Shown: positions 1 through 46,219 of the stretch, in pieces
Position numbering within the stretch: position 1 is the stretch's first letter
Layout of the letters: every line of letters starts with the position of its first letter
Source of the DNA: a virus
Lineage: Duplodnaviria > Heunggongvirae > Uroviricota > Caudoviricetes
Length of the DNA stretch: 46,219 nt
IMG/VR virus record: IMGVR_UViG_2706794662_000004
Strand: one strand, 5' to 3'
The notes under the pieces: model-generated
Seen by the model: only the letters and a program-made list of their open reading frames with translations
Database searches by the model: none
What the model was told of the DNA's origin: nothing
Translations under genes and position numbers: made by a program

Positions 1-108
1 AATTTGTTCCTTGACTTTGTTCTATAAATCAGCACATAATTCCCCATTATACGCGCGTATAATGGGGAATTATGTGCTGATTTATAGAACAAAGTCAAGG
101 AACAAATT
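1..108. repeat. Left telomere palindrome (hairpin telL read through the turn); centre at 54/55 within tatacgcgcgtata
   Basis: Positions 1-108 are a perfect inverted repeat around the centre; the core cccattatacgcgcgtataatggg resembles the N15 telO/telRL core; telN lies immediately adjacent. Confidence 0.7.
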
Positions 109-245
109 TTAATGTTCTGCTATTGTGTTTTTGTTTATTATCCGTTATTGTGTTCTGTTAGTTTGTGGCTAAGTTAACGCGTTATTAGTTAACTTATTCT
201 CAAATTGTGTTACGATAATCCGAGCGGATAATCAGGAGAGGAAAG

Positions 246-2159
246 ATGAGCAAAGTAAAAATCGGTGAATTAATAAACTCACTTGTTAGCGATGTTGAGT
301 CAATAGATAACTCTGACCGTCCTCAAGGGGAAAAAACAAAAAAAATAAAGGCTGTTGCATTAAAATTTAAAAATGCATTATTTAATGACAAGCGAAAGTT
401 TAGGGGGAAAGGATTAGAAAAAAGAATTACAGCCAACACATTCAATGCCTATATGAGCAGGGCCAGAAAACGGTTTGATGATAAACTTCATCATAGCTTT
501 GAAAAAAATATACATCGCCTATCTGAAAAGTATCCTTTATATAATGAGGAGCTATTGTCATGGCTTTCTCTACCTGCTGCCGATATTCGCCAGAGAATGT
601 CAACTTTACAGGCAAAATTAAAATTAATTCTCCCTTTATCAGAAGATTTATCTAATATCAGAATTGGTGATAACAAAAATCATAATAAGTTATTAAAATT
701 ATCAAATAAATATAAAGAGTGGCAATTCGCAATTTCTGATTTAACTAGCGATAACTGGAAAGATAAGCGCGATTATTTATATAAATTACTACAGCAAGGA
801 TCTGCCTTGCTTGAGGAGTTGAATCAGCTAAAAGTTAACCATGAGATTCTCTATCATCTTCAACTAAGCCCTGCCGAACGCGCATCTATCCAGCAACGAT
901 GGGCGGACGTTCTGCACAATAAGAAACGTAACGTGGTGGTCATTGATTACCCTAAATATATGCAAGCTATTTACGATATTATAAATAGCCCTGCTACATT
1001 AAATAATCTAAACACTCGTTCAGGTATGGCTCCTTTGGCATTTGCACTTGCTGCATTGTCAGGAAGACGAATGATTGAGATTATGTATCAAGGTACATTT
1101 ACTGTTTCTGGTAAGTATACCGTTGATTTTTTAGGCCAAGCTAAAAAAAGAACTTCTGATGATATAACCAGAAAAATATATACATTATGCGAAGCAAAAA
1201 CATTTGTTTATTTAATAAATGTACTTCGCTCATGCCCAGCAGCATCTGATTTTGATGATGTCGTTAAAGGTTATGGAGATAACGACACACGCTCTGAAAA
1301 CGGACGTATTAATGCCATATTAGCAAAGGCTTTTAACCCGTGGGTTAAATCATTTTTCAAAGATGACCGCCGTGTTTATAAAGATAGTCGTGCTATTTAT
1401 GCCCGTATTGCGTATGAAATGTTTTTCCGCGTAGATCCTCGTTGGAAAAACGTAGATGAGGATGTTTTCTTTATGGAAATTTTAGGCCATGACGATGAAA
1501 ACACTCAATTACACTATAAGCAATTCAAGCTGGCCAACTTCTCAAAGACATGGAGGCCAAATACTGGAAACGAAAATACCAGGCTGGAAGCATTGCAGCA
1601 GCTTGATGACGAAATGCCTGGATTCGCCAGAGGAGATGCCGGGGTTCGTCTGCATAACACAGTTAAGCAGCTGGTAGAGCAGGACCCCTCTATAAAAATC
1701 ACGAACAGCACTCTAAGAGCATTCAAATTTAGCCCAACAATGATTAGCCGATACCTGGAATTTGCTGCTGATGCTCTGGGGCAATTTGTTGGCGAAAATG
1801 GACAATGGCAGCTGAAAATAGATACTCCAGAAATCGTTATGCCTGACGAAGAAGAGCTGGAAGCAATACCTGAACAGACGGATGAATTATCAGATGATGA
1901 CGATCTGGATGACGACGAAATTGAGATAGAGGAAGAGGAAGAGGAAGAGGAAGAGGAAGAGGAAGAGAGCGTAGAAGAACAGCAACCGCCCGCGCCTTCT
2001 TCACCTGTATCTAAGCCGGTATTTAAGCCTGTGAGAAATATTGGTGATGGTTCATACGTTGTTGAGTTTCATTATAATGGCCAGAATTATGCTTGGTCCG
2101 GCAGTGCAAACAGCCCTATGTCAGCAATGCAGTTAGCATGGCTGACATATTTCGGATAA
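246..2159 (+). CDS. telN: Protelomerase (telomere resolvase) TelN
   Basis: 637-aa ORF whose N-terminus (MSKVKIGELIN...) and conserved blocks (e.g. RSGMAPLAFALAA, RAIYARIAYEMFF, KQFKLANFS) match my recollection of N15 TelN; it sits next to the telomere palindrome. Confidence 0.9.
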   Translation: MSKVKIGELINSLVSDVESIDNSDRPQGEKTKKIKAVALKFKNALFNDKRKFRGKGLEKRITANTFNAYMSRARKRFDDKLHHSFEKNIHRLSEKYPLYNEELLSWLSLPAADIRQRMSTLQAKLKLILPLSEDLSNIRIGDNKNHNKLLKLSNKYKEWQFAISDLTSDNWKDKRDYLYKLLQQGSALLEELNQLKVNHEILYHLQLSPAERASIQQRWADVLHNKKRNVVVIDYPKYMQAIYDIINSPATLNNLNTRSGMAPLAFALAALSGRRMIEIMYQGTFTVSGKYTVDFLGQAKKRTSDDITRKIYTLCEAKTFVYLINVLRSCPAASDFDDVVKGYGDNDTRSENGRINAILAKAFNPWVKSFFKDDRRVYKDSRAIYARIAYEMFFRVDPRWKNVDEDVFFMEILGHDDENTQLHYKQFKLANFSKTWRPNTGNENTRLEALQQLDDEMPGFARGDAGVRLHNTVKQLVEQDPSIKITNSTLRAFKFSPTMISRYLEFAADALGQFVGENGQWQLKIDTPEIVMPDEEELEAIPEQTDELSDDDDLDDDEIEIEEEEEEEEEEEEESVEEQQPPAPSSPVSKPVFKPVRNIGDGSYVVEFHYNGQNYAWSGSANSPMSAMQLAWLTYFG

Positions 2160-2170
2160 AGCATACAGTA

Positions 2171-2194
2171 AAGGCACCGAATTATCGGTGCCTT
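2171..2194. terminator. Hairpin terminator between telN and the minus-strand small-gene operon
   Basis: aaggcaccgaattatcggtgcctt stem-loop followed by a T-rich tract, 12 nt after the telN stop. Confidence 0.45.
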
Positions 2195-2201
2195 GTTGTG
2201 T

Positions 2202-2369
2202 GGCCTACCTCGCCTGCCCCTTTTCGTCCTCATCCAACTTTCTGATGGCCGTAGAATCAATACCCGCCGCCATACACACATCAGATGCAACAAACCACGG
2301 TTCGCCGTTAATCATCACTACACGAACCTGATGCTCTTCCTGAAAGGAAAAGACTGCTAACGCGCTCAT
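2202..2369 (-). CDS. Truncated BRO-N/KilA-N-like antirepressor N-terminal fragment (55 aa), possibly a gene remnant
   Basis: Hand translation MSALAVFSFQEEHQVRVVMINGEPWFVASDVCMAAGIDSTAIRKLDEDEKGQAR; AAGGAGG RBS; ATGA overlap with the upstream gene; ORF ends just before the telN terminator. Too short for the ORF track. Confidence 0.4.
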
Positions 2370-2599
2370 TCAGCCTCCTTATCGTGCAGCAATTGCGACG
2401 AGAGCGACGCTGAATACCCCTGTGCTTCGTGTGTTAGCTCACACGCAATTTGAAGGAGTTTCCCTGCTTCTGAGAGATAAATCGACGCCTCACAACTGGA
2501 GATTGTCCGATGGGCTGATGATACGAGCGCATAGACCTGAGCCAGACGTTCATCCAACGATTCCAGCAGGCCAACAGTGTTCATTTTTACCTGATTCAT
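2366..2599 (-). CDS. Hypothetical protein (77 aa), middle gene of a three-gene translationally coupled chain
   Basis: ORF with GAGGTGG RBS; its start overlaps the stop of the Icd-like ORF (ATGA) and its stop overlaps the start of the BRO-N fragment ORF. Confidence 0.45.
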   Translation of the reverse strand: MNQVKMNTVGLLESLDERLAQVYALVSSAHRTISSCEASIYLSEAGKLLQIACELTHEAQGYSASLSSQLLHDKEAE

Positions 2600-2760
2600 G
2601 CAGCCACCTCGCGCACCGGAATACGGGCAGACAATACCAGGACAAACCGGCTGGCGAACTGGCGACGAGCTTCCCGTTCAGATGACGCGATGGTGGAAAG
2701 ATGATGGATGTGTGACTTTTTGTCTGTGCGAACGACTGCCGCAAATTTGAATTTGAACAT
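2596..2760 (-). CDS. Icd-like small protein (54 aa), candidate cell-division inhibitor of a P1 immI-like / N15 immA-like locus
   Basis: Hand translation MFKFKFAAVVRTDKKSHIHHLSTIASSEREARRQFASRFVLVLSARIPVREVAA; resembles the Icd-like family as I recall it; GGAG RBS; not in the ORF track (<60 aa). Confidence 0.35.
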   Translation of the reverse strand: MFKFKFAAVVRTDKKSHIHHLSTIASSEREARRQFASRFVLVLSARIPVREVAA

Positions 2761-2921
2761 GGTATGCACTCCGTTTAATTGGTCGTGCTACCACCAGAGT
2801 TCCTACGCTCTATATGGCGGTAGCCCAGACGGGGGTAGGAATACCGGTAAACGAAGAAACCGGCCAGCTAAAAGCTGCCCCATCTGAGCCACCATAAATT
2901 TGGTGTACGCAGATTTTACAC

Positions 2922-3000
2922 ACAAAAAAACACGCAGGCGCGTGTTGTGCGCTTCATTTACTCGGGTTCCTACGCCCGGCTACGGGATTTACCGTAGCGG
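2922..3000 (-). ncRNA. Candidate c4/CI-like antisense immunity RNA (about 75-80 nt) with its own promoter and intrinsic terminator
   Basis: Minus strand has TTGACG -35 (about 3030-3035), a TAAAGT-like -10, then a 6-bp stem (acacgc/gcgtgt) with 4-nt loop followed by seven U (plus 2924-2946). The RNA contains gcgtaggaac, which recurs in the leader just upstream of the Icd-like RBS (plus 2799-2808). Confidence 0.3.
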
Positions 3001-3135
3001 AGTAACTTTACCGTCAAAACGACGCGCACGTCAATAATTTGCAAAGGCATTTTACCCCGTGACCAGTCACGGGGACAGGTGTTTTTATAGTTTGCTTAAA
3101 CGAGTGTTCAGAAGTTGATCGTTAATCAAAGGCCA

Positions 3136-3423
3136 TTACTGATTAAGAGATTGGAAATACCTAACTAACTTACCGGCATCATCACATTTTTCTTTATCTT
3201 CTTCCTTAACATAGCCGCGACAAAAGGCTGAATAAAATTTTGCATTTTCAGAAGCAAAAGCAGCCGTCGAAAGGAGCAGTTCTTTGCATGATTCTTTTGA
3301 TGCAGCATCGGGATTATTTTTACATGCAAGCTCTGCTGATGAGTCAATAACAGAAATGCTATCTTCCTGGGCATAAACCGCAGCAGAAAAGGCAAAACAT
3401 AAAACAAAAATAAAACTCTTCAC
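3136..3423 (-). CDS. Small secreted protein with four Cys (95 aa), unknown function
   Basis: N-terminal signal peptide MKSFIFVLCFAFSAAVYA-QE; AT-rich coding sequence. Confidence 0.55.
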   Translation of the reverse strand: MKSFIFVLCFAFSAAVYAQEDSISVIDSSAELACKNNPDAASKESCKELLLSTAAFASENAKFYSAFCRGYVKEEDKEKCDDAGKLVRYFQSLNQ

Positions 3424-3450
3424 TTTATCTCCTGTAACAGTTATCGCAAC

Positions 3451-3858
3451 TCAATCAACTTTTTTAGCATCAGCCATACGCTTCAACCAGTAATCAACAA
3501 TCGGTTGCTCATCCACAGAATGTTTACCAGGTATAACTCGCCAGCTGTCTGCCGAAAGGCTACCGTATCTATGCGGGAAAAGGCATTTCTTTAGCTCCTG
3601 CCATGTGCTAGGAAAACCGTCTGCCAAAGTGCCAATTAACAGAAAAGGGACAAAAATCAGGGCTACAAACCATCTGGCAAGAAAGTGCTCAACAATAACC
3701 TCTTCACCGTTATAGTAATACGCATACGTATCCCATATACGAATTTTCCTTACCCTAAAAATGGCCTTATGCTGAGAACGACTTAGCTTGATGCGAATGT
3801 ATCCCTTATCCAAGAGGGATTGGTGTTTGTATGATTGAACAGCCATTTTTAACCCCAC
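3451..3858 (-). CDS. Membrane protein (135 aa), unknown function
   Basis: ORF with hydrophobic helix FLARWFVALIFVPFLLIGTLA; the true start may be the internal Met at 3846. Confidence 0.5.
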   Translation of the reverse strand: MGLKMAVQSYKHQSLLDKGYIRIKLSRSQHKAIFRVRKIRIWDTYAYYYNGEEVIVEHFLARWFVALIFVPFLLIGTLADGFPSTWQELKKCLFPHRYGSLSADSWRVIPGKHSVDEQPIVDYWLKRMADAKKVD

Positions 3859-4175
3859 TCACCATCAGCAAACAAAGCGTTATACTCTGACAATGGTAGA
3901 CGGTTGCCCTCGATGTAGAGATTCAGTTCATACTTCGTCTCCGGGTTTTCCTTGTCTGCTCGTTCCCAACGCTCAGCAGCCTTACGCGCCAATAATTCCA
4001 CTGCTTTCAGGTAATCCTCCGTACGGAACCAGCCAAAGATAAGGCCACGATCTGTTACAGCCCAGGCGACCTTTTTTTCTTCCTCCTGGATAGCCTTAAT
4101 GCGTCGATCGCATTCATCCCGGCAGAACTGCAGCTGACGGTAATCAAGTTTGTCCAAAAATGCAGTAGTAGACAT
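3849..4175 (-). CDS. Hypothetical protein (108 aa)
   Basis: ORF in the same minus-strand operon downstream of repA; no recognisable motif. Confidence 0.5.
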   Translation of the reverse strand: MSTTAFLDKLDYRQLQFCRDECDRRIKAIQEEEKKVAWAVTDRGLIFGWFRTEDYLKAVELLARKAAERWERADKENPETKYELNLYIEGNRLPLSEYNALFADGEWG

Positions 4176-4179
4176 ATTT

Positions 4180-4371
4180 TTACTCCCCGTTCACCGAAAA
4201 ATCACGATAGAAACGTTTCCACATACGATAAGTCTGCGCGAGTTGTTCACCACGAAACATCGCCTTCCTGGCCTTCATGTTTTCCTTGTGAGACTTTCGA
4301 TCTATGAACCAAAACCATTGCTGGAACACACAAAGCAAGAGACACAAAGATAATATCCACTGATTACCCAT
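4180..4371 (-). CDS. Small membrane protein (63 aa) translationally coupled to repA
   Basis: Internal Met (MGNQWILSLCLLLCVFQQWFWF...) whose ATG at 4371-4369 overlaps the repA stop codon; the longer 102-aa reading overlaps repA by 125 nt. Confidence 0.35.
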   Translation of the reverse strand: MGNQWILSLCLLLCVFQQWFWFIDRKSHKENMKARKAMFRGEQLAQTYRMWKRFYRDFSVNGE

Positions 4372-7300
4372 AGAAAGCGCCCTGCTCTTCGTAGCTGCAT
4401 GAGCTATTCCCGGTAATGTATTCTCGTAACCGCCGCAGTTCATTGCTGGACAAGTGATCCATGAACTCTGTGAGGTACAGAGATGCAAACGTCATAGCTA
4501 TGCTGGTTGATGACCATGATGACATAGTGGCCAGCTCCTCACCGGAAAGCGCACTCATCGCCCAGGACTCAGGAACAGCCACCGGCAATACGGCCAAAGC
4601 CTCAGAAATTACTGAATGAGGGGCGTTTTGAACCTGCTCGTTTGTGGATCGCGTTTTATCATCCATATATATATTGAGATCCAAATCGCGATCCATTTCG
4701 ATGGCTGTCTTCTCGGCTTTACGCGTTTTTAGGGTTAGGCCATCTTTCTGACGCTGAACAAGAATATCCAGCATAAATGCCGCTGATTCAGGCTCAACAA
4801 AACGCAAGGTTGGACGCTTATCGCCGTCTCTGCCGCGACGTTTACCTGTTTTAAGGCCAAGAGAGTCGCAAATGTTTTTAAACAACGCTTCCGGCACTTT
4901 AGGCTTCCCTTTTGGCGTCATAAAACCACCAATGTGCAGAACGTTATTCAACAGGTCACGGCGTTCGGCTGTCATGAGATTATCTCGAGCGAATTTGAGA
5001 CGCTCCTGAGTCGCCTCGCCGGTCATAGTCTCAGGGTTGATACCGCAGTCGATAAAGTACTGCCGGAGAGTTGCTGATTTAAGCGCATAGAAACCGCGCG
5101 CCCCGACTTCAACAGTAGGAGTAGCTTTTACCTTGTGATCGATTATTCCAGGGAATTTAGTTTTAAAGACATCATCAGCCTGCTCGCGAGTCATCGCGGT
5201 CACTACAAAATATTGCCACTGTCCCGCCTGACGGTATGCGTAGGTAAAATTGATGGCTGCTTCTTCCCGGTCGTAACGACGAGCTGTTACCTCATCTAAA
5301 AGCATTGTTTCATAGCGGCGAACTTTGTCTCGAGCACCATCGAAATAGAATTTCAGTGTGCCTTCTTCAACCGGTAGTTTCAGTTCGTTTTCAATATCCC
5401 AGCGGACAAGTTTTGCCTGTTCTTCAAGCGTCAGCGCGCGTTTTTTTAGCAGTTCTTCACGCTCTGATTCTTGTGGAGTTTCTGTATTGAGGTGCAGATC
5501 CAGTGTCTGTTCCCACACAATATCCCGCGCTTCTTTACGCAGATCTTTACCGATATCATTCGCAGCATAATCGGTGCCCAGCGGCGATACCTTATAACCG
5601 TCGCTGTGCATGATGCAGATCATGTTGCTGGCGTAGTCGTTACGCGCAGTCGCTTCAATTGCGGCTGCTTTAATTTTCATCCTGGTAAAGTCGGTATTGG
5701 CCACCCCCATTGATATACGGTCGCCATCGAAAATGACATCCGTCAGTTCACCGTTCATACCTGCGGTAGCAAGCAATGCCTGGGCGAATGCTCGTTCTAT
5801 TTTTTGCGGGTCAGTTTCACGTTTTGCACGAGCTTTATCAAAGCCGATAATAAATTCTTTTGCTGTACGGTCGCGGCGTAGCATTTGCACTGCGTCGCTG
5901 GGTACAACTTCACCACAGAACATGCCGAAATGACGGTCAAAATGTTTTTGCTCAATCGACACGCCGGATGAAATAGACGGGCTATAAATCAGGCCGTCGT
6001 ATTTTTTGACCATCTTTTTCGGTTGATTGGTAAATGCTTCAACTTCTGGCTCTGGTTTGTTTTTCTGGTTTACACACAGAAATTTCTTACCAGGAAAATG
6101 CATTCTCAGGGTGGCTGTCACATCTTCTGCAAAGGTGGAGCTGTCGGTGGCCAACATGATTTTTTCGCCATCCGATACAGCTTTCACCACCTCGGTCATG
6201 ATGCGATCTTTTTCTGTATAAAAAACCCGGATTGGCTCACCTGTTTCGCGGTTGCGAACATCAACAGGTAATTCAATTACGTGGATCTGCAGCCATGCCG
6301 GTAAACCTAGTTCTTCACGGCGTTTCATAGCCAGTTCAGCCAGGTCAACCAGCAGATCGTTCGCATCAGCATCCACCATGATTGGGTGTTGTTCCGTTCT
6401 GGCCAGCGCGTCAATTAGCGTATTGAATACAGCCACCGGGTTTTCCATAGCCCGACCGGAAAGAACGGCACGTAGCCCTTGTGTGGCCTCGTCAAAGCCA
6501 AAATAGTCGTGCTGGCGCATCAACGGTTGCCAGCAGTTTTTAACAATCGAGTTTATGCAGATGGTCAGTTTACTGGCGTATGGAGCCATTTCCTGATAGC
6601 CAGGGTCCTGATAGTGCAGGATATCGGCTTTTACACCTTTTCCTTCAGTCATCATTTCCCACAGGCCACCAATAAGGGAAACACGGTGAGCTACAGAGAT
6701 ACCGCGTTCTGAGCTATGCATTAACGGTCGTAACAATCCAGTAGATTTGCCGGAACCCATACCAGCACGAACGATGACGATCCCCTGTAGTGATTGCACG
6801 TACTTCAGGACGTCATCGGTCATTACCGAAGTTTCAAAACGCTTATAGGTGATATGTTGAGGGCGTTTATTGGGATCAGTTATGCGTTCGCTGAAAGAGC
6901 GCGGAGCCTGGGCAATACGGCACTTTTTATTCAGGCGACGGGCAATGTGGTCTTTTACCGTAGCGCGATAGATATTTTCCAGCCCCATTTCACGCAGAAC
7001 GATGCAGAACATGTTAAACAAATCTGACGGACTGTTAGGAACCGGACAGGTTAGCATGCCAATATCCACCGCTCTCAGCAGCTCTTTGGCAAAAGTACGA
7101 CGGTTATCCCGCTTAATTGTCTTCAGGCGGTTGAGCGTCAGAGATAGCAAATCAGTGCCGGTTTTCAGGCGGTTTGCTGTTGCAAATAGTTGACGTGCTG
7201 TTTCACGAAGTCCACGTAGTTTGTGCAGGTCGTTGAAGTCACTGCACTCCATTTGCGGATCGTCTTCAAAAGTTGGATAGACGCAGCGGACATCGTTGAA

Positions 7301-8359
7301 TTTCGATAAGATTTCATAGCCAGTCCGCAGGCCGGTATTCCCTTTTCCTTCTGTGGCTGATTTCCGGTCATTATCCAGTGCGCAGGTGATTTTTGCCGCC
7401 GGGTACATGTTTACCAGTTGTTCCACAACATGAACCATGTTGTTAGCGGATACAGCGACAACCACAGCGTCAAAGCGTTTATCTTTTTTCGTGGCAAGCC
7501 AGATGGATGCACCAGTAGCAAAACCTTCTGTAACAGCGATGTTTTGCGCCCCTTTCAGCTCACCGATAACAAAGCAGGCACCGACGAAATCGCCGCTGGT
7601 TACTGCGCTGGTCTGGTATTTCCCACCTTGTTTGTCGATTCGCTGCCAACCCACAATACGACCATCGTAACGACCGTCCAGGTGAGCCAGAGGGATAGCC
7701 ATATATGTGGTTGGCCCCCGGTTCCATTTCGCACTGTCGTGACTGGTCACGCGACGCACATCACATGAACTAAAAACGTCACGAATACCTTTTTTAATCG
7801 CATATGGCCATGAGCCGTCTTCTGCAGGAGCATGTTCCCACGCGCTGTGGAATGCCAGCCATCCCAGCAAACGTTCATGGTCCATTTGGTTGTTTTTCAG
7901 GTCATTAATTCGTTTTTGTTCTTCACGGCGACGACGTGCTTCGGCCTGACGTTTTATTCTTGCCCGTTCTTCTTCCGGTTGTGCGACCACGGTCGCATTA
8001 TTCCGTTGTTGCTCACGGCGATATTCAGAAAACAGGAAGGAGAAACCGCTCCATGAGCCAGCATCGCTGCCTTTATGGACGAAGTTAATGAACGGGTAAT
8101 CAATCCCTTTGCTGTGTTCCAGCCGAGAGTAAATTTCTACGCGTCCTTTGAGGCTCTTTTCGAGAGCTTCTGGAGATGTTTTATTGTATGAAGAGTAACG
8201 CTCAACACCCCCGCGAGGGTTGAGTTGGATGTTGTCGGAACAGGCAGACCAGTTGATACCAGCCATCTGTGCCAGCTCGGTTAGTTCATCCCGTGCTGCT
8301 TCAATTAGCGAGAACGGATCGCTGCCAAAGCGATCCGCATAGAAATCGTTTAATGTCAT
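4364..8359 (-). CDS. repA: Multifunctional replication protein RepA (primase-helicase, 1331 aa)
   Basis: Size close to N15 RepA (about 1324 aa as I recall); Walker A GMGSGKST in the central helicase part; position upstream of the cB immunity region as in N15. Confidence 0.85.
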   Translation of the reverse strand: MTLNDFYADRFGSDPFSLIEAARDELTELAQMAGINWSACSDNIQLNPRGGVERYSSYNKTSPEALEKSLKGRVEIYSRLEHSKGIDYPFINFVHKGSDAGSWSGFSFLFSEYRREQQRNNATVVAQPEEERARIKRQAEARRRREEQKRINDLKNNQMDHERLLGWLAFHSAWEHAPAEDGSWPYAIKKGIRDVFSSCDVRRVTSHDSAKWNRGPTTYMAIPLAHLDGRYDGRIVGWQRIDKQGGKYQTSAVTSGDFVGACFVIGELKGAQNIAVTEGFATGASIWLATKKDKRFDAVVVAVSANNMVHVVEQLVNMYPAAKITCALDNDRKSATEGKGNTGLRTGYEILSKFNDVRCVYPTFEDDPQMECSDFNDLHKLRGLRETARQLFATANRLKTGTDLLSLTLNRLKTIKRDNRRTFAKELLRAVDIGMLTCPVPNSPSDLFNMFCIVLREMGLENIYRATVKDHIARRLNKKCRIAQAPRSFSERITDPNKRPQHITYKRFETSVMTDDVLKYVQSLQGIVIVRAGMGSGKSTGLLRPLMHSSERGISVAHRVSLIGGLWEMMTEGKGVKADILHYQDPGYQEMAPYASKLTICINSIVKNCWQPLMRQHDYFGFDEATQGLRAVLSGRAMENPVAVFNTLIDALARTEQHPIMVDADANDLLVDLAELAMKRREELGLPAWLQIHVIELPVDVRNRETGEPIRVFYTEKDRIMTEVVKAVSDGEKIMLATDSSTFAEDVTATLRMHFPGKKFLCVNQKNKPEPEVEAFTNQPKKMVKKYDGLIYSPSISSGVSIEQKHFDRHFGMFCGEVVPSDAVQMLRRDRTAKEFIIGFDKARAKRETDPQKIERAFAQALLATAGMNGELTDVIFDGDRISMGVANTDFTRMKIKAAAIEATARNDYASNMICIMHSDGYKVSPLGTDYAANDIGKDLRKEARDIVWEQTLDLHLNTETPQESEREELLKKRALTLEEQAKLVRWDIENELKLPVEEGTLKFYFDGARDKVRRYETMLLDEVTARRYDREEAAINFTYAYRQAGQWQYFVVTAMTREQADDVFKTKFPGIIDHKVKATPTVEVGARGFYALKSATLRQYFIDCGINPETMTGEATQERLKFARDNLMTAERRDLLNNVLHIGGFMTPKGKPKVPEALFKNICDSLGLKTGKRRGRDGDKRPTLRFVEPESAAFMLDILVQRQKDGLTLKTRKAEKTAIEMDRDLDLNIYMDDKTRSTNEQVQNAPHSVISEALAVLPVAVPESWAMSALSGEELATMSSWSSTSIAMTFASLYLTEFMDHLSSNELRRLREYITGNSSCSYEEQGAFYG
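7982..7997. promoter_or_regulatory. 16-bp perfect palindrome TGCGACCACGGTCGCA, candidate SopB centromere site (copy 1, inside repA)
   Basis: Exact palindrome, one of five copies; resembles the F sopC core TGGGACCACGGTCCCA. Confidence 0.5.
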
Positions 8360-8413
8360 TTTTTAGCCATTCCATACGAATTATGTTTTTTCGGGTTGAA
8401 AAAATCCGCAGGA

Positions 8414-8469
8414 GCAGCCACAATAAACGCATCTTGAATTGACGGAATCCGTCGCGTTACTGTGGCTGC
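8414..8469. promoter_or_regulatory. Imperfect 16-17 bp inverted repeat with 23-bp spacer upstream of repA
   Basis: gcagccacaataaacgc ... gcgttactgtggctgc; lies in the repA leader/promoter region. Confidence 0.35.
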
Positions 8470-8482
8470 TTCCTGAAAAGGA

Positions 8483-8510
8483 CCCGAGTTTGCCGACTCG
8501 GGTTTTTTTT
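8483..8510 (+). terminator. Plus-strand intrinsic terminator in the repA-cB intergenic region
   Basis: cccgagtttgccgactcggg hairpin followed by eight T on the plus strand; no plus-strand gene upstream of it. Confidence 0.45.
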
Positions 8511-8604
8511 CGTCTTTTTTCTGCTGCTGTAACCTGAGTCAACCCACAGAACATATGCTCTGCATTAAACCAGATTTACAGCAAACAATAAACCCCGTAT
8601 TAAG

Positions 8605-9201
8605 TCATCTACCCTCAACCATGAATGATTTGATCGTTCCGACTATTTGGTGAACAAATTCAAGATCGCTTTTCCTGAAGATGGCGCGTTGTGAATTTGT
8701 TCCGTCCAGATAGTAATTTTCATCATCAAAACGGGCCAGGCGCTGGATGGTGATATTTCCTGCAGTATCACGAACCAGAACATCCTCGCCGGGGACCAGT
8801 TCCAGCGCAGAATCGACCAGGAGAAAATCGCCAGGCTGATAGTTTCCCTGCGCCAGATTGCTGATAGTTAACGCATAAACAGTATTGCGCTGGCTGATGA
8901 ATGGCAGGAATCGCTCAGTATTTGGAACCTGTCCTGGCTTCCACTCTTCATCAGGTCCACTTTCAGTTGTGCCAATAACAGGAATGCGATCAGGGTCATA
9001 TTCTGTCCCATACAGCACCCAATGCACTGGCTTGCGTAAGCATTTAGCCAGGGCAATACCTATCTCCAGTGACGGCATTACGTCGCCACGTTCTAAGTTT
9101 TGGACGCCTGCAATAGAGATATCGACAGCCTCAGCAACTTCTCGCAACGTCAGCTTCATCTCTAAACGGCGTGCTTTCAGTCGTTCGCCTCGTGTTTTCA
9201 T
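8605..9201 (-). CDS. cB: Prophage repressor CB (HTH plus S24 LexA/CI-like autopeptidase domain)
   Basis: 198-aa ORF with N-terminal HTH (LTLREVAEAVDISIAGVQNLERG) and a C-terminal CI/LexA-like domain; divergent from a cro-like gene across an operator region. Confidence 0.85.
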   Translation of the reverse strand: MKTRGERLKARRLEMKLTLREVAEAVDISIAGVQNLERGDVMPSLEIGIALAKCLRKPVHWVLYGTEYDPDRIPVIGTTESGPDEEWKPGQVPNTERFLPFISQRNTVYALTISNLAQGNYQPGDFLLVDSALELVPGEDVLVRDTAGNITIQRLARFDDENYYLDGTNSQRAIFRKSDLEFVHQIVGTIKSFMVEGR

Positions 9202-9223
9202 AGCTTAATCATAAATGATCTTC

Positions 9224-9264
9224 TTATAGCTGGCTATAAAATTTATTTATTATAGCTGGCTTTA
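9224..9264. promoter_or_regulatory. Operator/promoter region between cB and cro with repeated TTATAGCTGGCT sites
   Basis: ttatagctggctataa (9224-9239, near-palindrome) and ttatagctggcttta (9250-9264) in the divergent intergenic region. Confidence 0.5.
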
Positions 9265-9292
9265 ATTGTTGTTTATTGTTTATAATAACAAC

Positions 9293-9514
9293 ATGAAACC
9301 AGAAGAACTTATTCGCCACTTTGGCAGTGTAGAAAAAGCAGCGGCAGGGGTAGGTGTAACACCCGGAGCTGTTTACCAATGGTTAACCGCTGGAGAGATT
9401 CCTTCATTGCGGCAAAGCGATATTGAAGTTCGTACTGCTTATAAGCTGAAGAGTGACTTTACAACTCGGCGGGTAAAGCAGTCGATTAAGGAGAGTCGTA
9501 AGCGTGGAGCTTGA
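9293..9514 (+). CDS. cro: Cro-like HTH regulator
   Basis: Small ORF divergent from cB with HTH GVTPGAVYQWL; start taken at ATG 9293 (MKPEELIRHF), the track start at 9266 being a TTG. Confidence 0.6.
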   Translation: MKPEELIRHFGSVEKAAAGVGVTPGAVYQWLTAGEIPSLRQSDIEVRTAYKLKSDFTTRRVKQSIKESRKRGA

Positions 9515-10214
9515 GTATATACGCAGCTGCGTCTCTACGGCATTGGCTGATGTTCATTATCGCCAGCGTGGCATTCTGGAGGTCCAGCTTGAGCAGATGC
9601 GTCTCGGTAGATCAGGACGGTTTAACAATAAACCAGTCCGGTCAATCAGTGTGGGGGATGATAACTCATACGAAGTGTCCGTTCCTGCTGAGCCGGTTAG
9701 ATTCCACCAGGGGAAAACATTTAAACAATCATCAATGTTGCTCACTGATATTGATTTTCAGAGCGCCAGCTGGCGCAGGGCTATTGGTCAGTTGAATAAC
9801 GAGGAATCAGCCTGGCTTTATTATTGCTACGGATGCAAGCCTGATTACAACAATGATGTGATTGTTTGTCAGTGGTTATGGCTTGATTTTCTGGTTGCTC
9901 ATTCGGGGGGCGGCTTTAAAAAAATGAAGGCCTCCACGAAAAAAGCCATGCGGAAATTGATTTATTACGCGGCACAGCAGGTTAAATCAGAACTTACGTG
10001 TGCTGAGGCAGTTGATGAGAGAGAACAGGACAGGCATCTGAGTCTTCTACTGAATATATCTATTGATAGCTGGAGACAAGATTATAAAGAACGCTGGCTT
10101 TTAATTAAGTCGCGATGTCTGAGCTTAAATCGAACTGCATTATTAAATGCGGCGGAGAAGCGCAGTGAAATCATCAAACGCCATCGGGCAGGAAGTGCCA
10201 TTCTGCCTTTGTAA
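9504..10214 (+). CDS. Putative late-gene regulator (Q antiterminator position), 236 aa
   Basis: Positional inference only: third gene of the cB-cro-Q arrangement reported for N15 immB; no motif confirmed by eye. Confidence 0.3.
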   Translation: MELEYIRSCVSTALADVHYRQRGILEVQLEQMRLGRSGRFNNKPVRSISVGDDNSYEVSVPAEPVRFHQGKTFKQSSMLLTDIDFQSASWRRAIGQLNNEESAWLYYCYGCKPDYNNDVIVCQWLWLDFLVAHSGGGFKKMKASTKKAMRKLIYYAAQQVKSELTCAEAVDEREQDRHLSLLLNISIDSWRQDYKERWLLIKSRCLSLNRTALLNAAEKRSEIIKRHRAGSAILPL

Positions 10215-10221
10215 ACAAGTT

Positions 10222-10467
10222 ATGTTCAGGAAACCGTCGAAGCCAGAATTAAGGTATTCGGGGGTAAGAAATGAATATGTTATCTGGTGTCCAACTTGTG
10301 GTTACAGGACACGACCAGATAGTAATAAGCAGTCTGTAATTGCCGATTGGTATTTATCAAATCAGCCAGGTAATAAGCATATAGAAAATCTTTGGATTAA
10401 GCGTTACTTGGAAATCAGAGAGGGTGCGACCGTGGTCGCACAAGAAAATGAAAATAACGCCATTTAA
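10222..10467 (+). CDS. Small Cys-containing protein (CPTCGY), unknown function
   Basis: ORF starting at internal ATG 10222 immediately after the previous stop; contains palindrome copy 2 in its 3' end. Confidence 0.35.
   Translation: MFRKPSKPELRYSGVRNEYVIWCPTCGYRTRPDSNKQSVIADWYLSNQPGNKHIENLWIKRYLEIREGATVVAQENENNAI
10425..10440. promoter_or_regulatory. 16-bp palindrome TGCGACCGTGGTCGCA (copy 2)
   Basis: Exact palindrome, same family as 7982, 14806, 17816, 18036. Confidence 0.5.
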
Positions 10468-10477
10468 GCAGGGGCCG

Positions 10478-10651
10478 ATGACGCATGATGAAGCAGAGCG
10501 TCTTTCAGATAATTATCGGCGGCGTGGTAAGAAAGTTCTGGTTGTTCGTTCTGATTTTTTAGGTGATGGATATTGCGTTTATGTTCATTTACCTGAATCA
10601 GAAAGAACGCCAAAACCATCCAGAACATATCAACAGAAAATTTGGGTATAG
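10478..10651 (+). CDS. Hypothetical small protein (57 aa)
   Basis: ORF with ATG at 10478 after a G-rich stretch; upstream in-frame ATGs at 10424 and 10448 overlap the previous gene. Confidence 0.3.
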   Translation: MTHDEAERLSDNYRRRGKKVLVVRSDFLGDGYCVYVHLPESERTPKPSRTYQQKIWV

Positions 10652-10674
10652 ATAAACGTTGAGGAGAATTATTC

Positions 10675-11274
10675 GTGACTAATCAGATTATTTACGACAG
10701 GAAACGGTCTGATGTAATGATTGACCTTGAAACAATGGGTACTAACACATGTGCTCCAATTGTTTCTATCGGGGCAGTGTTTTTTTCTCCAGAAAATGAG
10801 GAATTAGGTCCTACTTTTTATGTGCCAGTGAATCTCAGAAGCTCGATGTTGAATGGTGGTGTCGCCGATGGTGATACCATTTTATGGTGGTTGAAACAGA
10901 GCAAGGAAGCCAGAGCCGCAATTTGTACTAATGATGCCCTTGATATTAAGGATGCACTTTTTGAATTATCACACTTTATTACTTGCCATGCATGTAATTT
11001 AAAAAAATTGAAAGTATGGGGAAATGGAGCAACGTTCGATAATGTAATTTTACGCGGTGCTTATGAGCGCGTTGGCTTAGCCTGTCCGTGGGAATATTTT
11101 AATGATCAGGATGTTCGAACAATCGTTAATCTTGGTCAGTTTATTGGTTTTAATCCTAAAAAAGATATGCCATTTGATGGCGAACGACACAATGCCCTAG
11201 CTGATGCTATTCATCAGGCTAAATATGTATCCGCAATTTTCTCCCGTCTTGTAAAAGGTCAAGGAGAATCGTAA
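10675..11274 (+). CDS. DEDDh-type 3'-5' exonuclease (DnaQ-like)
   Basis: GTG start after GAGGAG RBS; motifs MIDLETMG (Exo I) and HNALADA (Exo III). Confidence 0.7.
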   Translation: MTNQIIYDRKRSDVMIDLETMGTNTCAPIVSIGAVFFSPENEELGPTFYVPVNLRSSMLNGGVADGDTILWWLKQSKEARAAICTNDALDIKDALFELSHFITCHACNLKKLKVWGNGATFDNVILRGAYERVGLACPWEYFNDQDVRTIVNLGQFIGFNPKKDMPFDGERHNALADAIHQAKYVSAIFSRLVKGQGES

Positions 11275-11693
11275 TGGCAAAGGCTTTTACACCAGAACAG
11301 AGGGAAGAACTGAATAAACAAATTGTGGAACTCGTGCGCCTGAATGGACGAGGAACGGTTAGGCAACTTGCGGATGAAACTGGTATTAGCCGATGTGCTG
11401 TTAGTCGTTTATCAAGAGAGCTTGCTGCCAGTGGTGATTTGTATATCTCTGGCTCCGGGATATTTCTGTCTGCACAAGCACGCAAGGACTGGCAAAACGC
11501 CCGTAAAAAACTATCAAGAGTAAAGCCGAAGACATCGGTAGTGGTTGATCCAGACCTTATCTGGTCATTACCTGACGGAGAAATACGTCGTTACGACAGG
11601 CGCTTGAACATGATTTGTCACGATTGCCGGAAAAGTGAAGTTATGCAGCGTGTGCTGGCTTTTTATCAGGGAAATTTTCAGGAGGTGGCGTAG
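11274..11693 (+). CDS. HTH-containing protein, putative regulator
   Basis: 139-aa ORF with HTH-like TVRQLADETGISRCAVSRLSRELA; ATGA-coupled to the exonuclease gene. Confidence 0.5.
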   Translation: MAKAFTPEQREELNKQIVELVRLNGRGTVRQLADETGISRCAVSRLSRELAASGDLYISGSGIFLSAQARKDWQNARKKLSRVKPKTSVVVDPDLIWSLPDGEIRRYDRRLNMICHDCRKSEVMQRVLAFYQGNFQEVA

Positions 11694-11983
11694 TGAATAT
11701 CGACACCACGATAACGATCGATACGGCCCTAAATACCGGTCTGGCACTTCTCGGTTGGCTTTACATCATGTCCCGTGCATGGCGATGGCTTGGTTCCATT
11801 TTTCTAAAACAGTGGAAAAAACGGCGCAAACAGGAGAGACGCCAGAAAGCGTTAGAGGCGTTCTATGACGCATTTGAACTTAGCCGCATTGAGCCTGGAA
11901 CAACAGCCAGGATAGCGACAAAAGGTGACCTGATGATAGTGATGTTCCGACAGGAGAGAGCAGAGAAAGGAGAATCAGCATGA
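11693..11983 (+). CDS. Small membrane protein (96 aa)
   Basis: GTG start overlapping the previous stop; hydrophobic segment LNTGLALLGWLYIM followed by a basic stretch. Confidence 0.45.
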   Translation: MNIDTTITIDTALNTGLALLGWLYIMSRAWRWLGSIFLKQWKKRRKQERRQKALEAFYDAFELSRIEPGTTARIATKGDLMIVMFRQERAEKGESA

Positions 11984-12639
11984 AATTTTCCAAATTTTCT
12001 GAGTTGGTGAATCGCATTTTGTCCAACAACCATAGCCATCATCGCGATATGGATGTAACGATCGTTGTTCATTCGCCTGGTCGCATCGGTTCAACACCAT
12101 CAGTTGAGGTTCAGTCAATTCAGGCGGGTTTTGATTGGGATTCCGGGAAAGTGCTTATTTTCCCAGCACAGCCACTGACCACGCTAACACCAGAACAGAT
12201 TACTGATATTACTGATAGTGTGCGCAAAGGTCAGTCTTGGCACGCATATCAGGAATATAAAAAGCATAAAGAGCAGTTGGAAAAATTGTCGATTGAACTG
12301 GATGCTGCAAAACAGCGCGTAGCAGAACTGGAAGCCAAACCTGTAAGCCAAACTTACAAGTTAACTTTTGAGCAATGGCTGGAACAGCAGCATGACAAAA
12401 TTGATGTTGATTGTGGATGTGTAAGTACTGAAATGTTTATGCACTGGATAAGGGTCGCGTATGAGGCTGGCAACTCTCCGGTAACTCCGGATGGTCATGT
12501 TCAGTTTTCTGTTTCACTTCCTGCAGCGTTTGGTGGAGATAAATATTTTATTGATGGTGTATTTCAACCTTTGAGATATGAGCGTGACTGTGAAAAAGCG
12601 GTTGTGGCCGCTGGCGGTGTAGTTAATTGGGTTAAGTAA
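11980..12639 (+). CDS. Hypothetical protein (219 aa)
   Basis: ORF coupled to the upstream gene; no recognisable motif. Confidence 0.55.
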   Translation: MKFSKFSELVNRILSNNHSHHRDMDVTIVVHSPGRIGSTPSVEVQSIQAGFDWDSGKVLIFPAQPLTTLTPEQITDITDSVRKGQSWHAYQEYKKHKEQLEKLSIELDAAKQRVAELEAKPVSQTYKLTFEQWLEQQHDKIDVDCGCVSTEMFMHWIRVAYEAGNSPVTPDGHVQFSVSLPAAFGGDKYFIDGVFQPLRYERDCEKAVVAAGGVVNWVK

Positions 12640-12654
12640 TTTTCAGGAGGATTT

Positions 12655-12981
12655 ATGGCGCTGACACCGGCAGAACGGCAAAGGAGACGCAGGGAACGGT
12701 TGAAGAAGGAAGGCACATCAAGACGGGACTGGATTTTGGAGCCTGACGAGTTACGTATGTTGGGGGAAATTTGTGTATTGCGTAGACCAGGGCGAGTTCC
12801 ATATTCGGAGAACGAAGTCATTGGTTTGCTGATCAGGAAAAACTATAAGGAGCTGCAGAAGCAGCTATCTACTACTTGCCCGCGATGTGGTCAAAAAATG
12901 CCTGTTTCAGAATGCATTTTTGATGGCGAAGGGTCATGCCACCTTACAACCACGAGGCTGAAACTTGCGCTCAAAGCGTGA
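12655..12981 (+). CDS. Hypothetical protein with basic N-terminus and CxxC ... C ... C motif (108 aa)
   Basis: ORF with AGGAGG RBS; Arg-rich N-terminus; CPRCGQ ... SECIFDGEGSCH. Confidence 0.5.
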   Translation: MALTPAERQRRRRERLKKEGTSRRDWILEPDELRMLGEICVLRRPGRVPYSENEVIGLLIRKNYKELQKQLSTTCPRCGQKMPVSECIFDGEGSCHLTTTRLKLALKA

Positions 12982-12999
12982 CTGGTCACGGAGGGATAA

Positions 13000-13242
13000 A
13001 TGGATAAAAAGGCATTGCTTTTTGAAATGATACGAAAACGGAGCGAAAAGAGCTTTTCTGATGGTGGTGATGGGTTTGTTTTCGCTTCTATGCTTGCTTT
13101 TGATGTTGGGTTAAATAGCAGAATTGTTAAAAGGATGCTTGATTCTGCTGTCCGTGATGGGCTTTTGGAAGTGGTTGGGCGAGGAGTAGGAAGGGAACAT
13201 AAGTATCGGACTACAAAGATATTTAACCAGTTAATCTATTGA
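13000..13242 (+). CDS. Hypothetical protein (80 aa)
   Basis: ORF with GGAGGG RBS. Confidence 0.5.
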   Translation: MDKKALLFEMIRKRSEKSFSDGGDGFVFASMLAFDVGLNSRIVKRMLDSAVRDGLLEVVGRGVGREHKYRTTKIFNQLIY

Positions 13243-13243
13243 A

Positions 13244-13286
13244 AGTTGGCTATAAAATTTGAGTTTTACCCTGTAATTTTATACAG
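13244..13286. promoter_or_regulatory. CB-operator-like site (gttggctataaaattt) plus LexA box CTGT-N8-ACAG (13271-13286) upstream of a small gene
   Basis: tggctataaaattt matches the cB/cro operator repeat at 9231-9244; ccCTGTaattttatACAGta matches the LexA consensus TACTGT-N8-ACAGTA at 17/20. Confidence 0.55.
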
Positions 13287-13310
13287 TATCAAATAACCTT
13301 TTTTAATTAA

Positions 13311-13529
13311 ATGGTATTAGATTCAATGACTGAAGCACCTGTATCAACTCTTGAAGAACTCGGATCAAACCTAAAAGACATCGACGCCGTTTTGGATCTG
13401 GTTAGCGTTGCTCTGGCTTCTCCAGAAGCCAGCTTGCATCTTGGCGAGATTTCACGACTTGTTAGTATGTCGCGGGAGATTGCTCAGAATTGCCAACAAG
13501 TTATTGCTGTTGAGTGTTTACATCATTGA
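13311..13529 (+). CDS. Small acidic protein (72 aa), candidate SOS-inducible antirepressor (AntC-like by position)
   Basis: First ORF downstream of the LexA box and operator-like site; no recognisable domain; start uncertain (ATG 13311 or 13326). Confidence 0.35.
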   Translation: MVLDSMTEAPVSTLEELGSNLKDIDAVLDLVSVALASPEASLHLGEISRLVSMSREIAQNCQQVIAVECLHH

Positions 13530-13572
13530 TATACACCCCGCCCTTCTGGACGGGGTAGCGAAAAGGGTCTAA

Positions 13573-13860
13573 TCAATAGACGGCATTAATATTAATCGTT
13601 GCACCGCATGCTTGGGCATATTTTGATAAAGTTTTCATGCTTGCCCCTAAAGGATTGCTTTCCAGGCGGCTGATAGCTGACGGGCGCAATCCCATTCGTT
13701 CAGCCAGAGCTGACTTCGTTAAACCTGCTCTTTCCCTCATTTCGTATAACATTTCGACCATCTCCAGCTCTTTATCGGCCTCTTCATATCCTTTGATGGC
13801 TTCTGGAGTGTTGAGAAGTTTTTCTTTTACTTCGTTAAACGGGATGCCTTTCGCTTTCAT
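13573..13860 (-). CDS. HTH (XRE-family) antitoxin, HigA-like
   Basis: 95-aa ORF with HTH (LTKSALAERMGLRPSAISRLE) directly downstream of and overlapping a RelE/HigB-like toxin ORF. Confidence 0.65.
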   Translation of the reverse strand: MKAKGIPFNEVKEKLLNTPEAIKGYEEADKELEMVEMLYEMRERAGLTKSALAERMGLRPSAISRLESNPLGASMKTLSKYAQACGATININAVY

Positions 13861-14171
13861 CAGTTCATCTCCTTCAGGCGAGTTCTGGCGATTTCGATAG
13901 CCTTCACCGGTGTTTTCTGTGTCTTTTTTACAAATGCATGCAATAGATAAATTTCGTTACCAGTCGCGTAGGCGTACAGCGTTCTTGCGATGTTTTTATC
14001 CCCTACTCGTAGTTCAAAAAGCCCTCCACCTATTACACGGCTATGGGGCATCTTCAGTTTGTTGCCTTCTTTCTCCAGTCGCTCAATTAATCTGGTCATG
14101 CGACCTCGCAAATCATCTGGTAGTTCAAGCAGTTCATCCAGTGCTGCAGGGTGGGTTATCACGTTAAACAT
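13860..14171 (-). CDS. RelE/ParE-superfamily toxin (HigB/Gp49-like)
   Basis: 103-aa ORF; toxin-first gene order with overlapping start/stop to the HTH antitoxin; sequence resembles the phage Gp49/HigB-like family as I recall it. Confidence 0.6.
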   Translation of the reverse strand: MFNVITHPAALDELLELPDDLRGRMTRLIERLEKEGNKLKMPHSRVIGGGLFELRVGDKNIARTLYAYATGNEIYLLHAFVKKTQKTPVKAIEIARTRLKEMN

Positions 14172-14229
14172 ATTATAGCCTCCATATCCATAAAATACAC
14201 CAAAACAAGAAAACAGCGCAAATTAAAAA

Positions 14230-14247
14230 TTTCACTAAAAAGTGAAA
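14230..14247. promoter_or_regulatory. Perfect inverted repeat tttcactaaaaagtgaaa in the toxin-antitoxin promoter region (candidate autoregulatory operator)
   Basis: 7-bp arms with 4-bp spacer about 60 bp upstream of the toxin start. Confidence 0.4.
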
Positions 14248-14336
14248 AATAACACTGGATGTGTTCGTTTGGCAGAGTTACAGTTCGTGTCATTGAGGGG
14301 CAATAACCAACTAACTATATGAATTTGGAGGATATT

Positions 14337-14558
14337 ATGAATTATCAAGGTAACGAAAAAATGCGCGACGACGTTGCGGAGATAGCTAACGAACTGTATG
14401 AGTTGTGGAAGAAGGTTGAACGTTTCGAAAAGGAATATGGTTTCAACAGTACCAACCTAGCAGACCGACTGGCTGGTCGCTTAGTTGGGACTATGGGGCC
14501 AAAACTGGCTGAGTTGAACCGCTTTATGGCTGATGTTGATTTCCAGTTTCAAGATTGA
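14337..14558 (+). CDS. Hypothetical protein (73 aa)
   Basis: ORF with GGAGG RBS before ATG 14337 (track start 14319 is upstream of the RBS). Confidence 0.45.
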   Translation: MNYQGNEKMRDDVAEIANELYELWKKVERFEKEYGFNSTNLADRLAGRLVGTMGPKLAELNRFMADVDFQFQD

Positions 14559-14571
14559 TTAGAGAGGCGTT

Positions 14572-14799
14572 ATGAATATTAATGAAATTCGTGGAAATAT
14601 GACTGAAGCGGCCCTGAGTGTGGAATGTGTTATGCGTGGATACCCACGCATTTCCCTGAAAGAGTTAAGCGAAGCCTGTTTTTTGAGTCAAGCTGCCGTT
14701 GAATTTATCATCGAACAGATGATCTGTTTTGGGGTTGCAAAGCGTAGCGGGTCTGGTCGATATTCTTTGACCGATGAATATAAGCAGGCAACTTTCTAA
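14572..14799 (+). CDS. Hypothetical protein (75 aa)
   Basis: ORF with AGAGAGG RBS. Confidence 0.45.
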   Translation: MNINEIRGNMTEAALSVECVMRGYPRISLKELSEACFLSQAAVEFIIEQMICFGVAKRSGSGRYSLTDEYKQATF

Positions 14800-14805
14800 A
14801 AACTG

Positions 14806-14821
14806 TGCGACCACGGTCGCA
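14806..14821. promoter_or_regulatory. 16-bp palindrome TGCGACCACGGTCGCA (copy 3)
   Basis: Exact palindrome in the intergenic region upstream of the methyltransferase gene. Confidence 0.5.
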
Positions 14822-14907
14822 CAGCACAAAAACGAAAAAGCTTGGCAAAATGACGGTTTTTAGTTATTGTTTTGTTAAGTTGGGTTTTTTGTACCCAACA
14901 GCCAACA

Positions 14908-14931
14908 AGCCGCCTTTATGGCGGTTTTTTT
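14908..14931 (+). terminator. Intrinsic terminator (preceded by a second hairpin at about 14879-14899)
   Basis: ccgcc-tttat-ggcgg hairpin followed by seven T. Confidence 0.5.
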
Positions 14932-15066
14932 GTGCCTGAAAAGTGGGCGCAGGACAAGTTGCAGCTTGTCCTGCGGTCAACCCATGCCAGAGCTATAGGC
15001 TGAACCTAAAGCCCACCCGCGATGCGCATCGCCGGGTTAGCTTACCCAGGCAAAAAAATAATAGCT

Positions 15067-16143
15067 ATGTTCAAAACCACTAATATTCATGGCGCACAAC
15101 TCGTTTGCGCAGATTCTCTGCAATTTATCAAAACCATCCCTGATAACTCGGTCAATTTGATTGCAACAGACCCACCATACTTCGGCGTAAAGGCTAACGC
15201 ATGGGATAACCAGTGGGATAGCGATGCTGACTTTTTGGGGTGGATTGACGAATTTTTGGCAGAATTTTGGCGGATATTGGCCCCTAATGGCAGCCTGTAT
15301 ATGTTTACCGGCTCTCGCCTTGCGTCAAAAATTGAATTATTAACTCGCGACCGTTTCAATGTTCTGAACCATATTATTTGGGCTAAACCCAGTGGTATGT
15401 GGCGCGGTTGTCATAAAGAAAGTTTAAGGGCTTATTTTCCTGCTACTGAAAGAATATTATTTGCAGAGCATTACGGCGCGTCAGGTTATGCTAAAGGTCA
15501 GTCAGGTTATGCTTCAAAATGTGCAGATTTAAGAAAAAATATTTTTTCTCCACTAATTGATGCTTTTTCGCTGGCTCGCCGTCAGTTAGATATATCAGCC
15601 GCAGACATTAATTCAGCGACAGGAAAGCAGATGTGTTCACACTGGTTTTCTTATTCGCAGTGGCGGCTTCCATCATTAATTGATTTTAATAAACTATGCG
15701 AATTATTTCGCAGGAAGGCAGATTCACTCGGTGTCCCGTGTCCATATCCTTTTAATGTTGATTATTCAGAACATGAAAAGCGTTATAGCGATCTGAAATT
15801 GCATTATGAGGAAGTAAAGAAGCAGTATGATGATTTGAAGGCTCAGTATGAAAATTTACGCCGTCCATTTCATGTTACTGCTGATGTACCTTATACCGAT
15901 GTATGGGAGTTTCCTCCTGTGCAATATTATCCTGGCAAGCACCCATGTGAAAAACCTGCAGCGATGATGGAACATATTATAAAGAGTAGTTCACGCCCCG
16001 GAGATATCGTTGCCGATTTCTTTATGGGATCAGGCTCAACTATTAAAGCTGCGCTGAAGTTAGGACGTCAGGCAATAGGTATTGAGATTGAGGGCGAACG
16101 TTATCTTCAGACAGTTGATGAAGTGAAAAAGTTATTTGAGTAA
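15067..16143 (+). CDS. DNA N6-adenine/N4-cytosine methyltransferase (DPPY family)
   Basis: Motif IV IATDPPYF near the N-terminus and motif I FFMGSGST near the C-terminus (beta-class order); start taken at ATG 15067 (MFKTTN...). Confidence 0.75.
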   Translation: MFKTTNIHGAQLVCADSLQFIKTIPDNSVNLIATDPPYFGVKANAWDNQWDSDADFLGWIDEFLAEFWRILAPNGSLYMFTGSRLASKIELLTRDRFNVLNHIIWAKPSGMWRGCHKESLRAYFPATERILFAEHYGASGYAKGQSGYASKCADLRKNIFSPLIDAFSLARRQLDISAADINSATGKQMCSHWFSYSQWRLPSLIDFNKLCELFRRKADSLGVPCPYPFNVDYSEHEKRYSDLKLHYEEVKKQYDDLKAQYENLRRPFHVTADVPYTDVWEFPPVQYYPGKHPCEKPAAMMEHIIKSSSRPGDIVADFFMGSGSTIKAALKLGRQAIGIEIEGERYLQTVDEVKKLFE

Positions 16144-16238
16144 CTGGAGAATATATTCCCCTGCCGTTTTTGGTAGGGGTTATTTTCGCCATATAGTTTC
16201 CAAGCCGAAACCTCAGCAACTATTGCGAGGTAAGAGAT

Positions 16239-16511
16239 ATGAAGATGGATGAACGATACAGCAGTGCATCTTATGGTAGCGCTGGTCTTGCTGCGTTCTT
16301 TGCCAGCCTGTCATTGCAGGATTGGGGCTTCATTATCGGTGTCGCGTTCAGCATTATCCTCGGTGTGCTTACATACCGGCTCAATAAACGCGAGCAGATG
16401 AAGCGCACGAAGATATTGCAGGACATATTGGATAAAACTAATACCAATAATCTTTCTGCTACAGCGATGGTTATTGGAGAGCTGGGGAAGAGAGCACCGA
16501 AGGAAATATGA
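16239..16511 (+). CDS. Holin (two predicted TM helices)
   Basis: 90-aa ORF with hydrophobic segments [12 protein letters not shown] and [15 protein letters not shown]; its stop overlaps the endolysin start. Confidence 0.5.
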
Positions 16512-17008
16512 TGCAGTCATCATTACGCAAAGCTGTCACAGCTGCTATTGGTGGCGGGGCTATTGCCATAGCGTCTATGCTCATCACTGGCCCAAGTGGT
16601 AACGATGGTCTGGAAGGTGTCAGTTACATACCATACAAAGATATTGTTGGCGTATGGACTGTATGTTACGGACACACTGGAAAAGACATCATGCTAGGTA
16701 AAACGTATACCGAAGCAGAATGCAAAGCTCTCCTGAATAAAGACCTTGCCACTGTCGCCAGACAAATTAACCCGTACATCAAAGTCGATATACCGGAAAC
16801 AACGCGCGGCGCTCTTTACTCGTTCGTTTACAACGTGGGCGCTGGTAATTTCAGAACATCGACGCTTCTTCGCAAAATAAACCAGGGCGATATCAAAGGC
16901 GCATGTGATCAGCTACGTCGCTGGATATCTGCTGGCGGTAAGCAATGGAAAGGCCTGATGACTCGTCGTGAGATTGAGCGTGAAGTCTGTTTGTGGGGTC
17001 AACAATGA
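16508..17008 (+). CDS. SAR endolysin (T4-type lysozyme with N-terminal signal-anchor-release domain)
   Basis: Gly/Ala-rich N-terminal TM ([20 protein letters not shown]) followed by lysozyme catalytic region EG...D...[10 protein letters not shown]. Confidence 0.8.
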
Positions 17009-17442
17009 GCAGGGTAACCGCGATTATCTCCGCTCTGGTTATTTGCATCATCGTCTGCCTGTCGTGGGCTGTTAATCATTACCGTGATAACGCCATCGCC
17101 TACAAAGAGCAGCGCGATAAAGCCACATCCACAATCGCTGATATGCAGAAGCGTCAACGTGACGTAGCAGAACTCGATGCCAGATATACAAAGGAGCTTG
17201 CTGATGCTAACGCGACTATCGAAAGCCTCCGTGCTGATGTTTCTGCTGGGCGTAAGCGCCTGCAAGTCGCCGCCACCTGTGCAAAGTCAACGACCGGAGC
17301 CAGCGGCATGGGCAATGGAGAAAGCCCAAGACTTACAGCAGATGCTGAACTCAATTATTACCGTCTCCGAAGTGGGATCGACAGGATAACTGCGCAGGTT
17401 AACTACTTGCAGGAATACATCAAGACGCAATGCCTGAATTAA
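17005..17442 (+). CDS. Rz: i-spanin Rz
   Basis: N-terminal TM then coiled-coil; sequence very close to lambda Rz as I recall it; start overlaps the endolysin stop (ATGA). Confidence 0.75.
17204..17389 (+). CDS. Rz1: o-spanin Rz1 (lipoprotein) embedded in the +1 frame of Rz
   Basis: Signal peptide with lipobox (FLLGVSAC) followed by a Pro-rich mature region, entirely inside Rz. Confidence 0.6.
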
Positions 17443-17483
17443 TCCCTCTGTATCAAAAACGAGCTCAATTTGTTGGATAGTGA

Positions 17484-17795
17484 ATGAAAATTTATATTGC
17501 CGGGCCAATGACGGGATATGAGAACTTTAATCGTGACGCCTTTAATAAAGAGGCAGATCGTTTGTCACGACATGGTCACTCTGTCTTGAATCCAGCCACT
17601 TTGCCTAATGGTCTGACACAACGTGAATACATGGATATTTGCTTTGCAATGCTTCGTTGTGCTGATGCTATTTTGATGCTTCCTGGCTGGAAAGCGTCTG
17701 CTGGAGCAACTGCTGAGTATCATTACGCATACAAGATGGAGATGCCGGTATTCACTACGCTGAATTACCCGCCAGCTTGTTCCTCTGTAGCATAA
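17484..17795 (+). CDS. Nucleoside 2-deoxyribosyltransferase-like / DUF4406-like protein
   Basis: 103-aa ORF starting MKIYIAGPMTG, which resembles that family as I recall it. Confidence 0.45.
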   Translation: MKIYIAGPMTGYENFNRDAFNKEADRLSRHGHSVLNPATLPNGLTQREYMDICFAMLRCADAILMLPGWKASAGATAEYHYAYKMEMPVFTTLNYPPACSSVA

Positions 17796-17815
17796 AAATC
17801 TCTTTGTTTCTCGTT

Positions 17816-17831
17816 TGCGACCGTGGTCGCA
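17816..17831. promoter_or_regulatory. 16-bp palindrome TGCGACCGTGGTCGCA (copy 4), immediately left of repeat element copy A
   Basis: Exact palindrome. Confidence 0.5.
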
Positions 17832-17842
17832 CATTAAATACC

Positions 17843-18015
17843 GCGCTGCATCGTCGCCGTATTTCCGCATTAACCATGACCGTAGCCCGACGGGGAACTC
17901 CTCTGCGCGAGTGTGCGGAAATAATCAAAAACGATGCACACCGGGTTTTTACCGCGCTAATGATTCGCGGGTTTGTCCCTCATGCTCGCCAGTCCTGTGC
18001 GAGGGTGGAAGAAAC
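17843..18015. repeat. Noncoding repeat element, copy A (about 173 bp, about 90 percent identical to copy B)
   Basis: Aligns base-for-base with 19628-19801; contains conserved stems (ccgtagcccgacgg; accgcg-loop-cgcggg with variable loop; ccctcatgctcgc...gcgaggg). Confidence 0.6.
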
Positions 18016-18035
18016 AGGGCATGTATTCAGGAGCG

Positions 18036-18051
18036 TGCGACCGTGGTCGCA
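18036..18051. promoter_or_regulatory. 16-bp palindrome TGCGACCGTGGTCGCA (copy 5), immediately right of repeat element copy A
   Basis: Exact palindrome, 25 bp upstream of the RBS of the 286-aa cargo gene. Confidence 0.5.
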
Positions 18052-18075
18052 CGGTATCTTTGTCAGGAGGTTTTG

Positions 18076-18936
18076 ATGAAAGAGTTGCAAAAAATTAATT
18101 CAATAATGGAAAGGTTAAGTGCTCTTGAGCGTAAGCTGGACGATTGTGGAAAGCTGTGTGTTGAAAAGCAAAATGAGCTTTACCGGGAATTTTTTACAAT
18201 CGTAAGTGAGCTGATGCCAATTGTTAATAACTGCCTGATGACATCCAGATTTTTTAATGTCGATGCTACTACATCCAGAAAATTTTCTGTGAAAATTCAA
18301 GAAAGAGTTTCTGGTAGTGTGACAAGAGAGATGGCTGAACAGTTGGTGGCAATGAGCAATAAAACAAAAAGAAAAAAGGCATTGCTTGTAACAGCAAATC
18401 AGCTTTCAGGGCGCGTTGACTTTCAGGTCAGACAGGGTGGGCGTGTACTGGTAAATGATGCGTTCGTTGGACGTAGCTTTAGTCCTTACTCGATGAAATA
18501 TGATGTTGATGCAGATGATCAGGATATCAGCATTTCCTGGAAATCTGAGACAGCAGGGATTGTATTAACAGCAGAGTTGTTGAATGATGATAAAAATGAT
18601 GTCCAGCATCATTTGGACGAAAAGAATCATATTTCTGAAATTTGTATGAAGCCACGCAGCGGAATGACTTTATTGTCACGCACTCTTGCTGCTGGCTTTT
18701 CTGCACCGGAAAAACGTGTGCTTCTGGTAGTGCCTGAAGATGCAGATATTCGACCACTGAATGGCTGTGATGTTATTAGTGCAAAAACATTGCATACCCG
18801 CGTCATTCCTGTACCGGATGTGGTCATTATTGATGATGTTGAGAAATGCAAGTCTGTTTCCTCAACTGCCACAATCAAGCGAATTTTACGTTGTAGCACG
18901 TCGGCTGTTGTATTCCGGAAGCAGTTACATAACTAA
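18076..18936 (+). CDS. Hypothetical protein (286 aa), first gene of the AT-rich cargo cassette
   Basis: GGAGG RBS 6 nt before ATG 18076; the track ORF from 17815 is an upstream extension across the noncoding repeat; no recognisable motif. Confidence 0.6.
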   Translation: MKELQKINSIMERLSALERKLDDCGKLCVEKQNELYREFFTIVSELMPIVNNCLMTSRFFNVDATTSRKFSVKIQERVSGSVTREMAEQLVAMSNKTKRKKALLVTANQLSGRVDFQVRQGGRVLVNDAFVGRSFSPYSMKYDVDADDQDISISWKSETAGIVLTAELLNDDKNDVQHHLDEKNHISEICMKPRSGMTLLSRTLAAGFSAPEKRVLLVVPEDADIRPLNGCDVISAKTLHTRVIPVPDVVIIDDVEKCKSVSSTATIKRILRCSTSAVVFRKQLHN

Positions 18937-19061
18937 CCAGTTTTGTTTTGCAGAACATCCTCAACTAAAAGCTTATAGAAAGAGAGCCTGAGATATTTTT
19001 TCTGTCTCTCGTAGTTGTTTGTTTTTTTTTCGAACAGACTTACAACTTACAGGATATAAAC

Positions 19062-19511
19062 ATGCAAGAAGAAGCAAATAAAATTCTTGTTGATTTATTG
19101 AAGAAGGCCAGCGATGGAATTGATTCCGCCATTGTATTCAGTCAGGCTCAAATTCCGGATGTTGTTCATCAGTTGCTGGTATGGAATATGGTTGATAGCC
19201 TGATTAAAACATTAATAACCATTTCAACAATTCCGCTGGTTATTTGGTTTATGAAGAAACAGTGCAAAAAAGTTGAAATTGGTAAGTTCGATAATGAAGG
19301 ACGCTCATGCGATAATGGACAGCCTAAATACAAACCAACTATGCTTTGGGAAAGTGACGGTAGGTTAAGTGGTTTTGTCTTACCATTAGTAGCAGTTTTT
19401 ATTCTATGGTTCAGTTTTATTATTTCTGTAGTAGCCAATATGACATGGTTAAAAATTTGGCTGGCACCTAAGTTATATCTAATCGAATACGCAGCATCAC
19501 TAATTAAATAG
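19062..19511 (+). CDS. Membrane protein with two predicted TM helices (149 aa), second gene of the cargo cassette
   Basis: Hydrophobic segments LITISTIPLVIWFM and GFVLPLVAVFILWFSFIISVVA; AT-rich. Confidence 0.6.
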   Translation: MQEEANKILVDLLKKASDGIDSAIVFSQAQIPDVVHQLLVWNMVDSLIKTLITISTIPLVIWFMKKQCKKVEIGKFDNEGRSCDNGQPKYKPTMLWESDGRLSGFVLPLVAVFILWFSFIISVVANMTWLKIWLAPKLYLIEYAASLIK

Positions 19512-19627
19512 TCCATTACAAAAGCCATTCGCTACTGAGTGGCTTTGATAATGGCTTATACCCTACACGGGATAACTTAACTGATATCCCTTTTAACGGA
19601 TAAAGGTATTCAAGCCTGACACATCAT

Positions 19628-19801
19628 GCGCTGTATCGTCGTCGTATTCCCGTCTTAACAGAGACCGTAGCCCGACGGGGAACTCTTTCTGCGCGAGTGT
19701 GCGGGAATAATCAAAAACGATGCACACCGGGTTTTTACCGCGTTTATGGTTCGCGGGTTTGCCCCTCATGCTCGCCAGTCCTGTGCGAGGGTGGAAGAAA
19801 C
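19628..19801. repeat. Noncoding repeat element, copy B, immediately upstream of cos
   Basis: Aligns with 17843-18015; the 68-aa track ORF at 19697-19903 lies inside it but conservation is at nucleotide level. Confidence 0.6.
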
Positions 19802-19869
19802 CGGATATTAATGCAAGTGATAAACATTCTCATTTTCTCGGGTCCTTTCCGGCGATCTGACAGGCTACG

Positions 19870-19881
19870 GGGCGGAAGGCG
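19870..19881. other. cosN, predicted 12-nt cohesive end GGGCGGAAGGCG; cosB-like repeats follow to about 20050
   Basis: Flanks caggctacg and cgcgggttttcgctatttatgaaaattttccggtttaaggcg match my recollection of the lambda cos region; the central 12-mer differs from lambda GGGCGGCGACCT. Confidence 0.55.
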
Positions 19882-20058
19882 CGCGGGTTTTCGCTATTTA
19901 TGAAAATTTTCCGGTTTAAGGCGTTTCCGTTCTTCTTCTCCGTAACTTCATGTTTTTATTTAAAACACCCACTGAAAAGAAAGGAAACGACAGATGCTGA
20001 AAACGGGCTTTTTGGCCTTTGTCGTTTCCTTTCTCTGTTTTTGTCCGTGGAATGAACA

Positions 20059-20578
20059 ATGGAAGTCAACAAAAAGCAGCTGGCTGATATTTTCGGTGCG
20101 AGTATCCGTACCATTCAGAACTGGCAGGAGCAGGGAATGCCCGTTTTGCGAGGCGGTGGCAAGGGTAATGAGGTGCTTTATGATTCTGCCGCCGTCATAA
20201 AATGGTATGCCGAAAGGGATGCTGAAATTGAGAACGAAAAGCTGCGCCGGGAGGTTGAAGAACTGCGGCTGGCCAGCGAGGCAGATCTTCACCCCGGAAC
20301 ACTTGAATTTGAGCGCCATCGCCTGACTCGTGCTCAGGCGACGGCGCAGGAACTGAAAAATGCCAAAGAATCGGCTGAAGTGGTGGAAACCGCATTCTGT
20401 ACTTTCGTGCTGTCGCGTATAGCAAGGGAAATATCCAGTATTCTCGACGGTATTCCTCTGTCGGTGCAGCGACGTTTTCCTGAGCTGGATAACCGGCATA
20501 TTGATTTCCTGAAACGGGATATCATCAAAGCCATGAACAAAGCAGCCGCGCTGGATGAACTGATACCGGGGTTGCTGA

Positions 20579-20604
<26 letters not shown>
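20059..20604 (+). CDS. nu1: Terminase small subunit (lambda Nu1-like)
   Basis: N-terminus MEVNKKQLADIFGASIRTIQNWQEQGMPVLRGGGKGNEVLYD matches recalled lambda Nu1. Confidence 0.9.
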
Positions 20605-24285
<3,681 letters not shown>

Positions 24286-24305
<20 letters not shown>

Positions 24306-25605
24306 TCTCCCGCATATTGCCAGCATGGCCTTTAATGAGCCGCTTATGCTTGAACCCGCCTATGCGCGGGTTTTCTTTTGTGCGCTTGCAGGCCAGCTTG
24401 GGATCAGCCGCCTGACGGATGCGGTGTCCGGTGACAGCCTGACTGCCGGAGAGGCACCCGCGACGCTGGCGTTATCCGTTAATGATGACGGACCACGACA
24501 GGCCCGCAGTTATCAGGTCATGAACGGCATCGCCGTGCTGCCGGTTTCCGGCACGCTGGTCAGCCGGACGCGGGCGCTGCAGCCGTATTCGGGGATGACC
24601 GGTTACAACGGCATTATCGCCCGTCTGCAACAGGCTGCCAGCGACCCGATGGTGGACGGCATTCTGCTGGATATGGACACGCCCGGCGGAATGGTGGCAG
24701 GGGCATTTGACTGCGCTGACATCATCGCCCGTGTGCGTGACATAAAGCCGGTATGGGCGCTGGCCAATGACATGAACTGCAGCGCAGGTCAGCTGCTTGC
24801 CAGTGCCGCCTCCCGGCGTCTGGTCACGCAGACCGCCCGGACAGGCTCCATCGGCGTCATGATGGCTCACAGTAATTACGGTGCTGCGCTGGAGAAACAG
24901 GGCGTGGAAATCACGCTGATTTACAGCGGCAGCCATAAGGTGGATGGCAACCCCTACAGCCATCTTCCTGATGACGTCAGGGAGACACTGCAGTCCCGGA
25001 TGGACGCAACCCGCCAGATGTTTGCGCAGAAGGTGTCGGCATATACCGGCCTGTCCGTGCAGGCTGTGCTGGATACCGAGGCTGCAGTGTACAGCGGTCA
25101 GGAGGCCATTGATGCCGGACTGGCTGATGAACTTGTTAACAGCACCGATGCGATCACCGTCATGCGTGATGCACTGGATGCACGTAAATCCCGTCTCTCA
25201 GGAGGGCGAATGACCAAAGAGACTCAATCAAAAACTGTTTCAGCCACTGCTTCGCAGGCTGACGTTACTGACGTGGTGCCAGCGACGGAGGGCGAAAACG
25301 CCAGCGCGGCGCAGCCGGACGTGAACGCGCAGATCACCGCTGCGGTTGCGGCAGAAAACAGCCGCATTATGGGGATCCTCAACTGTGAGGAGGCTCACGG
25401 ACGCGAAGAACAGGCCCGCGTGCTGGCAGAAACCCCCGGTATGACCGTGGAAACGGCCCGCCGCATTCTGGCAGCTGCACCACAGAGTGCACAGGCGCGC
25501 AGTGACACTGCGCTGGATCGTCTGATGCAGGGGGCACCGGCACCGCTGGCTGCAGGTAACCCGGCATCTGATGCCGTTAACGATTTGCTGAACACACCAG
25601 TGTAA
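24286..25605 (+). CDS. C: Head protease/scaffold C (Nu3 scaffold nested in-frame in its 3' part)
   Basis: GTG start at 24286 gives a 439-aa product beginning (M)TAELRNLPHIASMAFNEPLMLEPAYARVFF as recalled for lambda C; the track ORF from 24151 is an upstream extension. Confidence 0.8.
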
Positions 25606-25614
25606 GGGATGTTT

Positions 25615-25947
25615 ATGACGAGCAAAGAAACCTTTACCCATTACCAGCCGCTGGGCAACAGTGACCCGGCACATACGGCAACCGCGCCCGGCGGATTGAG
25701 TGCGAAAGCGCCTGCAATGACCCCGCTGATGCTGGATACCTCCACCCGTAAGCTGGTTGCGTGGGATGGCACCACCGACGGTGCTGCCGTTGGCATTCTG
25801 GCGGTTGCTGCTGACCAGACCAGCACCACGCTGACGTTCTACAAGTCCGGTACGTTCCGTTATGAGGATGTGCTCTGGCCGGAGGCTGCCAGCGACGAGA
25901 CGAAAAAACGGACCGCGTTTGCCGGAACGGCAATCAGCATCGTTTAA
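25615..25947 (+). CDS. D: Head decoration protein D
   Basis: 110-aa product [27 protein letters not shown] matches recalled lambda gpD. Confidence 0.85.
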
Positions 25948-26002
25948 CCTTACCCTTCATCACTAAAGGCCGCCTGTGCGGCTTTTTTTACGGGATTTTT
26001 TT

Positions 26003-27028
26003 ATGTCGATGTACACAACCGCCCAGCTGCTGGCGGCAAATGAGAAGAAATTTAAGTTTGATCCGCTGTTTCTGCGTCTCTTTTTCCGTGAGAGCTATCC
26101 CTTCACCACGGAGAAAGTCTATCTCTCACAAATTCCGGGACTGGTAAACATGGCGCTGTACGTTTCGCCGATTGTTTCCGGTGAGGTTATCCGATCCCGT
26201 GGCGGCTCCACCTCTGAATTTACACCGGGATATGTCAAGCCCAAGCATGAGGTGAATCCGCAGATGACCCTGCGTCGCCTGCCGGATGAAGATCCACAGA
26301 ATCTGGCGGACCCGGCTTACCGCCGCCGTCGCATCATCATGCAGAACATGCGAGACGAAGAGCTGGCCATTGCCCAGGTCGAAGAGATGCAGGCAGTTTC
26401 TGCCGTGCTTAAGGGCAAATACACCATGACCGGTGAAGCCTTCGATCCGGTTGAAGTGGATATGGGCCGCAGTGCGGCGAACAACATCACACAGTCCGGT
26501 GGTACGGAGTGGAGCAAGCGTGACAAGTCCACGTATGACCCGACCGACGATATCGAAGCCTATGCGCTGAACGCCAGCGGAGTGGTGAATATCATCGTGT
26601 TTGATCCGAAAGGCTGGGCGCTGTTCCGTTCCTTCAAAGCCGTCAAGGAGAAGCTGGATACCCGTCGCGGCTCTAATTCCGAGCTGGAGACAGCGGTAAA
26701 AGACCTGGGTGAAGCGGTGTCCTATAAGGGGATGTATGGCGATACGGCGATCGTCGTGTATTCCGGACAGTACGTGGAAAACGACGTCAAAAAGAACTTC
26801 CTGCCGGACAACACGATGGTGCTGGGGAACACTCAGGCACGCGGTCTGCGCACCTATGGCTGCATTCAGGATGCGGACGCACAGCGCGAAGGTATTAACG
26901 CCTCTGCCCGCTACCCGAAAAACTGGGTGACCACCGGCGATCCGGCGCGTGAGTTCACCATGATTCAGTCAGCACCGCTGATGCTGCTGGCTGACCCTGA
27001 TGCGTTCGTGTCCGTACAACTGGCGTAA
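26003..27028 (+). CDS. E: Major capsid protein E
   Basis: 341-aa product from MSMYTTAQLLAANE matches recalled lambda gpE; the track start at 25976 is upstream. Confidence 0.9.
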   Translation: MSMYTTAQLLAANEKKFKFDPLFLRLFFRESYPFTTEKVYLSQIPGLVNMALYVSPIVSGEVIRSRGGSTSEFTPGYVKPKHEVNPQMTLRRLPDEDPQNLADPAYRRRRIIMQNMRDEELAIAQVEEMQAVSAVLKGKYTMTGEAFDPVEVDMGRSAANNITQSGGTEWSKRDKSTYDPTDDIEAYALNASGVVNIIVFDPKGWALFRSFKAVKEKLDTRRGSNSELETAVKDLGEAVSYKGMYGDTAIVVYSGQYVENDVKKNFLPDNTMVLGNTQARGLRTYGCIQDADAQREGINASARYPKNWVTTGDPAREFTMIQSAPLMLLADPDAFVSVQLA

Positions 27029-27069
27029 TCATGGCCCTTCGGGGCCATTTTCTCTCTGTGGAGGAGTCC

Positions 27070-27465
27070 ATGACGAAAGATGAACTGATTGCCCGTCTTC
27101 AGGTGCTGGGTGAGCAACTGAACCGTGATGTCAGCCTGACGGGGACGAAAGAAGAACTGGTGCTCCGTGTGGCAGAGCTGGAAGAGGAGCTTGATGACAC
27201 GGATGACGCTGCCGGTCAGGACACATCTGTCAGCCCGGAAAATGCGCTGACCGGACATGAAAATGAGGTTGTATCAGCGCAGCCGGATACCGTGACTGAT
27301 ACGGCTGATCTGGTCACGGTCGTGGCACTGGTGACGCTGCATACTGATGCACTTCACGCCACGCGGGATGAGGCTGTGGCATTTGTGCTGCCGGGAACGG
27401 CGTTCCGTGTCTCTGCCGGTGTGGCAGCTGAAATGACAGCGCGCGGCCTGGCCAGAATGCAATAA
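27070..27465 (+). CDS. FI: DNA-packaging protein FI
   Basis: MTKDELIARLQVLGEQLNRDVSLTGTKEEL matches recalled lambda FI; GGAGG RBS. Confidence 0.8.
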   Translation: MTKDELIARLQVLGEQLNRDVSLTGTKEELVLRVAELEEELDDTDDAAGQDTSVSPENALTGHENEVVSAQPDTVTDTADLVTVVALVTLHTDALHATRDEAVAFVLPGTAFRVSAGVAAEMTARGLARMQ

Positions 27466-27476
27466 CGGGAGGCGCT

Positions 27477-27830
27477 GTGGCTGATTTCGATAACCTGTTC
27501 GATGCTGCCATTGCCCGCGCCGATGAAACGATACGCGGGTACATGGGAACGTCAGCCACCATGACATCCGGTGAGCAGTCCGGTGCTGTGATACGTGGTG
27601 TTTTTGATGACCCTGAAAATATCAGCTATGCCGGGCCGGGCGTGCGCGTTGAAGGTTCCAGCCCGTCCCTGTTTGTCCGGACTGATGATGTGCGGCAGCT
27701 GCGGCGCGGCGACACGCTGACCATCGGTGAGGAAAACTTCTGGATAGACCGGATTTCGCCGGATGATGGCGGAAGCTGTCATCTCTGGCTTGGGCGGGGC
27801 GTACCGCCTGCCGTTAACCGTCGCCGCTGA
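27477..27830 (+). CDS. FII: Head completion protein FII
   Basis: MADFDNLFDAAIARADETIRGYMG matches recalled lambda FII. Confidence 0.85.
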   Translation: MADFDNLFDAAIARADETIRGYMGTSATMTSGEQSGAVIRGVFDDPENISYAGPGVRVEGSSPSLFVRTDDVRQLRRGDTLTIGEENFWIDRISPDDGGSCHLWLGRGVPPAVNRRR

Positions 27831-27841
27831 AAGGGGGATGT

Positions 27842-28420
27842 ATGACCATAAAAGGTCTTGAGCAGGCCGTTGAAAACCTCAGCCGTATCAGCAGAACGGC
27901 GGTGCCCGGTGCCGCCGCAATGGCCATTAACCGCGTTGCTTCATCCGCGATATCGCAGTCGGCGTCACAGGTTGCCCGTGAGACAAAGGTACGCCGGAAA
28001 CTGGTAAAGGAAAGGGCCAGGCTGAAAAGGGCCACGGTCAAAAATCCGCAGGCCAGAATCAGGGTTAACCGGGGGGATTTGCCCGTAATCAGGCTGGGTA
28101 ACGCGCGGATTGTCCTGTCCCGACGCAGGCGTCGTAAAAAGGGGCAGCGTTCAGCCCTGAAAGGTGGCGGCAGCGTGCTTGTGGTGGGAAACCGTCGTAT
28201 TCCCGGCGCGTTTATTCAGCAACTGAAAAATGGCCGGTGGCATGTCATGCAGCGTGTGGCCGGGAAAAACCGTTACCCCATTGATGTGGTGAAAATCCCG
28301 ATGGCGGTGCCGCTGACCACGGCGTTTAAACAGAATATTGAGCGGATACGGCGTGAGCGTCTTCCGAAAGAGCTGGGCTATGCGCTGCAGCATCAACTGA
28401 GAATGGTAATAAAGCGATGA
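27842..28420 (+). CDS. Z: Tail completion protein Z
   Basis: 192-aa ORF in the lambda order FII-Z-U-V. Confidence 0.8.
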   Translation: MTIKGLEQAVENLSRISRTAVPGAAAMAINRVASSAISQSASQVARETKVRRKLVKERARLKRATVKNPQARIRVNRGDLPVIRLGNARIVLSRRRRRKKGQRSALKGGGSVLVVGNRRIPGAFIQQLKNGRWHVMQRVAGKNRYPIDVVKIPMAVPLTTAFKQNIERIRRERLPKELGYALQHQLRMVIKR

Positions 28421-28812
28421 AACATACTGAACTCCGAGCAGCCGTACTGGATGCACTGGAGAAGCATGACACCGGGGCGACGCTTTTTGATGGTCGCCCC
28501 GCTGTTTTTGATGAGGCGGATTTTCCGGCAATTGCCGTTTATCTCACCGGCGCTGAATACACGGGCGAAGAGCTGGACAGCGATACCTGGCAGGCGGAGC
28601 TGCATATTGAAGTTTTCCTGCCTGCTCAGGTGCCGGATTCAGAGCTGGATGCGTGGATGGAGTCCCGGATTTATCCGGTGATGAGCGATATCCCGGCACT
28701 GTCAGATTTGATCACCAGTATGGTGGCCAGTGGCTATGACTACCGGCGCGACGATGATGCGGGCCTGTGGAGTTCAGCCGATCTGACGTATGTCATTACC
28801 TATGAAATGTGA
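28417..28812 (+). CDS. U: Tail terminator protein U
   Basis: 131-aa ORF coupled to Z; lambda order. Confidence 0.8.
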
Positions 28813-28819
28813 GGACGCT

Positions 28820-29560
28820 ATGCCTGTACCAAATCCTGTAATGCCGGTGAAAGGTGCCGGGACCACACTGTGGGTTTATAAGGGGAACGGTGACCCTTAT
28901 GCGAACCCGCTTTCAGACGTTGACTGGTCGCGTCTGGCAAAAGTTAAAGACCTGACACCCGGCGAACTGACCGCTGAGTCCTATGACGACAGCTATCTCG
29001 ATGATGAAGATGCGGACTGGACTGCGACCGGGCAGGGGCAGAAATCTGCCGGAGATACCAGCTTCACGCTGGCGTGGATGCCCGGAGAGCAGGGGCAGCA
29101 GGCGCTGCTGGCGTGGTTTAATGAAGGTGATACCCGTGCCTATAAAATCCGCTTCCCGAACGGCACGGTCGATGTGTTCCGTGGCTGGGTCAGCAGTATC
29201 GGTAAAGCGGTGACGGCGAAGGAAGTGATCACCCGCACGGTGAAGGTCACCAATGTGGGACGCCCGTCGATGGCTGAAGATCGCAGTACGGTGACGGCAG
29301 CAACCGGCATGACGGTAACGCCAGCCAGTGCTTCCGTAGTGAAAGGGCAGAGCACCACGCTGACCGTGGCATTCCAGCCGGAAGGTGTAACCGACAAGAG
29401 CTTCCGTGCGGTGTCTGCGGATAAAACAAAAGCCACCGTGTCGGTCAGTGGTATGACCATCACCGTGAACGGCGTTGCTGCAGGCAAGGTCAACATTCCG
29501 GTTGTATCCAGTAATGGTGAGTTTGCTGCGGTTGCAGAAATCACCGTCACCGCCAGTTAA
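28820..29560 (+). CDS. V: Major tail protein V
   Basis: 246-aa product from [22 protein letters not shown] matches recalled lambda gpV. Confidence 0.85.
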
Positions 29561-29575
29561 TCCGGAGAGTCAGCG

Positions 29576-29998
29576 ATGTTCCTGAAAACCGAATCATTTG
29601 AATATAACGGCGTGACCGTCACGCTTTCTGAACTGTCAGCCCTGCAGCGTATTGAGCATCTCGCCTGGTTGAAAGAGCAGGAAAAAAAGGCTGAATCCAG
29701 TGGCAACCTGCAGGTGTCTGTAGAGGATCTTATCAGAGGCGGGGTGTTTCTGGTGGCGATGTCTCTGTGGCATAACCATCCGCAGAAGACAAAGCTGCCG
29801 TCCATGAATGAAGCCATTACGCAGATTGAGCAGGAAGTGCTTACCACCTGGCCCACGGAGGCAATTGCTCAGGCTGAAAACGTGGTGTTACGTCTGTCCG
29901 GAATGTCTGAGTTTGTGGTGAATGATGCCCCTGAACAGGCAGATGACGCCGGGCCTACAGAGCCTGTTTCTGCGGGAAAGTGTTCGACGGTGAGCTGA
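29576..29998 (+). CDS. G: Tail assembly chaperone G
   Basis: 140-aa ORF ending just after the slippery heptamer GGGAAAG (29974-29980). Confidence 0.85.
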   Translation: MFLKTESFEYNGVTVTLSELSALQRIEHLAWLKEQEKKAESSGNLQVSVEDLIRGGVFLVAMSLWHNHPQKTKLPSMNEAITQIEQEVLTTWPTEAIAQAENVVLRLSGMSEFVVNDAPEQADDAGPTEPVSAGKCSTVS

Positions 29999-30414
29999 GT
30001 TTTGCCCTGAAACTGGCGCGTGAGATGGGGCGACCCGACTGGCGCGCCATGCTTGCCGGGATGTCATCCACGGAGTATGCCGACTGGCACCGCTTTTACA
30101 GTACCCATTATTTTCATGATGTTCTGCTGGATATGCACTTTTCCGGGCTGACATACACCGTGCTCAGCCTGTTTTTCAGCGATCCGGATATGCATCCGCT
30201 GGATTTCAGTCTGCTGAACCGGCGCGAGGCTGACGAAGAGCCTGAAGATGATGTGCTGATGCAGAAAGCGGCAGGGCTTGCCGGAGGTGTCCGCTTTGGC
30301 CCGGACGGGAATGAAGTTATCCCTACTTCCCCGGATGTGGCGGACATGACGGAGGATGACGTAATGCTGATGACAGTATCAGAAGGGATCGCAGGAGGAG
30401 TCCGGTATGGCTGA
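29980..30414 (+). CDS. T: T-frame portion of the G-T fusion, expressed by programmed -1 frameshift from G
   Basis: -1 frame ORF opening exactly at the GGGAAAG slippery site and running to the start of H; the classic lambda G/G-T arrangement. Confidence 0.7.
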   Translation: MFDGELSFALKLAREMGRPDWRAMLAGMSSTEYADWHRFYSTHYFHDVLLDMHFSGLTYTVLSLFFSDPDMHPLDFSLLNRREADEEPEDDVLMQKAAGLAGGVRFGPDGNEVIPTSPDVADMTEDDVMLMTVSEGIAGGVRYG

Positions 30415-32968
30415 ACCGGTAGGCGATCTGGTCGTTGATTTGAGTCTGGATGCGGCCAGATTTGACGAGCAGATGGCCAGAGTCAGGCGTCATTTTTCCG
30501 GTACGGAAAGTGATGCGAAAAAAACAGCGGCAGTCGTTGAACAGTCGCTGAGCCGACAGGCGCTGGCTGCACAGAAAGCGGGGATTTCCGTCGGGCAGTA
30601 TAAAGCCGCCATGCGTATGCTGCCTGCACAGTTCACCGACGTGGCCACGCAGCTTGCAGGCGGGCAAAGTCCGTGGCTGATCCTGCTGCAACAGGGTGGT
30701 CAGGTTAAGGACTCCTTCGGCGGGATGATCCCCATGTTCAGGGGGCTTGCCGGTGCGATCACCCTGCCGATGGTGGGGGCCACCTCGCTGGCGGTGGCGA
30801 CCGGTGCGCTGGCGTATGCCTGGTATCAGGGCAACTCAACCCTGTCCGATTTCAACAAAACGCTGGTCCTTTCCGGCAATCAGTCGGGGCTGACGGCAGA
30901 TCGTATGCTGGTCCTGTCCAGAGCCGGGCAGGCGGCAGGGCTGACGTTTAACCAGACCAGCGAGTCACTCAGCGCACTGGTTAAGGCGGGGGTAAGCGGT
31001 GAGGCTCAGATTGCGTCCATCAGCCAGAGTGTGGCGCGTTTCTCCTCTGCATCCGGCGTGGAGGTGGACAAGGTCGCTGAAGCCTTCGGGAAGCTGACCA
31101 CAGACCCGACGTCGGGGCTGACGGCGATGGCACGCCAGTTCCATAACGTGACGGCGGAGCAGATTGCGTATGTTGCTCAGTTGCAGCGTTCCGGCGATGA
31201 AGCCGGGGCATTGCAGGCGGCGAACGAGGCCGCAACGAAAGGGTTTGATGACCAGACCCGCCGCCTGAAAGAGAACATGGGCACGCTGGAGACCTGGGCA
31301 GACAGGACTGCGCGGGCCTTCAAATCCATGTGGGATGCGGTGCTGGATATTGGTCGTCCTGATACCGCGCAGGAGATGCTGATTAAGGCAGAGGCTGCGT
31401 TTAAGAAAGCAGACGACATCTGGAATCTGCGCAAGGATGATTATTTTGTTAACGATGAAGCGCGGGCGCGTTACTGGGATGATCGTGAAAAGGCCCGTCT
31501 TGCGCTTGAAGCCGCCCGAAAGAAGGCTGAGCAGCAGACTCAACAGGACAAAAATGCGCAGCAGCAGAGCGATACCGAAGCGTCACGGCTGAAATATACC
31601 GAAGAGGCGCAGAAGGCTTACGAACGGCTGCAGACGCCGCTGGAGAAATATACCGCCCGTCAGGAAGAACTGAACAAGGCACTGAAAGACGGGAAAATCC
31701 TGCAGGCGGATTACAACACGCTGATGGCGGCGGCGAAAAAGGATTATGAAGCGACGCTGAAAAAGCCGAAACAGTCCGGCGTGAAGGTGTCTGCGGGCGA
31801 TCGTCAGGAAGACAGTGCTCATGCTGCCCTGCTGACGCTTCAGGCAGAACTCCGGACGCTGGAGAAGCATGCCGGAGCAAATGAGAAAATCAGCCAGCAG
31901 CGCCGGGATTTGTGGAAGGCAGAAAGTCAGTTCGCGGTACTGGAGGAGGCGGCACAACGTCGCCAGCTATCCGCACAGGAGAAATCCCTGCTGGCGCATA
32001 AAGATGAGACGCTGGAGTACAAACGCCAGCTGGCTGCACTTGGCGACAAGGTTACGTATCAGGAGCGCCTGAACGCGCTGGCGCAGCAGGCGGATAAATT
32101 CGCACAGCAGCAACGGGCAAAACGGGCCGCCATTGATGCGAAAAGCCGGGGGCTGACTGACCGGCAGGCAGAACGGGAAGCCACGGAACAGCGCCTGAAG
32201 GAACAGTATGGCGATAATCCGCTGGCGCTGAATAACGTCATGTCAGAGCAGAAAAAGACCTGGGCGGCTGAAGACCAGCTTCGCGGGAGCTGGATGACAG
32301 GCCTGAAGTCCGGCTGGAGTGAGTGGGAAGAGAGCGCCACGGACAGTATGTCGCAGGTAAAAAGTGCAGCCACGCAGACCTTTGATGGTATTGCACAGAA
32401 TATGGCAGCGATGCTGACCGGCAGTGAGCAGAACTGGCGCAGCTTCACCCGTTCCGTGCTGTCCATGATGACAGAAATTCTGCTTAAGCAGGCAATGGTG
32501 GGGATTGTCGGGAGTATCGGCAGCGCCATTGGCGGGGCTGTTGGTGGCGGCGCATCCGCGTCAGGCGGTACAGCCATTCAGGCCGCTGCGGCGAAATTCC
32601 ATTTTGCAACCGGAGGATTTACGGGAACCGGCGGCAAATATGAGCCAGCGGGGATTGTTCACCGTGGTGAGTTTGTCTTCACGAAGGAGGCAACCAGCCG
32701 GATTGGCGTGGGGAATCTTTACCGGCTGATGCGCGGCTATGCCACCGGCGGTTATGTCGGTACACCGGGCAGCATGGCAGACAGCCGGTCGCAGGCGTCC
32801 GGGACGTTTGAGCAGAATAACCATGTGGTGATTAACAACGACGGCACGAACGGGCAGATAGGTCCGGCTGCTCTGAAGGCGGTGTATGACATGGCCCGCA
32901 AGGGTGCCCGTGATGAAATTCAGACACAGATGCGTGATGGTGGCCTGTTCTCCGGAGGTGGACGATGA
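30407..32968 (+). CDS. H: Tail tape measure protein H (853 aa)
   Basis: Same length as lambda gpH; position after G-T. Confidence 0.9.
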   Translation: MAEPVGDLVVDLSLDAARFDEQMARVRRHFSGTESDAKKTAAVVEQSLSRQALAAQKAGISVGQYKAAMRMLPAQFTDVATQLAGGQSPWLILLQQGGQVKDSFGGMIPMFRGLAGAITLPMVGATSLAVATGALAYAWYQGNSTLSDFNKTLVLSGNQSGLTADRMLVLSRAGQAAGLTFNQTSESLSALVKAGVSGEAQIASISQSVARFSSASGVEVDKVAEAFGKLTTDPTSGLTAMARQFHNVTAEQIAYVAQLQRSGDEAGALQAANEAATKGFDDQTRRLKENMGTLETWADRTARAFKSMWDAVLDIGRPDTAQEMLIKAEAAFKKADDIWNLRKDDYFVNDEARARYWDDREKARLALEAARKKAEQQTQQDKNAQQQSDTEASRLKYTEEAQKAYERLQTPLEKYTARQEELNKALKDGKILQADYNTLMAAAKKDYEATLKKPKQSGVKVSAGDRQEDSAHAALLTLQAELRTLEKHAGANEKISQQRRDLWKAESQFAVLEEAAQRRQLSAQEKSLLAHKDETLEYKRQLAALGDKVTYQERLNALAQQADKFAQQQRAKRAAIDAKSRGLTDRQAEREATEQRLKEQYGDNPLALNNVMSEQKKTWAAEDQLRGSWMTGLKSGWSEWEESATDSMSQVKSAATQTFDGIAQNMAAMLTGSEQNWRSFTRSVLSMMTEILLKQAMVGIVGSIGSAIGGAVGGGASASGGTAIQAAAAKFHFATGGFTGTGGKYEPAGIVHRGEFVFTKEATSRIGVGNLYRLMRGYATGGYVGTPGSMADSRSQASGTFEQNNHVVINNDGTNGQIGPAALKAVYDMARKGARDEIQTQMRDGGLFSGGGR

Positions 32969-33294
32969 AGACCTTCCGCTGGAAAGTGAAACCCGGTATG
33001 GATGTGGCTTCGGTCCCTTCTGTAAGAAAGGTGCGCTTTGGTGATGGCTATTCTCAGCGAGCGCCTGCCGGGCTGAATGCCAACCTGAAAACGTACAGCG
33101 TGACGCTTTCTGTCCCCCGTGAGGAGGCCACGGTACTGGAGTCGTTTCTGGAAGAGCACGGGGGCTGGAAATCCTTTCTGTGGACGCCGCCTTATGAGTG
33201 GCGGCAGATAAAGGTGACCTGCGCAAAATGGTCGTCGCGGGTCAGTATGCTGCGTGTTGAGTTCAGCGCAGAGTTTGAACAGGTGGTGAACTGA
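32965..33294 (+). CDS. M: Tail tip protein M
   Basis: 109-aa ORF coupled to H and L. Confidence 0.85.
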   Translation: MKTFRWKVKPGMDVASVPSVRKVRFGDGYSQRAPAGLNANLKTYSVTLSVPREEATVLESFLEEHGGWKSFLWTPPYEWRQIKVTCAKWSSRVSMLRVEFSAEFEQVVN

Positions 33295-33992
33295 TGCAGG
33301 ATATCCGGCAGGAAACACTGAATGAATGCACCCGTGCGGAGCAGTCGGCCAGCGTGGTGCTCTGGGAAATCGACCTGACAGAGGTCGGTGGAGAACGTTA
33401 TTTTTTCTGTAATGAGCAGAACGAAAAAGGTGAGCCGGTCACCTGGCAGGGGCGACAGTATCAGCCGTATCCCATTCAGGGGAGCGGTTTTGAACTGAAT
33501 GGCAAAGGCACCAGTACGCGCCCCACGCTGACGGTTTCTAACCTGTACGGTATGGTCACCGGGATGGCGGAAGATATGCAGAGTCTGGTCGGCGGAACGG
33601 TGGTCCGGCGTAAGGTTTACGCCCGTTTTCTGGATGCGGTGAACTTCGTCAACGGAAACAGTTATGCCGATCCGGAGCAGGAGGTGATCAGCCGCTGGCG
33701 CATTGAGCAGTGCAGCGAACTGAGCGCGGTGAGTGCCTCCTTTGTACTGTCCACGCCGACGGAAACGGATGGCGCTGTTTTTCCGGGACGTATCATGCTG
33801 GCCAACACCTGCACCTGGACCTATCGCGGTGACGAGTGCGGTTATAGCGGTCCGGCTGTCGCGGATGAATATGACCAGCCAACGTCCGATATCACGAAGG
33901 ATAAATGCAGCAAATGCCTGAGCGGTTGTAAGTTCCGCAATAACGTCGGCAACTTTGGCGGCTTCCTTTCCATTAACAAACTTTCGCAGTAA
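33294..33992 (+). CDS. L: Tail tip protein L
   Basis: 232-aa ORF in lambda order. Confidence 0.85.
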   Translation: MQDIRQETLNECTRAEQSASVVLWEIDLTEVGGERYFFCNEQNEKGEPVTWQGRQYQPYPIQGSGFELNGKGTSTRPTLTVSNLYGMVTGMAEDMQSLVGGTVVRRKVYARFLDAVNFVNGNSYADPEQEVISRWRIEQCSELSAVSASFVLSTPTETDGAVFPGRIMLANTCTWTYRGDECGYSGPAVADEYDQPTSDITKDKCSKCLSGCKFRNNVGNFGGFLSINKLSQ

Positions 33993-33997
33993 ATCCC

Positions 33998-34741
33998 ATG
34001 ACACAGACAGAATCAGCGATTCTGGCGCACGCCCGGCGATGTGCGCCAGCGGAGTCGTGCGGCTTCGTGGTAAGCACGCCGGAGGGGGAAAGATATTTCC
34101 CCTGCGTGAATATCTCCGGTGAGCCGGAGGCGTATTTCCGTATGTCGCCGGAAGACTGGCTGCAGGCAGAAATGCAGGGTGAGATTGTGGCGCTGGTCCA
34201 CAGCCACCCCGGTGGTCTGCCCTGGCTGAGTGAGGCCGACCGGCGGCTGCAGGTGCAGAGTGATTTGCCGTGGTGGCTGGTCTGCCGGGGGACGATTCAT
34301 AAGTTCCGCTGTGTGCCGCATCTCACCGGGCGGCGCTTTGAGCACGGTGTGACGGACTGTTACACACTGTTCCGGGATGCTTATCATCTGGCGGGGATTG
34401 AGATGCCGGACTTTCATCGTGAGGATGACTGGTGGCGTAACGGCCAGAATCTCTATCTGGATAATCTGGAGGCGACGGGGCTGTATCAGGTGCCGTTGTC
34501 AGCGGCACAGCCGGGCGATGTGCTGCTGTGCTGTTTTGGTTCATCGGTGCCGAATCACGCCGCAATTTACTGCGGCGACGGCGAGCTGCTGCACCATATT
34601 CCTGAACAACTGAGCAAACGAGAGAGGTACACCGACAAATGGCAGCGACGCACACACTCCCTCTGGCGTCACCGGGCATGGCGCGCATCTGCCTTTACGG
34701 GGATTTACAACGATTTGGTCGCCGCATCGACCTTCGTGTGA
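33998..34741 (+). CDS. K: Tail tip assembly protein K (JAMM/Mov34 plus NlpC/P60-like)
   Basis: HSHPGG metalloprotease-like motif and downstream Cys/His motif; lambda order. Confidence 0.8.
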   Translation: MTQTESAILAHARRCAPAESCGFVVSTPEGERYFPCVNISGEPEAYFRMSPEDWLQAEMQGEIVALVHSHPGGLPWLSEADRRLQVQSDLPWWLVCRGTIHKFRCVPHLTGRRFEHGVTDCYTLFRDAYHLAGIEMPDFHREDDWWRNGQNLYLDNLEATGLYQVPLSAAQPGDVLLCCFGSSVPNHAAIYCGDGELLHHIPEQLSKRERYTDKWQRRTHSLWRHRAWRASAFTGIYNDLVAASTFV

Positions 34742-35310
34742 AAACGGGGGCTGAAGCCATCCGGGCACTGGCCACACAGCTCCCGGCGTTTCGTCAGAAA
34801 CTGAGCGACGGCTGGTATCAGGTACGGATTGCCGGGCGGGACGTCAGCACGTCCGGGTTAACGGCGCAGTTACATGAGACTCTGCCTGATGGCGCTGTGA
34901 TTCATATTGTTCCCAGAGTCGCCGGGGCCAAGTCAGGTGGCGTATTCCAGATTGTCCTGGGGGCTGCCGCCATTGCCGGATCATTCTTTACCGCCGGAGC
35001 CACCCTTGCAGCATGGGGGGCAGCCATTGGGGCCGGTGGTATGACCGGCATCCTGTTTTCTCTCGGTGCCAGTATGGTGCTCGGTGGTGTGGCGCAGATG
35101 CTGGCACCGAAAGCCAGAACTCCCCGTACACAGACAACGGATAACGGTAAGCAGAACACCTATTTCTCCTCACTGGATAACATGGTTGCCCAGGGCAATG
35201 TTCTGCCTGTTCTGTACGGGGAAATGCGCGTGGGGTCACGCGTGGTTTCTCAGGAGATCAGCACGGCAGACGAAGGGGACGGTGGTCAGGTTGTGGTGAT
35301 TGGTCGCTGA
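34639..35310 (+). CDS. I: Tail tip assembly protein I
   Basis: 223-aa ORF overlapping the K 3' end, same length as lambda gpI. Confidence 0.8.
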   Translation: MAATHTLPLASPGMARICLYGDLQRFGRRIDLRVKTGAEAIRALATQLPAFRQKLSDGWYQVRIAGRDVSTSGLTAQLHETLPDGAVIHIVPRVAGAKSGGVFQIVLGAAAIAGSFFTAGATLAAWGAAIGAGGMTGILFSLGASMVLGGVAQMLAPKARTPRTQTTDNGKQNTYFSSLDNMVAQGNVLPVLYGEMRVGSRVVSQEISTADEGDGGQVVVIGR

Positions 35311-35370
35311 TGCAAAATGTTTTATGTGAAACCGCCTGCGGGCGGTTTTGTCATTTATGGAGCGTGAGGA

Positions 35371-38300
35371 ATGGGTAAAGGAAGCAGTAAGGGGCATACC
35401 CCGCGCGAAGCGAAGGACAACCTGAAGTCCACGCAGTTGCTGAGTGTGATCGATGCCATCAGCGAAGGGCCGGTTGAAGGTCCGGTGGATGGATTAAAAA
35501 GCGTGCTGCTGAACAGTACGCCGGTGCTGGACACTGAGGGGAATACCAACATCTCCGGTGTCACGGTGGTGTTCCGTGCCGGTGAGCAGGAGCAGACACC
35601 GCCGGAGGGGTTTGAATCCTCCGGCTCCGAGACGGTGCTGGGTACGGAAGTGAAATATGACACGCCGATCACCCGCACCATTACGTCTGCAAACATCGAC
35701 CGTCTGCGCTTTACCTTCGGTGTACAGGCACTGGTGGAAACCACCTCAAAGGGTGACAGGAATCCGTCGGAAGTCCGTCTGCTGGTTCAGATACAACGTA
35801 ACGGTGGCTGGGTGACGGAAAAAGACATCACCATTAAGGGCAAAACCACCTCGCAGTATCTGGCCTCGGTGGTGGTGGGTAGCCTGCCGCCGCGCCCGTT
35901 TAATATCCGGATGCGCAGGATGACGCCGGACAGCACCACAGACCAGCTGCAGAACAAAACGCTCTGGTCGTCATACACCGAAATCATCGATGTGAAACAG
36001 GGCTACCCGAACACGGCACTGGTCGGCGTGCAGGTGGATTCGGAGCAGTTCGGCAGCCAGCAGGTGAGCCGTAATTATCATCTGCGCGGGCGCATTCTGC
36101 AGGTGCCGTCGAACTATAACCCGCAGACGCGGCAATACAGCGGTATCTGGGACGGAACGTTTAAACCGGCATACAGCAACAACATGGCCTGGTGTCTGTG
36201 GGATATGCTGACCCATCCGCGCTACGGCATGGGGAAACGTCTTGGTGCGGCGGATGTGGATAAATGGGCGCTGTATGTCATCGGCCAGTACTGCGACCAG
36301 TCAGTGCCGGACGGTTTTGGCGGCACGGAGCCGCGCATCACCTGTAATGCCTACCTGACCACGCAGCGTAAGGCGTGGGATGTGCTCAGTGATTTCTGCT
36401 CGGCGATGCGCTGTATGCCGGTATGGAACGGGCAGACGCTGACGTTCGTGCAGGACCGACCATCAGATAAGGTGTGGACCTATAACCGCAGTAATGTGGT
36501 GATGCCGGATGATGGCGCGCCGTTCCGCTACAGTTTCAGCGCCCTGAAGGACCGCCATAATGCCGTTGAGGTGAACTGGATTGACCCGGATAACGGCTGG
36601 GAGACGGCGACAGAGCTTGTTGAAGATGCGCAGGCCATTGCCCGTTACGGTCGTAACGTCACGAAGATGGATGCCTTTGGCTGTACCAGCCGGGGGCAGG
36701 CGCACCGCGCCGGGCTGTGGCTGATTAAAACGGAACTGCTGGAAACGCAGACCGTGGACTTCAGCGTGGGTGCTGAAGGGCTTCGCCATGTACCGGGCGA
36801 TGTCATTGAAATCTGCGATGATGACTATGCCGGTATCAGCACCGGTGGTCGCGTGCTGGCGGTAAACAGCCAGACCCGGACGCTGACGCTCGACCGTGAA
36901 ATCACGCTGCCATCCTCCGGTACCACGCTGATAAGCCTGGTTGACGGAAGTGGCAATCCGGTCAGCGTGGAGGTTCAGTCCGTCACCGACGGCGTGAAGG
37001 TGAAAGTGAGCCGTGTTCCTGACGGCGTTGCTGAATACAGCGTGTGGGGGCTGAAGCTGCCGACGCTGCGCCAGCGCCTGTTCCGCTGCGTGAGTATCCG
37101 TGAGAACGACGACGGCACGTATGCCATCACCGCCGTGCAGCATGTACCGGAAAAAGAAGCCATCGTGGATAACGGGGCGCACTTTGACGGCGACCAGAGC
37201 GGCACGGTGAATGGTGTCACGCCGCCAGCGGTGCAGCACCTGACCGCCGAAGTCACCGCAGACAGCGGGGAGTATCAGGTACTGGCCCGCTGGGACACGC
37301 CGAAGGTGGTGAAGGGCGTGAGTTTCATGCTTCGCCTGACCGTGGCAGCGGATGACGGCAGTGAGCGGCTGGTCAGCACGGCCCGGACGACGGAAACCAC
37401 TTACCGCTTCACACAACTGGCTCTGGGGAACTACAGGCTGACAGTCCGGGCAGTAAATGCGTGGGGGCAGCAGGGCGATCCGGCGTCGGTATCGTTCCGG
37501 ATTGCCGCACCGGCAGCGCCGTCGCGGATTGAGCTGACGCCGGGCTATTTTCAGATAACCGCCACGCCGCATCTTGCGGTTTATGATCCGACGGTACAGT
37601 TTGAGTTCTGGTTCTCGGAAAAGCGGATTGCGGATATCAGGCAGGTTGAAACCACAGCACGCTATCTTGGCACGGCGCTGTACTGGATAGCCGCCAGTAT
37701 CAATATCAGGCCGGGCCATAATTATTATTTTTACGTTCGCAGTGTGAACACCGTTGGCAAATCGGCATTCGTGGAGGCTGTTGGTCAGCCGAGTGATGAC
37801 GCATCCGGCTATCTGGATTTTTTCAAAGGCGAGATAGGGAAAACCCATCTGGCTCAGGAGCTGTGGACGCAGATTGATAACGGTCAGCTTGCGCCTGACC
37901 TGGCTGAAATCAGGACATCCATTACGGATGTCAGCAATGAAATCACACAGACCGTCAATAAGAAACTGGAAGACCAGAGTGCAGCGATCCAGCAGATACA
38001 GAAGGTTCAGGTTGATACAAATAATAATCTGAACAGCATGTGGGCTGTGAAGCTGCAGCAGATGCAGGACGGACGCCTTTATATCGCGGGTATCGGTGCC
38101 GGTATTGAGAACACCCCCGACGGCATGCAGAGTCAGGTGCTGCTGGCGGCAGACAGGATTGCGATGATTAATCCTGCAAATGGCAACACAAAACCGATGT
38201 TTGTTGGTCAGGGTGATCAGATATTCATGAATGAAGTGTTCCTGAAATATCTGACGGCTCCCACCATTACCAGCGGCGGTAATCCTCCTGCATTTTCCCT

Positions 38301-38850
38301 GACACCGGACGGAAAGCTGACCGCTAAAAATGCAGATATCAGTGGCAGTGTGAATGCGAACTCCGGGACGCTCAACAACGTTACGATAAATGAGAACTGT
38401 CAGATTAAAGGGAAACTGTCAGCCAACCAGATTGAAGGCGATATTGTCAAAACAGTGGGTAAGGCTTTCCCGCGGGACTCCCGGGCACCGGAGCGGTGGC
38501 CATCAGGGACCATTACCGTCAGGATTTATGACGATCAGCCGTTTGACCGGCAGATTGTTATTCCGGCGGTGGCATTCAGCGGTGCTAAACATGAGAGAGA
38601 GCATACTGATATTTACTCCTCATGCCGCCTGATAGTGAAGAAAAATGGTGCTGAAATTTATAACCGTACCGCGCTGGATAATACGCTGATTTACAGTGGT
38701 GTTATTGATATGCCAGCTGGTCACGGCCACATGACGCTGGAGTTTTCGGTGTCAGCATGGCTGGTAAATGACTGGTATCCCACAGCAAGTATCAGCGATT
38801 TGCTGGTTGTGGTGATGAAGAAAGCCACCGCAGGCATCAGTATCAGCTGA
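35371..38850 (+). CDS. J: Central tail fibre / host specificity protein J (1159 aa)
   Basis: N-terminus [34 protein letters not shown] matches recalled lambda J; the C-terminal part differs from lambda. Confidence 0.9.
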
Positions 38851-38867
38851 ATTTTATAACCCATATA

Positions 38868-38894
38868 CGGGCGCCAGAAATGGCGCCTTTTTTA
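38868..38894 (+). terminator. Intrinsic terminator after J
   Basis: ggcgccagaaatggcgcc hairpin followed by six T. Confidence 0.5.
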
Positions 38895-38917
38895 TTGCAG
38901 AAAAGCGAGAGGTAATT

Positions 38918-39517
38918 ATGCGTAAAGTTTGTGCAGCCATTTTGTCCGCAGCCATCTGTCTGGCCGTATCCGGTGCGCCTGCATGGGCGTCTGAGCAGCA
39001 GGCCACACTGAGCGCAGGGTATCTTCATGCCCGTACGAACGCTCCCGGCAGCGATAATCTGAACGGGATTAACGTGAAATACCGTTATGAGTTTACGGAC
39101 ACGCTGGGGCTGATTACGTCATTCAGTTATGCCAACGCTGAAGATGAGCAAAAAACGCATTACAGCGATACCCGCTGGCATGAGGATTCCGTGCGTAATC
39201 GCTGGTTCAGCGTGATGGCGGGGCCGTCTGTGCGCGTGAATGAATGGTTCAGCGCGTATGCGATGGCGGGTATGGCTTACAGCCGTGTGTCGACTTTCTC
39301 CGGGGATTATATCCGCGTAACTGACAACAAGGGGAAAACGCACGATGTGCTGACCGGAAGTGATGACGGTCGCCACAGCAACACGTCTCTGGCGTGGGGA
39401 GCTGGCGTGCAGTTTAACCCGACCGAATCCGTGGCCGTTGACGTCGCTTATGAAGGCTCCGGCAGCGGTGACTGGCGTACCAACAGTTTCATCGTTGGTG
39501 TCGGTTATAAATTCTGA
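38918..39517 (+). CDS. lom: Outer-membrane protein Lom
   Basis: Signal peptide plus beta-barrel-like sequence ending GVGYKF; position after J as in lambda. Confidence 0.85.
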   Translation: MRKVCAAILSAAICLAVSGAPAWASEQQATLSAGYLHARTNAPGSDNLNGINVKYRYEFTDTLGLITSFSYANAEDEQKTHYSDTRWHEDSVRNRWFSVMAGPSVRVNEWFSAYAMAGMAYSRVSTFSGDYIRVTDNKGKTHDVLTGSDDGRHSNTSLAWGAGVQFNPTESVAVDVAYEGSGSGDWRTNSFIVGVGYKF

Positions 39518-39543
39518 TTAGCCAGGTAACACAGTGTTATGAC

Positions 39544-39571
39544 AGCCCGCCGGTTCAGGCGGGCTTTTTTG
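39544..39571 (+). terminator. Intrinsic terminator after lom
   Basis: gcccgccggttcaggcgggc hairpin followed by six T. Confidence 0.5.
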
Positions 39572-39581
39572 TGGGGGGAAT

Positions 39582-42500
39582 ATGGCAGTACGGATTTCAG
39601 GTGTACTGAAAGATGGCGCAGGTAAGCCGATACAAAACTGCACCATTCAGCTAAAGGCCAGGCGCAACAGCACCACGGTGGTGGTGAACACAGTGGCCTC
39701 AGAAAACCCGGATGAAGCCGGGCGTTACACAATGGACGTCGAGTATGGTCAGTACAGCGTCAGTCTGTTGGTGGAGGGATTCCCGCCGTCACACGCCGGG
39801 ACCATCACCGTGTATGAAGATTCCCGACCCGGTACGCTGAATGATTTTCTCGGTGCCATGACGGAGGATGATGCCCGTCCTGAGGCACTGCGCCGTTTTG
39901 AACTGATGGTGGAAGAGGTGGCGCGTAACGCGTCCGCGGTGGCACAGAACACGGCAGCCGCGAAGAAGTCAGCCAGCGATGCCAGCACATCAGCCCGTGA
40001 GGCGGCAACCCATGCGACTGATGCTGCAGGCTCAGCACGCGCAGCCAGCACGTCAGCCGGACAGGCCGCGTCGTCGGCTCAGTCAGCATCTTCCAGCGCA
40101 GGAACGGCATCAACAAAGGCCAGTGAAGCATCGAAAAGTGCTGCTGCTGCAGAGTCCTCAAAAAGCGCGGCAGCTACCAGTGCCGGTGCGGCGAAAACGT
40201 CAGAAACGAATGCGGCAGCGTCACAACAATCAGCAGCCACTTCTGCATCCGCCGCGACCACGAAGGCGTCAGAAGCAGCCACCTCAGCCCGGGATGCGGC
40301 GGCCTCAAAAGAGGCAGCGAAATCATCAGAAACGAACGCATCATCAAGCGCCAGTAGTGCCGCTTCCTCGGCAACGGCGGCAGGCAATTCCGCGAAGGCG
40401 GCAAAGACGTCTGAGACAAACGCCAGGTCTTCTGAAACGGCAGCGGGACAGAGCGCCTCGGCTGCGGCAGGCTCAAAAACAGCGGCTGCGTCGTCTGCCA
40501 GTGCCGCGTCAACAAGTGCCGGGCAGGCCTCAGCCAGTGCCACCGCCGCCGGAAAATCGGCAGAAAGCGCCGCATCGTCTGCTTCAACAGCCACAACGAA
40601 GGCTGGCGAAGCCACTGAACAGGCCAGCGCAGCAGCAAGGTCTGCTTCCGCAGCGAAGACATCCGAGACGAACGCGAAAGCGTCGGAAACCAGCGCAGAA
40701 TCCTCAAAAACGGCTGCCGCATCGTCCGCCAGTTCGGCGGCGTCATCGGCATCATCGGCGTCTGCTTCAAAAGATGAGGCGACCAGACAAGCGTCCGCAG
40801 CGAAGGGCAGCGCCACGACGGCATCCACGAAGGCGACAGAGGCAGCTGGCAGTGCGACGGCGGCAGCACAGAGCAAAAGTACGGCGGAATCCGCGGCAAC
40901 GCGCGCCGAGACAGCGGCAAAACGGGCAGAGGATATTGCATCCGCCGTGGCGCTTGAGGATGCAAGTACGACGAAAAAGGGGATAGTACAGCTCAGCAGT
41001 GCGACCAACAGTACGTCTGAAACGCTGGCGGCAACGCCAAAGGCAGTAAAATCAGCCTATGACAATGCAGAGAAACGTCTGCAGAAAGACCAGAACGGCG
41101 CTGATATACCCGATAAGGGACGCTTCCTGAACAACATTAACGCGGTCAGTAAAACAGACTTTGCTGATAAGCGTGGTATGCGTTATGTGCGGGTTAACGC
41201 TCCTGCAGGTGCAACATCTGGAAAATATTACCCTGTTGTTGTTATGCGTTCTGCTGGCTCAGTAAGCGAACTGGCATCAAGGGTCATTATCACCACGGCA
41301 ACGCGAACCGCAGGCGATCCGATGAATAACTGCGAGTTTAACGGATTTGTTATGCCTGGTGGCTGGACTGACAGGGGGCGTTATGCTTATGGAATGTTCT
41401 GGCAATATCAAAACAATGAACGAGCCATCCACTCAATAATGATGAGTAATAAGGGCGATGATTTGCGCTCTGTGTTCTATGTTGATGGCGCTGCTTTCCC
41501 TGTTTTTGCGTTTATCGAAGATGGCCTGTCAATATCCGCACCTGGTGCTGATCTCGTTGTTAATGATACGACCTATAAGTTTGGGGCAACAAATCCGGCG
41601 ACTGAATGTATCGCGGCGGACGTTATCCTTGATTTTAAGAGTGGGCGTGGTTTTTATGAGTCTCATTCGTTAATCGTTAACGATAACTTGTCGTGCAAAA
41701 AACTTTTTGCCACAGACGAAATTGTAGCGCGTGGTGGTAATCAGATTCGAATGATAGGTGGGGAGTATGGGGCATTATGGCGTAATGATGGCGCTAAAAC
41801 TTACCTGCTGCTTACCAATCAAGGTGATGTTTATGGTGGCTGGAATACATTAAGACCGTTTGCTATTGATAACGCAACCGGCGAACTGGTTATTGGAACC
41901 AAACTGTCCGCAAGTCTGAACGGTAATGCATTAACAGCAACAAAGCTGCAAACGCCAAGACGGGTTTCTGGTGTTGAGTTTGATGGTTCCAAAGATATTA
42001 CTTTAACCGCCGCGCATGTGGCTGCTTTTGCCAGAAGGGCAACGGATACATATGCCGATGCGGATGGTGGCGTTCCCTGGAATGCCGAATCAGGCGCTTA
42101 TAATGTCACCCGCTCTGGCGACAGCTATATTCTGGTTAACTTCTATACCGGAGTCGGAAGTTGCCGGACCTTGCAGATGAAGGCGCATTACAGAAATGGT
42201 GGTCTGTTCTACCGTTCTTCAAGAGACGGTTATGGTTTTGAGGATGACTGGGCAGAAGTTTATACCTCGAAAAATCTTCCACCAGAAAGCTACCCAGTCG
42301 GCGCACCAATCCCGTGGCCATCAGATACCGTTCCGTCTGGTTATGCCCTGATGCAGGGGCAGACTTTTGACAAATCTGCTTACCCGAAACTTGCAGCCGC
42401 TTATCCGTCAGGCGTGATCCCTGATATGCGTGGCTGGACGATTAAGGGCAAACCTGCCAGTGGTCGGGCCGTATTGTCTCAGGAACAGGACGGCATTAAA

Positions 42501-42980
42501 TCGCATACCCACAGCGCCAGCGCATCCAGTACAGATTTGGGGACGAAAACCACATCGTCGTTTGATTACGGCACTAAATCCACGAATAACACTGGTGCGC
42601 ATACCCATAGTTTAAGTGGCAGCACGAATGCAGCTGGTAATCACAGCCATAGAGATGGCCGTCGATTTAACCCCAGTGTTTTTAAAGATACTTATCAATA
42701 TGGTTATACAAGCTCAGGTCAAAATACCTGGGGTGTACAAGGCTCAGTAGGTATGTCTACGGGGTGGTTAGCGAATACCAGTACAGATGGTAATCATAGC
42801 CATTCACTGTCCGGCACAGCAGCATCTGCAGGTGCACACGCGCATACTGTCGGTATTGGTGCTCATACGCACTCCGTTGCGATTGGTTCACATGGACACA
42901 CCATCACCGTTAACGCTGCTGGTAACGCGGAAAACACCGTCAAAAACATCGCATTTAACTATATTGTGAGGCTTGCATAA
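39582..42980 (+). CDS. stf: Side tail fibre protein Stf (1132 aa)
   Basis: N-terminus [38 protein letters not shown] and His-rich C-terminus (HSHSLSGT ... [15 protein letters not shown] ... [11 protein letters not shown]) match recalled lambda Stf. Confidence 0.85.
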
Positions 42981-43555
42981 TGGCATTCAGAATGAGTGAA
43001 CAACCACGGACCATAAAAATTTATAATCTGCTGGCCGGAACTAATGAATTTATTGGTGAAGGTAACGCATATATTCCGCCTCATACAGGTCTGCCAGCAA
43101 ACAGTACCGATATTGCACCACCAGATATTCCTGCTGGCTTTGTGGCTGTTTTCAACAGTGATGAGGCATCGTGGCATCTCGTTGAAGATCATCGGGGTAA
43201 AACGGTTTATGACGTGGCTTCCGGCGACGCGTTATTTATTTCTGAACTCGGTCCGTTACCGAAAAATGTTACCTGGTTATCGCCGGAAGGGGAGTTTCAG
43301 AAGTGGAACGGCACAGCCTGGGTGAAGGATACGGAAGCAGAAAAACTGTTCCGGATCCGGGAGGCGGAAGAAACAAAAAACAACCTGATGCAGGTAGCCA
43401 GTGAGCATATTGCGCCGCTTCAGGATGCTGTAGATCTGGAAATCGCAACAGAGGAAGAAACCTCGTTGCTGGAAGCTTGGAAAAAGTATCGGGTGTTGCT
43501 GAACCGTGTTGATACATCACTATCTCCAGATATCGAGTGGCCAAGTCAACCATAA
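42980..43555 (+). CDS. tfa: Tail fibre assembly protein Tfa
   Basis: [28 protein letters not shown] matches recalled lambda Tfa. Confidence 0.85.
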
Positions 43556-43560
43556 ATCAA

Positions 43561-43583
43561 TATCCCCTGCAATGCAGGGGATA
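43561..43583. terminator. Bidirectional hairpin between tfa (+) and sopB (-)
   Basis: tatcccctgcaatgcaggggata perfect hairpin between convergent genes. Confidence 0.45.
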
Positions 43584-43587
43584 GTTC

Positions 43588-44553
43588 TTAATTATCAGTA
43601 GATTGTTCCTCTAGTAACAACTCAATTCTGCTTAGTATTTCTTTAGATATTTTGCGGCTATCAATTTTTATAGTTACAAAATTACCTTTATATCTAGCCG
43701 TGATCCCTTCCCCATATTTTTTCTCGTCTTTTGTTTTTTCCTCGTCGCCAACCAGAACAGAGTCAGATAATATTTGTATAATCCGTGAAGCTTCTAAATC
43801 CTCGCCGTTTTTTTTAATTACTAGAAGATGATGAGCAGCATTGCTCATGGCAGCCATGTTTTTTTTGTAAACCTTAAACAAAGAATCTCCAGCACGAGCT
43901 GACAGTTCTCCTGGATGATTGAAGATAGCTAATATATCTTTTGGTAGACCAGCTGTATTAATACAGCGAGTGATAATATTTCTATCTATATTTTCAGCCT
44001 CGGCTAATGCTTTAACGTTACCATCAAAGTCATTTAGCTTGCGTAAGTATCTCTTTCCTCTTTCGTATGCACTAATAGGTCTATAATCGTTACCAATTTG
44101 GGATAACCAATGCATCTGTTCATCGTCGAGATCACCAATTAAGACGCGATAGTCACATCCTGTTAATATCGCTGCTTTTCTTCTACGTGAGCCGTCAGCG
44201 ACTTCAACGATTCCAGATACTTTTCTGGCGAAAGCTGGATTTTGTTGTCCAGACGTTAGAAAAGATGGGATTAAATCGGCTAGAGAGGATTCATTTAATA
44301 AATCTTGATCGCGTTCATTACCTAGCCATACCATTGTTGCCATTTCAACTTTATCTGCGGGAATTGTCTCTAACTTAAAGTTAACATTACGTCCGCATAC
44401 TGGCAAAGTTATGCTGTTACCGGTTAATGAACTCAGTTGACGTTTTAAATCACCAACCATAGGTGATACGGGCTGATGTTCAGGGGCATGATGATTATTA
44501 CTCATAATGCGATTAATATCTGGAGCATTTTTTAGAAGAGAGCGCTGTTTCAT
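43588..44553 (-). CDS. sopB: Partition protein SopB (ParB family)
   Basis: 321-aa ORF immediately downstream of and overlapping sopA; ParB-like features. Confidence 0.75.
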   Translation of the reverse strand: MKQRSLLKNAPDINRIMSNNHHAPEHQPVSPMVGDLKRQLSSLTGNSITLPVCGRNVNFKLETIPADKVEMATMVWLGNERDQDLLNESSLADLIPSFLTSGQQNPAFARKVSGIVEVADGSRRRKAAILTGCDYRVLIGDLDDEQMHWLSQIGNDYRPISAYERGKRYLRKLNDFDGNVKALAEAENIDRNIITRCINTAGLPKDILAIFNHPGELSARAGDSLFKVYKKNMAAMSNAAHHLLVIKKNGEDLEASRIIQILSDSVLVGDEEKTKDEKKYGEGITARYKGNFVTIKIDSRKISKEILSRIELLLEEQSTDN

Positions 44554-45719
44554 TATTCGTTCTCCCAGCGAGGTTTTATTAGATCATCAAAAATTTCTCG
44601 GCAAACAGGGTCCCATATAGAAACAGCATTTCTCCATGCATTCAATGTTGAACGTTGGTTTGCTGCTTGTTCAAATACTGTTCTCATTTTTATCTGGCCT
44701 TTACCTACTTCATCGGTAACGCGTACAACCTGACGTAATACCATTGATCCCCATGTATTTCTTATTTGTTCTTCCATCCATCGTGATTGATTCCCTGTAG
44801 TGAGACTATATTTAGTCAGAAGTAAGCGAACGGTTGGCTCAAATCCACCTAGGTCAACGCTTTCCAATAGATCGAGAAGCATTGTGAAAAACTGTAGAAC
44901 AGAAGCGTAATCAAATAATTCTGCAGGTGTAGCAACAACAATAACGTCAGCGGCACAAACAACGTTAATGGTTCCTGTACCGAGGTTCGGAGCACTATCT
45001 ATAACGATAACATCGTAGTTATCCCAAACTGATTCAATAGCTGCGCGCAGCATAAGGTGTGGAGGATGAGGCAATTTACCCTGAGCATGATATTGCATGA
45101 GATCTGTTTCTATACGATGTAAGGCTAGGCAGCTAGGGATAATGTCTAGCCCAGGCCAACATGTTGGCTTTATAGCATATTCAGCGTTATCGCGTTCTCC
45201 TAAGTAAAATGGCAGTAAAGTATCCTCGGCATGGATATGTAAATCAGGAACATAACCGTGATACATAGAGGCCGTGCCTTGAGGATCGTTACCTTCAACC
45301 AAAAGAACACGATGACCTTGTAATGCTAACCATTGAGCTTGATGTACCGCAGACGATGTTTTATAAACGCCGCCTTTGTGTGACATAACGGCAAGCACAA
45401 CAGGGTTTTTATCTTGTGGTCGTTGGTTTGGGTTGCCAAAAACTGCTCGCATACTGTTGATTTGATCTATGGTATAACCAGCACGACGTTCAATTCTTCC
45501 TCTCATTTCAAAGTCAGGTGCAGGTAAACGCCCGCTCTTCTCAGCATCTCTAATTGCTTGAGGAGTTACACCAATTAAATCTGCTACTTCAGTTATACCC
45601 CATCGGCGGGTGATACGCCGAGCTTCAGGACTATCATCACCGAATTGAGCGATAGCAATTGCTTGGGTCATTTCTTGACCTCTCGTAACACAATCTTGCA
45701 ATAACTTTTTCAAAGACAT
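44553..45719 (-). CDS. sopA: Partition ATPase SopA (ParA family)
   Basis: 388-aa ORF with Walker A KGGVYKTS and N-terminal HTH; extensive identity to F SopA as I recall it. Confidence 0.9.
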   Translation of the reverse strand: MSLKKLLQDCVTRGQEMTQAIAIAQFGDDSPEARRITRRWGITEVADLIGVTPQAIRDAEKSGRLPAPDFEMRGRIERRAGYTIDQINSMRAVFGNPNQRPQDKNPVVLAVMSHKGGVYKTSSAVHQAQWLALQGHRVLLVEGNDPQGTASMYHGYVPDLHIHAEDTLLPFYLGERDNAEYAIKPTCWPGLDIIPSCLALHRIETDLMQYHAQGKLPHPPHLMLRAAIESVWDNYDVIVIDSAPNLGTGTINVVCAADVIVVATPAELFDYASVLQFFTMLLDLLESVDLGGFEPTVRLLLTKYSLTTGNQSRWMEEQIRNTWGSMVLRQVVRVTDEVGKGQIKMRTVFEQAANQRSTLNAWRNAVSIWDPVCREIFDDLIKPRWENE

Positions 45720-45739
45720 ACTGTCATCTCCAGCTTGTA

Positions 45740-45822
45740 ACTTTGCTTAATAATTAAATCTTTGCTTATTTCTAGCAAATTTGCATGAAAAAGGCAAAGC
45801 AAAACGAAAAACGCAAAGGCGA
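45740..45822. promoter_or_regulatory. sopAB promoter/operator region with repeated CTTTGC / GCAAAG motifs
   Basis: Five copies of ctttgc or its complement within about 80 bp directly upstream of sopA. Confidence 0.35.
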
Positions 45823-45994
45823 ATATTTGAGCTAAATCATCTTTTTTTCCCCTCCCGAAATGCATAAAACGAACAACAATATAATCATAACTAATTGATA
45901 TTTATTACCTTTCTTAAGAAAGGAAATCATATAAAACTAGAGAAACATGATAAGAATCATCAATGAGATACGTTTTCTCTATTAGTTCTCCCAA

Positions 45995-46132
45995 CCTTAC
46001 AAATATAAGAACACAAATACAGAACATAAAAACCAAGTAATAACACAAACACAATAAAGAACACAAATAAAGAATTAAAACAAATGTTAAACAAAACAGT
46101 ACGCAAACTGAGAACATTACATTAAATAAGAA
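45995..46132. repeat. Cluster of AGAACA(C/T)-type direct repeats next to the right telomere
   Basis: At least six copies of agaaca within about 140 bp; the left telomere-proximal region (110-160) carries the complementary tgttct motif. Confidence 0.4.
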
Positions 46133-46218
46133 CACTAATTAAGAACATAACGAAACATAATTCCCCATTATACGCGCGTATAATGGGGAATTATGTTTCG
46201 TTATGTTCTTAATTAGTG
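46133..46218. repeat. Right telomere palindrome (hairpin telR read through the turn); centre at 46175/46176
   Basis: 86-bp perfect palindrome sharing the same 40-bp core as the left end but with different outer arms. Confidence 0.7.
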
Positions 46219-46219
46219 T

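What the first reader, a model, noticed from the sequence alone, without database searches (positions are those of the whole stretch)
17843..19801. AT-rich two-gene cassette bracketed by two copies of a 174-bp noncoding element, between the lysis genes and cos
Two unknown genes (286-aa soluble protein at 18076-18936 and a 149-aa two-helix membrane protein at 19062-19511) are visibly more AT-rich than the flanking lysis and terminase genes. They sit exactly between two roughly 90 percent identical copies of a noncoding element, in the lysis-to-cos interval where lambdoid phages commonly carry morons. A cytoplasmic protein paired with a small membrane protein is a common layout for superinfection-exclusion or abortive-infection systems, and I recognise neither protein. 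This is my best candidate for an undescribed accessory or defence system.
Basis: partly seen in the sequence, partly recalled or inferred. Interest (0 to 1): 0.8.

Follow-up and report, generated by a model that had tools for sequence, protein, structure and literature searches.

The report
Two stacked accessory genes near cos
An N15-like phage-plasmid carries two unrelated accessory genes of unknown function in the usual cargo slot between its lysis genes and cos; the 174-bp repeat around them is a recombination footprint, not a mobile element or clear evidence of a two-gene defence system.

Summary
Copy A (17843-18016) and copy B (19628-19802) share 159 of 175 aligned positions. They bracket a 286-aa gene and a 149-aa two-helix membrane gene with 38% GC, against 50% for the window.

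The window is an N15-like linear phage-plasmid, and the slot lies in its Q-dependent late operon.

The 174-bp element is not special to this cassette. It is a non-coding stretch found, usually once, between lysis genes and cos in lambdoid prophages of 4894 of 5426 complete E. coli genomes.

The two genes are not an obligate pair:
- The 286-aa gene, an Escherichia-only orphan, occurs alone to the right of the element.
- The 149-aa gene occurs alone to the left of the element. It also occurs in early-left operons next to ral/sieB, and in virulent phages.

Stacking the two genes therefore duplicates the landmark between them. Each copy has a closer relative elsewhere (99% and 97%) than it has in the other copy.

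Copy A is flanked by two exact N15-type SopB centromere sites, giving five sites where N15 has four.

No family, defence catalogue or fold search assigns a function to either protein. This is ordinary lambdoid mosaicism carrying two uncharacterised genes. A defence role is untested.

The parts
17484..17795 (+). DUF4406 (nucleoside 2-deoxyribosyltransferase-like) gene. It is the conserved left backbone neighbour of the slot and the homologue of N15 gene 57.
   Evidence: Pfam PF14359 E=3.7e-34; N15 gene 57 annotation.
17816..17831 (.). SopB centromere-type inverted repeat TGCGACCGTGGTCGCA, the backbone copy (position of N15 IR4).
   Evidence: Five exact copies in the window against 0.35 expected. 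It matches the N15 IR1-IR4 sequences in PMC7205306 Table 4. N15 site positions mapped. Present in empty-slot relatives L017 and L024.
17843..18016 (+). Copy A of the 174-bp conserved lambdoid non-coding element.
   Evidence: It is 99.4% identical to the single copy in empty-slot N15-like phages L017 and L024.
18036..18051 (.). Second SopB-type inverted repeat. It travels with the 286-aa gene and also forms an 8-bp hairpin followed by a T-rich tract.
   Evidence: The order element-IR-ORF286 is seen in L035, L039 and L042. Terminator-like hit; fold.
18076..18936 (+). ORF286, an Escherichia-restricted orphan protein. Predicted N-terminal helical hairpin (1-58), beta domain (99-169) and small alpha/beta C-terminal domain.
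   Evidence: PHROG 2571, unknown function.
18937..19061 (+). AT-rich (34% GC) spacer that contains the mosaic joint between the two genes. Only its last 40 bp accompany ORF149 when ORF149 occurs alone.
   Evidence: L054 retains spacer positions 86-125 only. The ORF149 allele varies from 86.7 to 99.8% identity next to ORF286 at over 99%.
19062..19511 (+). ORF149, a two-transmembrane-helix 'phage transmembrane protein' with a near-invariant C-terminus WLKIWLAPKLYLIEYAA.
   Evidence: PHROG 3054, unknown function.
19512..19627 (+). Left 116 bp of the ~290-bp conserved lambdoid unit. It contains a long hairpin at about 19513-19557.
   Evidence: It precedes the element in phages that lack ORF149: L014, L029, L003, L018, L049, L046 and L060. 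Fold z = -5.1 on the + strand and -3.4 on the - strand. The equivalent stretch is annotated as a terminator in phage Ayreon.
19628..19802 (+). Copy B of the 174-bp element.
   Evidence: Together with the 116 bp to its left it is 97.2% identical to L014 and 96.5% to Ayreon.
19840..19881 (+). cosQ-like GGGTCCT (19840-19846) and the inferred 12-nt cohesive end GGGCGGAAGGCG (19870-19881).
   Evidence: Read from the sequence and aligned by eye to my recollection of the lambda cos sequence. The nick positions are inferred, not shown.
20059..20604 (+). Nu1 small terminase, the right backbone neighbour.
   Evidence: Pfam PF07471 E=1.3e-95.

Best explanation
The region is a mosaic accessory slot at the end of the lysis part of the Q-dependent late operon of an N15-like linear phage-plasmid. 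It holds two independently mobile single-gene insertions, stacked head to tail.

In lambdoid Escherichia phages a conserved non-coding landmark lies between the lysis genes and cos. The 286-aa gene normally sits just to the right of this landmark, behind a SopB-type inverted repeat. The 149-aa membrane gene normally sits just to its left. A phage that carries both genes therefore carries the landmark twice, which gives the order element-IR-286-149-(116 bp)-element.

The window itself is what homologous recombination within the element would produce. The recipient would be an empty N15-like backbone (DUF4406-IR-element-cos). The donor would be a lambdoid prophage that already carried the stack. 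This accounts for two features: the two SopB sites around copy A, one from each parent, and the 9% divergence between the copies.

Shown here: the anatomy, the presence/absence states, and the independence of the two genes. Inferred: the order of events, and the use of phage Red/Rad52-type recombination, which is stimulated by cutting at cos (established for lambda and DLP12).

Function is inferred, with low confidence. Both genes are read with the late operon and have no promoter-like site of their own, so they are probably made late in lytic growth. ORF149 is an inner-membrane protein of a family shared by temperate and virulent phages. It most likely acts at the membrane of the infected cell, for example by excluding superinfecting phage or countering a host membrane-associated function. 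ORF286 has no assignable activity.
For: Host element: protelomerase, SopA/SopB, Q and a lambda-type Nu1 are all present. The nearest phage relative is classified in Ravinvirus.

Ubiquity of the element: it matches in 4894 of 5426 E. coli genomes, and is present once in most phages. An exact 22-nt core pattern occurs only in Escherichia, apart from short contigs that look like contamination.

States of the slot:
- Empty: L017 and L024.
- ORF286 alone after element-IR: L035 and L036.
- ORF149 alone before the unit: L054.
- Both genes between two full units in a chromosomal prophage: L039.
- Both genes without copy A: L040.
- Internal deletions: L002 and L006.
- An ORF286 remnant: L042.

Every locus with two copies carries ORF286. 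Copy A is 99.4% identical to the copy in L017, and the unit containing copy B is 97.2% identical to L014, while A and B are 91% identical to each other.

Many different breakpoints fall inside the unit, at unit positions 1-2, 73, 88, 116-117, 195, 223 and 249.

Allele swapping: ORF286 at 99.7% sits next to ORF149 at 86.7%.

Recombination in the R...cos...Nu1 interval, and its stimulation by cos, are documented in PMC3945230. 'Boundary sequences' at lambdoid module joints are annotated next to the Sf6 homologue of ORF149 and discussed in PMC3233612.

No sigma-70-like site lies upstream of either gene.
Against: The order of recombination events cannot be recovered from present-day sequences. The last 40 nt of copies A and B are identical, so the crossover points are not visible.

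L040, which lacks copy A, could be either ancestral or derived.

The promoter scan covers only the sigma-70 consensus, so expression from the prophage is not excluded.

The pair does co-travel on at least four different backbones (window, L038, L039, L040). That would also be expected of a functional pair.

Nothing tested here bears directly on what either protein does.
Confidence: 0.7

Rival explanations
1. The 286-aa cytoplasmic protein and the 149-aa membrane protein form one undescribed two-component superinfection-exclusion or abortive-infection system. It would be expressed from the plasmid prophage and would protect the lysogen.
For: The two genes are adjacent and co-oriented on at least four backbones. 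They are AT-rich accessory cargo in a slot where a real defence gene, phi80 tai, resides. ORF149 homologues lie next to sieB in P22-like prophages. Neither protein has any housekeeping homology.
Against: Each gene occurs alone. ORF149 is six times more frequent than ORF286 in E. coli, and its family is also in virulent Vibrio, N4-like, jumbo and 146-kb coliphages. The spacer between the genes is a mosaic joint. PADLOC gave no hit. There is no promoter-like site upstream, and both genes point with the late operon, whereas phi80 tai is divergent and expressed in the lysogen. Truncated ORF286 variants persist in several lineages.
Confidence: 0.12
2. One gene alone, most plausibly ORF149, is a stand-alone superinfection-exclusion or counter-defence membrane protein. 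ORF286 would be an unrelated passenger. This is compatible with the stacking model and differs from it only in asserting a defined single-gene function.
For: The family is wide, with 490 clusters, and has strongly conserved N- and C-terminal segments. It is under purifying selection, with dN/dS about 0.2. It recurs at accessory positions next to ral, sieB and N and in the lysis-terminase gap.
Against: No experimental report was found. It has no similarity to any described family, only PHROG families of unknown function and a weak 'membrane protein' hit. The structure model is of low to moderate confidence, and fold search found nothing.
Confidence: 0.25
3. The 174-bp element is itself functional: a structured RNA within the late transcript, an sRNA gene, or a promoter/terminator insulator. 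It would be present twice because each inserted gene needs its own copy.
For: The element is in about 90% of E. coli genomes. In lambda and HK630 its first 40 nt carry the annotated leftward promoter upstream of bor. Two 3' hairpins keep pairing through changes on both sides in one allele lineage. The adjacent 116 bp hold a very stable hairpin.
Against: There is no Rfam match at gathering or permissive thresholds. Folding is no better than for shuffled sequence, with z from -0.6 to -1.3. The lambda promoter hexamers are degraded in both window copies, TACAAT having become TACGAC and TACGGC, and no promoter-like site is found. Phages keep arbitrary fragments of the element (positions 1-69, 1-106 or 1-137), which argues against a unit under selection as a whole. 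Its identity to copies in other phages (83-100%) is similar to that of the neighbouring Nu1 gene.
Confidence: 0.12
4. The repeats are the ends of a mobile cassette (MITE-like, integron-like or transposon-borne) inserted by site-specific or transpositional recombination. Alternatively, they are a recent tandem duplication made in place.
For: Direct repeats bracket foreign-looking DNA.
Against: The copies differ at 16 of 175 positions, and each has a closer relative elsewhere. There are no terminal inverted repeats and no target-site duplication, and no recombinase or transposase lies nearby. The element exists as a single copy at the same genomic position in hundreds of phages that lack the cargo.
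Confidence: 0.03

Closest known systems
Lambdoid 'morons' in the lysis-to-cos interval (lambda bor; DLP12 borD, ybcV, ybcW, ylcI)
   Same: The position is the same, between Rz and cos/Nu1. Both show presence/absence polymorphism between otherwise colinear phages and have atypical base composition. The same conserved non-coding stretch lies beside them: element positions 1-106 lie between bor and ybcV in lambda and DLP12.
   Different: bor, ybcV and ylcI are read leftward, and in HK630 a leftward promoter is annotated upstream of bor. The two genes here are read rightward with the late operon and show no promoter-like site. Their proteins are unrelated to any of these.
phi80 TaiEcA/AtiEcA, a tail-assembly-inhibition defence gene and its counter-defence gene (PMC11364771)
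   Same: [quoted passage not shown]
   Different: BLASTP shows no similarity between either window protein and the phi80 proteins in that slot. tai is divergently oriented and constitutively expressed in the lysogen, whereas both genes here are co-oriented with the late operon.
Conserved 'boundary sequences' at lambdoid module joints, and relaxed homologous recombination by Red/Rad52-type recombinases (PMC3945230, PMC3233612; Sf6 'bsq' annotations)
   Same: A short conserved non-coding stretch lies at a module joint and is shared by otherwise divergent phages. Mosaic breakpoints fall inside and at the edges of it.
   Different: Here the sequence is present twice in one genome because two insertions lie on opposite sides of it. 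At 174-290 bp it is longer than the 113-bp Sf6 bsq4 feature.
N15 dispersed centromere sites IR1-IR4 bound by SopB (PMC7205306; Ravin, Rech and Lane 2008, cited from a reference list, and not read)
   Same: The 16-bp core is identical. Sites 1-3 have homologous flanks and positions: inside repA, after Q, and before the late promoter.
   Different: The window has five sites, not four. The IR4-position site is doubled, 220 bp apart, around copy A of the element.
Sf6 gene 34 and the PL-operon homologues of ORF149 in lambda-like and P22-like prophages
   Same: They belong to the same protein family, at 42-78% identity, with the same two-helix layout.
   Different: Those copies are early-left operon genes next to ral, N or sieB. 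Here the gene has been moved to the late operon. None of them has a known function.

Membership tests
Lambdoid moron (extra gene inserted between conserved genes) | Present in some and absent from other, otherwise colinear genomes | tested here: met
   The empty slot in L017 and L024 against the window; L054 against L038 for ORF286; L035 against the window for ORF149.
Lambdoid moron (extra gene inserted between conserved genes) | Base composition differs from that of the flanking genes | tested here: met
   38.4% GC against 48.8% and 53.6% for the flanks. This falls in the lowest 1.2% of windows of equal size.
Lambdoid moron (extra gene inserted between conserved genes) | Has its own promoter that allows expression from the repressed prophage | tested here: not met
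   No sigma-70-like site (9 of 12 or better) lies upstream of either start codon. The only nearby hit overlaps the ORF149 ATG. The scan covers the consensus only, so a weak or non-canonical promoter is not excluded.
Lambdoid moron (extra gene inserted between conserved genes) | Has its own terminator | tested here: inconclusive
   A stable hairpin follows ORF149 (z = -5.1) and is annotated as a terminator in Ayreon, but it has no U-run on the + strand. A weaker hairpin plus T-run follows ORF286.
Catalogued anti-phage defence systems (PADLOC-DB v2) | Profile match of at least one component | tested here: not met
   No families matched at E <= 1 for ORF286, ORF149 or DUF4406.
Two-component exclusion or abortive-infection system (sensor or effector plus membrane partner) | Components co-inherited as a unit | tested here: not met
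   Each gene occurs alone. They are in 35 and 217 E. coli genomes respectively. There is a mosaic joint in the spacer between them.
Two-component exclusion or abortive-infection system (sensor or effector plus membrane partner) | Protects the carrying cell or population from phage infection | not testable with these tools
   This needs plaque and liquid-infection assays.
Tai/Ati (phi80 orf63/orf64) | Sequence similarity to TaiEcA or AtiEcA | tested here: not met
   The best BLASTP E-value was 3.0 or worse against the phi80 proteins of that slot. I assigned the phi80 ORFs to tai and ati by position and orientation.
N15-type SopB centromere site | The 16-bp inverted repeat TGCGACC-NN-GGTCGCA, dispersed in a replicon that encodes SopA and SopB | tested here: met
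   Five exact sites. The sequence matches the published IR1-IR4. A SopB HTH domain protein and a ParA-type ATPase are encoded at 43588-45719.
N15-type SopB centromere site | Bound by SopB and active in partition | not testable with these tools
   This needs ChIP or plasmid-stability assays.
Structured RNA family (Rfam) or sRNA gene, for the 174-bp element | Covariance-model match, or folding and covariation beyond chance | tested here: not met
   No Rfam hit. Fold z from -0.6 to -1.3. The covariation term is -1.56 of -51.8 kcal/mol, and the compensatory changes trace to one allele lineage.
Protein-coding gene, for the 174-bp element | A conserved open frame | tested here: not met
   The 1-nt indel between the copies shifts every frame. 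The minus-strand ORFs of 58 and 57 aa differ between the copies and have no Pfam match. RefSeq annotates nothing there.
Transposable or site-specific cassette | Terminal repeats with target duplication and an associated recombinase | tested here: not met
   The repeats are direct, diverged and ubiquitous as single copies. No recombinase gene lies nearby.

The most novel reading that the evidence does not exclude
ORF149 represents a large, completely uncharacterised family of small phage inner-membrane proteins. The family has 490 clusters and occurs in P22-like, lambda-like and N15-like temperate phages and in virulent Vibrio, N4-like, jumbo and 146-kb coliphages. Its members would carry out one conserved membrane-level function during infection, such as superinfection exclusion or neutralising a membrane-associated host defence. 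ORF286 could be a new Escherichia-specific accessory or defence protein. The doubled SopB site around copy A could additionally couple partition-protein binding to expression of this cargo.
Probability: 0.2. Interest if true: 0.55.

Novelty: new member of a known kind. Interest (0 to 1): 0.3.

Why it matters
This locus gives a clean, fully reconstructed example of how direct repeats can arise in a phage genome without any mobile-element machinery. Two independent insertions on opposite sides of one conserved landmark, brought together by homologous recombination, duplicate that landmark. The example is a caution against reading 'cargo between repeats' as a cassette or a system.

It also shows gene flow between chromosomal lambdoid prophages and N15-like phage-plasmids at the cos-proximal recombination hotspot.

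It flags two testable unknowns. One is a very widespread small phage membrane protein family with no known function. The other is an extra SopB centromere site inside the late operon.

If either gene proved to be an exclusion or counter-defence factor, it would add a member to the growing list of immunity genes upstream of the packaging module.

Tried and rejected
Searches that found nothing:
- No tRNA or tmRNA in the window.
- Rfam at gathering and at permissive thresholds found nothing in the region.
- RNA folding of both copies on both strands was not better than shuffled sequence.
- Small ORFs in the element are not conserved between the copies, have no Pfam match, and are not YlcI/YnfO, which in relatives lies further right.
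- For ORF286 and ORF149, Pfam, NCBIfam and PADLOC gave nothing, and PHROGs gave only families of unknown function.
- PDB sequence searches gave nothing.

Structure work:
- The ORF149 model (pLDDT 65.6) had no match at E <= 0.001 in BFVD.
- The afdb50 library was unavailable.

Sequence comparisons:
- An exhaustive HMMER search of 1.8 billion representatives with ORF286 found one full-length cluster, fragments, and two weak partial relatives (35% and 46% identity) of the beta domain.
- N15 gp59 and the phi80 slot proteins, including the presumed Tai and Ati, show no similarity.

Ideas and leads dropped:
- The element as the bor promoter: the hexamers are degraded here.
- The repeat as a recent duplication or transposon ends: rejected on divergence and distribution.
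- From the sequence alone I suspected a Toprim-like motif (PED...DD) in the ORF286 C-terminal domain. I could not test it and do not claim it.
- The two N15 partition papers (PMC2394991, PMC94163) are not held in the library and could not be read.
Full report
**1. What the window is**

The window encodes the following:
- a protelomerase (246-2159);
- a Q antiterminator (9504-10214);
- a DNA methylase (15022-16143);
- an Rz protein (16993-17442), preceded by the holin and endolysin ORFs;
- a DUF4406 protein (17484-17795);
- lambda-type Nu1 (20059-20604);
- a SopB HTH-domain protein and a ParA-type ATPase (43588-45719, minus strand).

A 1331-aa ORF (4364-8359, minus strand) lies where N15 has its replication gene. 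I did not run it against any family library.

The closest phage records are PhiR46_1 and YDC107_1. YDC107_1 is classified in Ravinvirus, the N15 genus. Many closest E. coli records are ~46-kb plasmids. The window is therefore an N15-like linear phage-plasmid in its prophage arrangement, with cos in the middle.

All genes from Q to the terminase are on the + strand. In N15 the late promoter lies upstream of the methylase gene. The finding therefore lies inside the late operon.

**2.

The direct repeat is real. Copy A is 17843-18016 and copy B is 19628-19802. They differ at 16 of 175 aligned positions, including one 1-nt indel.

Both have Shine-Dalgarno sequences. Both evolve under purifying selection, with dN/dS of 0.19-0.53 against homologues.

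The cassette has 38.4% GC, against 50.0% for the window and 49-54% for its flanks. Only the protelomerase end is more AT-rich.

Lambda-like cos signals follow copy B: GGGTCCT at 19840, then an inferred cohesive end at 19870-19881.

**3. What the 174-bp element is**

It is not specific to this cassette.
- It matches in 4894 of 5426 complete E. coli genomes and in about 400 phage records. Most phage records hold it at a single place, between the lysis genes and cos or the terminase genes.
- An exact core pattern occurs only in Escherichia species, apart from short contigs that look like contamination.
- In other phages the conserved unit is longer, about 290 bp. It includes the 116 bp to the left of copy B (window 19512-19627). 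That stretch holds a very stable hairpin (z = -5.1) and is annotated as a terminator in phage Ayreon.

Different phages keep different fragments of the unit (element positions 1-69, 1-106, 1-137 or the full length). Breakpoints recur at several positions. This is the signature of a recombination joint, not of a unit kept intact by selection.

In lambda, HK630 and DLP12, element positions 1-106 lie between bor and ybcV. They carry the annotated leftward promoter upstream of bor (TGGACA...TACAAT). In both window copies those hexamers are degraded, and no promoter-like site is found.

Other tests of function were negative or weak:
- There is no Rfam match.
- Folding is not better than for shuffled sequence.
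- A few compensatory changes in two 3' hairpins trace to a single allele lineage.
- No ORF is conserved between the copies.

I conclude that the element is conserved non-coding DNA at a module joint. This corresponds to the 'boundary sequences' described for lambdoid phages. A modest regulatory role is not excluded.

**4. The palindromes around copy A**

TGCGACCGTGGTCGCA occurs five times in the window, against 0.35 expected by chance. It is the core of the four dispersed N15 centromere sites IR1-IR4, which SopB binds (PMC7205306, Table 4).

N15's sites lie at 33481 (inside the replication gene), 35932 (after Q), 41126 (before the late promoter) and 45563 (between genes 58 and 59). The window's sites at 7983, 10426 and 14807 have homologous flanks or positions. 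The fourth position is occupied twice, at 17817 and 18037, 220 bp apart, with one site on each side of copy A.

The right-hand site also forms an 8-bp hairpin followed by a T-rich tract, just before the ORF286 ribosome-binding site.

**5. The two genes are independent**

ORF286 is an orphan:
- It gives 15 clusters, all from Escherichia or Shigella.
- An exhaustive search of 1.8 billion representatives returned one full-length cluster, fragments, and two weak partial relatives (35% and 46% identity) of its beta domain.
- One of those partial relatives sits in the Q-to-lysis gap of another lambdoid prophage.
- It is in 35 of 5426 E. coli genomes, 21 chromosomal and 14 on plasmids.

ORF149 belongs to a family of 490 clusters across Enterobacteriaceae. 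It is in 217 E. coli genomes and 132 phage records, including virulent Vibrio, N4-like, jumbo and 146-kb coliphages.

Its homologues occur in several contexts:
- next to sieB in P22-like Salmonella prophages;
- between ral and ea10/cIII in lambda-like prophages;
- as Sf6 gene 34;
- after a KilA-N gene in a Klebsiella prophage.

Three observations are decisive:
- L035 and L036 have the ORF286 homologue alone between Rz and cos.
- L054 has ORF149 alone in the lysis-terminase gap. It encodes the same protein as L038 and L039, and L038 differs from L054 by the presence of ORF286.
- ORF286 at over 99% identity sits next to ORF149 alleles ranging from 86.7 to 99.8%. Only the last 40 bp of the 125-bp spacer accompany ORF149 when it occurs alone.

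**6. How the repeat arose**

Across loci, ORF286 lies to the right of [element-IR] (L035, L039, and a remnant in L042). ORF149 lies to the left of [116 bp-element] (L054). Every locus with two copies of the element carries ORF286.

Carrying both genes therefore means carrying the landmark twice. L039, a chromosomal lambdoid prophage, has exactly this order: unit-IR-286-149-unit.

Empty-slot N15-like phages (L017, L024) have DUF4406-IR-element-cos. Their element is 99.4% identical to copy A, and their cos region is 99.2% identical to the window's. Recombination within the element between such a backbone and an L039-like donor gives the window's order. One IR would then come from each parent.

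Copy B's unit is closest to L014 (97.2%) and Ayreon (96.5%), not to copy A (91%). The copies are therefore diverged alleles, not a recent duplication.

Homologous exchange in precisely this R...cos...Nu1 interval has been shown experimentally for lambda and DLP12. It is driven by Red/Rad52-type recombinases and stimulated by cutting at cos (PMC3945230). The order of events remains my inference.

Derived states also exist:
- L040 lacks copy A.
- YDC107_1-type phages have an internal deletion running from ORF286 nucleotide 586 to the end of ORF149.
- L007 and L019 have a truncated copy B.

Among PLSDB plasmids that match this backbone, 17 carry the full cassette, several carry the deletion, and a few are empty. 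N15 itself has a Dcm methylase and gp59 in the slot. These proteins are unrelated to ORF286 and ORF149.

**7. What the genes may do**

Nothing assigns a function. Pfam, NCBIfam, PADLOC and PDB sequence searches are empty. PHROGs 2571 and 3054 are of unknown function.

The structure models are of low to moderate confidence, and fold searches give nothing specific.
- ORF286 (pLDDT 56.5): N-terminal helical hairpin, beta domain, small alpha/beta domain.
- ORF149 (pLDDT 65.6): N-terminal helix, transmembrane helix, beta-hairpin loop, transmembrane helix, C-terminal amphipathic helix with a near-invariant WLKIWLAPKLYLIEYAA motif.

Both genes point with the late operon and lack a promoter-like site. 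The documented defence gene of this slot, phi80 tai, behaves differently: it is divergently oriented and expressed in the lysogen, while its partner ati is a late-operon gene (PMC11364771). Neither window protein resembles the phi80 proteins.

The ORF149 family occurs in virulent phages and in early-left operons. On that basis I consider a membrane-level role during lytic infection, such as exclusion or counter-defence, the most likely one. My confidence in this is low. ORF286 remains unassigned.

**8. Verdict**

Its reading as accessory cargo in a moron hotspot is right. Its reading as a two-gene defence system bounded by cassette repeats is not supported.

The region is a new instance of a known kind: lambdoid mosaicism at a conserved joint, carrying two uncharacterised genes. 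Interest is modest. The open items are the function of the widespread ORF149 family and the doubled SopB site.

Noticed in passing
window 7982-7997, 10425-10440, 14806-14821, 17816-17831, 18036-18051: There are five exact N15-type SopB centromere inverted repeats, one more than in N15. The extra one arises because the IR4-position site is doubled 220 bp apart around copy A. The same 16-mer also accompanies ORF286 in chromosomal lambdoid prophages (L039, L035, L014).
   Followed up: partly
window 2813-2998 (- strand): There are Rfam gathering-level matches to C4 antisense RNA (RF01695) and isrK (RF01394), next to each other. They lie just downstream of the protelomerase gene, where N15 has its antirepressor gene (gene 30) and, from memory, its small-RNA anti-immunity locus.
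   Followed up: no
window 43323-43521 (+ strand): There is a full-length Rfam match to IS009 (RF02111, 224 bits). It lies inside the 191-aa ORF 42980-43555, at the end of the tail-fibre region.
   Followed up: no
window 19870-19881: The inferred 12-nt cohesive end is GGGCGGAAGGCG. It differs from lambda's GGGCGGCGACCT (recalled from memory) at 5 positions and from N15's GGGCGGCGTCCG at 4, while the flanking cosQ- and cosB-like sequences are close to lambda's.
   Followed up: partly
window 19978-20034: A 26-nt inverted repeat (85% complementary, 5-nt spacer) lies between cos and the Nu1 start. It probably contains terminase-binding (cosB R-site-like) sequences.
   Followed up: no
window 14830-14960: Immediately downstream of the third SopB site there is a strong GC-rich hairpin with a T-run (GCCGCCTTTATGGCGGTTTTTTT). 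It lies upstream of the methylase gene, at the position of N15's late promoter and Q-dependent terminator.
   Followed up: no
L002 (YDC107_1) 2637-3353; L006; E. coli records H201-H207: There are recurrent decay variants of the cargo. One is a deletion joining ORF286 nucleotide 585 to the 116-bp stretch after ORF149 (4 complete genomes). Another is a 353-bp ORF286 stub (3 genomes). L042 has a 56-nt ORF286 remnant after element-IR.
   Followed up: partly
L056 4001-4546: P0143 is one of only two distant relatives of the ORF286 beta domain (35% identity over residues 101-209). It is a 181-aa protein in the Q-to-holin gap of another lambdoid prophage, about 2.9 kb downstream of an Rce1-like (PF02517) gene.
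   Followed up: partly
window 17815-18936: A 373-aa open frame from a TTG at 17815 runs through copy A and the right-hand SopB site, in frame with ORF286. It is an artefact of an open frame across non-coding DNA. The real start is the ATG at 18076, behind AGGAGG.
   Followed up: yes
whole window: A Shigella sonnei member of the ORF149 cluster (P0200) is recorded on a contig of exactly 46219 bases, the length of this window. This hints at where the window comes from.
   Followed up: no

Follow-up and report, generated by a model that had tools for sequence, protein, structure and literature searches.

A duplicated noncoding module with a predicted three-domain RNA fold between the lysis and packaging genes of lambdoid phages of Escherichia and Shigella

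The window analysed here is a stretch of viral DNA of 46,219 nucleotides (Caudoviricetes; IMG/VR record IMGVR_UViG_2706794662_000004), and the lambdoid phage that it represents is nearly identical to Escherichia phages PhiR46_1 and YDC107_1. The window codes for a protelomerase, a RepA-like protein, SopB and SopA, which identifies it as a linear plasmid-prophage of the N15 type. Read along the + strand, holin, endolysin, Rz and a DUF4406 gene are followed by a first copy of the element described here (copy A), the accessory genes ORF286 and ORF149, a second copy (copy B), a cos-like region, Nu1 and terminase A (Table 1). Neither ORF286 nor ORF149 had a match in Pfam or PADLOC. The left flank of copy B is covered by 31–87 loci in our comparison and corresponds to left-flank cluster 1. 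By resemblance to lambda and to phage 434, for which cosQ is annotated in the record, cos would lie between copy B and Nu1, with the motif GGGTCCT at 19840–19846.

Table 1. Positions in the window of the two copies, their predicted RNA domains and the surrounding genes and sites
Feature	Position	Strand	Description
Protelomerase	246–2159		Encoded in window
RepA-like protein	4364–8359		1331 aa; encoded in window
Rz spanin gene	16993–17442	+	Pfam Phage_lysis, E = 8e-37; constant upstream landmark
DUF4406 gene	17484–17795	+	Between Rz and copy A
N15-type SopB centromere site (IR), predicted	17815–17832		Left of copy A; one mismatch to the 18-bp N15 IR1/IR4
Copy A	17843–18020	+	Noncoding module of ~178 nt; covariance-model match 17837–17953, 134 bits
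Copy A 5′ domain, predicted	17847–17938	+	P1 17847–17854/17931–17938; P2 17860–17868/17915–17923; apical CCC-GAC-GGG 17886–17894
Copy A hairpin H2, predicted	17951–17971	+	ACCGCG-CTAATGATT-CGCGGG; 3′ of P1
Copy A H-type pseudoknot, predicted	17985–18020	+	S1 17985–17989/17999–18003; S2 17992–17998/18014–18020; L3 (GGTGGAAGAA) 18004–18013
N15-type SopB centromere site (IR), predicted	18035–18052		Right of copy A; exact 18-bp match
ORF286	18076–18936	+	Accessory gene without assigned role, annotated in PhiR46_1; between the copies
ORF149	19062–19511	+	Accessory gene without assigned role; between the copies
Left flank of copy B	19500–19627	+	Common to one context class (mEp460, 2B8, JLK-2012 type)
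Copy B	19628–19806	+	Covariance-model match 19622–19739, 138 bits
Copy B 5′ domain, predicted	19632–19724	+	P1 19632–19639/19717–19724; P2 19645–19653/19701–19709; apical hairpin 19671–19679
Copy B hairpin H2, predicted	19737–19757	+	ACCGCG-TTTATGGTT-CGCGGG
Copy B H-type pseudoknot, predicted	19771–19806	+	S1 19771–19775/19785–19789; S2 19778–19784/19800–19806; L3 19790–19799
Nu1 small terminase gene	20059–20604	+	Pfam Phage_Nu1, E = 1e-95; constant downstream landmark
SopB	43588–44553		Encoded in window
SopA	44553–45719		Encoded in window

A sequence-only reading of this DNA had proposed that a structured noncoding element is present twice in this interval. The duplication was confirmed by a repeat search and a global alignment, with bounds slightly different from those first given. 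The two copies were 89% identical (167 of 188 alignment columns), and the direct repeat consisted of two blocks, 17843–17900/19628–19685 (86% identity) and 17902–18029/19688–19815 (91%), split by a 1-nt indel. When the window was searched with a covariance model of the 5′ domain, the third-best match reached only 11.8 bits, against 134 and 138 bits at the copies, and the scores of both copies were far beyond chance.

A similarity to lambda had also been noted and was borne out by alignment. The lambda element occupies positions 46868–47033, between bor and lambdap78, with ~82% identity over the first 107 nt and a common 3′ end, GGAAGAAACCGGAC. Conservation beyond this genome, on which the proposal of a conserved element depended, was found widely, both in phages and in E. 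coli genomes. A 301-nt query around copy A matched 424 phage records at 80–94% identity, including lambda, 434, mEp460 and all groups of Stx-converting phages. Copy B matched 3796 of 5426 complete E. coli genomes (~70%), at up to six places per genome, and RefSeq had almost no annotation under these matches. In K-12 the element belongs to the cryptic prophage DLP12, where it lies at 579009–579175 with borD and ybcV on either side.

The taxonomic range of the element was narrow. All members of the Stx-phage groups with an Rz homologue carried it (124/124, 47/47, 23/23 and 17/17), as did 173 of 253 Rz-bearing records named ‘Escherichia phage’, and for Escherichia and Shigella together the share was roughly 80%. 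Counted by organism, it was present in 0 of 116 Rz-bearing records from Salmonella and 0 of 34 from Klebsiella. When one genome of each prokaryotic species was scanned, genuine copies were found in Escherichia only; apparent non-enterobacterial hosts were explained by contamination with lambda spike-in or ONT control-strand DNA, on low-coverage contigs of 3.5 and 48.4 kb. The 5′-domain covariance model detected no copy in phi80, HK97, P22 or N15, nor in Salmonella phage epsilon34 or Klebsiella phage phiKp_30, despite Rz proteins in these last two that are 95–98% identical to that of the window. Neither copy matched Rfam 15 at gathering thresholds, and there was no Rfam match at E ≤ 10 on 17400–20100. 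Literature searches found no paper describing the element, and a sequence-word search matched tick-pathogen primers only.

The boundaries, position and orientation of the element were compared across 128 instances, comprising the two window copies, annotated records and 120 IMG/VR loci. Approximately 128 loci aligned to each copy, compared with only two or three for the cassette between them. The 200 nt at the left edge represented at least 13 unrelated classes of sequence and those at the right edge at least 16, always with the same boundaries. Rz was located to the left of the element on the same strand at all 116 loci with a detectable Rz, the small terminase gene was located to its right on the same strand at 98 of 98 loci, and this position and orientation were constant across three unrelated types of terminase. 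The distance from Rz to the element was 13–2187 nt and that from the element to the terminase gene 223–2039 nt. In the minimal layout, represented by the Sakai prophage Sp9 and locus L025, the Rz stop is followed by 12–13 nt, the element, about 15 nt and cos. Accessory genes (bor, DUF3950, Rha, KilA, DUF4406, ORF286 and ORF149) appear to be inserted only in the two short gaps on either side of the element. The module forms a discrete unit and has sharp edges, a fixed place and the sense of the late operon. Membership of a class of dispersed repeats or MITEs (REP, ERIC and others) was rejected, as the ends of the element (TGCGCTG... and ...ACMGGAC) do not form an inverted repeat and every copy occupies the same syntenic interval from Rz to the small terminase gene.

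This arrangement might be expected of an element that acts as DNA, either as a ‘linker’ giving portable homology for the exchange of accessory cassettes or as a protein-binding site near the packaging region. Its flanks are mosaic exactly at the borders, with different morons anchored on both sides, the duplication in the window is what recombination through linkers would yield, and in the minimal layout the element is about 15–35 nt from cos. However, the spacing to cos and the terminase gene varies widely (see above) and the terminases are of three unrelated types, the packaging of lambda is defined without the module, and the compensatory changes, whole-stem swaps and one-strand excess of G·U pairs reported below are not expected of duplex DNA. 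A DNA-level role is, in our view, distinctly improbable.

The partial arrangements found at other loci bear on the origin of the duplication. In L064, a single copy has ORF149 and a 130-nt flank on its left, and in L014, L041 and L055 copy A is followed by ORF286, with a deletion of 18661–19488 in L014. Because L064 thus has the ORF149 side and the other three loci the copy A–ORF286 side, the duplication is best read as an incidental result of mosaic recombination, in which two moron cassettes, each with its own copy, were brought together, and as having no function of its own. A genome of the type element–IR–ORF286 may have recombined with one of the type ORF149–flank–element–cos to give the order element–ORF286–ORF149–element. 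With a divergence of 11% between the copies, the duplication is not a recent event in place. Lying 1.8 kb from each other as direct repeats, the copies could permit loss of the cassette by homologous recombination.

Coding potential was assessed across 80 distinct variants. Each copy is overlapped by ORFs of 46–99 codons, and some depositors have annotated a ‘hypothetical protein’ here (PhiR46_1 19569–19745, on the minus strand, and mEp460_059), which would suggest that small proteins are encoded by the element. Against this, the ORFs have been annotated on different strands and in different frames from one record to the next, and at most 30 of the 80 variants were without stops in any one frame. 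The 5′ domain occurs in lengths of 84, 92, 93 and 94 nt, with 1-nt indels in its most conserved part, and nothing is annotated at the element by PGAP or in the record of 434, which was curated manually. We therefore regard the small-protein reading as hardly credible. With no conserved reading frame and with indels that are not multiples of three, the description of the element as noncoding held.

On the + strand, the element appears to fold into three domains, namely a bipartite hairpin (P1/P2), a hairpin (H2) and an H-type pseudoknot. The 5′ domain was predicted with RNAalifold from an alignment of 52 distinct 5′ halves. It comprises a P1 of 8 bp (TGYATCGT/ACGATRCA), an internal loop of 5/7 nt, a P2 of 9 bp (TATTCCCGC/GCGGGAATA) and a conserved apical region of 46 nt, which contains a small hairpin of the form CCC-N3-5-GGG. 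In P1/P2, 96.5% of cells were paired, compared with 35–63% when the 3′ partners were slid by 1–3 columns. Four pairs were changed on both sides, several passed through the full pathway from U-A through U·G to C-G, and the covariation score was reached in 0 of 500 shuffles. Between the two copies, P2 is compensated (TATTTCCGC/GCGGAAATA in copy A and TATTCCCGT/GCGGGAATA in copy B) and the differences in P1 are wobble-compatible. In lambda, P2 is compensated by transversions (TATTCCCGG/CCGGGAATA).

The hairpin from which a conserved structure had originally been proposed is H2. It is real in both copies, with identical stems and three differences in the loop (CTAATGATT versus TTTATGGTT). Covariation supports the proposal of a conserved structure, but within the larger fold this hairpin is the part that carries the least information. 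In other phages the hairpin is kept with a changed sequence, such as CTGTG/CGCAG in 434, which is compensated, and CCGCGC/GCGCGG in another type.

The predicted pseudoknot consists of a 5-bp S1 (CTCGC/GCGAG), a 2-nt L1, a 7-bp S2 and a purine-rich L3 of 10 nt (GGUGGAAGAA). The 5′ arm of S2 (GTCCKGT) sits in the loop of S1, and its 3′ arm (ACMGGAC) is the 3′ edge of the element. Copy B has a single U-C mismatch in S2 (GTCCTGT/ACCGGAT). Across 30 distinct sequences, 96.9% of pseudoknot cells were paired, compared with 26–54% in the slid controls, and the covariation score was 0.25 compared with 0.13 in shuffles (0/500). In one variant type, S1 has been swapped wholesale for TGCCAG/CTGGCA in the same topology. 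The version shared by lambda and DLP12 has a degraded S1 with two mismatches and no clear H2.

In the comparison of 80 variants, 97% of pair cells were paired, compared with 26–63% in slid controls. The whole element, folded as an alignment of 26 sequences obtained with a 96% identity filter, had an energy of -37.9 kcal/mol compared with -20.5 +/- 3.5 kcal/mol for column-shuffled alignments (z = -5.0, 0/200), and the reverse-complement alignment folded with a z of only -1.8. Among the 29 proposed pairs, 18 had a G·U state and 6 an A·C state (233 versus 34 cells; binomial p = 0.011). Because G·U states exceed A·C states and the reverse complement has a z of -1.8 only, the functional strand is predicted to be the + strand, which is the sense of the late operon.

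These comparisons draw on sequences from a single genus that are 80–95% identical, in which two major haplotypes inflate naive covariation, and an all-against-all covariation analysis was dropped as evidence since it was dominated by linkage between the two haplotypes. By a stricter count, of double-changed pairs, the observed value was reached in 7 of 500 shuffles for P1/P2 and 65 of 500 for the pseudoknot, and by such stricter measures the shuffle controls are only moderately significant. Single-sequence folding energies were ordinary (z = -0.6 to -1.2).

A neutral explanation would be that a spacer has been carried along with Rz in a gene pool of recent divergence and that the covariation stems from few linked haplotypes. 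Narrow taxonomic range and high identity are consistent with such a spacer, many column pairs covary spuriously owing to the two dominant haplotypes, and many lambdoid phages do without the element, which is partly degraded in lambda. It would not, however, account readily for an element that has remained intact while its flanks were replaced at least 13 and at least 16 times at the same boundaries. Nor would it account for the three-state wobble pathways in several pairs, the asymmetry between G·U and A·C, the low alignment z-score on one strand only, or the swapping of three stems for unrelated complementary sequences. A neutral spacer is thus considered improbable. On these alignments, the combination of a strand-asymmetric wobble pattern and stem swaps disfavours both the linker and the neutral-spacer readings. 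A conserved RNA structure on the + strand is likely, and the sequence comparisons support a conserved noncoding structure common to lambda rather than coding sequence.

The sequence-only reading had further noted a palindrome on both sides of copy A. The palindrome is real and present on both sides, but it is not part of the element. The motif, GTGCGACC-NN-GGTCGCAC, has five sites in the window (7981, 10424, 14805, 17815 and 18035), compared with 0.03 expected by chance, and its 18-bp sequence is identical to that of the N15 centromere sites IR1 and IR4 as given in Table 4 of PMC7205306. The sites at 17815 and 7981 have one mismatch each, and 7981 also has the flanks of N15 IR1. The window resembles N15 in coding for SopA, SopB, a protelomerase and RepA; unlike N15, which has four SopB sites (IR1–IR4), it has five, two of which bracket copy A, and N15 itself lacks the RNA module by the covariance-model search. 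Given that the window belongs to the N15 type of linear plasmid-prophage, the palindromes are best read as N15-type SopB centromere (partition) sites, unrelated to the RNA module and bracketing copy A by happenstance. The right-hand site also scores as a weak terminator-like hairpin. Degenerate palindromes follow the element on its 3′ side in some integrating lambda-like phages (2B8, L030, L036 and L077), which points to a probable exchange of an ‘element + IR’ segment between integrating lambda-like and N15-like phage types.

Scans for promoters and terminators found no such signal inside the element. Since there is no promoter-like or terminator-like signal, the module would most simply be read as part of the late (pR′) mRNA. 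We give somewhat better than even chances to the overall reading that this is a noncoding module of ~178 nt, belonging to lambdoid phages of Escherichia and Shigella, that acts at the RNA level in the pR′ sense through a three-domain fold, and that its duplication in the window has no function of its own.

The module was compared with known RNA elements of phages. Like T7-type RNase III signals, lambda sib and the N-leader sites, it would be a cis element in a long polycistronic phage transcript, placed between gene blocks. RNase III sites are built of two helices of about one turn each around an asymmetric internal loop. The covariation-supported arrangement of the 8-bp P1, the 5/7-nt loop and the 9-bp P2 corresponds to the coaxial helix of ~20 bp with an internal loop that defines T7 R1.1-like sites. 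Unlike the T7 and lambda RNase III sites, with which it has no sequence relationship, the element has a far larger apical region and two further domains, including the pseudoknot.

As the leading mechanism we propose, tentatively and as a possibility, that the element acts in cis on the processing or the stability of the late transcript, where the lysis genes meet the accessory and packaging genes. P1–loop–P2 would by its geometry be an RNase III-type site, the terminal pseudoknot would block 3′ exonucleases, and the lysis-gene segment would thereby be insulated from the accessory-gene and packaging segments. This mechanism leads because the P1–loop–P2 geometry matches RNase III signals and the pseudoknot is a plausible exonuclease block. 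Against a cis stabiliser, the module is optional, and a generic stabiliser of mRNA does not predict restriction to one host genus. The three-domain pseudoknot fold also exceeds in complexity the hairpins known to act in processing or stability.

Other classes of cis element were considered. The module is similar to the put RNAs of HK022 and the nut sites of lambda in being a structured, orientation-dependent RNA in the sense of a lambdoid operon; put and nut, unlike the element, are found just downstream of pL and pR and not after the lysis genes. Both are antitermination RNAs that act in cis; a put RNA has two adjacent stem-loops and makes RNA polymerase resistant to terminators, and a nut site has a boxA consensus and then a 5-bp stem with a GNRA-like pentaloop. 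The lambda copy shares AGCCCUGA with what we take to be boxB of nutR. A nut site (boxA + boxB) was nevertheless rejected, as the apical loop varies freely (GAC, GACA, GACC, UAC, UUGC and GAGA) in a manner incompatible with a boxB pentaloop, boxA is absent and the operon is the late one. The dimensions of the pseudoknot (5 bp, 2 nt, 7 bp and 10 nt) are classical for -1 frameshift pseudoknots, and a GGGUUUG heptamer lies 9 nt upstream of it in one variant type only. A -1 frameshift cassette was rejected, since the heptamer is missing in other types (GGCGUUG and AGGGUUA) and no overlapping frames are conserved. Two similarities in the 3′ part were also discarded: one to Chi (GATGGTGG), as the motif varies, and one to the Nu1 R site, as the element also occurs with terminases unrelated to Nu1.

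The AgvB and AsxR anti-sRNAs, the Pas sRNAs, STnc100, Esr41 and the EcOnc candidates share with the element a noncoding nature, conserved positions and location in the late region of Stx or other lambdoid prophages. The anti-sRNAs, Pas sRNAs and STnc100 are Hfq-binding RNAs of 50–100 nt encoded just downstream of pR′ and upstream of the holin gene (PMC4104026; bioRxiv 10.64898/2026.05.13.724894). Membership of this group was rejected for the element, which lies downstream of Rz, has no terminator and is unmatched by the Rfam models for AgvB, AsxR, STnc100 and Esr41. An apparent overlap of EcOnc10–12 (Hfq-CRAC, Tree et al. 2014) with the element on the minus strand was ruled out by an offset of ~+136 nt between NC_002695.1 and NC_002695.2. 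After correction, the minus-strand EcOnc12 peak falls on the terminator of ECs_1788, at least 12 nt to the right of the element, with some uncertainty as the offset was taken from EcOnc03, 5 kb away.

The alternative of a trans-acting noncoding RNA, or ‘RNA moron’, would have the RNA released from the late transcript, or made from a context-dependent promoter, and acting on a protein or RNA specific to E. coli, be it as a decoy, as a scaffold or in anti-defence, to give examples. The module is a discrete, optional unit with sharp edges, like other morons, and it is confined to one host genus although Rz is common to phages of Salmonella and Klebsiella. A multi-domain pseudoknot fold with conserved loops is also typical of RNAs that bind proteins or ligands, although loop conservation is uninformative at such shallow divergence. 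Further evidence against a trans-acting RNA is that no promoter-like or terminator-like signal was found inside or consistently beside the module, and that no Hfq-CRAC peak was found on it in uninduced EHEC. We consider this alternative rather unlikely. It also seems rather unlikely, to a similar degree, that the module represents a new class of functional RNA with a specific activity tuned to Escherichia, such as modification or pausing of RNA polymerase, protein binding, ligand sensing or self-processing.

Lambda is among the most thoroughly studied of genomes, yet the block of ~170 nt at 46868–47033 is without annotation in the records examined. If the element has a role in the processing of late mRNA, in the expression of the lysis genes or in the coupling of lysis to packaging, this would bear on the biology of Shiga-toxin phages and on phage engineering, to which it is relevant because the interval between Rz and cos is a favoured site for the insertion of payloads. 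The element is also a precise marker of the two permissive sites for accessory-gene insertion in this region.

The window phage is an N15-like linear plasmid-prophage, carrying a protelomerase with TelK domains, a RepA-like protein and SopA and SopB partition proteins. A near-identical sequence of 46,243 bp, NZ_LR883007.1, is entered as a separate replicon within an E. coli RefSeq assembly. N15-type SopB centromere palindromes number five in the window compared with four in N15, and the palindrome at 7981 has flanks in common with N15 IR1.

Features of the window and of the Sakai Sp9 comparison locus
Feature	Position	Strand	Detail
Protelomerase	246-2159	+	TelK domains
C4 antisense RNA	2813-2899	-	Rfam match, 73.6 bits
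isrK	2925-2998	-	Rfam match, 62.8 bits
RepA-like protein	4364-8359	-	Toprim/helicase, 1331 aa
SopB centromere palindromes	7981-7998, 10424-10441, 14805-14822, 17815-17832, 18035-18052		N15-type, five copies
IS009	43323-43521	+	full-length Rfam match, 224.5 bits
SopB and SopA	43588-45719	-	partition proteins
EcOnc10-12 region	about 1779648-1779705 (NC_002695.2)		L164, Sakai Sp9

Copy A of the RNA module lies between two of the five palindromes. A degenerate form of the palindrome also directly follows the element in several integrating lambda-like phages (right flanks L030, L036 and L077), including 2B8 (L005, about 2700), where both arms carry changes (GTGCAACCGTGGTTGCAC).

The site of the two genes lying between copies A and B is the usual place of defence or exclusion morons. 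Neither product (18076-18936 and 19062-19511) had a Pfam or PADLOC match, and the 149-aa product of the second looks hydrophobic by eye. The same two-copy layout was found at locus L014 (5869-5875), minus 828 bp corresponding to window 18661-19488.

Immediately 5' of the element lies a motif of ~30 nt, GATAAAGGTATTCAAGCCTGACACAT (window 19598-19627), which directly precedes it in about 48 of the 128 instances and spans four otherwise differing left contexts (left flanks L003, L022, L030 and L066). It is possible that the module optionally extends 5' to include this motif. Several GenBank records annotate 'hypothetical protein' genes over the element, such as mEp460_059 and PhiR46_1 19569-19745 (-), the latter corresponding to window 19593-19769; these are probably spurious ORFs.

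In the genome-contig scan, most motif-bearing 'non-Escherichia' genomes (loci L128-L162), including Pseudomonas, Bacillus relatives, Flavobacterium, metagenome-assembled genomes and others, had the motif on contigs of ~3.5 kb or 48.4 kb, which are lambda control DNA remaining in public assemblies. Tree et al. 2014 reported strong Hfq-CRAC peaks, EcOnc10-12, at coordinates ~136 nt below those of the current RefSeq version. These peaks appear to represent the terminator or 3' end of a minus-strand gene adjoining the element, ECs_1788 in Sp9.

Among the other Rfam matches in the window, IS009 falls entirely within an ORF (42980-43555), so this 'sRNA' family may be a description of coding sequence. 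The C4 antisense RNA and isrK matches are adjacent on the same strand, and the pair is probably an anti-repressor control region of the c4/CA-RNA type, known from P1 and N15.

Follow-up and report, generated by a model that had tools for sequence, protein, structure and literature searches.

What the short AGAACA repeats beside both telomeres of this linear DNA are, and which protein might read them, are the two questions that this locus raises. The window, i.e. the whole stretch of 46,219 bases analysed here, is a complete N15-like (Ravinvirus) linear plasmid prophage. At its left end a telomere palindrome is followed by the protelomerase gene telN (246–2159, + strand), repA occupies 4364–8359 (− strand), and near the right end sopB (43588–44553, − strand, with a SoPB_HTH domain) and sopA (44553–45719, − strand) are followed by an intergenic region that leads to a second palindrome. 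The assembly read across both covalently closed hairpins and thereby duplicated the outermost bases: positions 1–54 are the reverse complement of 55–108, and 46176–46219 that of 46132–46175. These fold-back copies lie outside the true molecule (55–46175), whose centres of symmetry are at 54|55 (left) and 46175|46176 (right). The telL half-site (55–82, + strand) carries the outer box ATTATGTGCTG, which is CAGCACATAAT on the strand read tipward, and the telRL-type palindrome has TACGCGCGTA at its centre. On the right hairpin arm the telR half-site (46148–46175, + strand) carries CGAAACATAAT and not CAGCACATAAT; this outer telR box (46148–46160, corresponding to 70–82 on the left) has diverged in the clade of the window, whereas the telR of PhiR46_1 keeps CAGCACATAAT. 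As a result of the divergence, the perfect palindrome within the joined telRL measures just 42 bp, and the two halves of telRL are non-equivalent.

Relatives were gathered by tblastn with TelN against phage and plasmid collections, since scans with full-length TelN were swamped by its poly-Glu pattern (0 loci in genome contigs and 2 in viral contigs); 228 plasmids bearing TelN came out of the plasmid collection. The nearest relatives among deposited sequences are plasmids of E. coli and E. albertii together with the phages PhiR46_1 and YDC107_1, with TelN ~99% identical and right arms 79–99% identical to those of the window; the TelN of N15 itself is 83% identical. Three records (YDC107_1, NZ_LR883007 and the S. 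arizonae element NZ_CP082957) contain long perfect inverted duplications centred on telL, with arms of 291–1329 bp and, in two cases, telN annotated on both sides. In these “complete” records the duplications look like head-to-head assembly artefacts or unresolved telLL dimers.

AGAACAY occurs six times on the + strand of the right arm (46008, 46021, 46058, 46111, 46129 and 46142, spanning 46008–46148), which bears out the original prediction of at least six direct agaaca(c/t) copies between the sopA upstream region and the right telomere. Its range of 45995–46132 was too short: it holds four whole copies, while the fifth is cut and the sixth falls outside. The tgttct motifs reported near the left telomere (110–160) are also there, as two copies (113–118 and 151–156), and a further pair directly beside that telomere, AGAACA (86–91) and GGAACA (99–104), had been overlooked. 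Window-wide, AGAACAY has 29 matches against 10.4 ± 3.3 expected; a − strand match at 46203 is an artefact, as it lies inside the fold-back 46176–46219. The excess is strong in both arms: the right arm (158 bp) holds 6 copies of AGAACA against a mean of 0.54 in dinucleotide shuffles (maximum 4; 0 of 5000 reached 6), and the left arm (83–245) holds 4, two in each orientation, against 0.16 expected (0 of 5000 shuffles). When the search was widened to RGAACA, the two densest 200-bp windows of the whole molecule turned out to be its two ends. Chance or A-rich composition as the source of the repeats is thus ruled out by the local dinucleotide shuffles.

An unbiased repeat search returned an 18-nt family, AAGAACACAAATACAGAA, at 46007, 46057 and 46128, each member of which consists of two half-sites with starts 13 bp apart; a 22-bp two-part unit reads AAGAACACTAATTAAGAACATA. 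The first of these units (46008–46029, + strand, at −168/−155 from the telRL centre) joins AGAACACAA (46008–46016) to AGAACATAA (46021–46029), again with 13 bp between starts, and has an orthologous unit in both N15 and phiKO2 in the right-arm alignment. It is followed by a variant copy in the Klebsiella-type spelling, ATAACACAA (46040–46048, + strand, at −136). In the second unit (46058–46076, + strand, at −118/−105) AGAACACAA (46058–46066) is paired with a degenerate AGAATT (46071–46076); of the 11 E. coli-group arms, 10 keep the first half unaltered, and the N15 orthologue lies at −121/−108. A single AGAACAT (46111–46117, + strand, at −65) is absent from some relatives, and the PhiR46_1 group instead has a new copy 13 columns upstream. 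The third unit (46129–46150, + strand, at −47/−34) combines AGAACAC (46129–46135) with AGAACATAA (46142–46150) and abuts telR, its −47 copy being common to the Klebsiella clade and its −34 copy to the N15/Enterobacter clade.

The left arm opens with another two-part unit (86–104, + strand, at +32/+45), composed of the overlooked pair; the +32 copy is found in every relative examined, as GAACA in the E. coli, N15 and Enterobacter elements and as TAACA in those of Klebsiella and Salmonella. Beyond it are three tip-pointing elements on the − strand: AGAACAT (112–118) with the conserved core ATTGTGTT (122–129) next to it, together 112–129; ATTGTGTTCT (147–156, AGAACACAAT on the − strand) at +97, kept in all clades; and ATTGTGTTAC (204–216, GTAACACAAT on the − strand) at +154. 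The 13-bp pairing therefore appears again at 86/99, as it does in N15 at −121/−108, +32/+45 and +141/+154, and the spacing between successive right-arm copies as a whole is irregular (13, 37, 53, 18 and 13 bp).

The repeats had been expected to flank the protelomerase target symmetrically once the ends are joined, which is only partly true: the distal copies are inverted between the arms, but the +32/+45 pair is direct. All 6–7 right-arm copies point tipward, while on the left the two proximal copies point away from the tip and the following 2–4 point tipward, such that the orientation flips ~50 bp inside the left arm (at about +50) and not at the centre of symmetry. N15 has the same exception to inversion and the Klebsiella phages share it, which means that the arrangement is conserved yet is not a mirror image.

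In order to place the copies in a comparative frame, the arms were joined in silico and compared with 11 relatives for which a joined telRL or both arms were available. Copies were found at about −168/−156, ~−120, −47, −34, +32, +45, +73, +97, +141 and +154 from the telRL centre, in a position comparison that covered the window, N15, three Enterobacter elements, phiKO2, a second Klebsiella plasmid and a metagenomic relative. According to the position table and the alignments of both arms, the repeat positions of the window are orthologous to those of N15 itself. Relatives with conserved telomeres carry the repeats too, so the absence that the original prediction had named as evidence against itself is not what we found. 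All copies lie within ~200 bp on either side of telRL (from −168 to +154), beside a TelK/TelN-family protelomerase gene, and we are highly confident that they are the tos-type repeats of an N15-like telomere-resolution region.

This conservation stands out from surroundings that are only 60% identical across clades in the right arm and 76% in the left. If the telL core and the telN start are set aside, just three 7-mers of the left-arm alignment reach ≥90% identity, all of them occurrences of ATTGTGT(T), at columns 69, 94 and 151, of which ATTGTGTT (columns 69–76) is one; no block of the left arm is better conserved than that at +154, where windows reach 100% identity or come close to it. In the 11 E. 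coli-group right arms the motif columns average 94% identity against 84% for the spacers (Mann–Whitney p = 0.0013), with 4–7 copies kept per arm across the group and two copies lost and one gained in the PhiR46_1 lineage. Such figures bear on the idea that function is confined to the copies of the left arm, which would be promoter or operator elements of telN, and that the right array is largely a neutral relic of duplicated telomere-arm sequence, which we consider unlikely; that the array was made by slippage or by telomere exchange or fusion events, as the same idea would have it, seems equally improbable. The best conserved blocks do lie in the left arm upstream of telN, the strongest of them overlapping a putative extended −10 element, and the right-arm copies are gained and lost between close relatives within an arm that retains just 60% cross-clade identity. 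Against that same 60% background, however, the three right-arm two-part units are positionally orthologous across the E. coli, N15 and Klebsiella clades, every right-arm copy keeps a single orientation, and the motif columns outscore the spacers in conservation, with 4–7 copies in each lineage despite the turnover.

Besides a protelomerase, the original prediction had named a replication or partition factor as a possible binder and had called the repeats iteron-like. Neither proposal held. Plasmid iterons can be rejected because the repeats are not at an origin or rep gene and do not form regular tandem units of ~17–22 bp: the distance of repA exceeds 4 kb at the left end and is 38 kb at the right, the spacing is irregular, and replication of N15 starts within repA (PMC2847241). 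A centromere of the sopC/parS type was likewise rejected, as AGAACAY is not palindromic and five TGCGACCNNGGTCGCA palindromes sit elsewhere. These sopC-like palindromes, GTGCGACC(AC/GT)GGTCGCAC, are found at 7980–7997, 10423–10440, 14804–14821, 17814–17831 and 18034–18051, one of them inside repA, and resemble both F sopC and the dispersed centromere sites of N15-type elements. At the F sopAB promoter, the SopA operator is a cluster of CTTTGC hexamers. Four SopA-operator-like CTTTGC/GCAAAG boxes, two per strand, occur just upstream of sopA (45741–45818), and this cluster, ~190 bp from the first AGAACA copy and different in motif, speaks against a SopA operator in the repeats. The SopB-type palindromes and SopA-type boxes are hence distinct sites located elsewhere. 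What remains in favour of RepA iterons or SopAB centromere or operator sites is that the direct repeats adjoin the sopA upstream region; the same repeats also occur on the left arm, far from sopAB, and we regard this explanation as extremely improbable. The repeats are thus real, non-random, conserved in position and neither Sop nor RepA sites.

Several other features of the window were recorded along the way. No Rfam family matched in the subtelomere, where the fold z-score was −0.56, and a promoter scan of the right-arm array gave nothing conserved. Above the gathering score, Rfam matches were obtained elsewhere, for C4 antisense RNA and isrK (2813–2899 and 2925–2998, both on the − strand) beside the antirepressor region, and for IS009 (43323–43521, + strand) between the tail-fibre region and sopB. 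A promoter-like TTGACT-18-CATAAT on the − strand (98–69), not conserved in N15, is directed at the left hairpin tip and, once the ends are joined, would be directed across telRL to sopA. A ~90-bp block (45915–45990) that separates the sop promoter region from the repeats is 94% identical among the E. coli-group relatives, compared with ~84.5% in the preceding 77 alignment columns and 84% in the spacers of the repeat array. The block contains a promoter-like TTATCA-16-TATGAT on the − strand (45953–45926) and no stable RNA fold, and the N15 sequence in its place is unrelated. Finally, a ~27-nt motif, ATCTATTGATAGCTGGCTATAAAATTT, has four copies within 9218–9270, 10058–10084 and 13234–13260, which may be repressor operator sites of the immunity region.

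If neither replication nor partition accounts for the repeats, the telomere site itself offers a closer resemblance. The repeat consensus AGAACAYAA and the outer telRL box, AGCACAYAA, are a single base apart, and the core shared across clades, ACACAAT, is the inner part of this outer TelN recognition box. A position weight matrix (PWM) built only from copies outside telRL was scanned over 14 telRL half-sites, and in 14 of 14 its best match was the outer box, in the same register and on the tipward strand (empirical p = 0.002–0.01 each). With ≤2 mismatches allowed, the full 11-bp box shows no enrichment over the window (21 matches where 15 are expected), and just two of the subtelomeric copies pass, which counts against the TelN reading; the likeness is confined to a core of 6–7 bp, so that the notion of a degenerate box copy draws on the 6–9-bp core and the PWM. 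The reuse of the outer part extends to more distant elements: the outer segment (−20 to −30) is what is most over-represented of the tel site in the flanks of N15, E. asburiae, PY54, VP882 and phiHAP-1, with the reiterated motif GGTTAC in PY54, ATGTACA in VP882 and TATGTATG in phiHAP-1, each belonging to the outer part of the phage's own tel site. For the window, phiKO2 and the metagenomic relative, the top matches in the flanks are the −31 to −36 flanking copies themselves. The repeats are therefore box-like, and their spelling follows the clade of the phage: (A/G)GAACA in the E. coli, N15 and Enterobacter elements, (A/G)TAACA in those of Klebsiella and CGTAACA in the Salmonella arizonae element. 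As the motif is not constant across enterobacterial hosts, the pattern points to a phage-encoded reader.

The presumed binder is TelN, encoded by telN, in which the Pfam domains TelK_N, muzzle, catalytic and stirrup (443–533) are recognized and which matches the TelK structure 2v6e with E = 6e-295. We lean towards TelN as the reader of the repeats, which would act as low-affinity accessory sites, a preference that comes from sequence comparison. Each copy would be an oriented, degenerate version of the outer recognition box, and the stirrup, which reads the outer box, would be the most likely domain to read the repeats as well. Within the GAACA clade the stirrup is 94% identical and between clades 81%, with clade-specific residues clustered at 492–498, and among the Pfam-assigned domains (TelK_N, muzzle, catalytic and stirrup) it shows the sharpest between-clade drop. 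Behind the stirrup come an acidic linker and a C-terminal domain of ~50 aa; the latter drops from 78% to 56% and the segment before the catalytic domain from 90% to 77%. Since both fall as much as the stirrup or more, domain divergence cannot single out the reader. The C-terminal domain was modelled by single-sequence AlphaFold2 as three or four beta-strands followed by a helix (pLDDT 76), and a Foldseek search of this domain against the PDB returned nothing below E = 0.1, just weak Sac7d-like similarity. In the region covering residues ~535–637 (1850–2156), the length of the poly-Glu run varies among near-identical relatives, while the ~50-aa domain is conserved.

Two of the observations that count against TelN concern the sites themselves. 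Between the GAACA and TAACA clades the repeats change at one position and the outer box does not, which is awkward if a single domain reads both, and the orientation of the proximal left copies is the opposite of what a symmetric dimer model would call for. The first of these would instead fit an independently evolving reader, either a further DNA-binding protein of the phage or an architectural factor by which telomere-proximal DNA is organised: the motif changes from G to T at position 2 between clades as the TelN outer box stays constant, the 13-bp head-to-tail units suggest a small tandem-binding domain and not the large TelN core, and the window has many uncharacterised small ORFs. We nevertheless hold such a protein to be improbable. 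No candidate for it was identified, the shared core of the repeats is identical to the core of the TelN box, and the outer box is likewise reused by PY54 and the Hapunaviruses, phages that are unrelated in their other genes. Furthermore, minimal linear vectors require only repA, telN and tos (PMC2847241), and a conserved host factor is unlikely because the motif varies among phages of closely related enterobacterial hosts.

If TelN is the reader, the copies could load extra TelN over ~170 bp of each arm, and the higher local occupancy would allow efficient resolution of telRL, telLL and telRR at the low native level of TelN and would keep finished hairpins covered against SbcCD. A related proposal has been published: the 2025 TelN/SbcCD study speculates on higher-order TelN assemblies over the flanking repeats (PMC12624138), its authors suggesting in EMBO J that the stirrup (their CTD1) binds all repeats to form a protective assembly or that TelN loops the DNA. 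The accessory-site idea of the original prediction is accordingly plausible for TelN and had already been proposed in the literature, whereas symmetry, iterons and partition sites found no support. When the C-terminal domains are missing, TelN can still shield hairpins from SbcCD, although it then needs induction or over-expression, which the wild type does not (PMC12624138); the stirrup is thus dispensable for protection under TelN over-expression, which counts against an array of TelN sites. [quoted passage not shown]

On the left arm the sites extend into the telN promoter region, where TelN occupancy could repress telN (autoregulation). The +154 copy (204–213) overlaps a putative extended −10 element, TGT-TACGAT (208–216), 30 bp upstream of the telN start codon, and the +141 copy of N15 sits within the promoter spacer; given these overlaps, the left array could make telN self-limiting. 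We assigned the putative telN promoter from the sequence, and the promoter scan did not call the TGT-TACGAT element. The conservation of the +154 copy may simply be due to the telN promoter, which would count against its being a TelN site. TelN binding and its effects are what we infer from the box-like motif, its oriented placement and the neighbouring telN.

These elements can be joined into a single, more ambitious proposal, in which the repeats are more than loose “degenerate copies”, the conserved, oriented two-part array loads a multi-TelN cap and sets TelN synthesis, and the change from GAACA to TAACA is a specificity code; taken as a whole it is possible but doubtful. Were it true, a defined cap over ~170 bp of each arm would be, by analogy, what telomere arrays of the Rap1 or shelterin type are elsewhere, but in bacteria, telomere occupancy of the left array, which runs into the telN promoter, would set TelN synthesis, and the specificity code would be read by the stirrup or the ~50-aa C-terminal domain, unlike the code of the core site. 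As the proximal left unit is flipped, the structure of one telomere would not match that of the other, and telLL junctions would likewise be unlike telRR junctions. The comparison yields a map that can be mutated, with conserved copies, their orientation, the 13-bp pairing, the clade-specific base and the overlap with the telN promoter, and this map bears on how hairpins are covered and resolved at very low protelomerase levels. It is also relevant to the design of TelN/tos linear vectors, for which either a minimal 56-bp site or a tos fragment of 0.4–0.5 kb is in use.

In other tyrosine recombinase systems, such as lambda attP with its arm-type sites and Xer with its accessory sequences, oriented asymmetric sites flank the core site, are read by an extra DNA-binding domain and govern efficiency and directionality, not chemistry. 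The likeness to the repeats of the window is a functional analogy only, with no homology, and no sign was seen here of a second reading domain, host bending proteins or directionality control. Among the protelomerase phages, PY54 has a target of 142 bp that contains a 42-bp palindrome, flanked by an inverted repeat of 15 bp, and PY54, VP882 and phiHAP-1 resemble the window in that an outer tel part is repeated in the flanks (GGTTAC in PY54, CTATGTA(C/T) in the Hapunaviruses); they differ in that their motif sequences are unrelated and their TelN is 27–43% identical. phiKO2 and the Klebsiella N15-like prophages, which carry the TelK target, have the same layout, with positions −122, −47, +32, +73, +97 and +154, but the motif is (A/G)TAACA and not (A/G)GAACA, the outer box CAGCACACAA being unchanged.

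N15 is the closest comparison. Its natural TelN target, tos (“telomerase occupancy site”), has a stated length of 310 bp (PMC12624138, summarising Deneke et al. [quoted passage not shown] These published copies would correspond to our GAACA copies. The 0.4-kb tos fragment of the minimal pJAZZ vector (PMC2847241), when its primers were mapped, proved to cover exactly the N15 repeat field; in the GenBank records of N15 and PY54 just the palindrome is annotated. The window shares with N15 tos the place between sopA and telN, the telRL core, the relation to the outer L3/R3 box and (A/G)GAACA copies at the same distances (−34, +32, +45, +97 and +154). It differs in that it has 7 copies on the right and 5–6 on the left, where the available part of the published description gives at least two per side; in that several copies are paired 13 bp apart and the proximal left pair is direct and not inverted, again relative to that part of the description; and in that its telR outer box has diverged to CGAAACATAAT, which shortens the perfect palindrome to 42 bp. 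The feature is already described for N15, of which the window carries the orthologous set, and the main value of the comparison lies in the precise map of the repeats across clades.

Follow-up and report, generated by a model that had tools for sequence, protein, structure and literature searches.

The stretch of DNA analysed here, called the window below, is 46,219 nucleotides long and is a complete N15-type linear plasmid prophage, in the prophage permutation. It is collinear with N15 in prophage order (telL-telN-...-repA-cB-...-cos-structural genes-sopBA-telR), with a DNA identity of 68-77%, and it carries both a linear-plasmid maintenance module (repA, sopAB and a CB-type repressor) and lambda-like morphogenesis genes. 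The features are as follows, in coordinates of the window.

87..155, unstranded: sub-telomeric motifs on the telL side, GAACA at 87 and 100, TGTTC at 113 and 151
246..2159, plus strand: telN, protelomerase of 637 amino acids, called from Pfam, a match to 2v6e and comparison with N15; it starts about 190 bp inside telL
4364..8359, minus strand: repA-like primase/replication protein, 1331 amino acids
8605-9201: CB-type repressor
19870..19881, plus strand: putative cos, GGGCGGAAGGCG, identical at 8/12 positions to N15 GGGCGGCGTCCG, with conserved flanks
In N15 order: methylase, lysis genes, and lambda-like head and tail genes
43588..45719, minus strand: sopB (43588-44553) and sopA (44553-45719), partition genes adjoining telR, as N15 genes 27 and 28
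45871..46147, plus strand: sub-telomeric array of seven GAACA motifs with the consensus (A/G)GAACA(C/T)(A/T)A, each oriented toward the telR apex

The putative cos lies upstream of the terminase genes (small terminase) and differs from that of N15 at 4 of its 12 positions. The call is tentative, because the N15 cos junction aligned weakly (69%), and if it is correct, telRL would lie near 26306/26307 in a virion genome of 46,121 bp. The lambda cos 12-mer is absent from the window in both exact and one-mismatch searches. When the molecule is divided into bins of 300 bp, GAACA/TGTTC is densest in those at its two ends, with six and four instances compared to a mean of about 0.9. The tos region of N15 extends over 310 bp and contains the degenerate repeats L1, L2, R1 and R2 (PMC12624138), to which the GAACA motifs plausibly correspond.

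Some other elements may be mentioned in passing. Two Rfam families score above their gathering thresholds on the minus strand, C4 antisense RNA at 2813-2899 (73.6 bits) and isrK at 2925-2998 (62.8 bits). The region they span, downstream of telN in a gap without a long open reading frame, is probably an immA-type secondary immunity region (antirepressor control), as in N15 and P1. A full-length match to the Rfam IS009 RNA (43323-43521, plus strand, 224.5 bits) lies within the tail-fibre-assembly reading frame at 42980-43555. The block from 38000 to 43555, comprising the end of J, lom, the side tail fibre and its assembly gene, indicates a mosaic exchange of the host-range module, since its identity to lambdoid phages of E. 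coli (PhiR34_1, Kati, mEp332 and others) is 95-97%, whereas PhiR46_1, otherwise the closest relative, matches it only in part (52% cover, 89% identity).

Both ends of the window are perfect palindromes with no spacer, as found both by a repeat search and by a direct scan. The left one is 108 bp long (1-108, arms of 54+54 nt, 1-54 and 55-108) and the right one 88 bp (46132-46219, arms of 44+44 nt, 46132-46175 and 46176-46219). They reach base 1 and base 46219 exactly, with unequal arms, 54 versus 44 nt. Elsewhere in the window, a scan for perfect palindromes of the same kind found arms of at most 9 nt, and an arm of 44 nt would be expected anywhere in the window by chance with a frequency of about 1e-22. 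Folded as single strands, both palindromes form perfect hairpins, one of -44.1 kcal/mol (z = -16.6) and the other of -57.5 kcal/mol (z = -20.5). The G+C content of the first kilobase, which holds the telomere and the 5' end of telN, is 34%, compared to 53-62% in the lambda-like structural genes (20000-41000 of the window). The arms of the palindromes, and the core that they share, are laid out as follows.

1..54, unstranded: copy of telL produced by fold-back, matching the reverse complement of 55-108 exactly, from the first base of the window
55..108, unstranded: telL, the genome-proximal arm of the left palindrome, with its apex between 54 and 55; it contains half of telO (55-65), half of the core (55-75) and, at 73-81, the outer repeat in its conserved form, TGTGCTGAT, which is complementary to ATCAGCACA
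34..75, unstranded: left copy of the shared palindromic core, 42 bp, with telO at 44-65
46132..46175, unstranded: telR, the genome-proximal arm of the right palindrome, with its apex between 46175 and 46176; it contains half of telO (46165-46175), half of the shared core (46155-46175) and the degenerate outer repeat TAACGAAACA (46148-46157)
46155..46196, unstranded: right copy of the shared palindromic core, 42 bp, including the 22-bp telO at 46165-46186
46176..46219, unstranded: copy of telR produced by fold-back, matching the reverse complement of 46132-46175 exactly, up to the last base of the window

An earlier note on this DNA had recognized the right palindrome but placed it at 46133-46218, one base short on each side. 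It had also described a core of 40 bp common to the two ends. The 40-mer that it quoted is itself palindromic and is present in two exact copies (35-74 and 46156-46195), so the sharing is real, but the identity of the ends continues for one base more on each side, giving a core of 42 bp with a dyad half-length of 21. Beyond that the ends part company, just as the note had said of the outer arms: five of the seven positions 22-28 from the dyad are asymmetric. The central 22 bp, which the note had thought to resemble the telO of N15, are in fact identical to telO of both N15 and phiKO2 when the junction halves are aligned with the annotated telRL of each. This sequence, CCATTATACGC|GCGTATAATGG, is a palindrome with (CG)3 at its dyad, and in the window it occurs only at 44 and 46165. 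Used as a query against the genome contig collection, the 42-bp core had no matches, and among RefSeq complete E. coli genomes there was no full match at 99% or above. A terminal inverted repeat of the sort found at the ends of transposons was considered and rejected: the shared segment is itself palindromic, is centred on telO and is flanked by nonhomologous arms.

In the alignment to positions 24775-24830 of N15, the centres of both palindromes fall on the telO dyad, which is annotated in N15 as the cut at 24802/3. The telRL/tos site of N15 (AF064539; inverted repeat 24775-24830) thus shares with the window its 22-bp telO, the centre of its dyad and its place in the order sopBA - telRL - telN, as well as the outer repeat of the L side, TGTGCTGAT, and the pair of proximal telL-side GAACA motifs with their 13-bp spacing. 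The sites are not the same, however. The dyad of the window is perfect to 21 bp on either side, while in N15 positions 12 and 14 of each half are asymmetric, and the R-side outer repeat of the window, TAACGAAACA rather than TATCAGCACA, departs from the near-perfect 56-bp palindrome of N15. The records differ as well, in that N15 was deposited with an intact telRL, in the permutation of the virion (cos), and the window has the prophage permutation with its hairpins unfolded. In phiKO2 (telRL at 29121-29170 of AY374448), telO is again identical, but positions 12-21 of the site differ, as do host and genome, and the outer repeat, ACAGCACA, is symmetric on both sides.

A stem-loop at the end of the sopAB or telomere-proximal region might instead be read as a transcription terminator or some other regulatory structure, and a consensus scan does pick out, on each strand, terminator-like sites at 46152-46199 and 32-77. 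These sites, however, are the telomere palindrome itself, caught by a rule that looks for a stem plus a run of T, and half of each stem is the fold-back copy. Moreover, no gene reads into them: sopA is transcribed away from telR, and telN begins well inside telL. We regard a terminator as having almost no chance of being the right explanation.

The enzyme expected to act on such a site is encoded next to telL. TelN matches the Pfam families TelK_N, TelK_muzzle, ResT-TelK_cat and TelK_stirrup, all above cut-off, and its residues 1-536 align with 2v6e (E = 6e-295, 983 bits), the crystal structure of TelK538 on a 44-mer (PMC3575837), so that all four domains of TelK are represented. The 44-mer is close in size to the perfect 42-bp core of the window (PMC3575837). 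TelN is 77% identical in amino acid sequence to its N15 namesake, with the same catalytic tyrosine motif. The predicted catalytic residue, Tyr424, lies in HYKQF (HDDENTQLHYKQF) and aligns with the tyrosine of TelK and of N15 TelN. Between telL and the start of telN there is an imperfect inverted repeat of 17 nt (162-178 / 188-204, 82% complementary, with a 9-nt spacer) containing GTTAAC twice; this repeat may act as an operator of telN or as an element of its promoter.

The palindrome at the right end is very probably telR, the closed hairpin end of an N15-type linear plasmid prophage, read around the turn, and that at the left end telL, read in the same way; both ends of the molecule would be covalently closed. 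By this reading, which the earlier note missed, the distal arms (1-54 and 46176-46219) would be the other strand of the same hairpins rather than additional DNA, because they end exactly at the termini of the window, they are unequal in length, and related sequences mirror themselves about the same centre. If the arms are fold-back copies, then the physical duplex would run from 55 to 46175, a length of 46,121 bp. Unequal arms of 54 and 44 nt that reach both termini are what one would get from reading through by an arbitrary distance, and a known signature of covalently closed ends is a long read that carries on around the hairpin and along the opposite strand (PMC13293297).

The relatives show how arbitrary that distance can be, with mirroring about the identical centre that ranges from 32 nt to 6.6 kb. 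Among IMG/VR contigs that share the 42-bp core, there are fold-backs of 32, 34 and 51 nt and one of at least 1.7 kb, and the PhiR46_1 record folds back by 11 nt at each end. In YDC107_1 (CP025712) the mirror is at least 3054 bp long, at 99.9%, and produces a second, frameshifted 'protelomerase' on the opposite strand. In NZ_CP104505 it is 4065 bp and perfect to the start of the record. In NZ_LT906558 it extends to 6.6 kb, at 99.9%, and the mirrored sopA, tail-fibre and lom genes appear as frameshifted pseudogenes. Records of 60-90 kb in PLSDB with four match places were grouped with these mirror-duplicated records. The mirror duplications on the scale of kilobases in public 'complete' records of relatives are artefacts of assembling through a hairpin, carried over into annotation.

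As printed, the palindromes have the sequences of telLL (left) and telRR (right), 46176-46219 being the distal half of telRR. Junctions of this kind are produced by replication and resolved by TelN (PMC12624138). Perhaps, then, the palindromes were real duplex, taken from replicative intermediates (head-to-head dimers), and the ends of the window are truncated telRR and telLL junctions. Those junctions would have exactly this sequence and are transient in the replication of N15 (PMC12624138), and in sequence, reading through a hairpin looks like reading across a replicated junction; indeed, an oligonucleotide consisting of ntelR and its reverse complement has served either as a hairpin or as a telRR duplex (PMC12624138). 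Against this possibility, the contig ends once the arms have reached 44 and 54 nt, with no second copy of the genome following, and fold-backs that are short or variable in length recur in many independent assemblies. The steady-state form in N15 lysogens is the resolved hairpin monomer. We therefore consider replicative duplex to be very improbable as the source of the arms. The target of TelN and the biology of the telomere are the same in either case.

When the proximal halves are joined (46132-46175 + 55-108), the result is a telRL of 98 bp. The earlier note had proposed that the outer halves of the two palindromes be joined. It was right in taking one half from each, as the distal halves placed apex to apex (1-54 + 46176-46219) give the reverse complement of telRL, but literal end-to-end circularization, from 46219 to 1, gives ...TTAGTGT|AATTTGTT..., which is not a target. 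That the composite is a protelomerase target is borne out by the coincidence of its dyad with the cut annotated in N15, by the adjoining telN, and by the presence of the rebuilt junction as contiguous sequence in relatives. A query of 600 bp across the junction was covered in one piece by eight circular PLSDB records, at 88-97% identity, and in the seven that were inspected (all of the eight but CP126913), the junction lies between sopA and the protelomerase gene. A scan of IMG/VR found the R|L junction in three contigs. One of these, IMGVR_UViG_2648501186_000001 (L019), has a contiguous telRL flanked on each side by sequence 99.8-99.9% identical to that of the window, and it provides the best in silico evidence that the junction form would exist for what is essentially this element.

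The contiguous telRL of the circular records could be in part a product of the assembly graph, as the shared palindromic core forms a repeat node in such graphs, and assembler-made circular joins are therefore conceivable. In one IMG/VR genome, contigs from the R side and the L side (L015 and L018) break exactly at the edges of the core. One might go further and suppose that the element is circular in vivo, or that the palindromes are chimeras of the library or the assembler, the true sequence having a single palindrome resembling telRL. Eight related records were, after all, deposited as circular, with one contiguous junction each, and assemblers do break or misjoin at the core, as with L015 and L018. 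It is hard, however, to reconcile this idea with palindromes that are both centred precisely where the telO dyad and the N15 cut lie, with an intact telN that retains its catalytic tyrosine, with fold-back assemblies that recur in independent long-read records of relatives, or with the close relative PhiR46_1, deposited as a linear molecule with telL and telR, and we give a circular or chimeric origin scarcely any credence. Resolved hairpin ends remain the preferred reading, and homology to the experimentally established telRL of N15 and phiKO2 supports a telRL divided between the two ends independently of any circular joins. The earlier note's view that the ends hold the two halves of telRL is supported and correct in substance; it is textbook biology.

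How the site would be processed can be proposed from the homology of the enzyme to N15 TelN and phiKO2 TelK; the closed ends, the positions of the cuts and the activity of TelN on this particular site are all predictions. [quoted passage not shown] Staggered cuts would be made a few base pairs to the left and right of the dyad, with Tyr424 forming a 3'-phosphotyrosyl link, and the self-complementary overhangs would then fold back, each to be resealed into a hairpin. Staggered cutting, fold-back and joining by a protelomerase have been described (PMC10612081). Three substrates with the same 42-bp core would be available to the enzyme. The first, telRL, would be present once in the phage genome circularized at cos and would be cut once after infection, establishing the prophage. 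The other two, telLL and telRR, would arise as the hairpins are copied around during replication and would be cut after each round, separating the daughter molecules.

Similar arrangements are found at several distances from the window. The nearest belong to its own clade, which consists of linear plasmid prophages of E. coli and E. albertii, e.g., CP056845, LT906558 and IMGVR_UViG_2648501186_000001, with TelN at least 99.2% identical. PhiR46_1 (PV340565) is a member, 97% identical over the left 8 kb, and in its linear record the terminal 22 bp are annotated as telL and telR. It differs from the window in its canonical, symmetric telR outer repeat, in TTTCCC/GGGAAA in the core and in the tail-fibre region. 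A literature search on PhiR46_1 found no paper. Yersinia phages PY54 and vB_YenS_P840 are more distant. They share the life style and have a palindromic telRL beside the protelomerase gene, but the palindrome differs in sequence and length, that of PY54 being 42 bp (PMC12624138). More distant yet are the replicated junctions acted on by ResT of Borrelia and TelA of Agrobacterium. The reaction is of the same class, conversion of a dyad-symmetric junction to two hairpins by a resolvase resembling tyrosine recombinases, and the ResT-TelK catalytic domain that Pfam detects in TelN of the window links it to that class. However, the sites are unrelated, the replicons are chromosomes or plasmids rather than phages, and the muzzle and stirrup architecture of TelK is missing.

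One feature of the site does not follow the N15 pattern. The N15 site of about 56 bp has symmetric outer repeats (L3/R3), and in the window only that of the L side is kept: telL has TGTGCTGAT, while telR has the degenerate TAACGAAACA where N15 has TATCAGCACA. The telR outer repeat comes in two alleles within the clade, AACGAAAC and a canonical form, ATCAGCAC (46148-46157 of the window versus 73-82), and the variant is common to at least 11 related records. The records are distributed as follows.

Variant telR repeat: LT906558, CP104505, CP056845, CP055252, CP117561, OY757103 and the IMG/VR contigs L015, L019, L020 and L023
Variant telR repeat with one further substitution: CP148365
Canonical telR repeat: PhiR46_1, CP135212, OY754439 and L021

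Strictly speaking, the degenerate repeat is a departure from the 56-bp site of N15, but the membership of the window in the N15-type system stands, because the canonical repeat is present in some related sites and absent from others. Over the two groups of records taken together, the identity of TelN is at least 99.2%. No co-variation was found between the stirrup domain of TelN and the telR outer-repeat allele, variant and canonical elements having the same stirrup sequence. Since TelN is the same in the two groups, the same enzyme presumably tolerates both forms of the repeat. Closer to the centre of the site, at position 14 from the dyad, the two halves usually co-vary symmetrically (C:G, T:A or A:T), and only CP135212 and OY754439 are asymmetric there.

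What the variant repeat does, if anything, is a matter for conjecture. Perhaps telR has lost an outer repeat bound by TelN, so that telRR, telRL and telLL form a graded series of substrates and the ends of the molecule are asymmetric; or perhaps the variant is natural proof that the core, to 21 bp on either side of the dyad, suffices. Either proposal seems to us rather doubtful. In P840, an inverted repeat flanking the site is dispensable for resolution in vivo (PMC10612081), which has its parallel in the lineage of the window, where loss of the telR outer repeat is presumably tolerated.

For users of the sequence, the 98 terminal bases are fold-back copies that should be trimmed or annotated as hairpin read-through, leaving 55-46175 as the true replicon. 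The same cause lies behind several public records of relatives, which have suffered either mirror duplications of kilobases, complete with spurious frameshifted pseudogenes, or circularization.

For the biology of the group, the window adds one more N15-type telomere phage-plasmid in Escherichia. The system is known, and close relatives have already been deposited and annotated, so variation in the telR repeat with an unchanged TelN is the sole point that is even mildly new. An outer arm that varies naturally, combined with an invariant enzyme, provides a test, already to hand, of which sequences outside the core TelN requires, and variation in the site is relevant as well to the biotechnology built on TelN and telRL (linear closed DNA vectors). 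If the outer repeat aids the affinity of TelN or the protection of the telomere, then elements such as this one would have a built-in asymmetry between their two ends, affecting either which telomere is resolved first or more efficiently, or how well each is protected from SbcCD.
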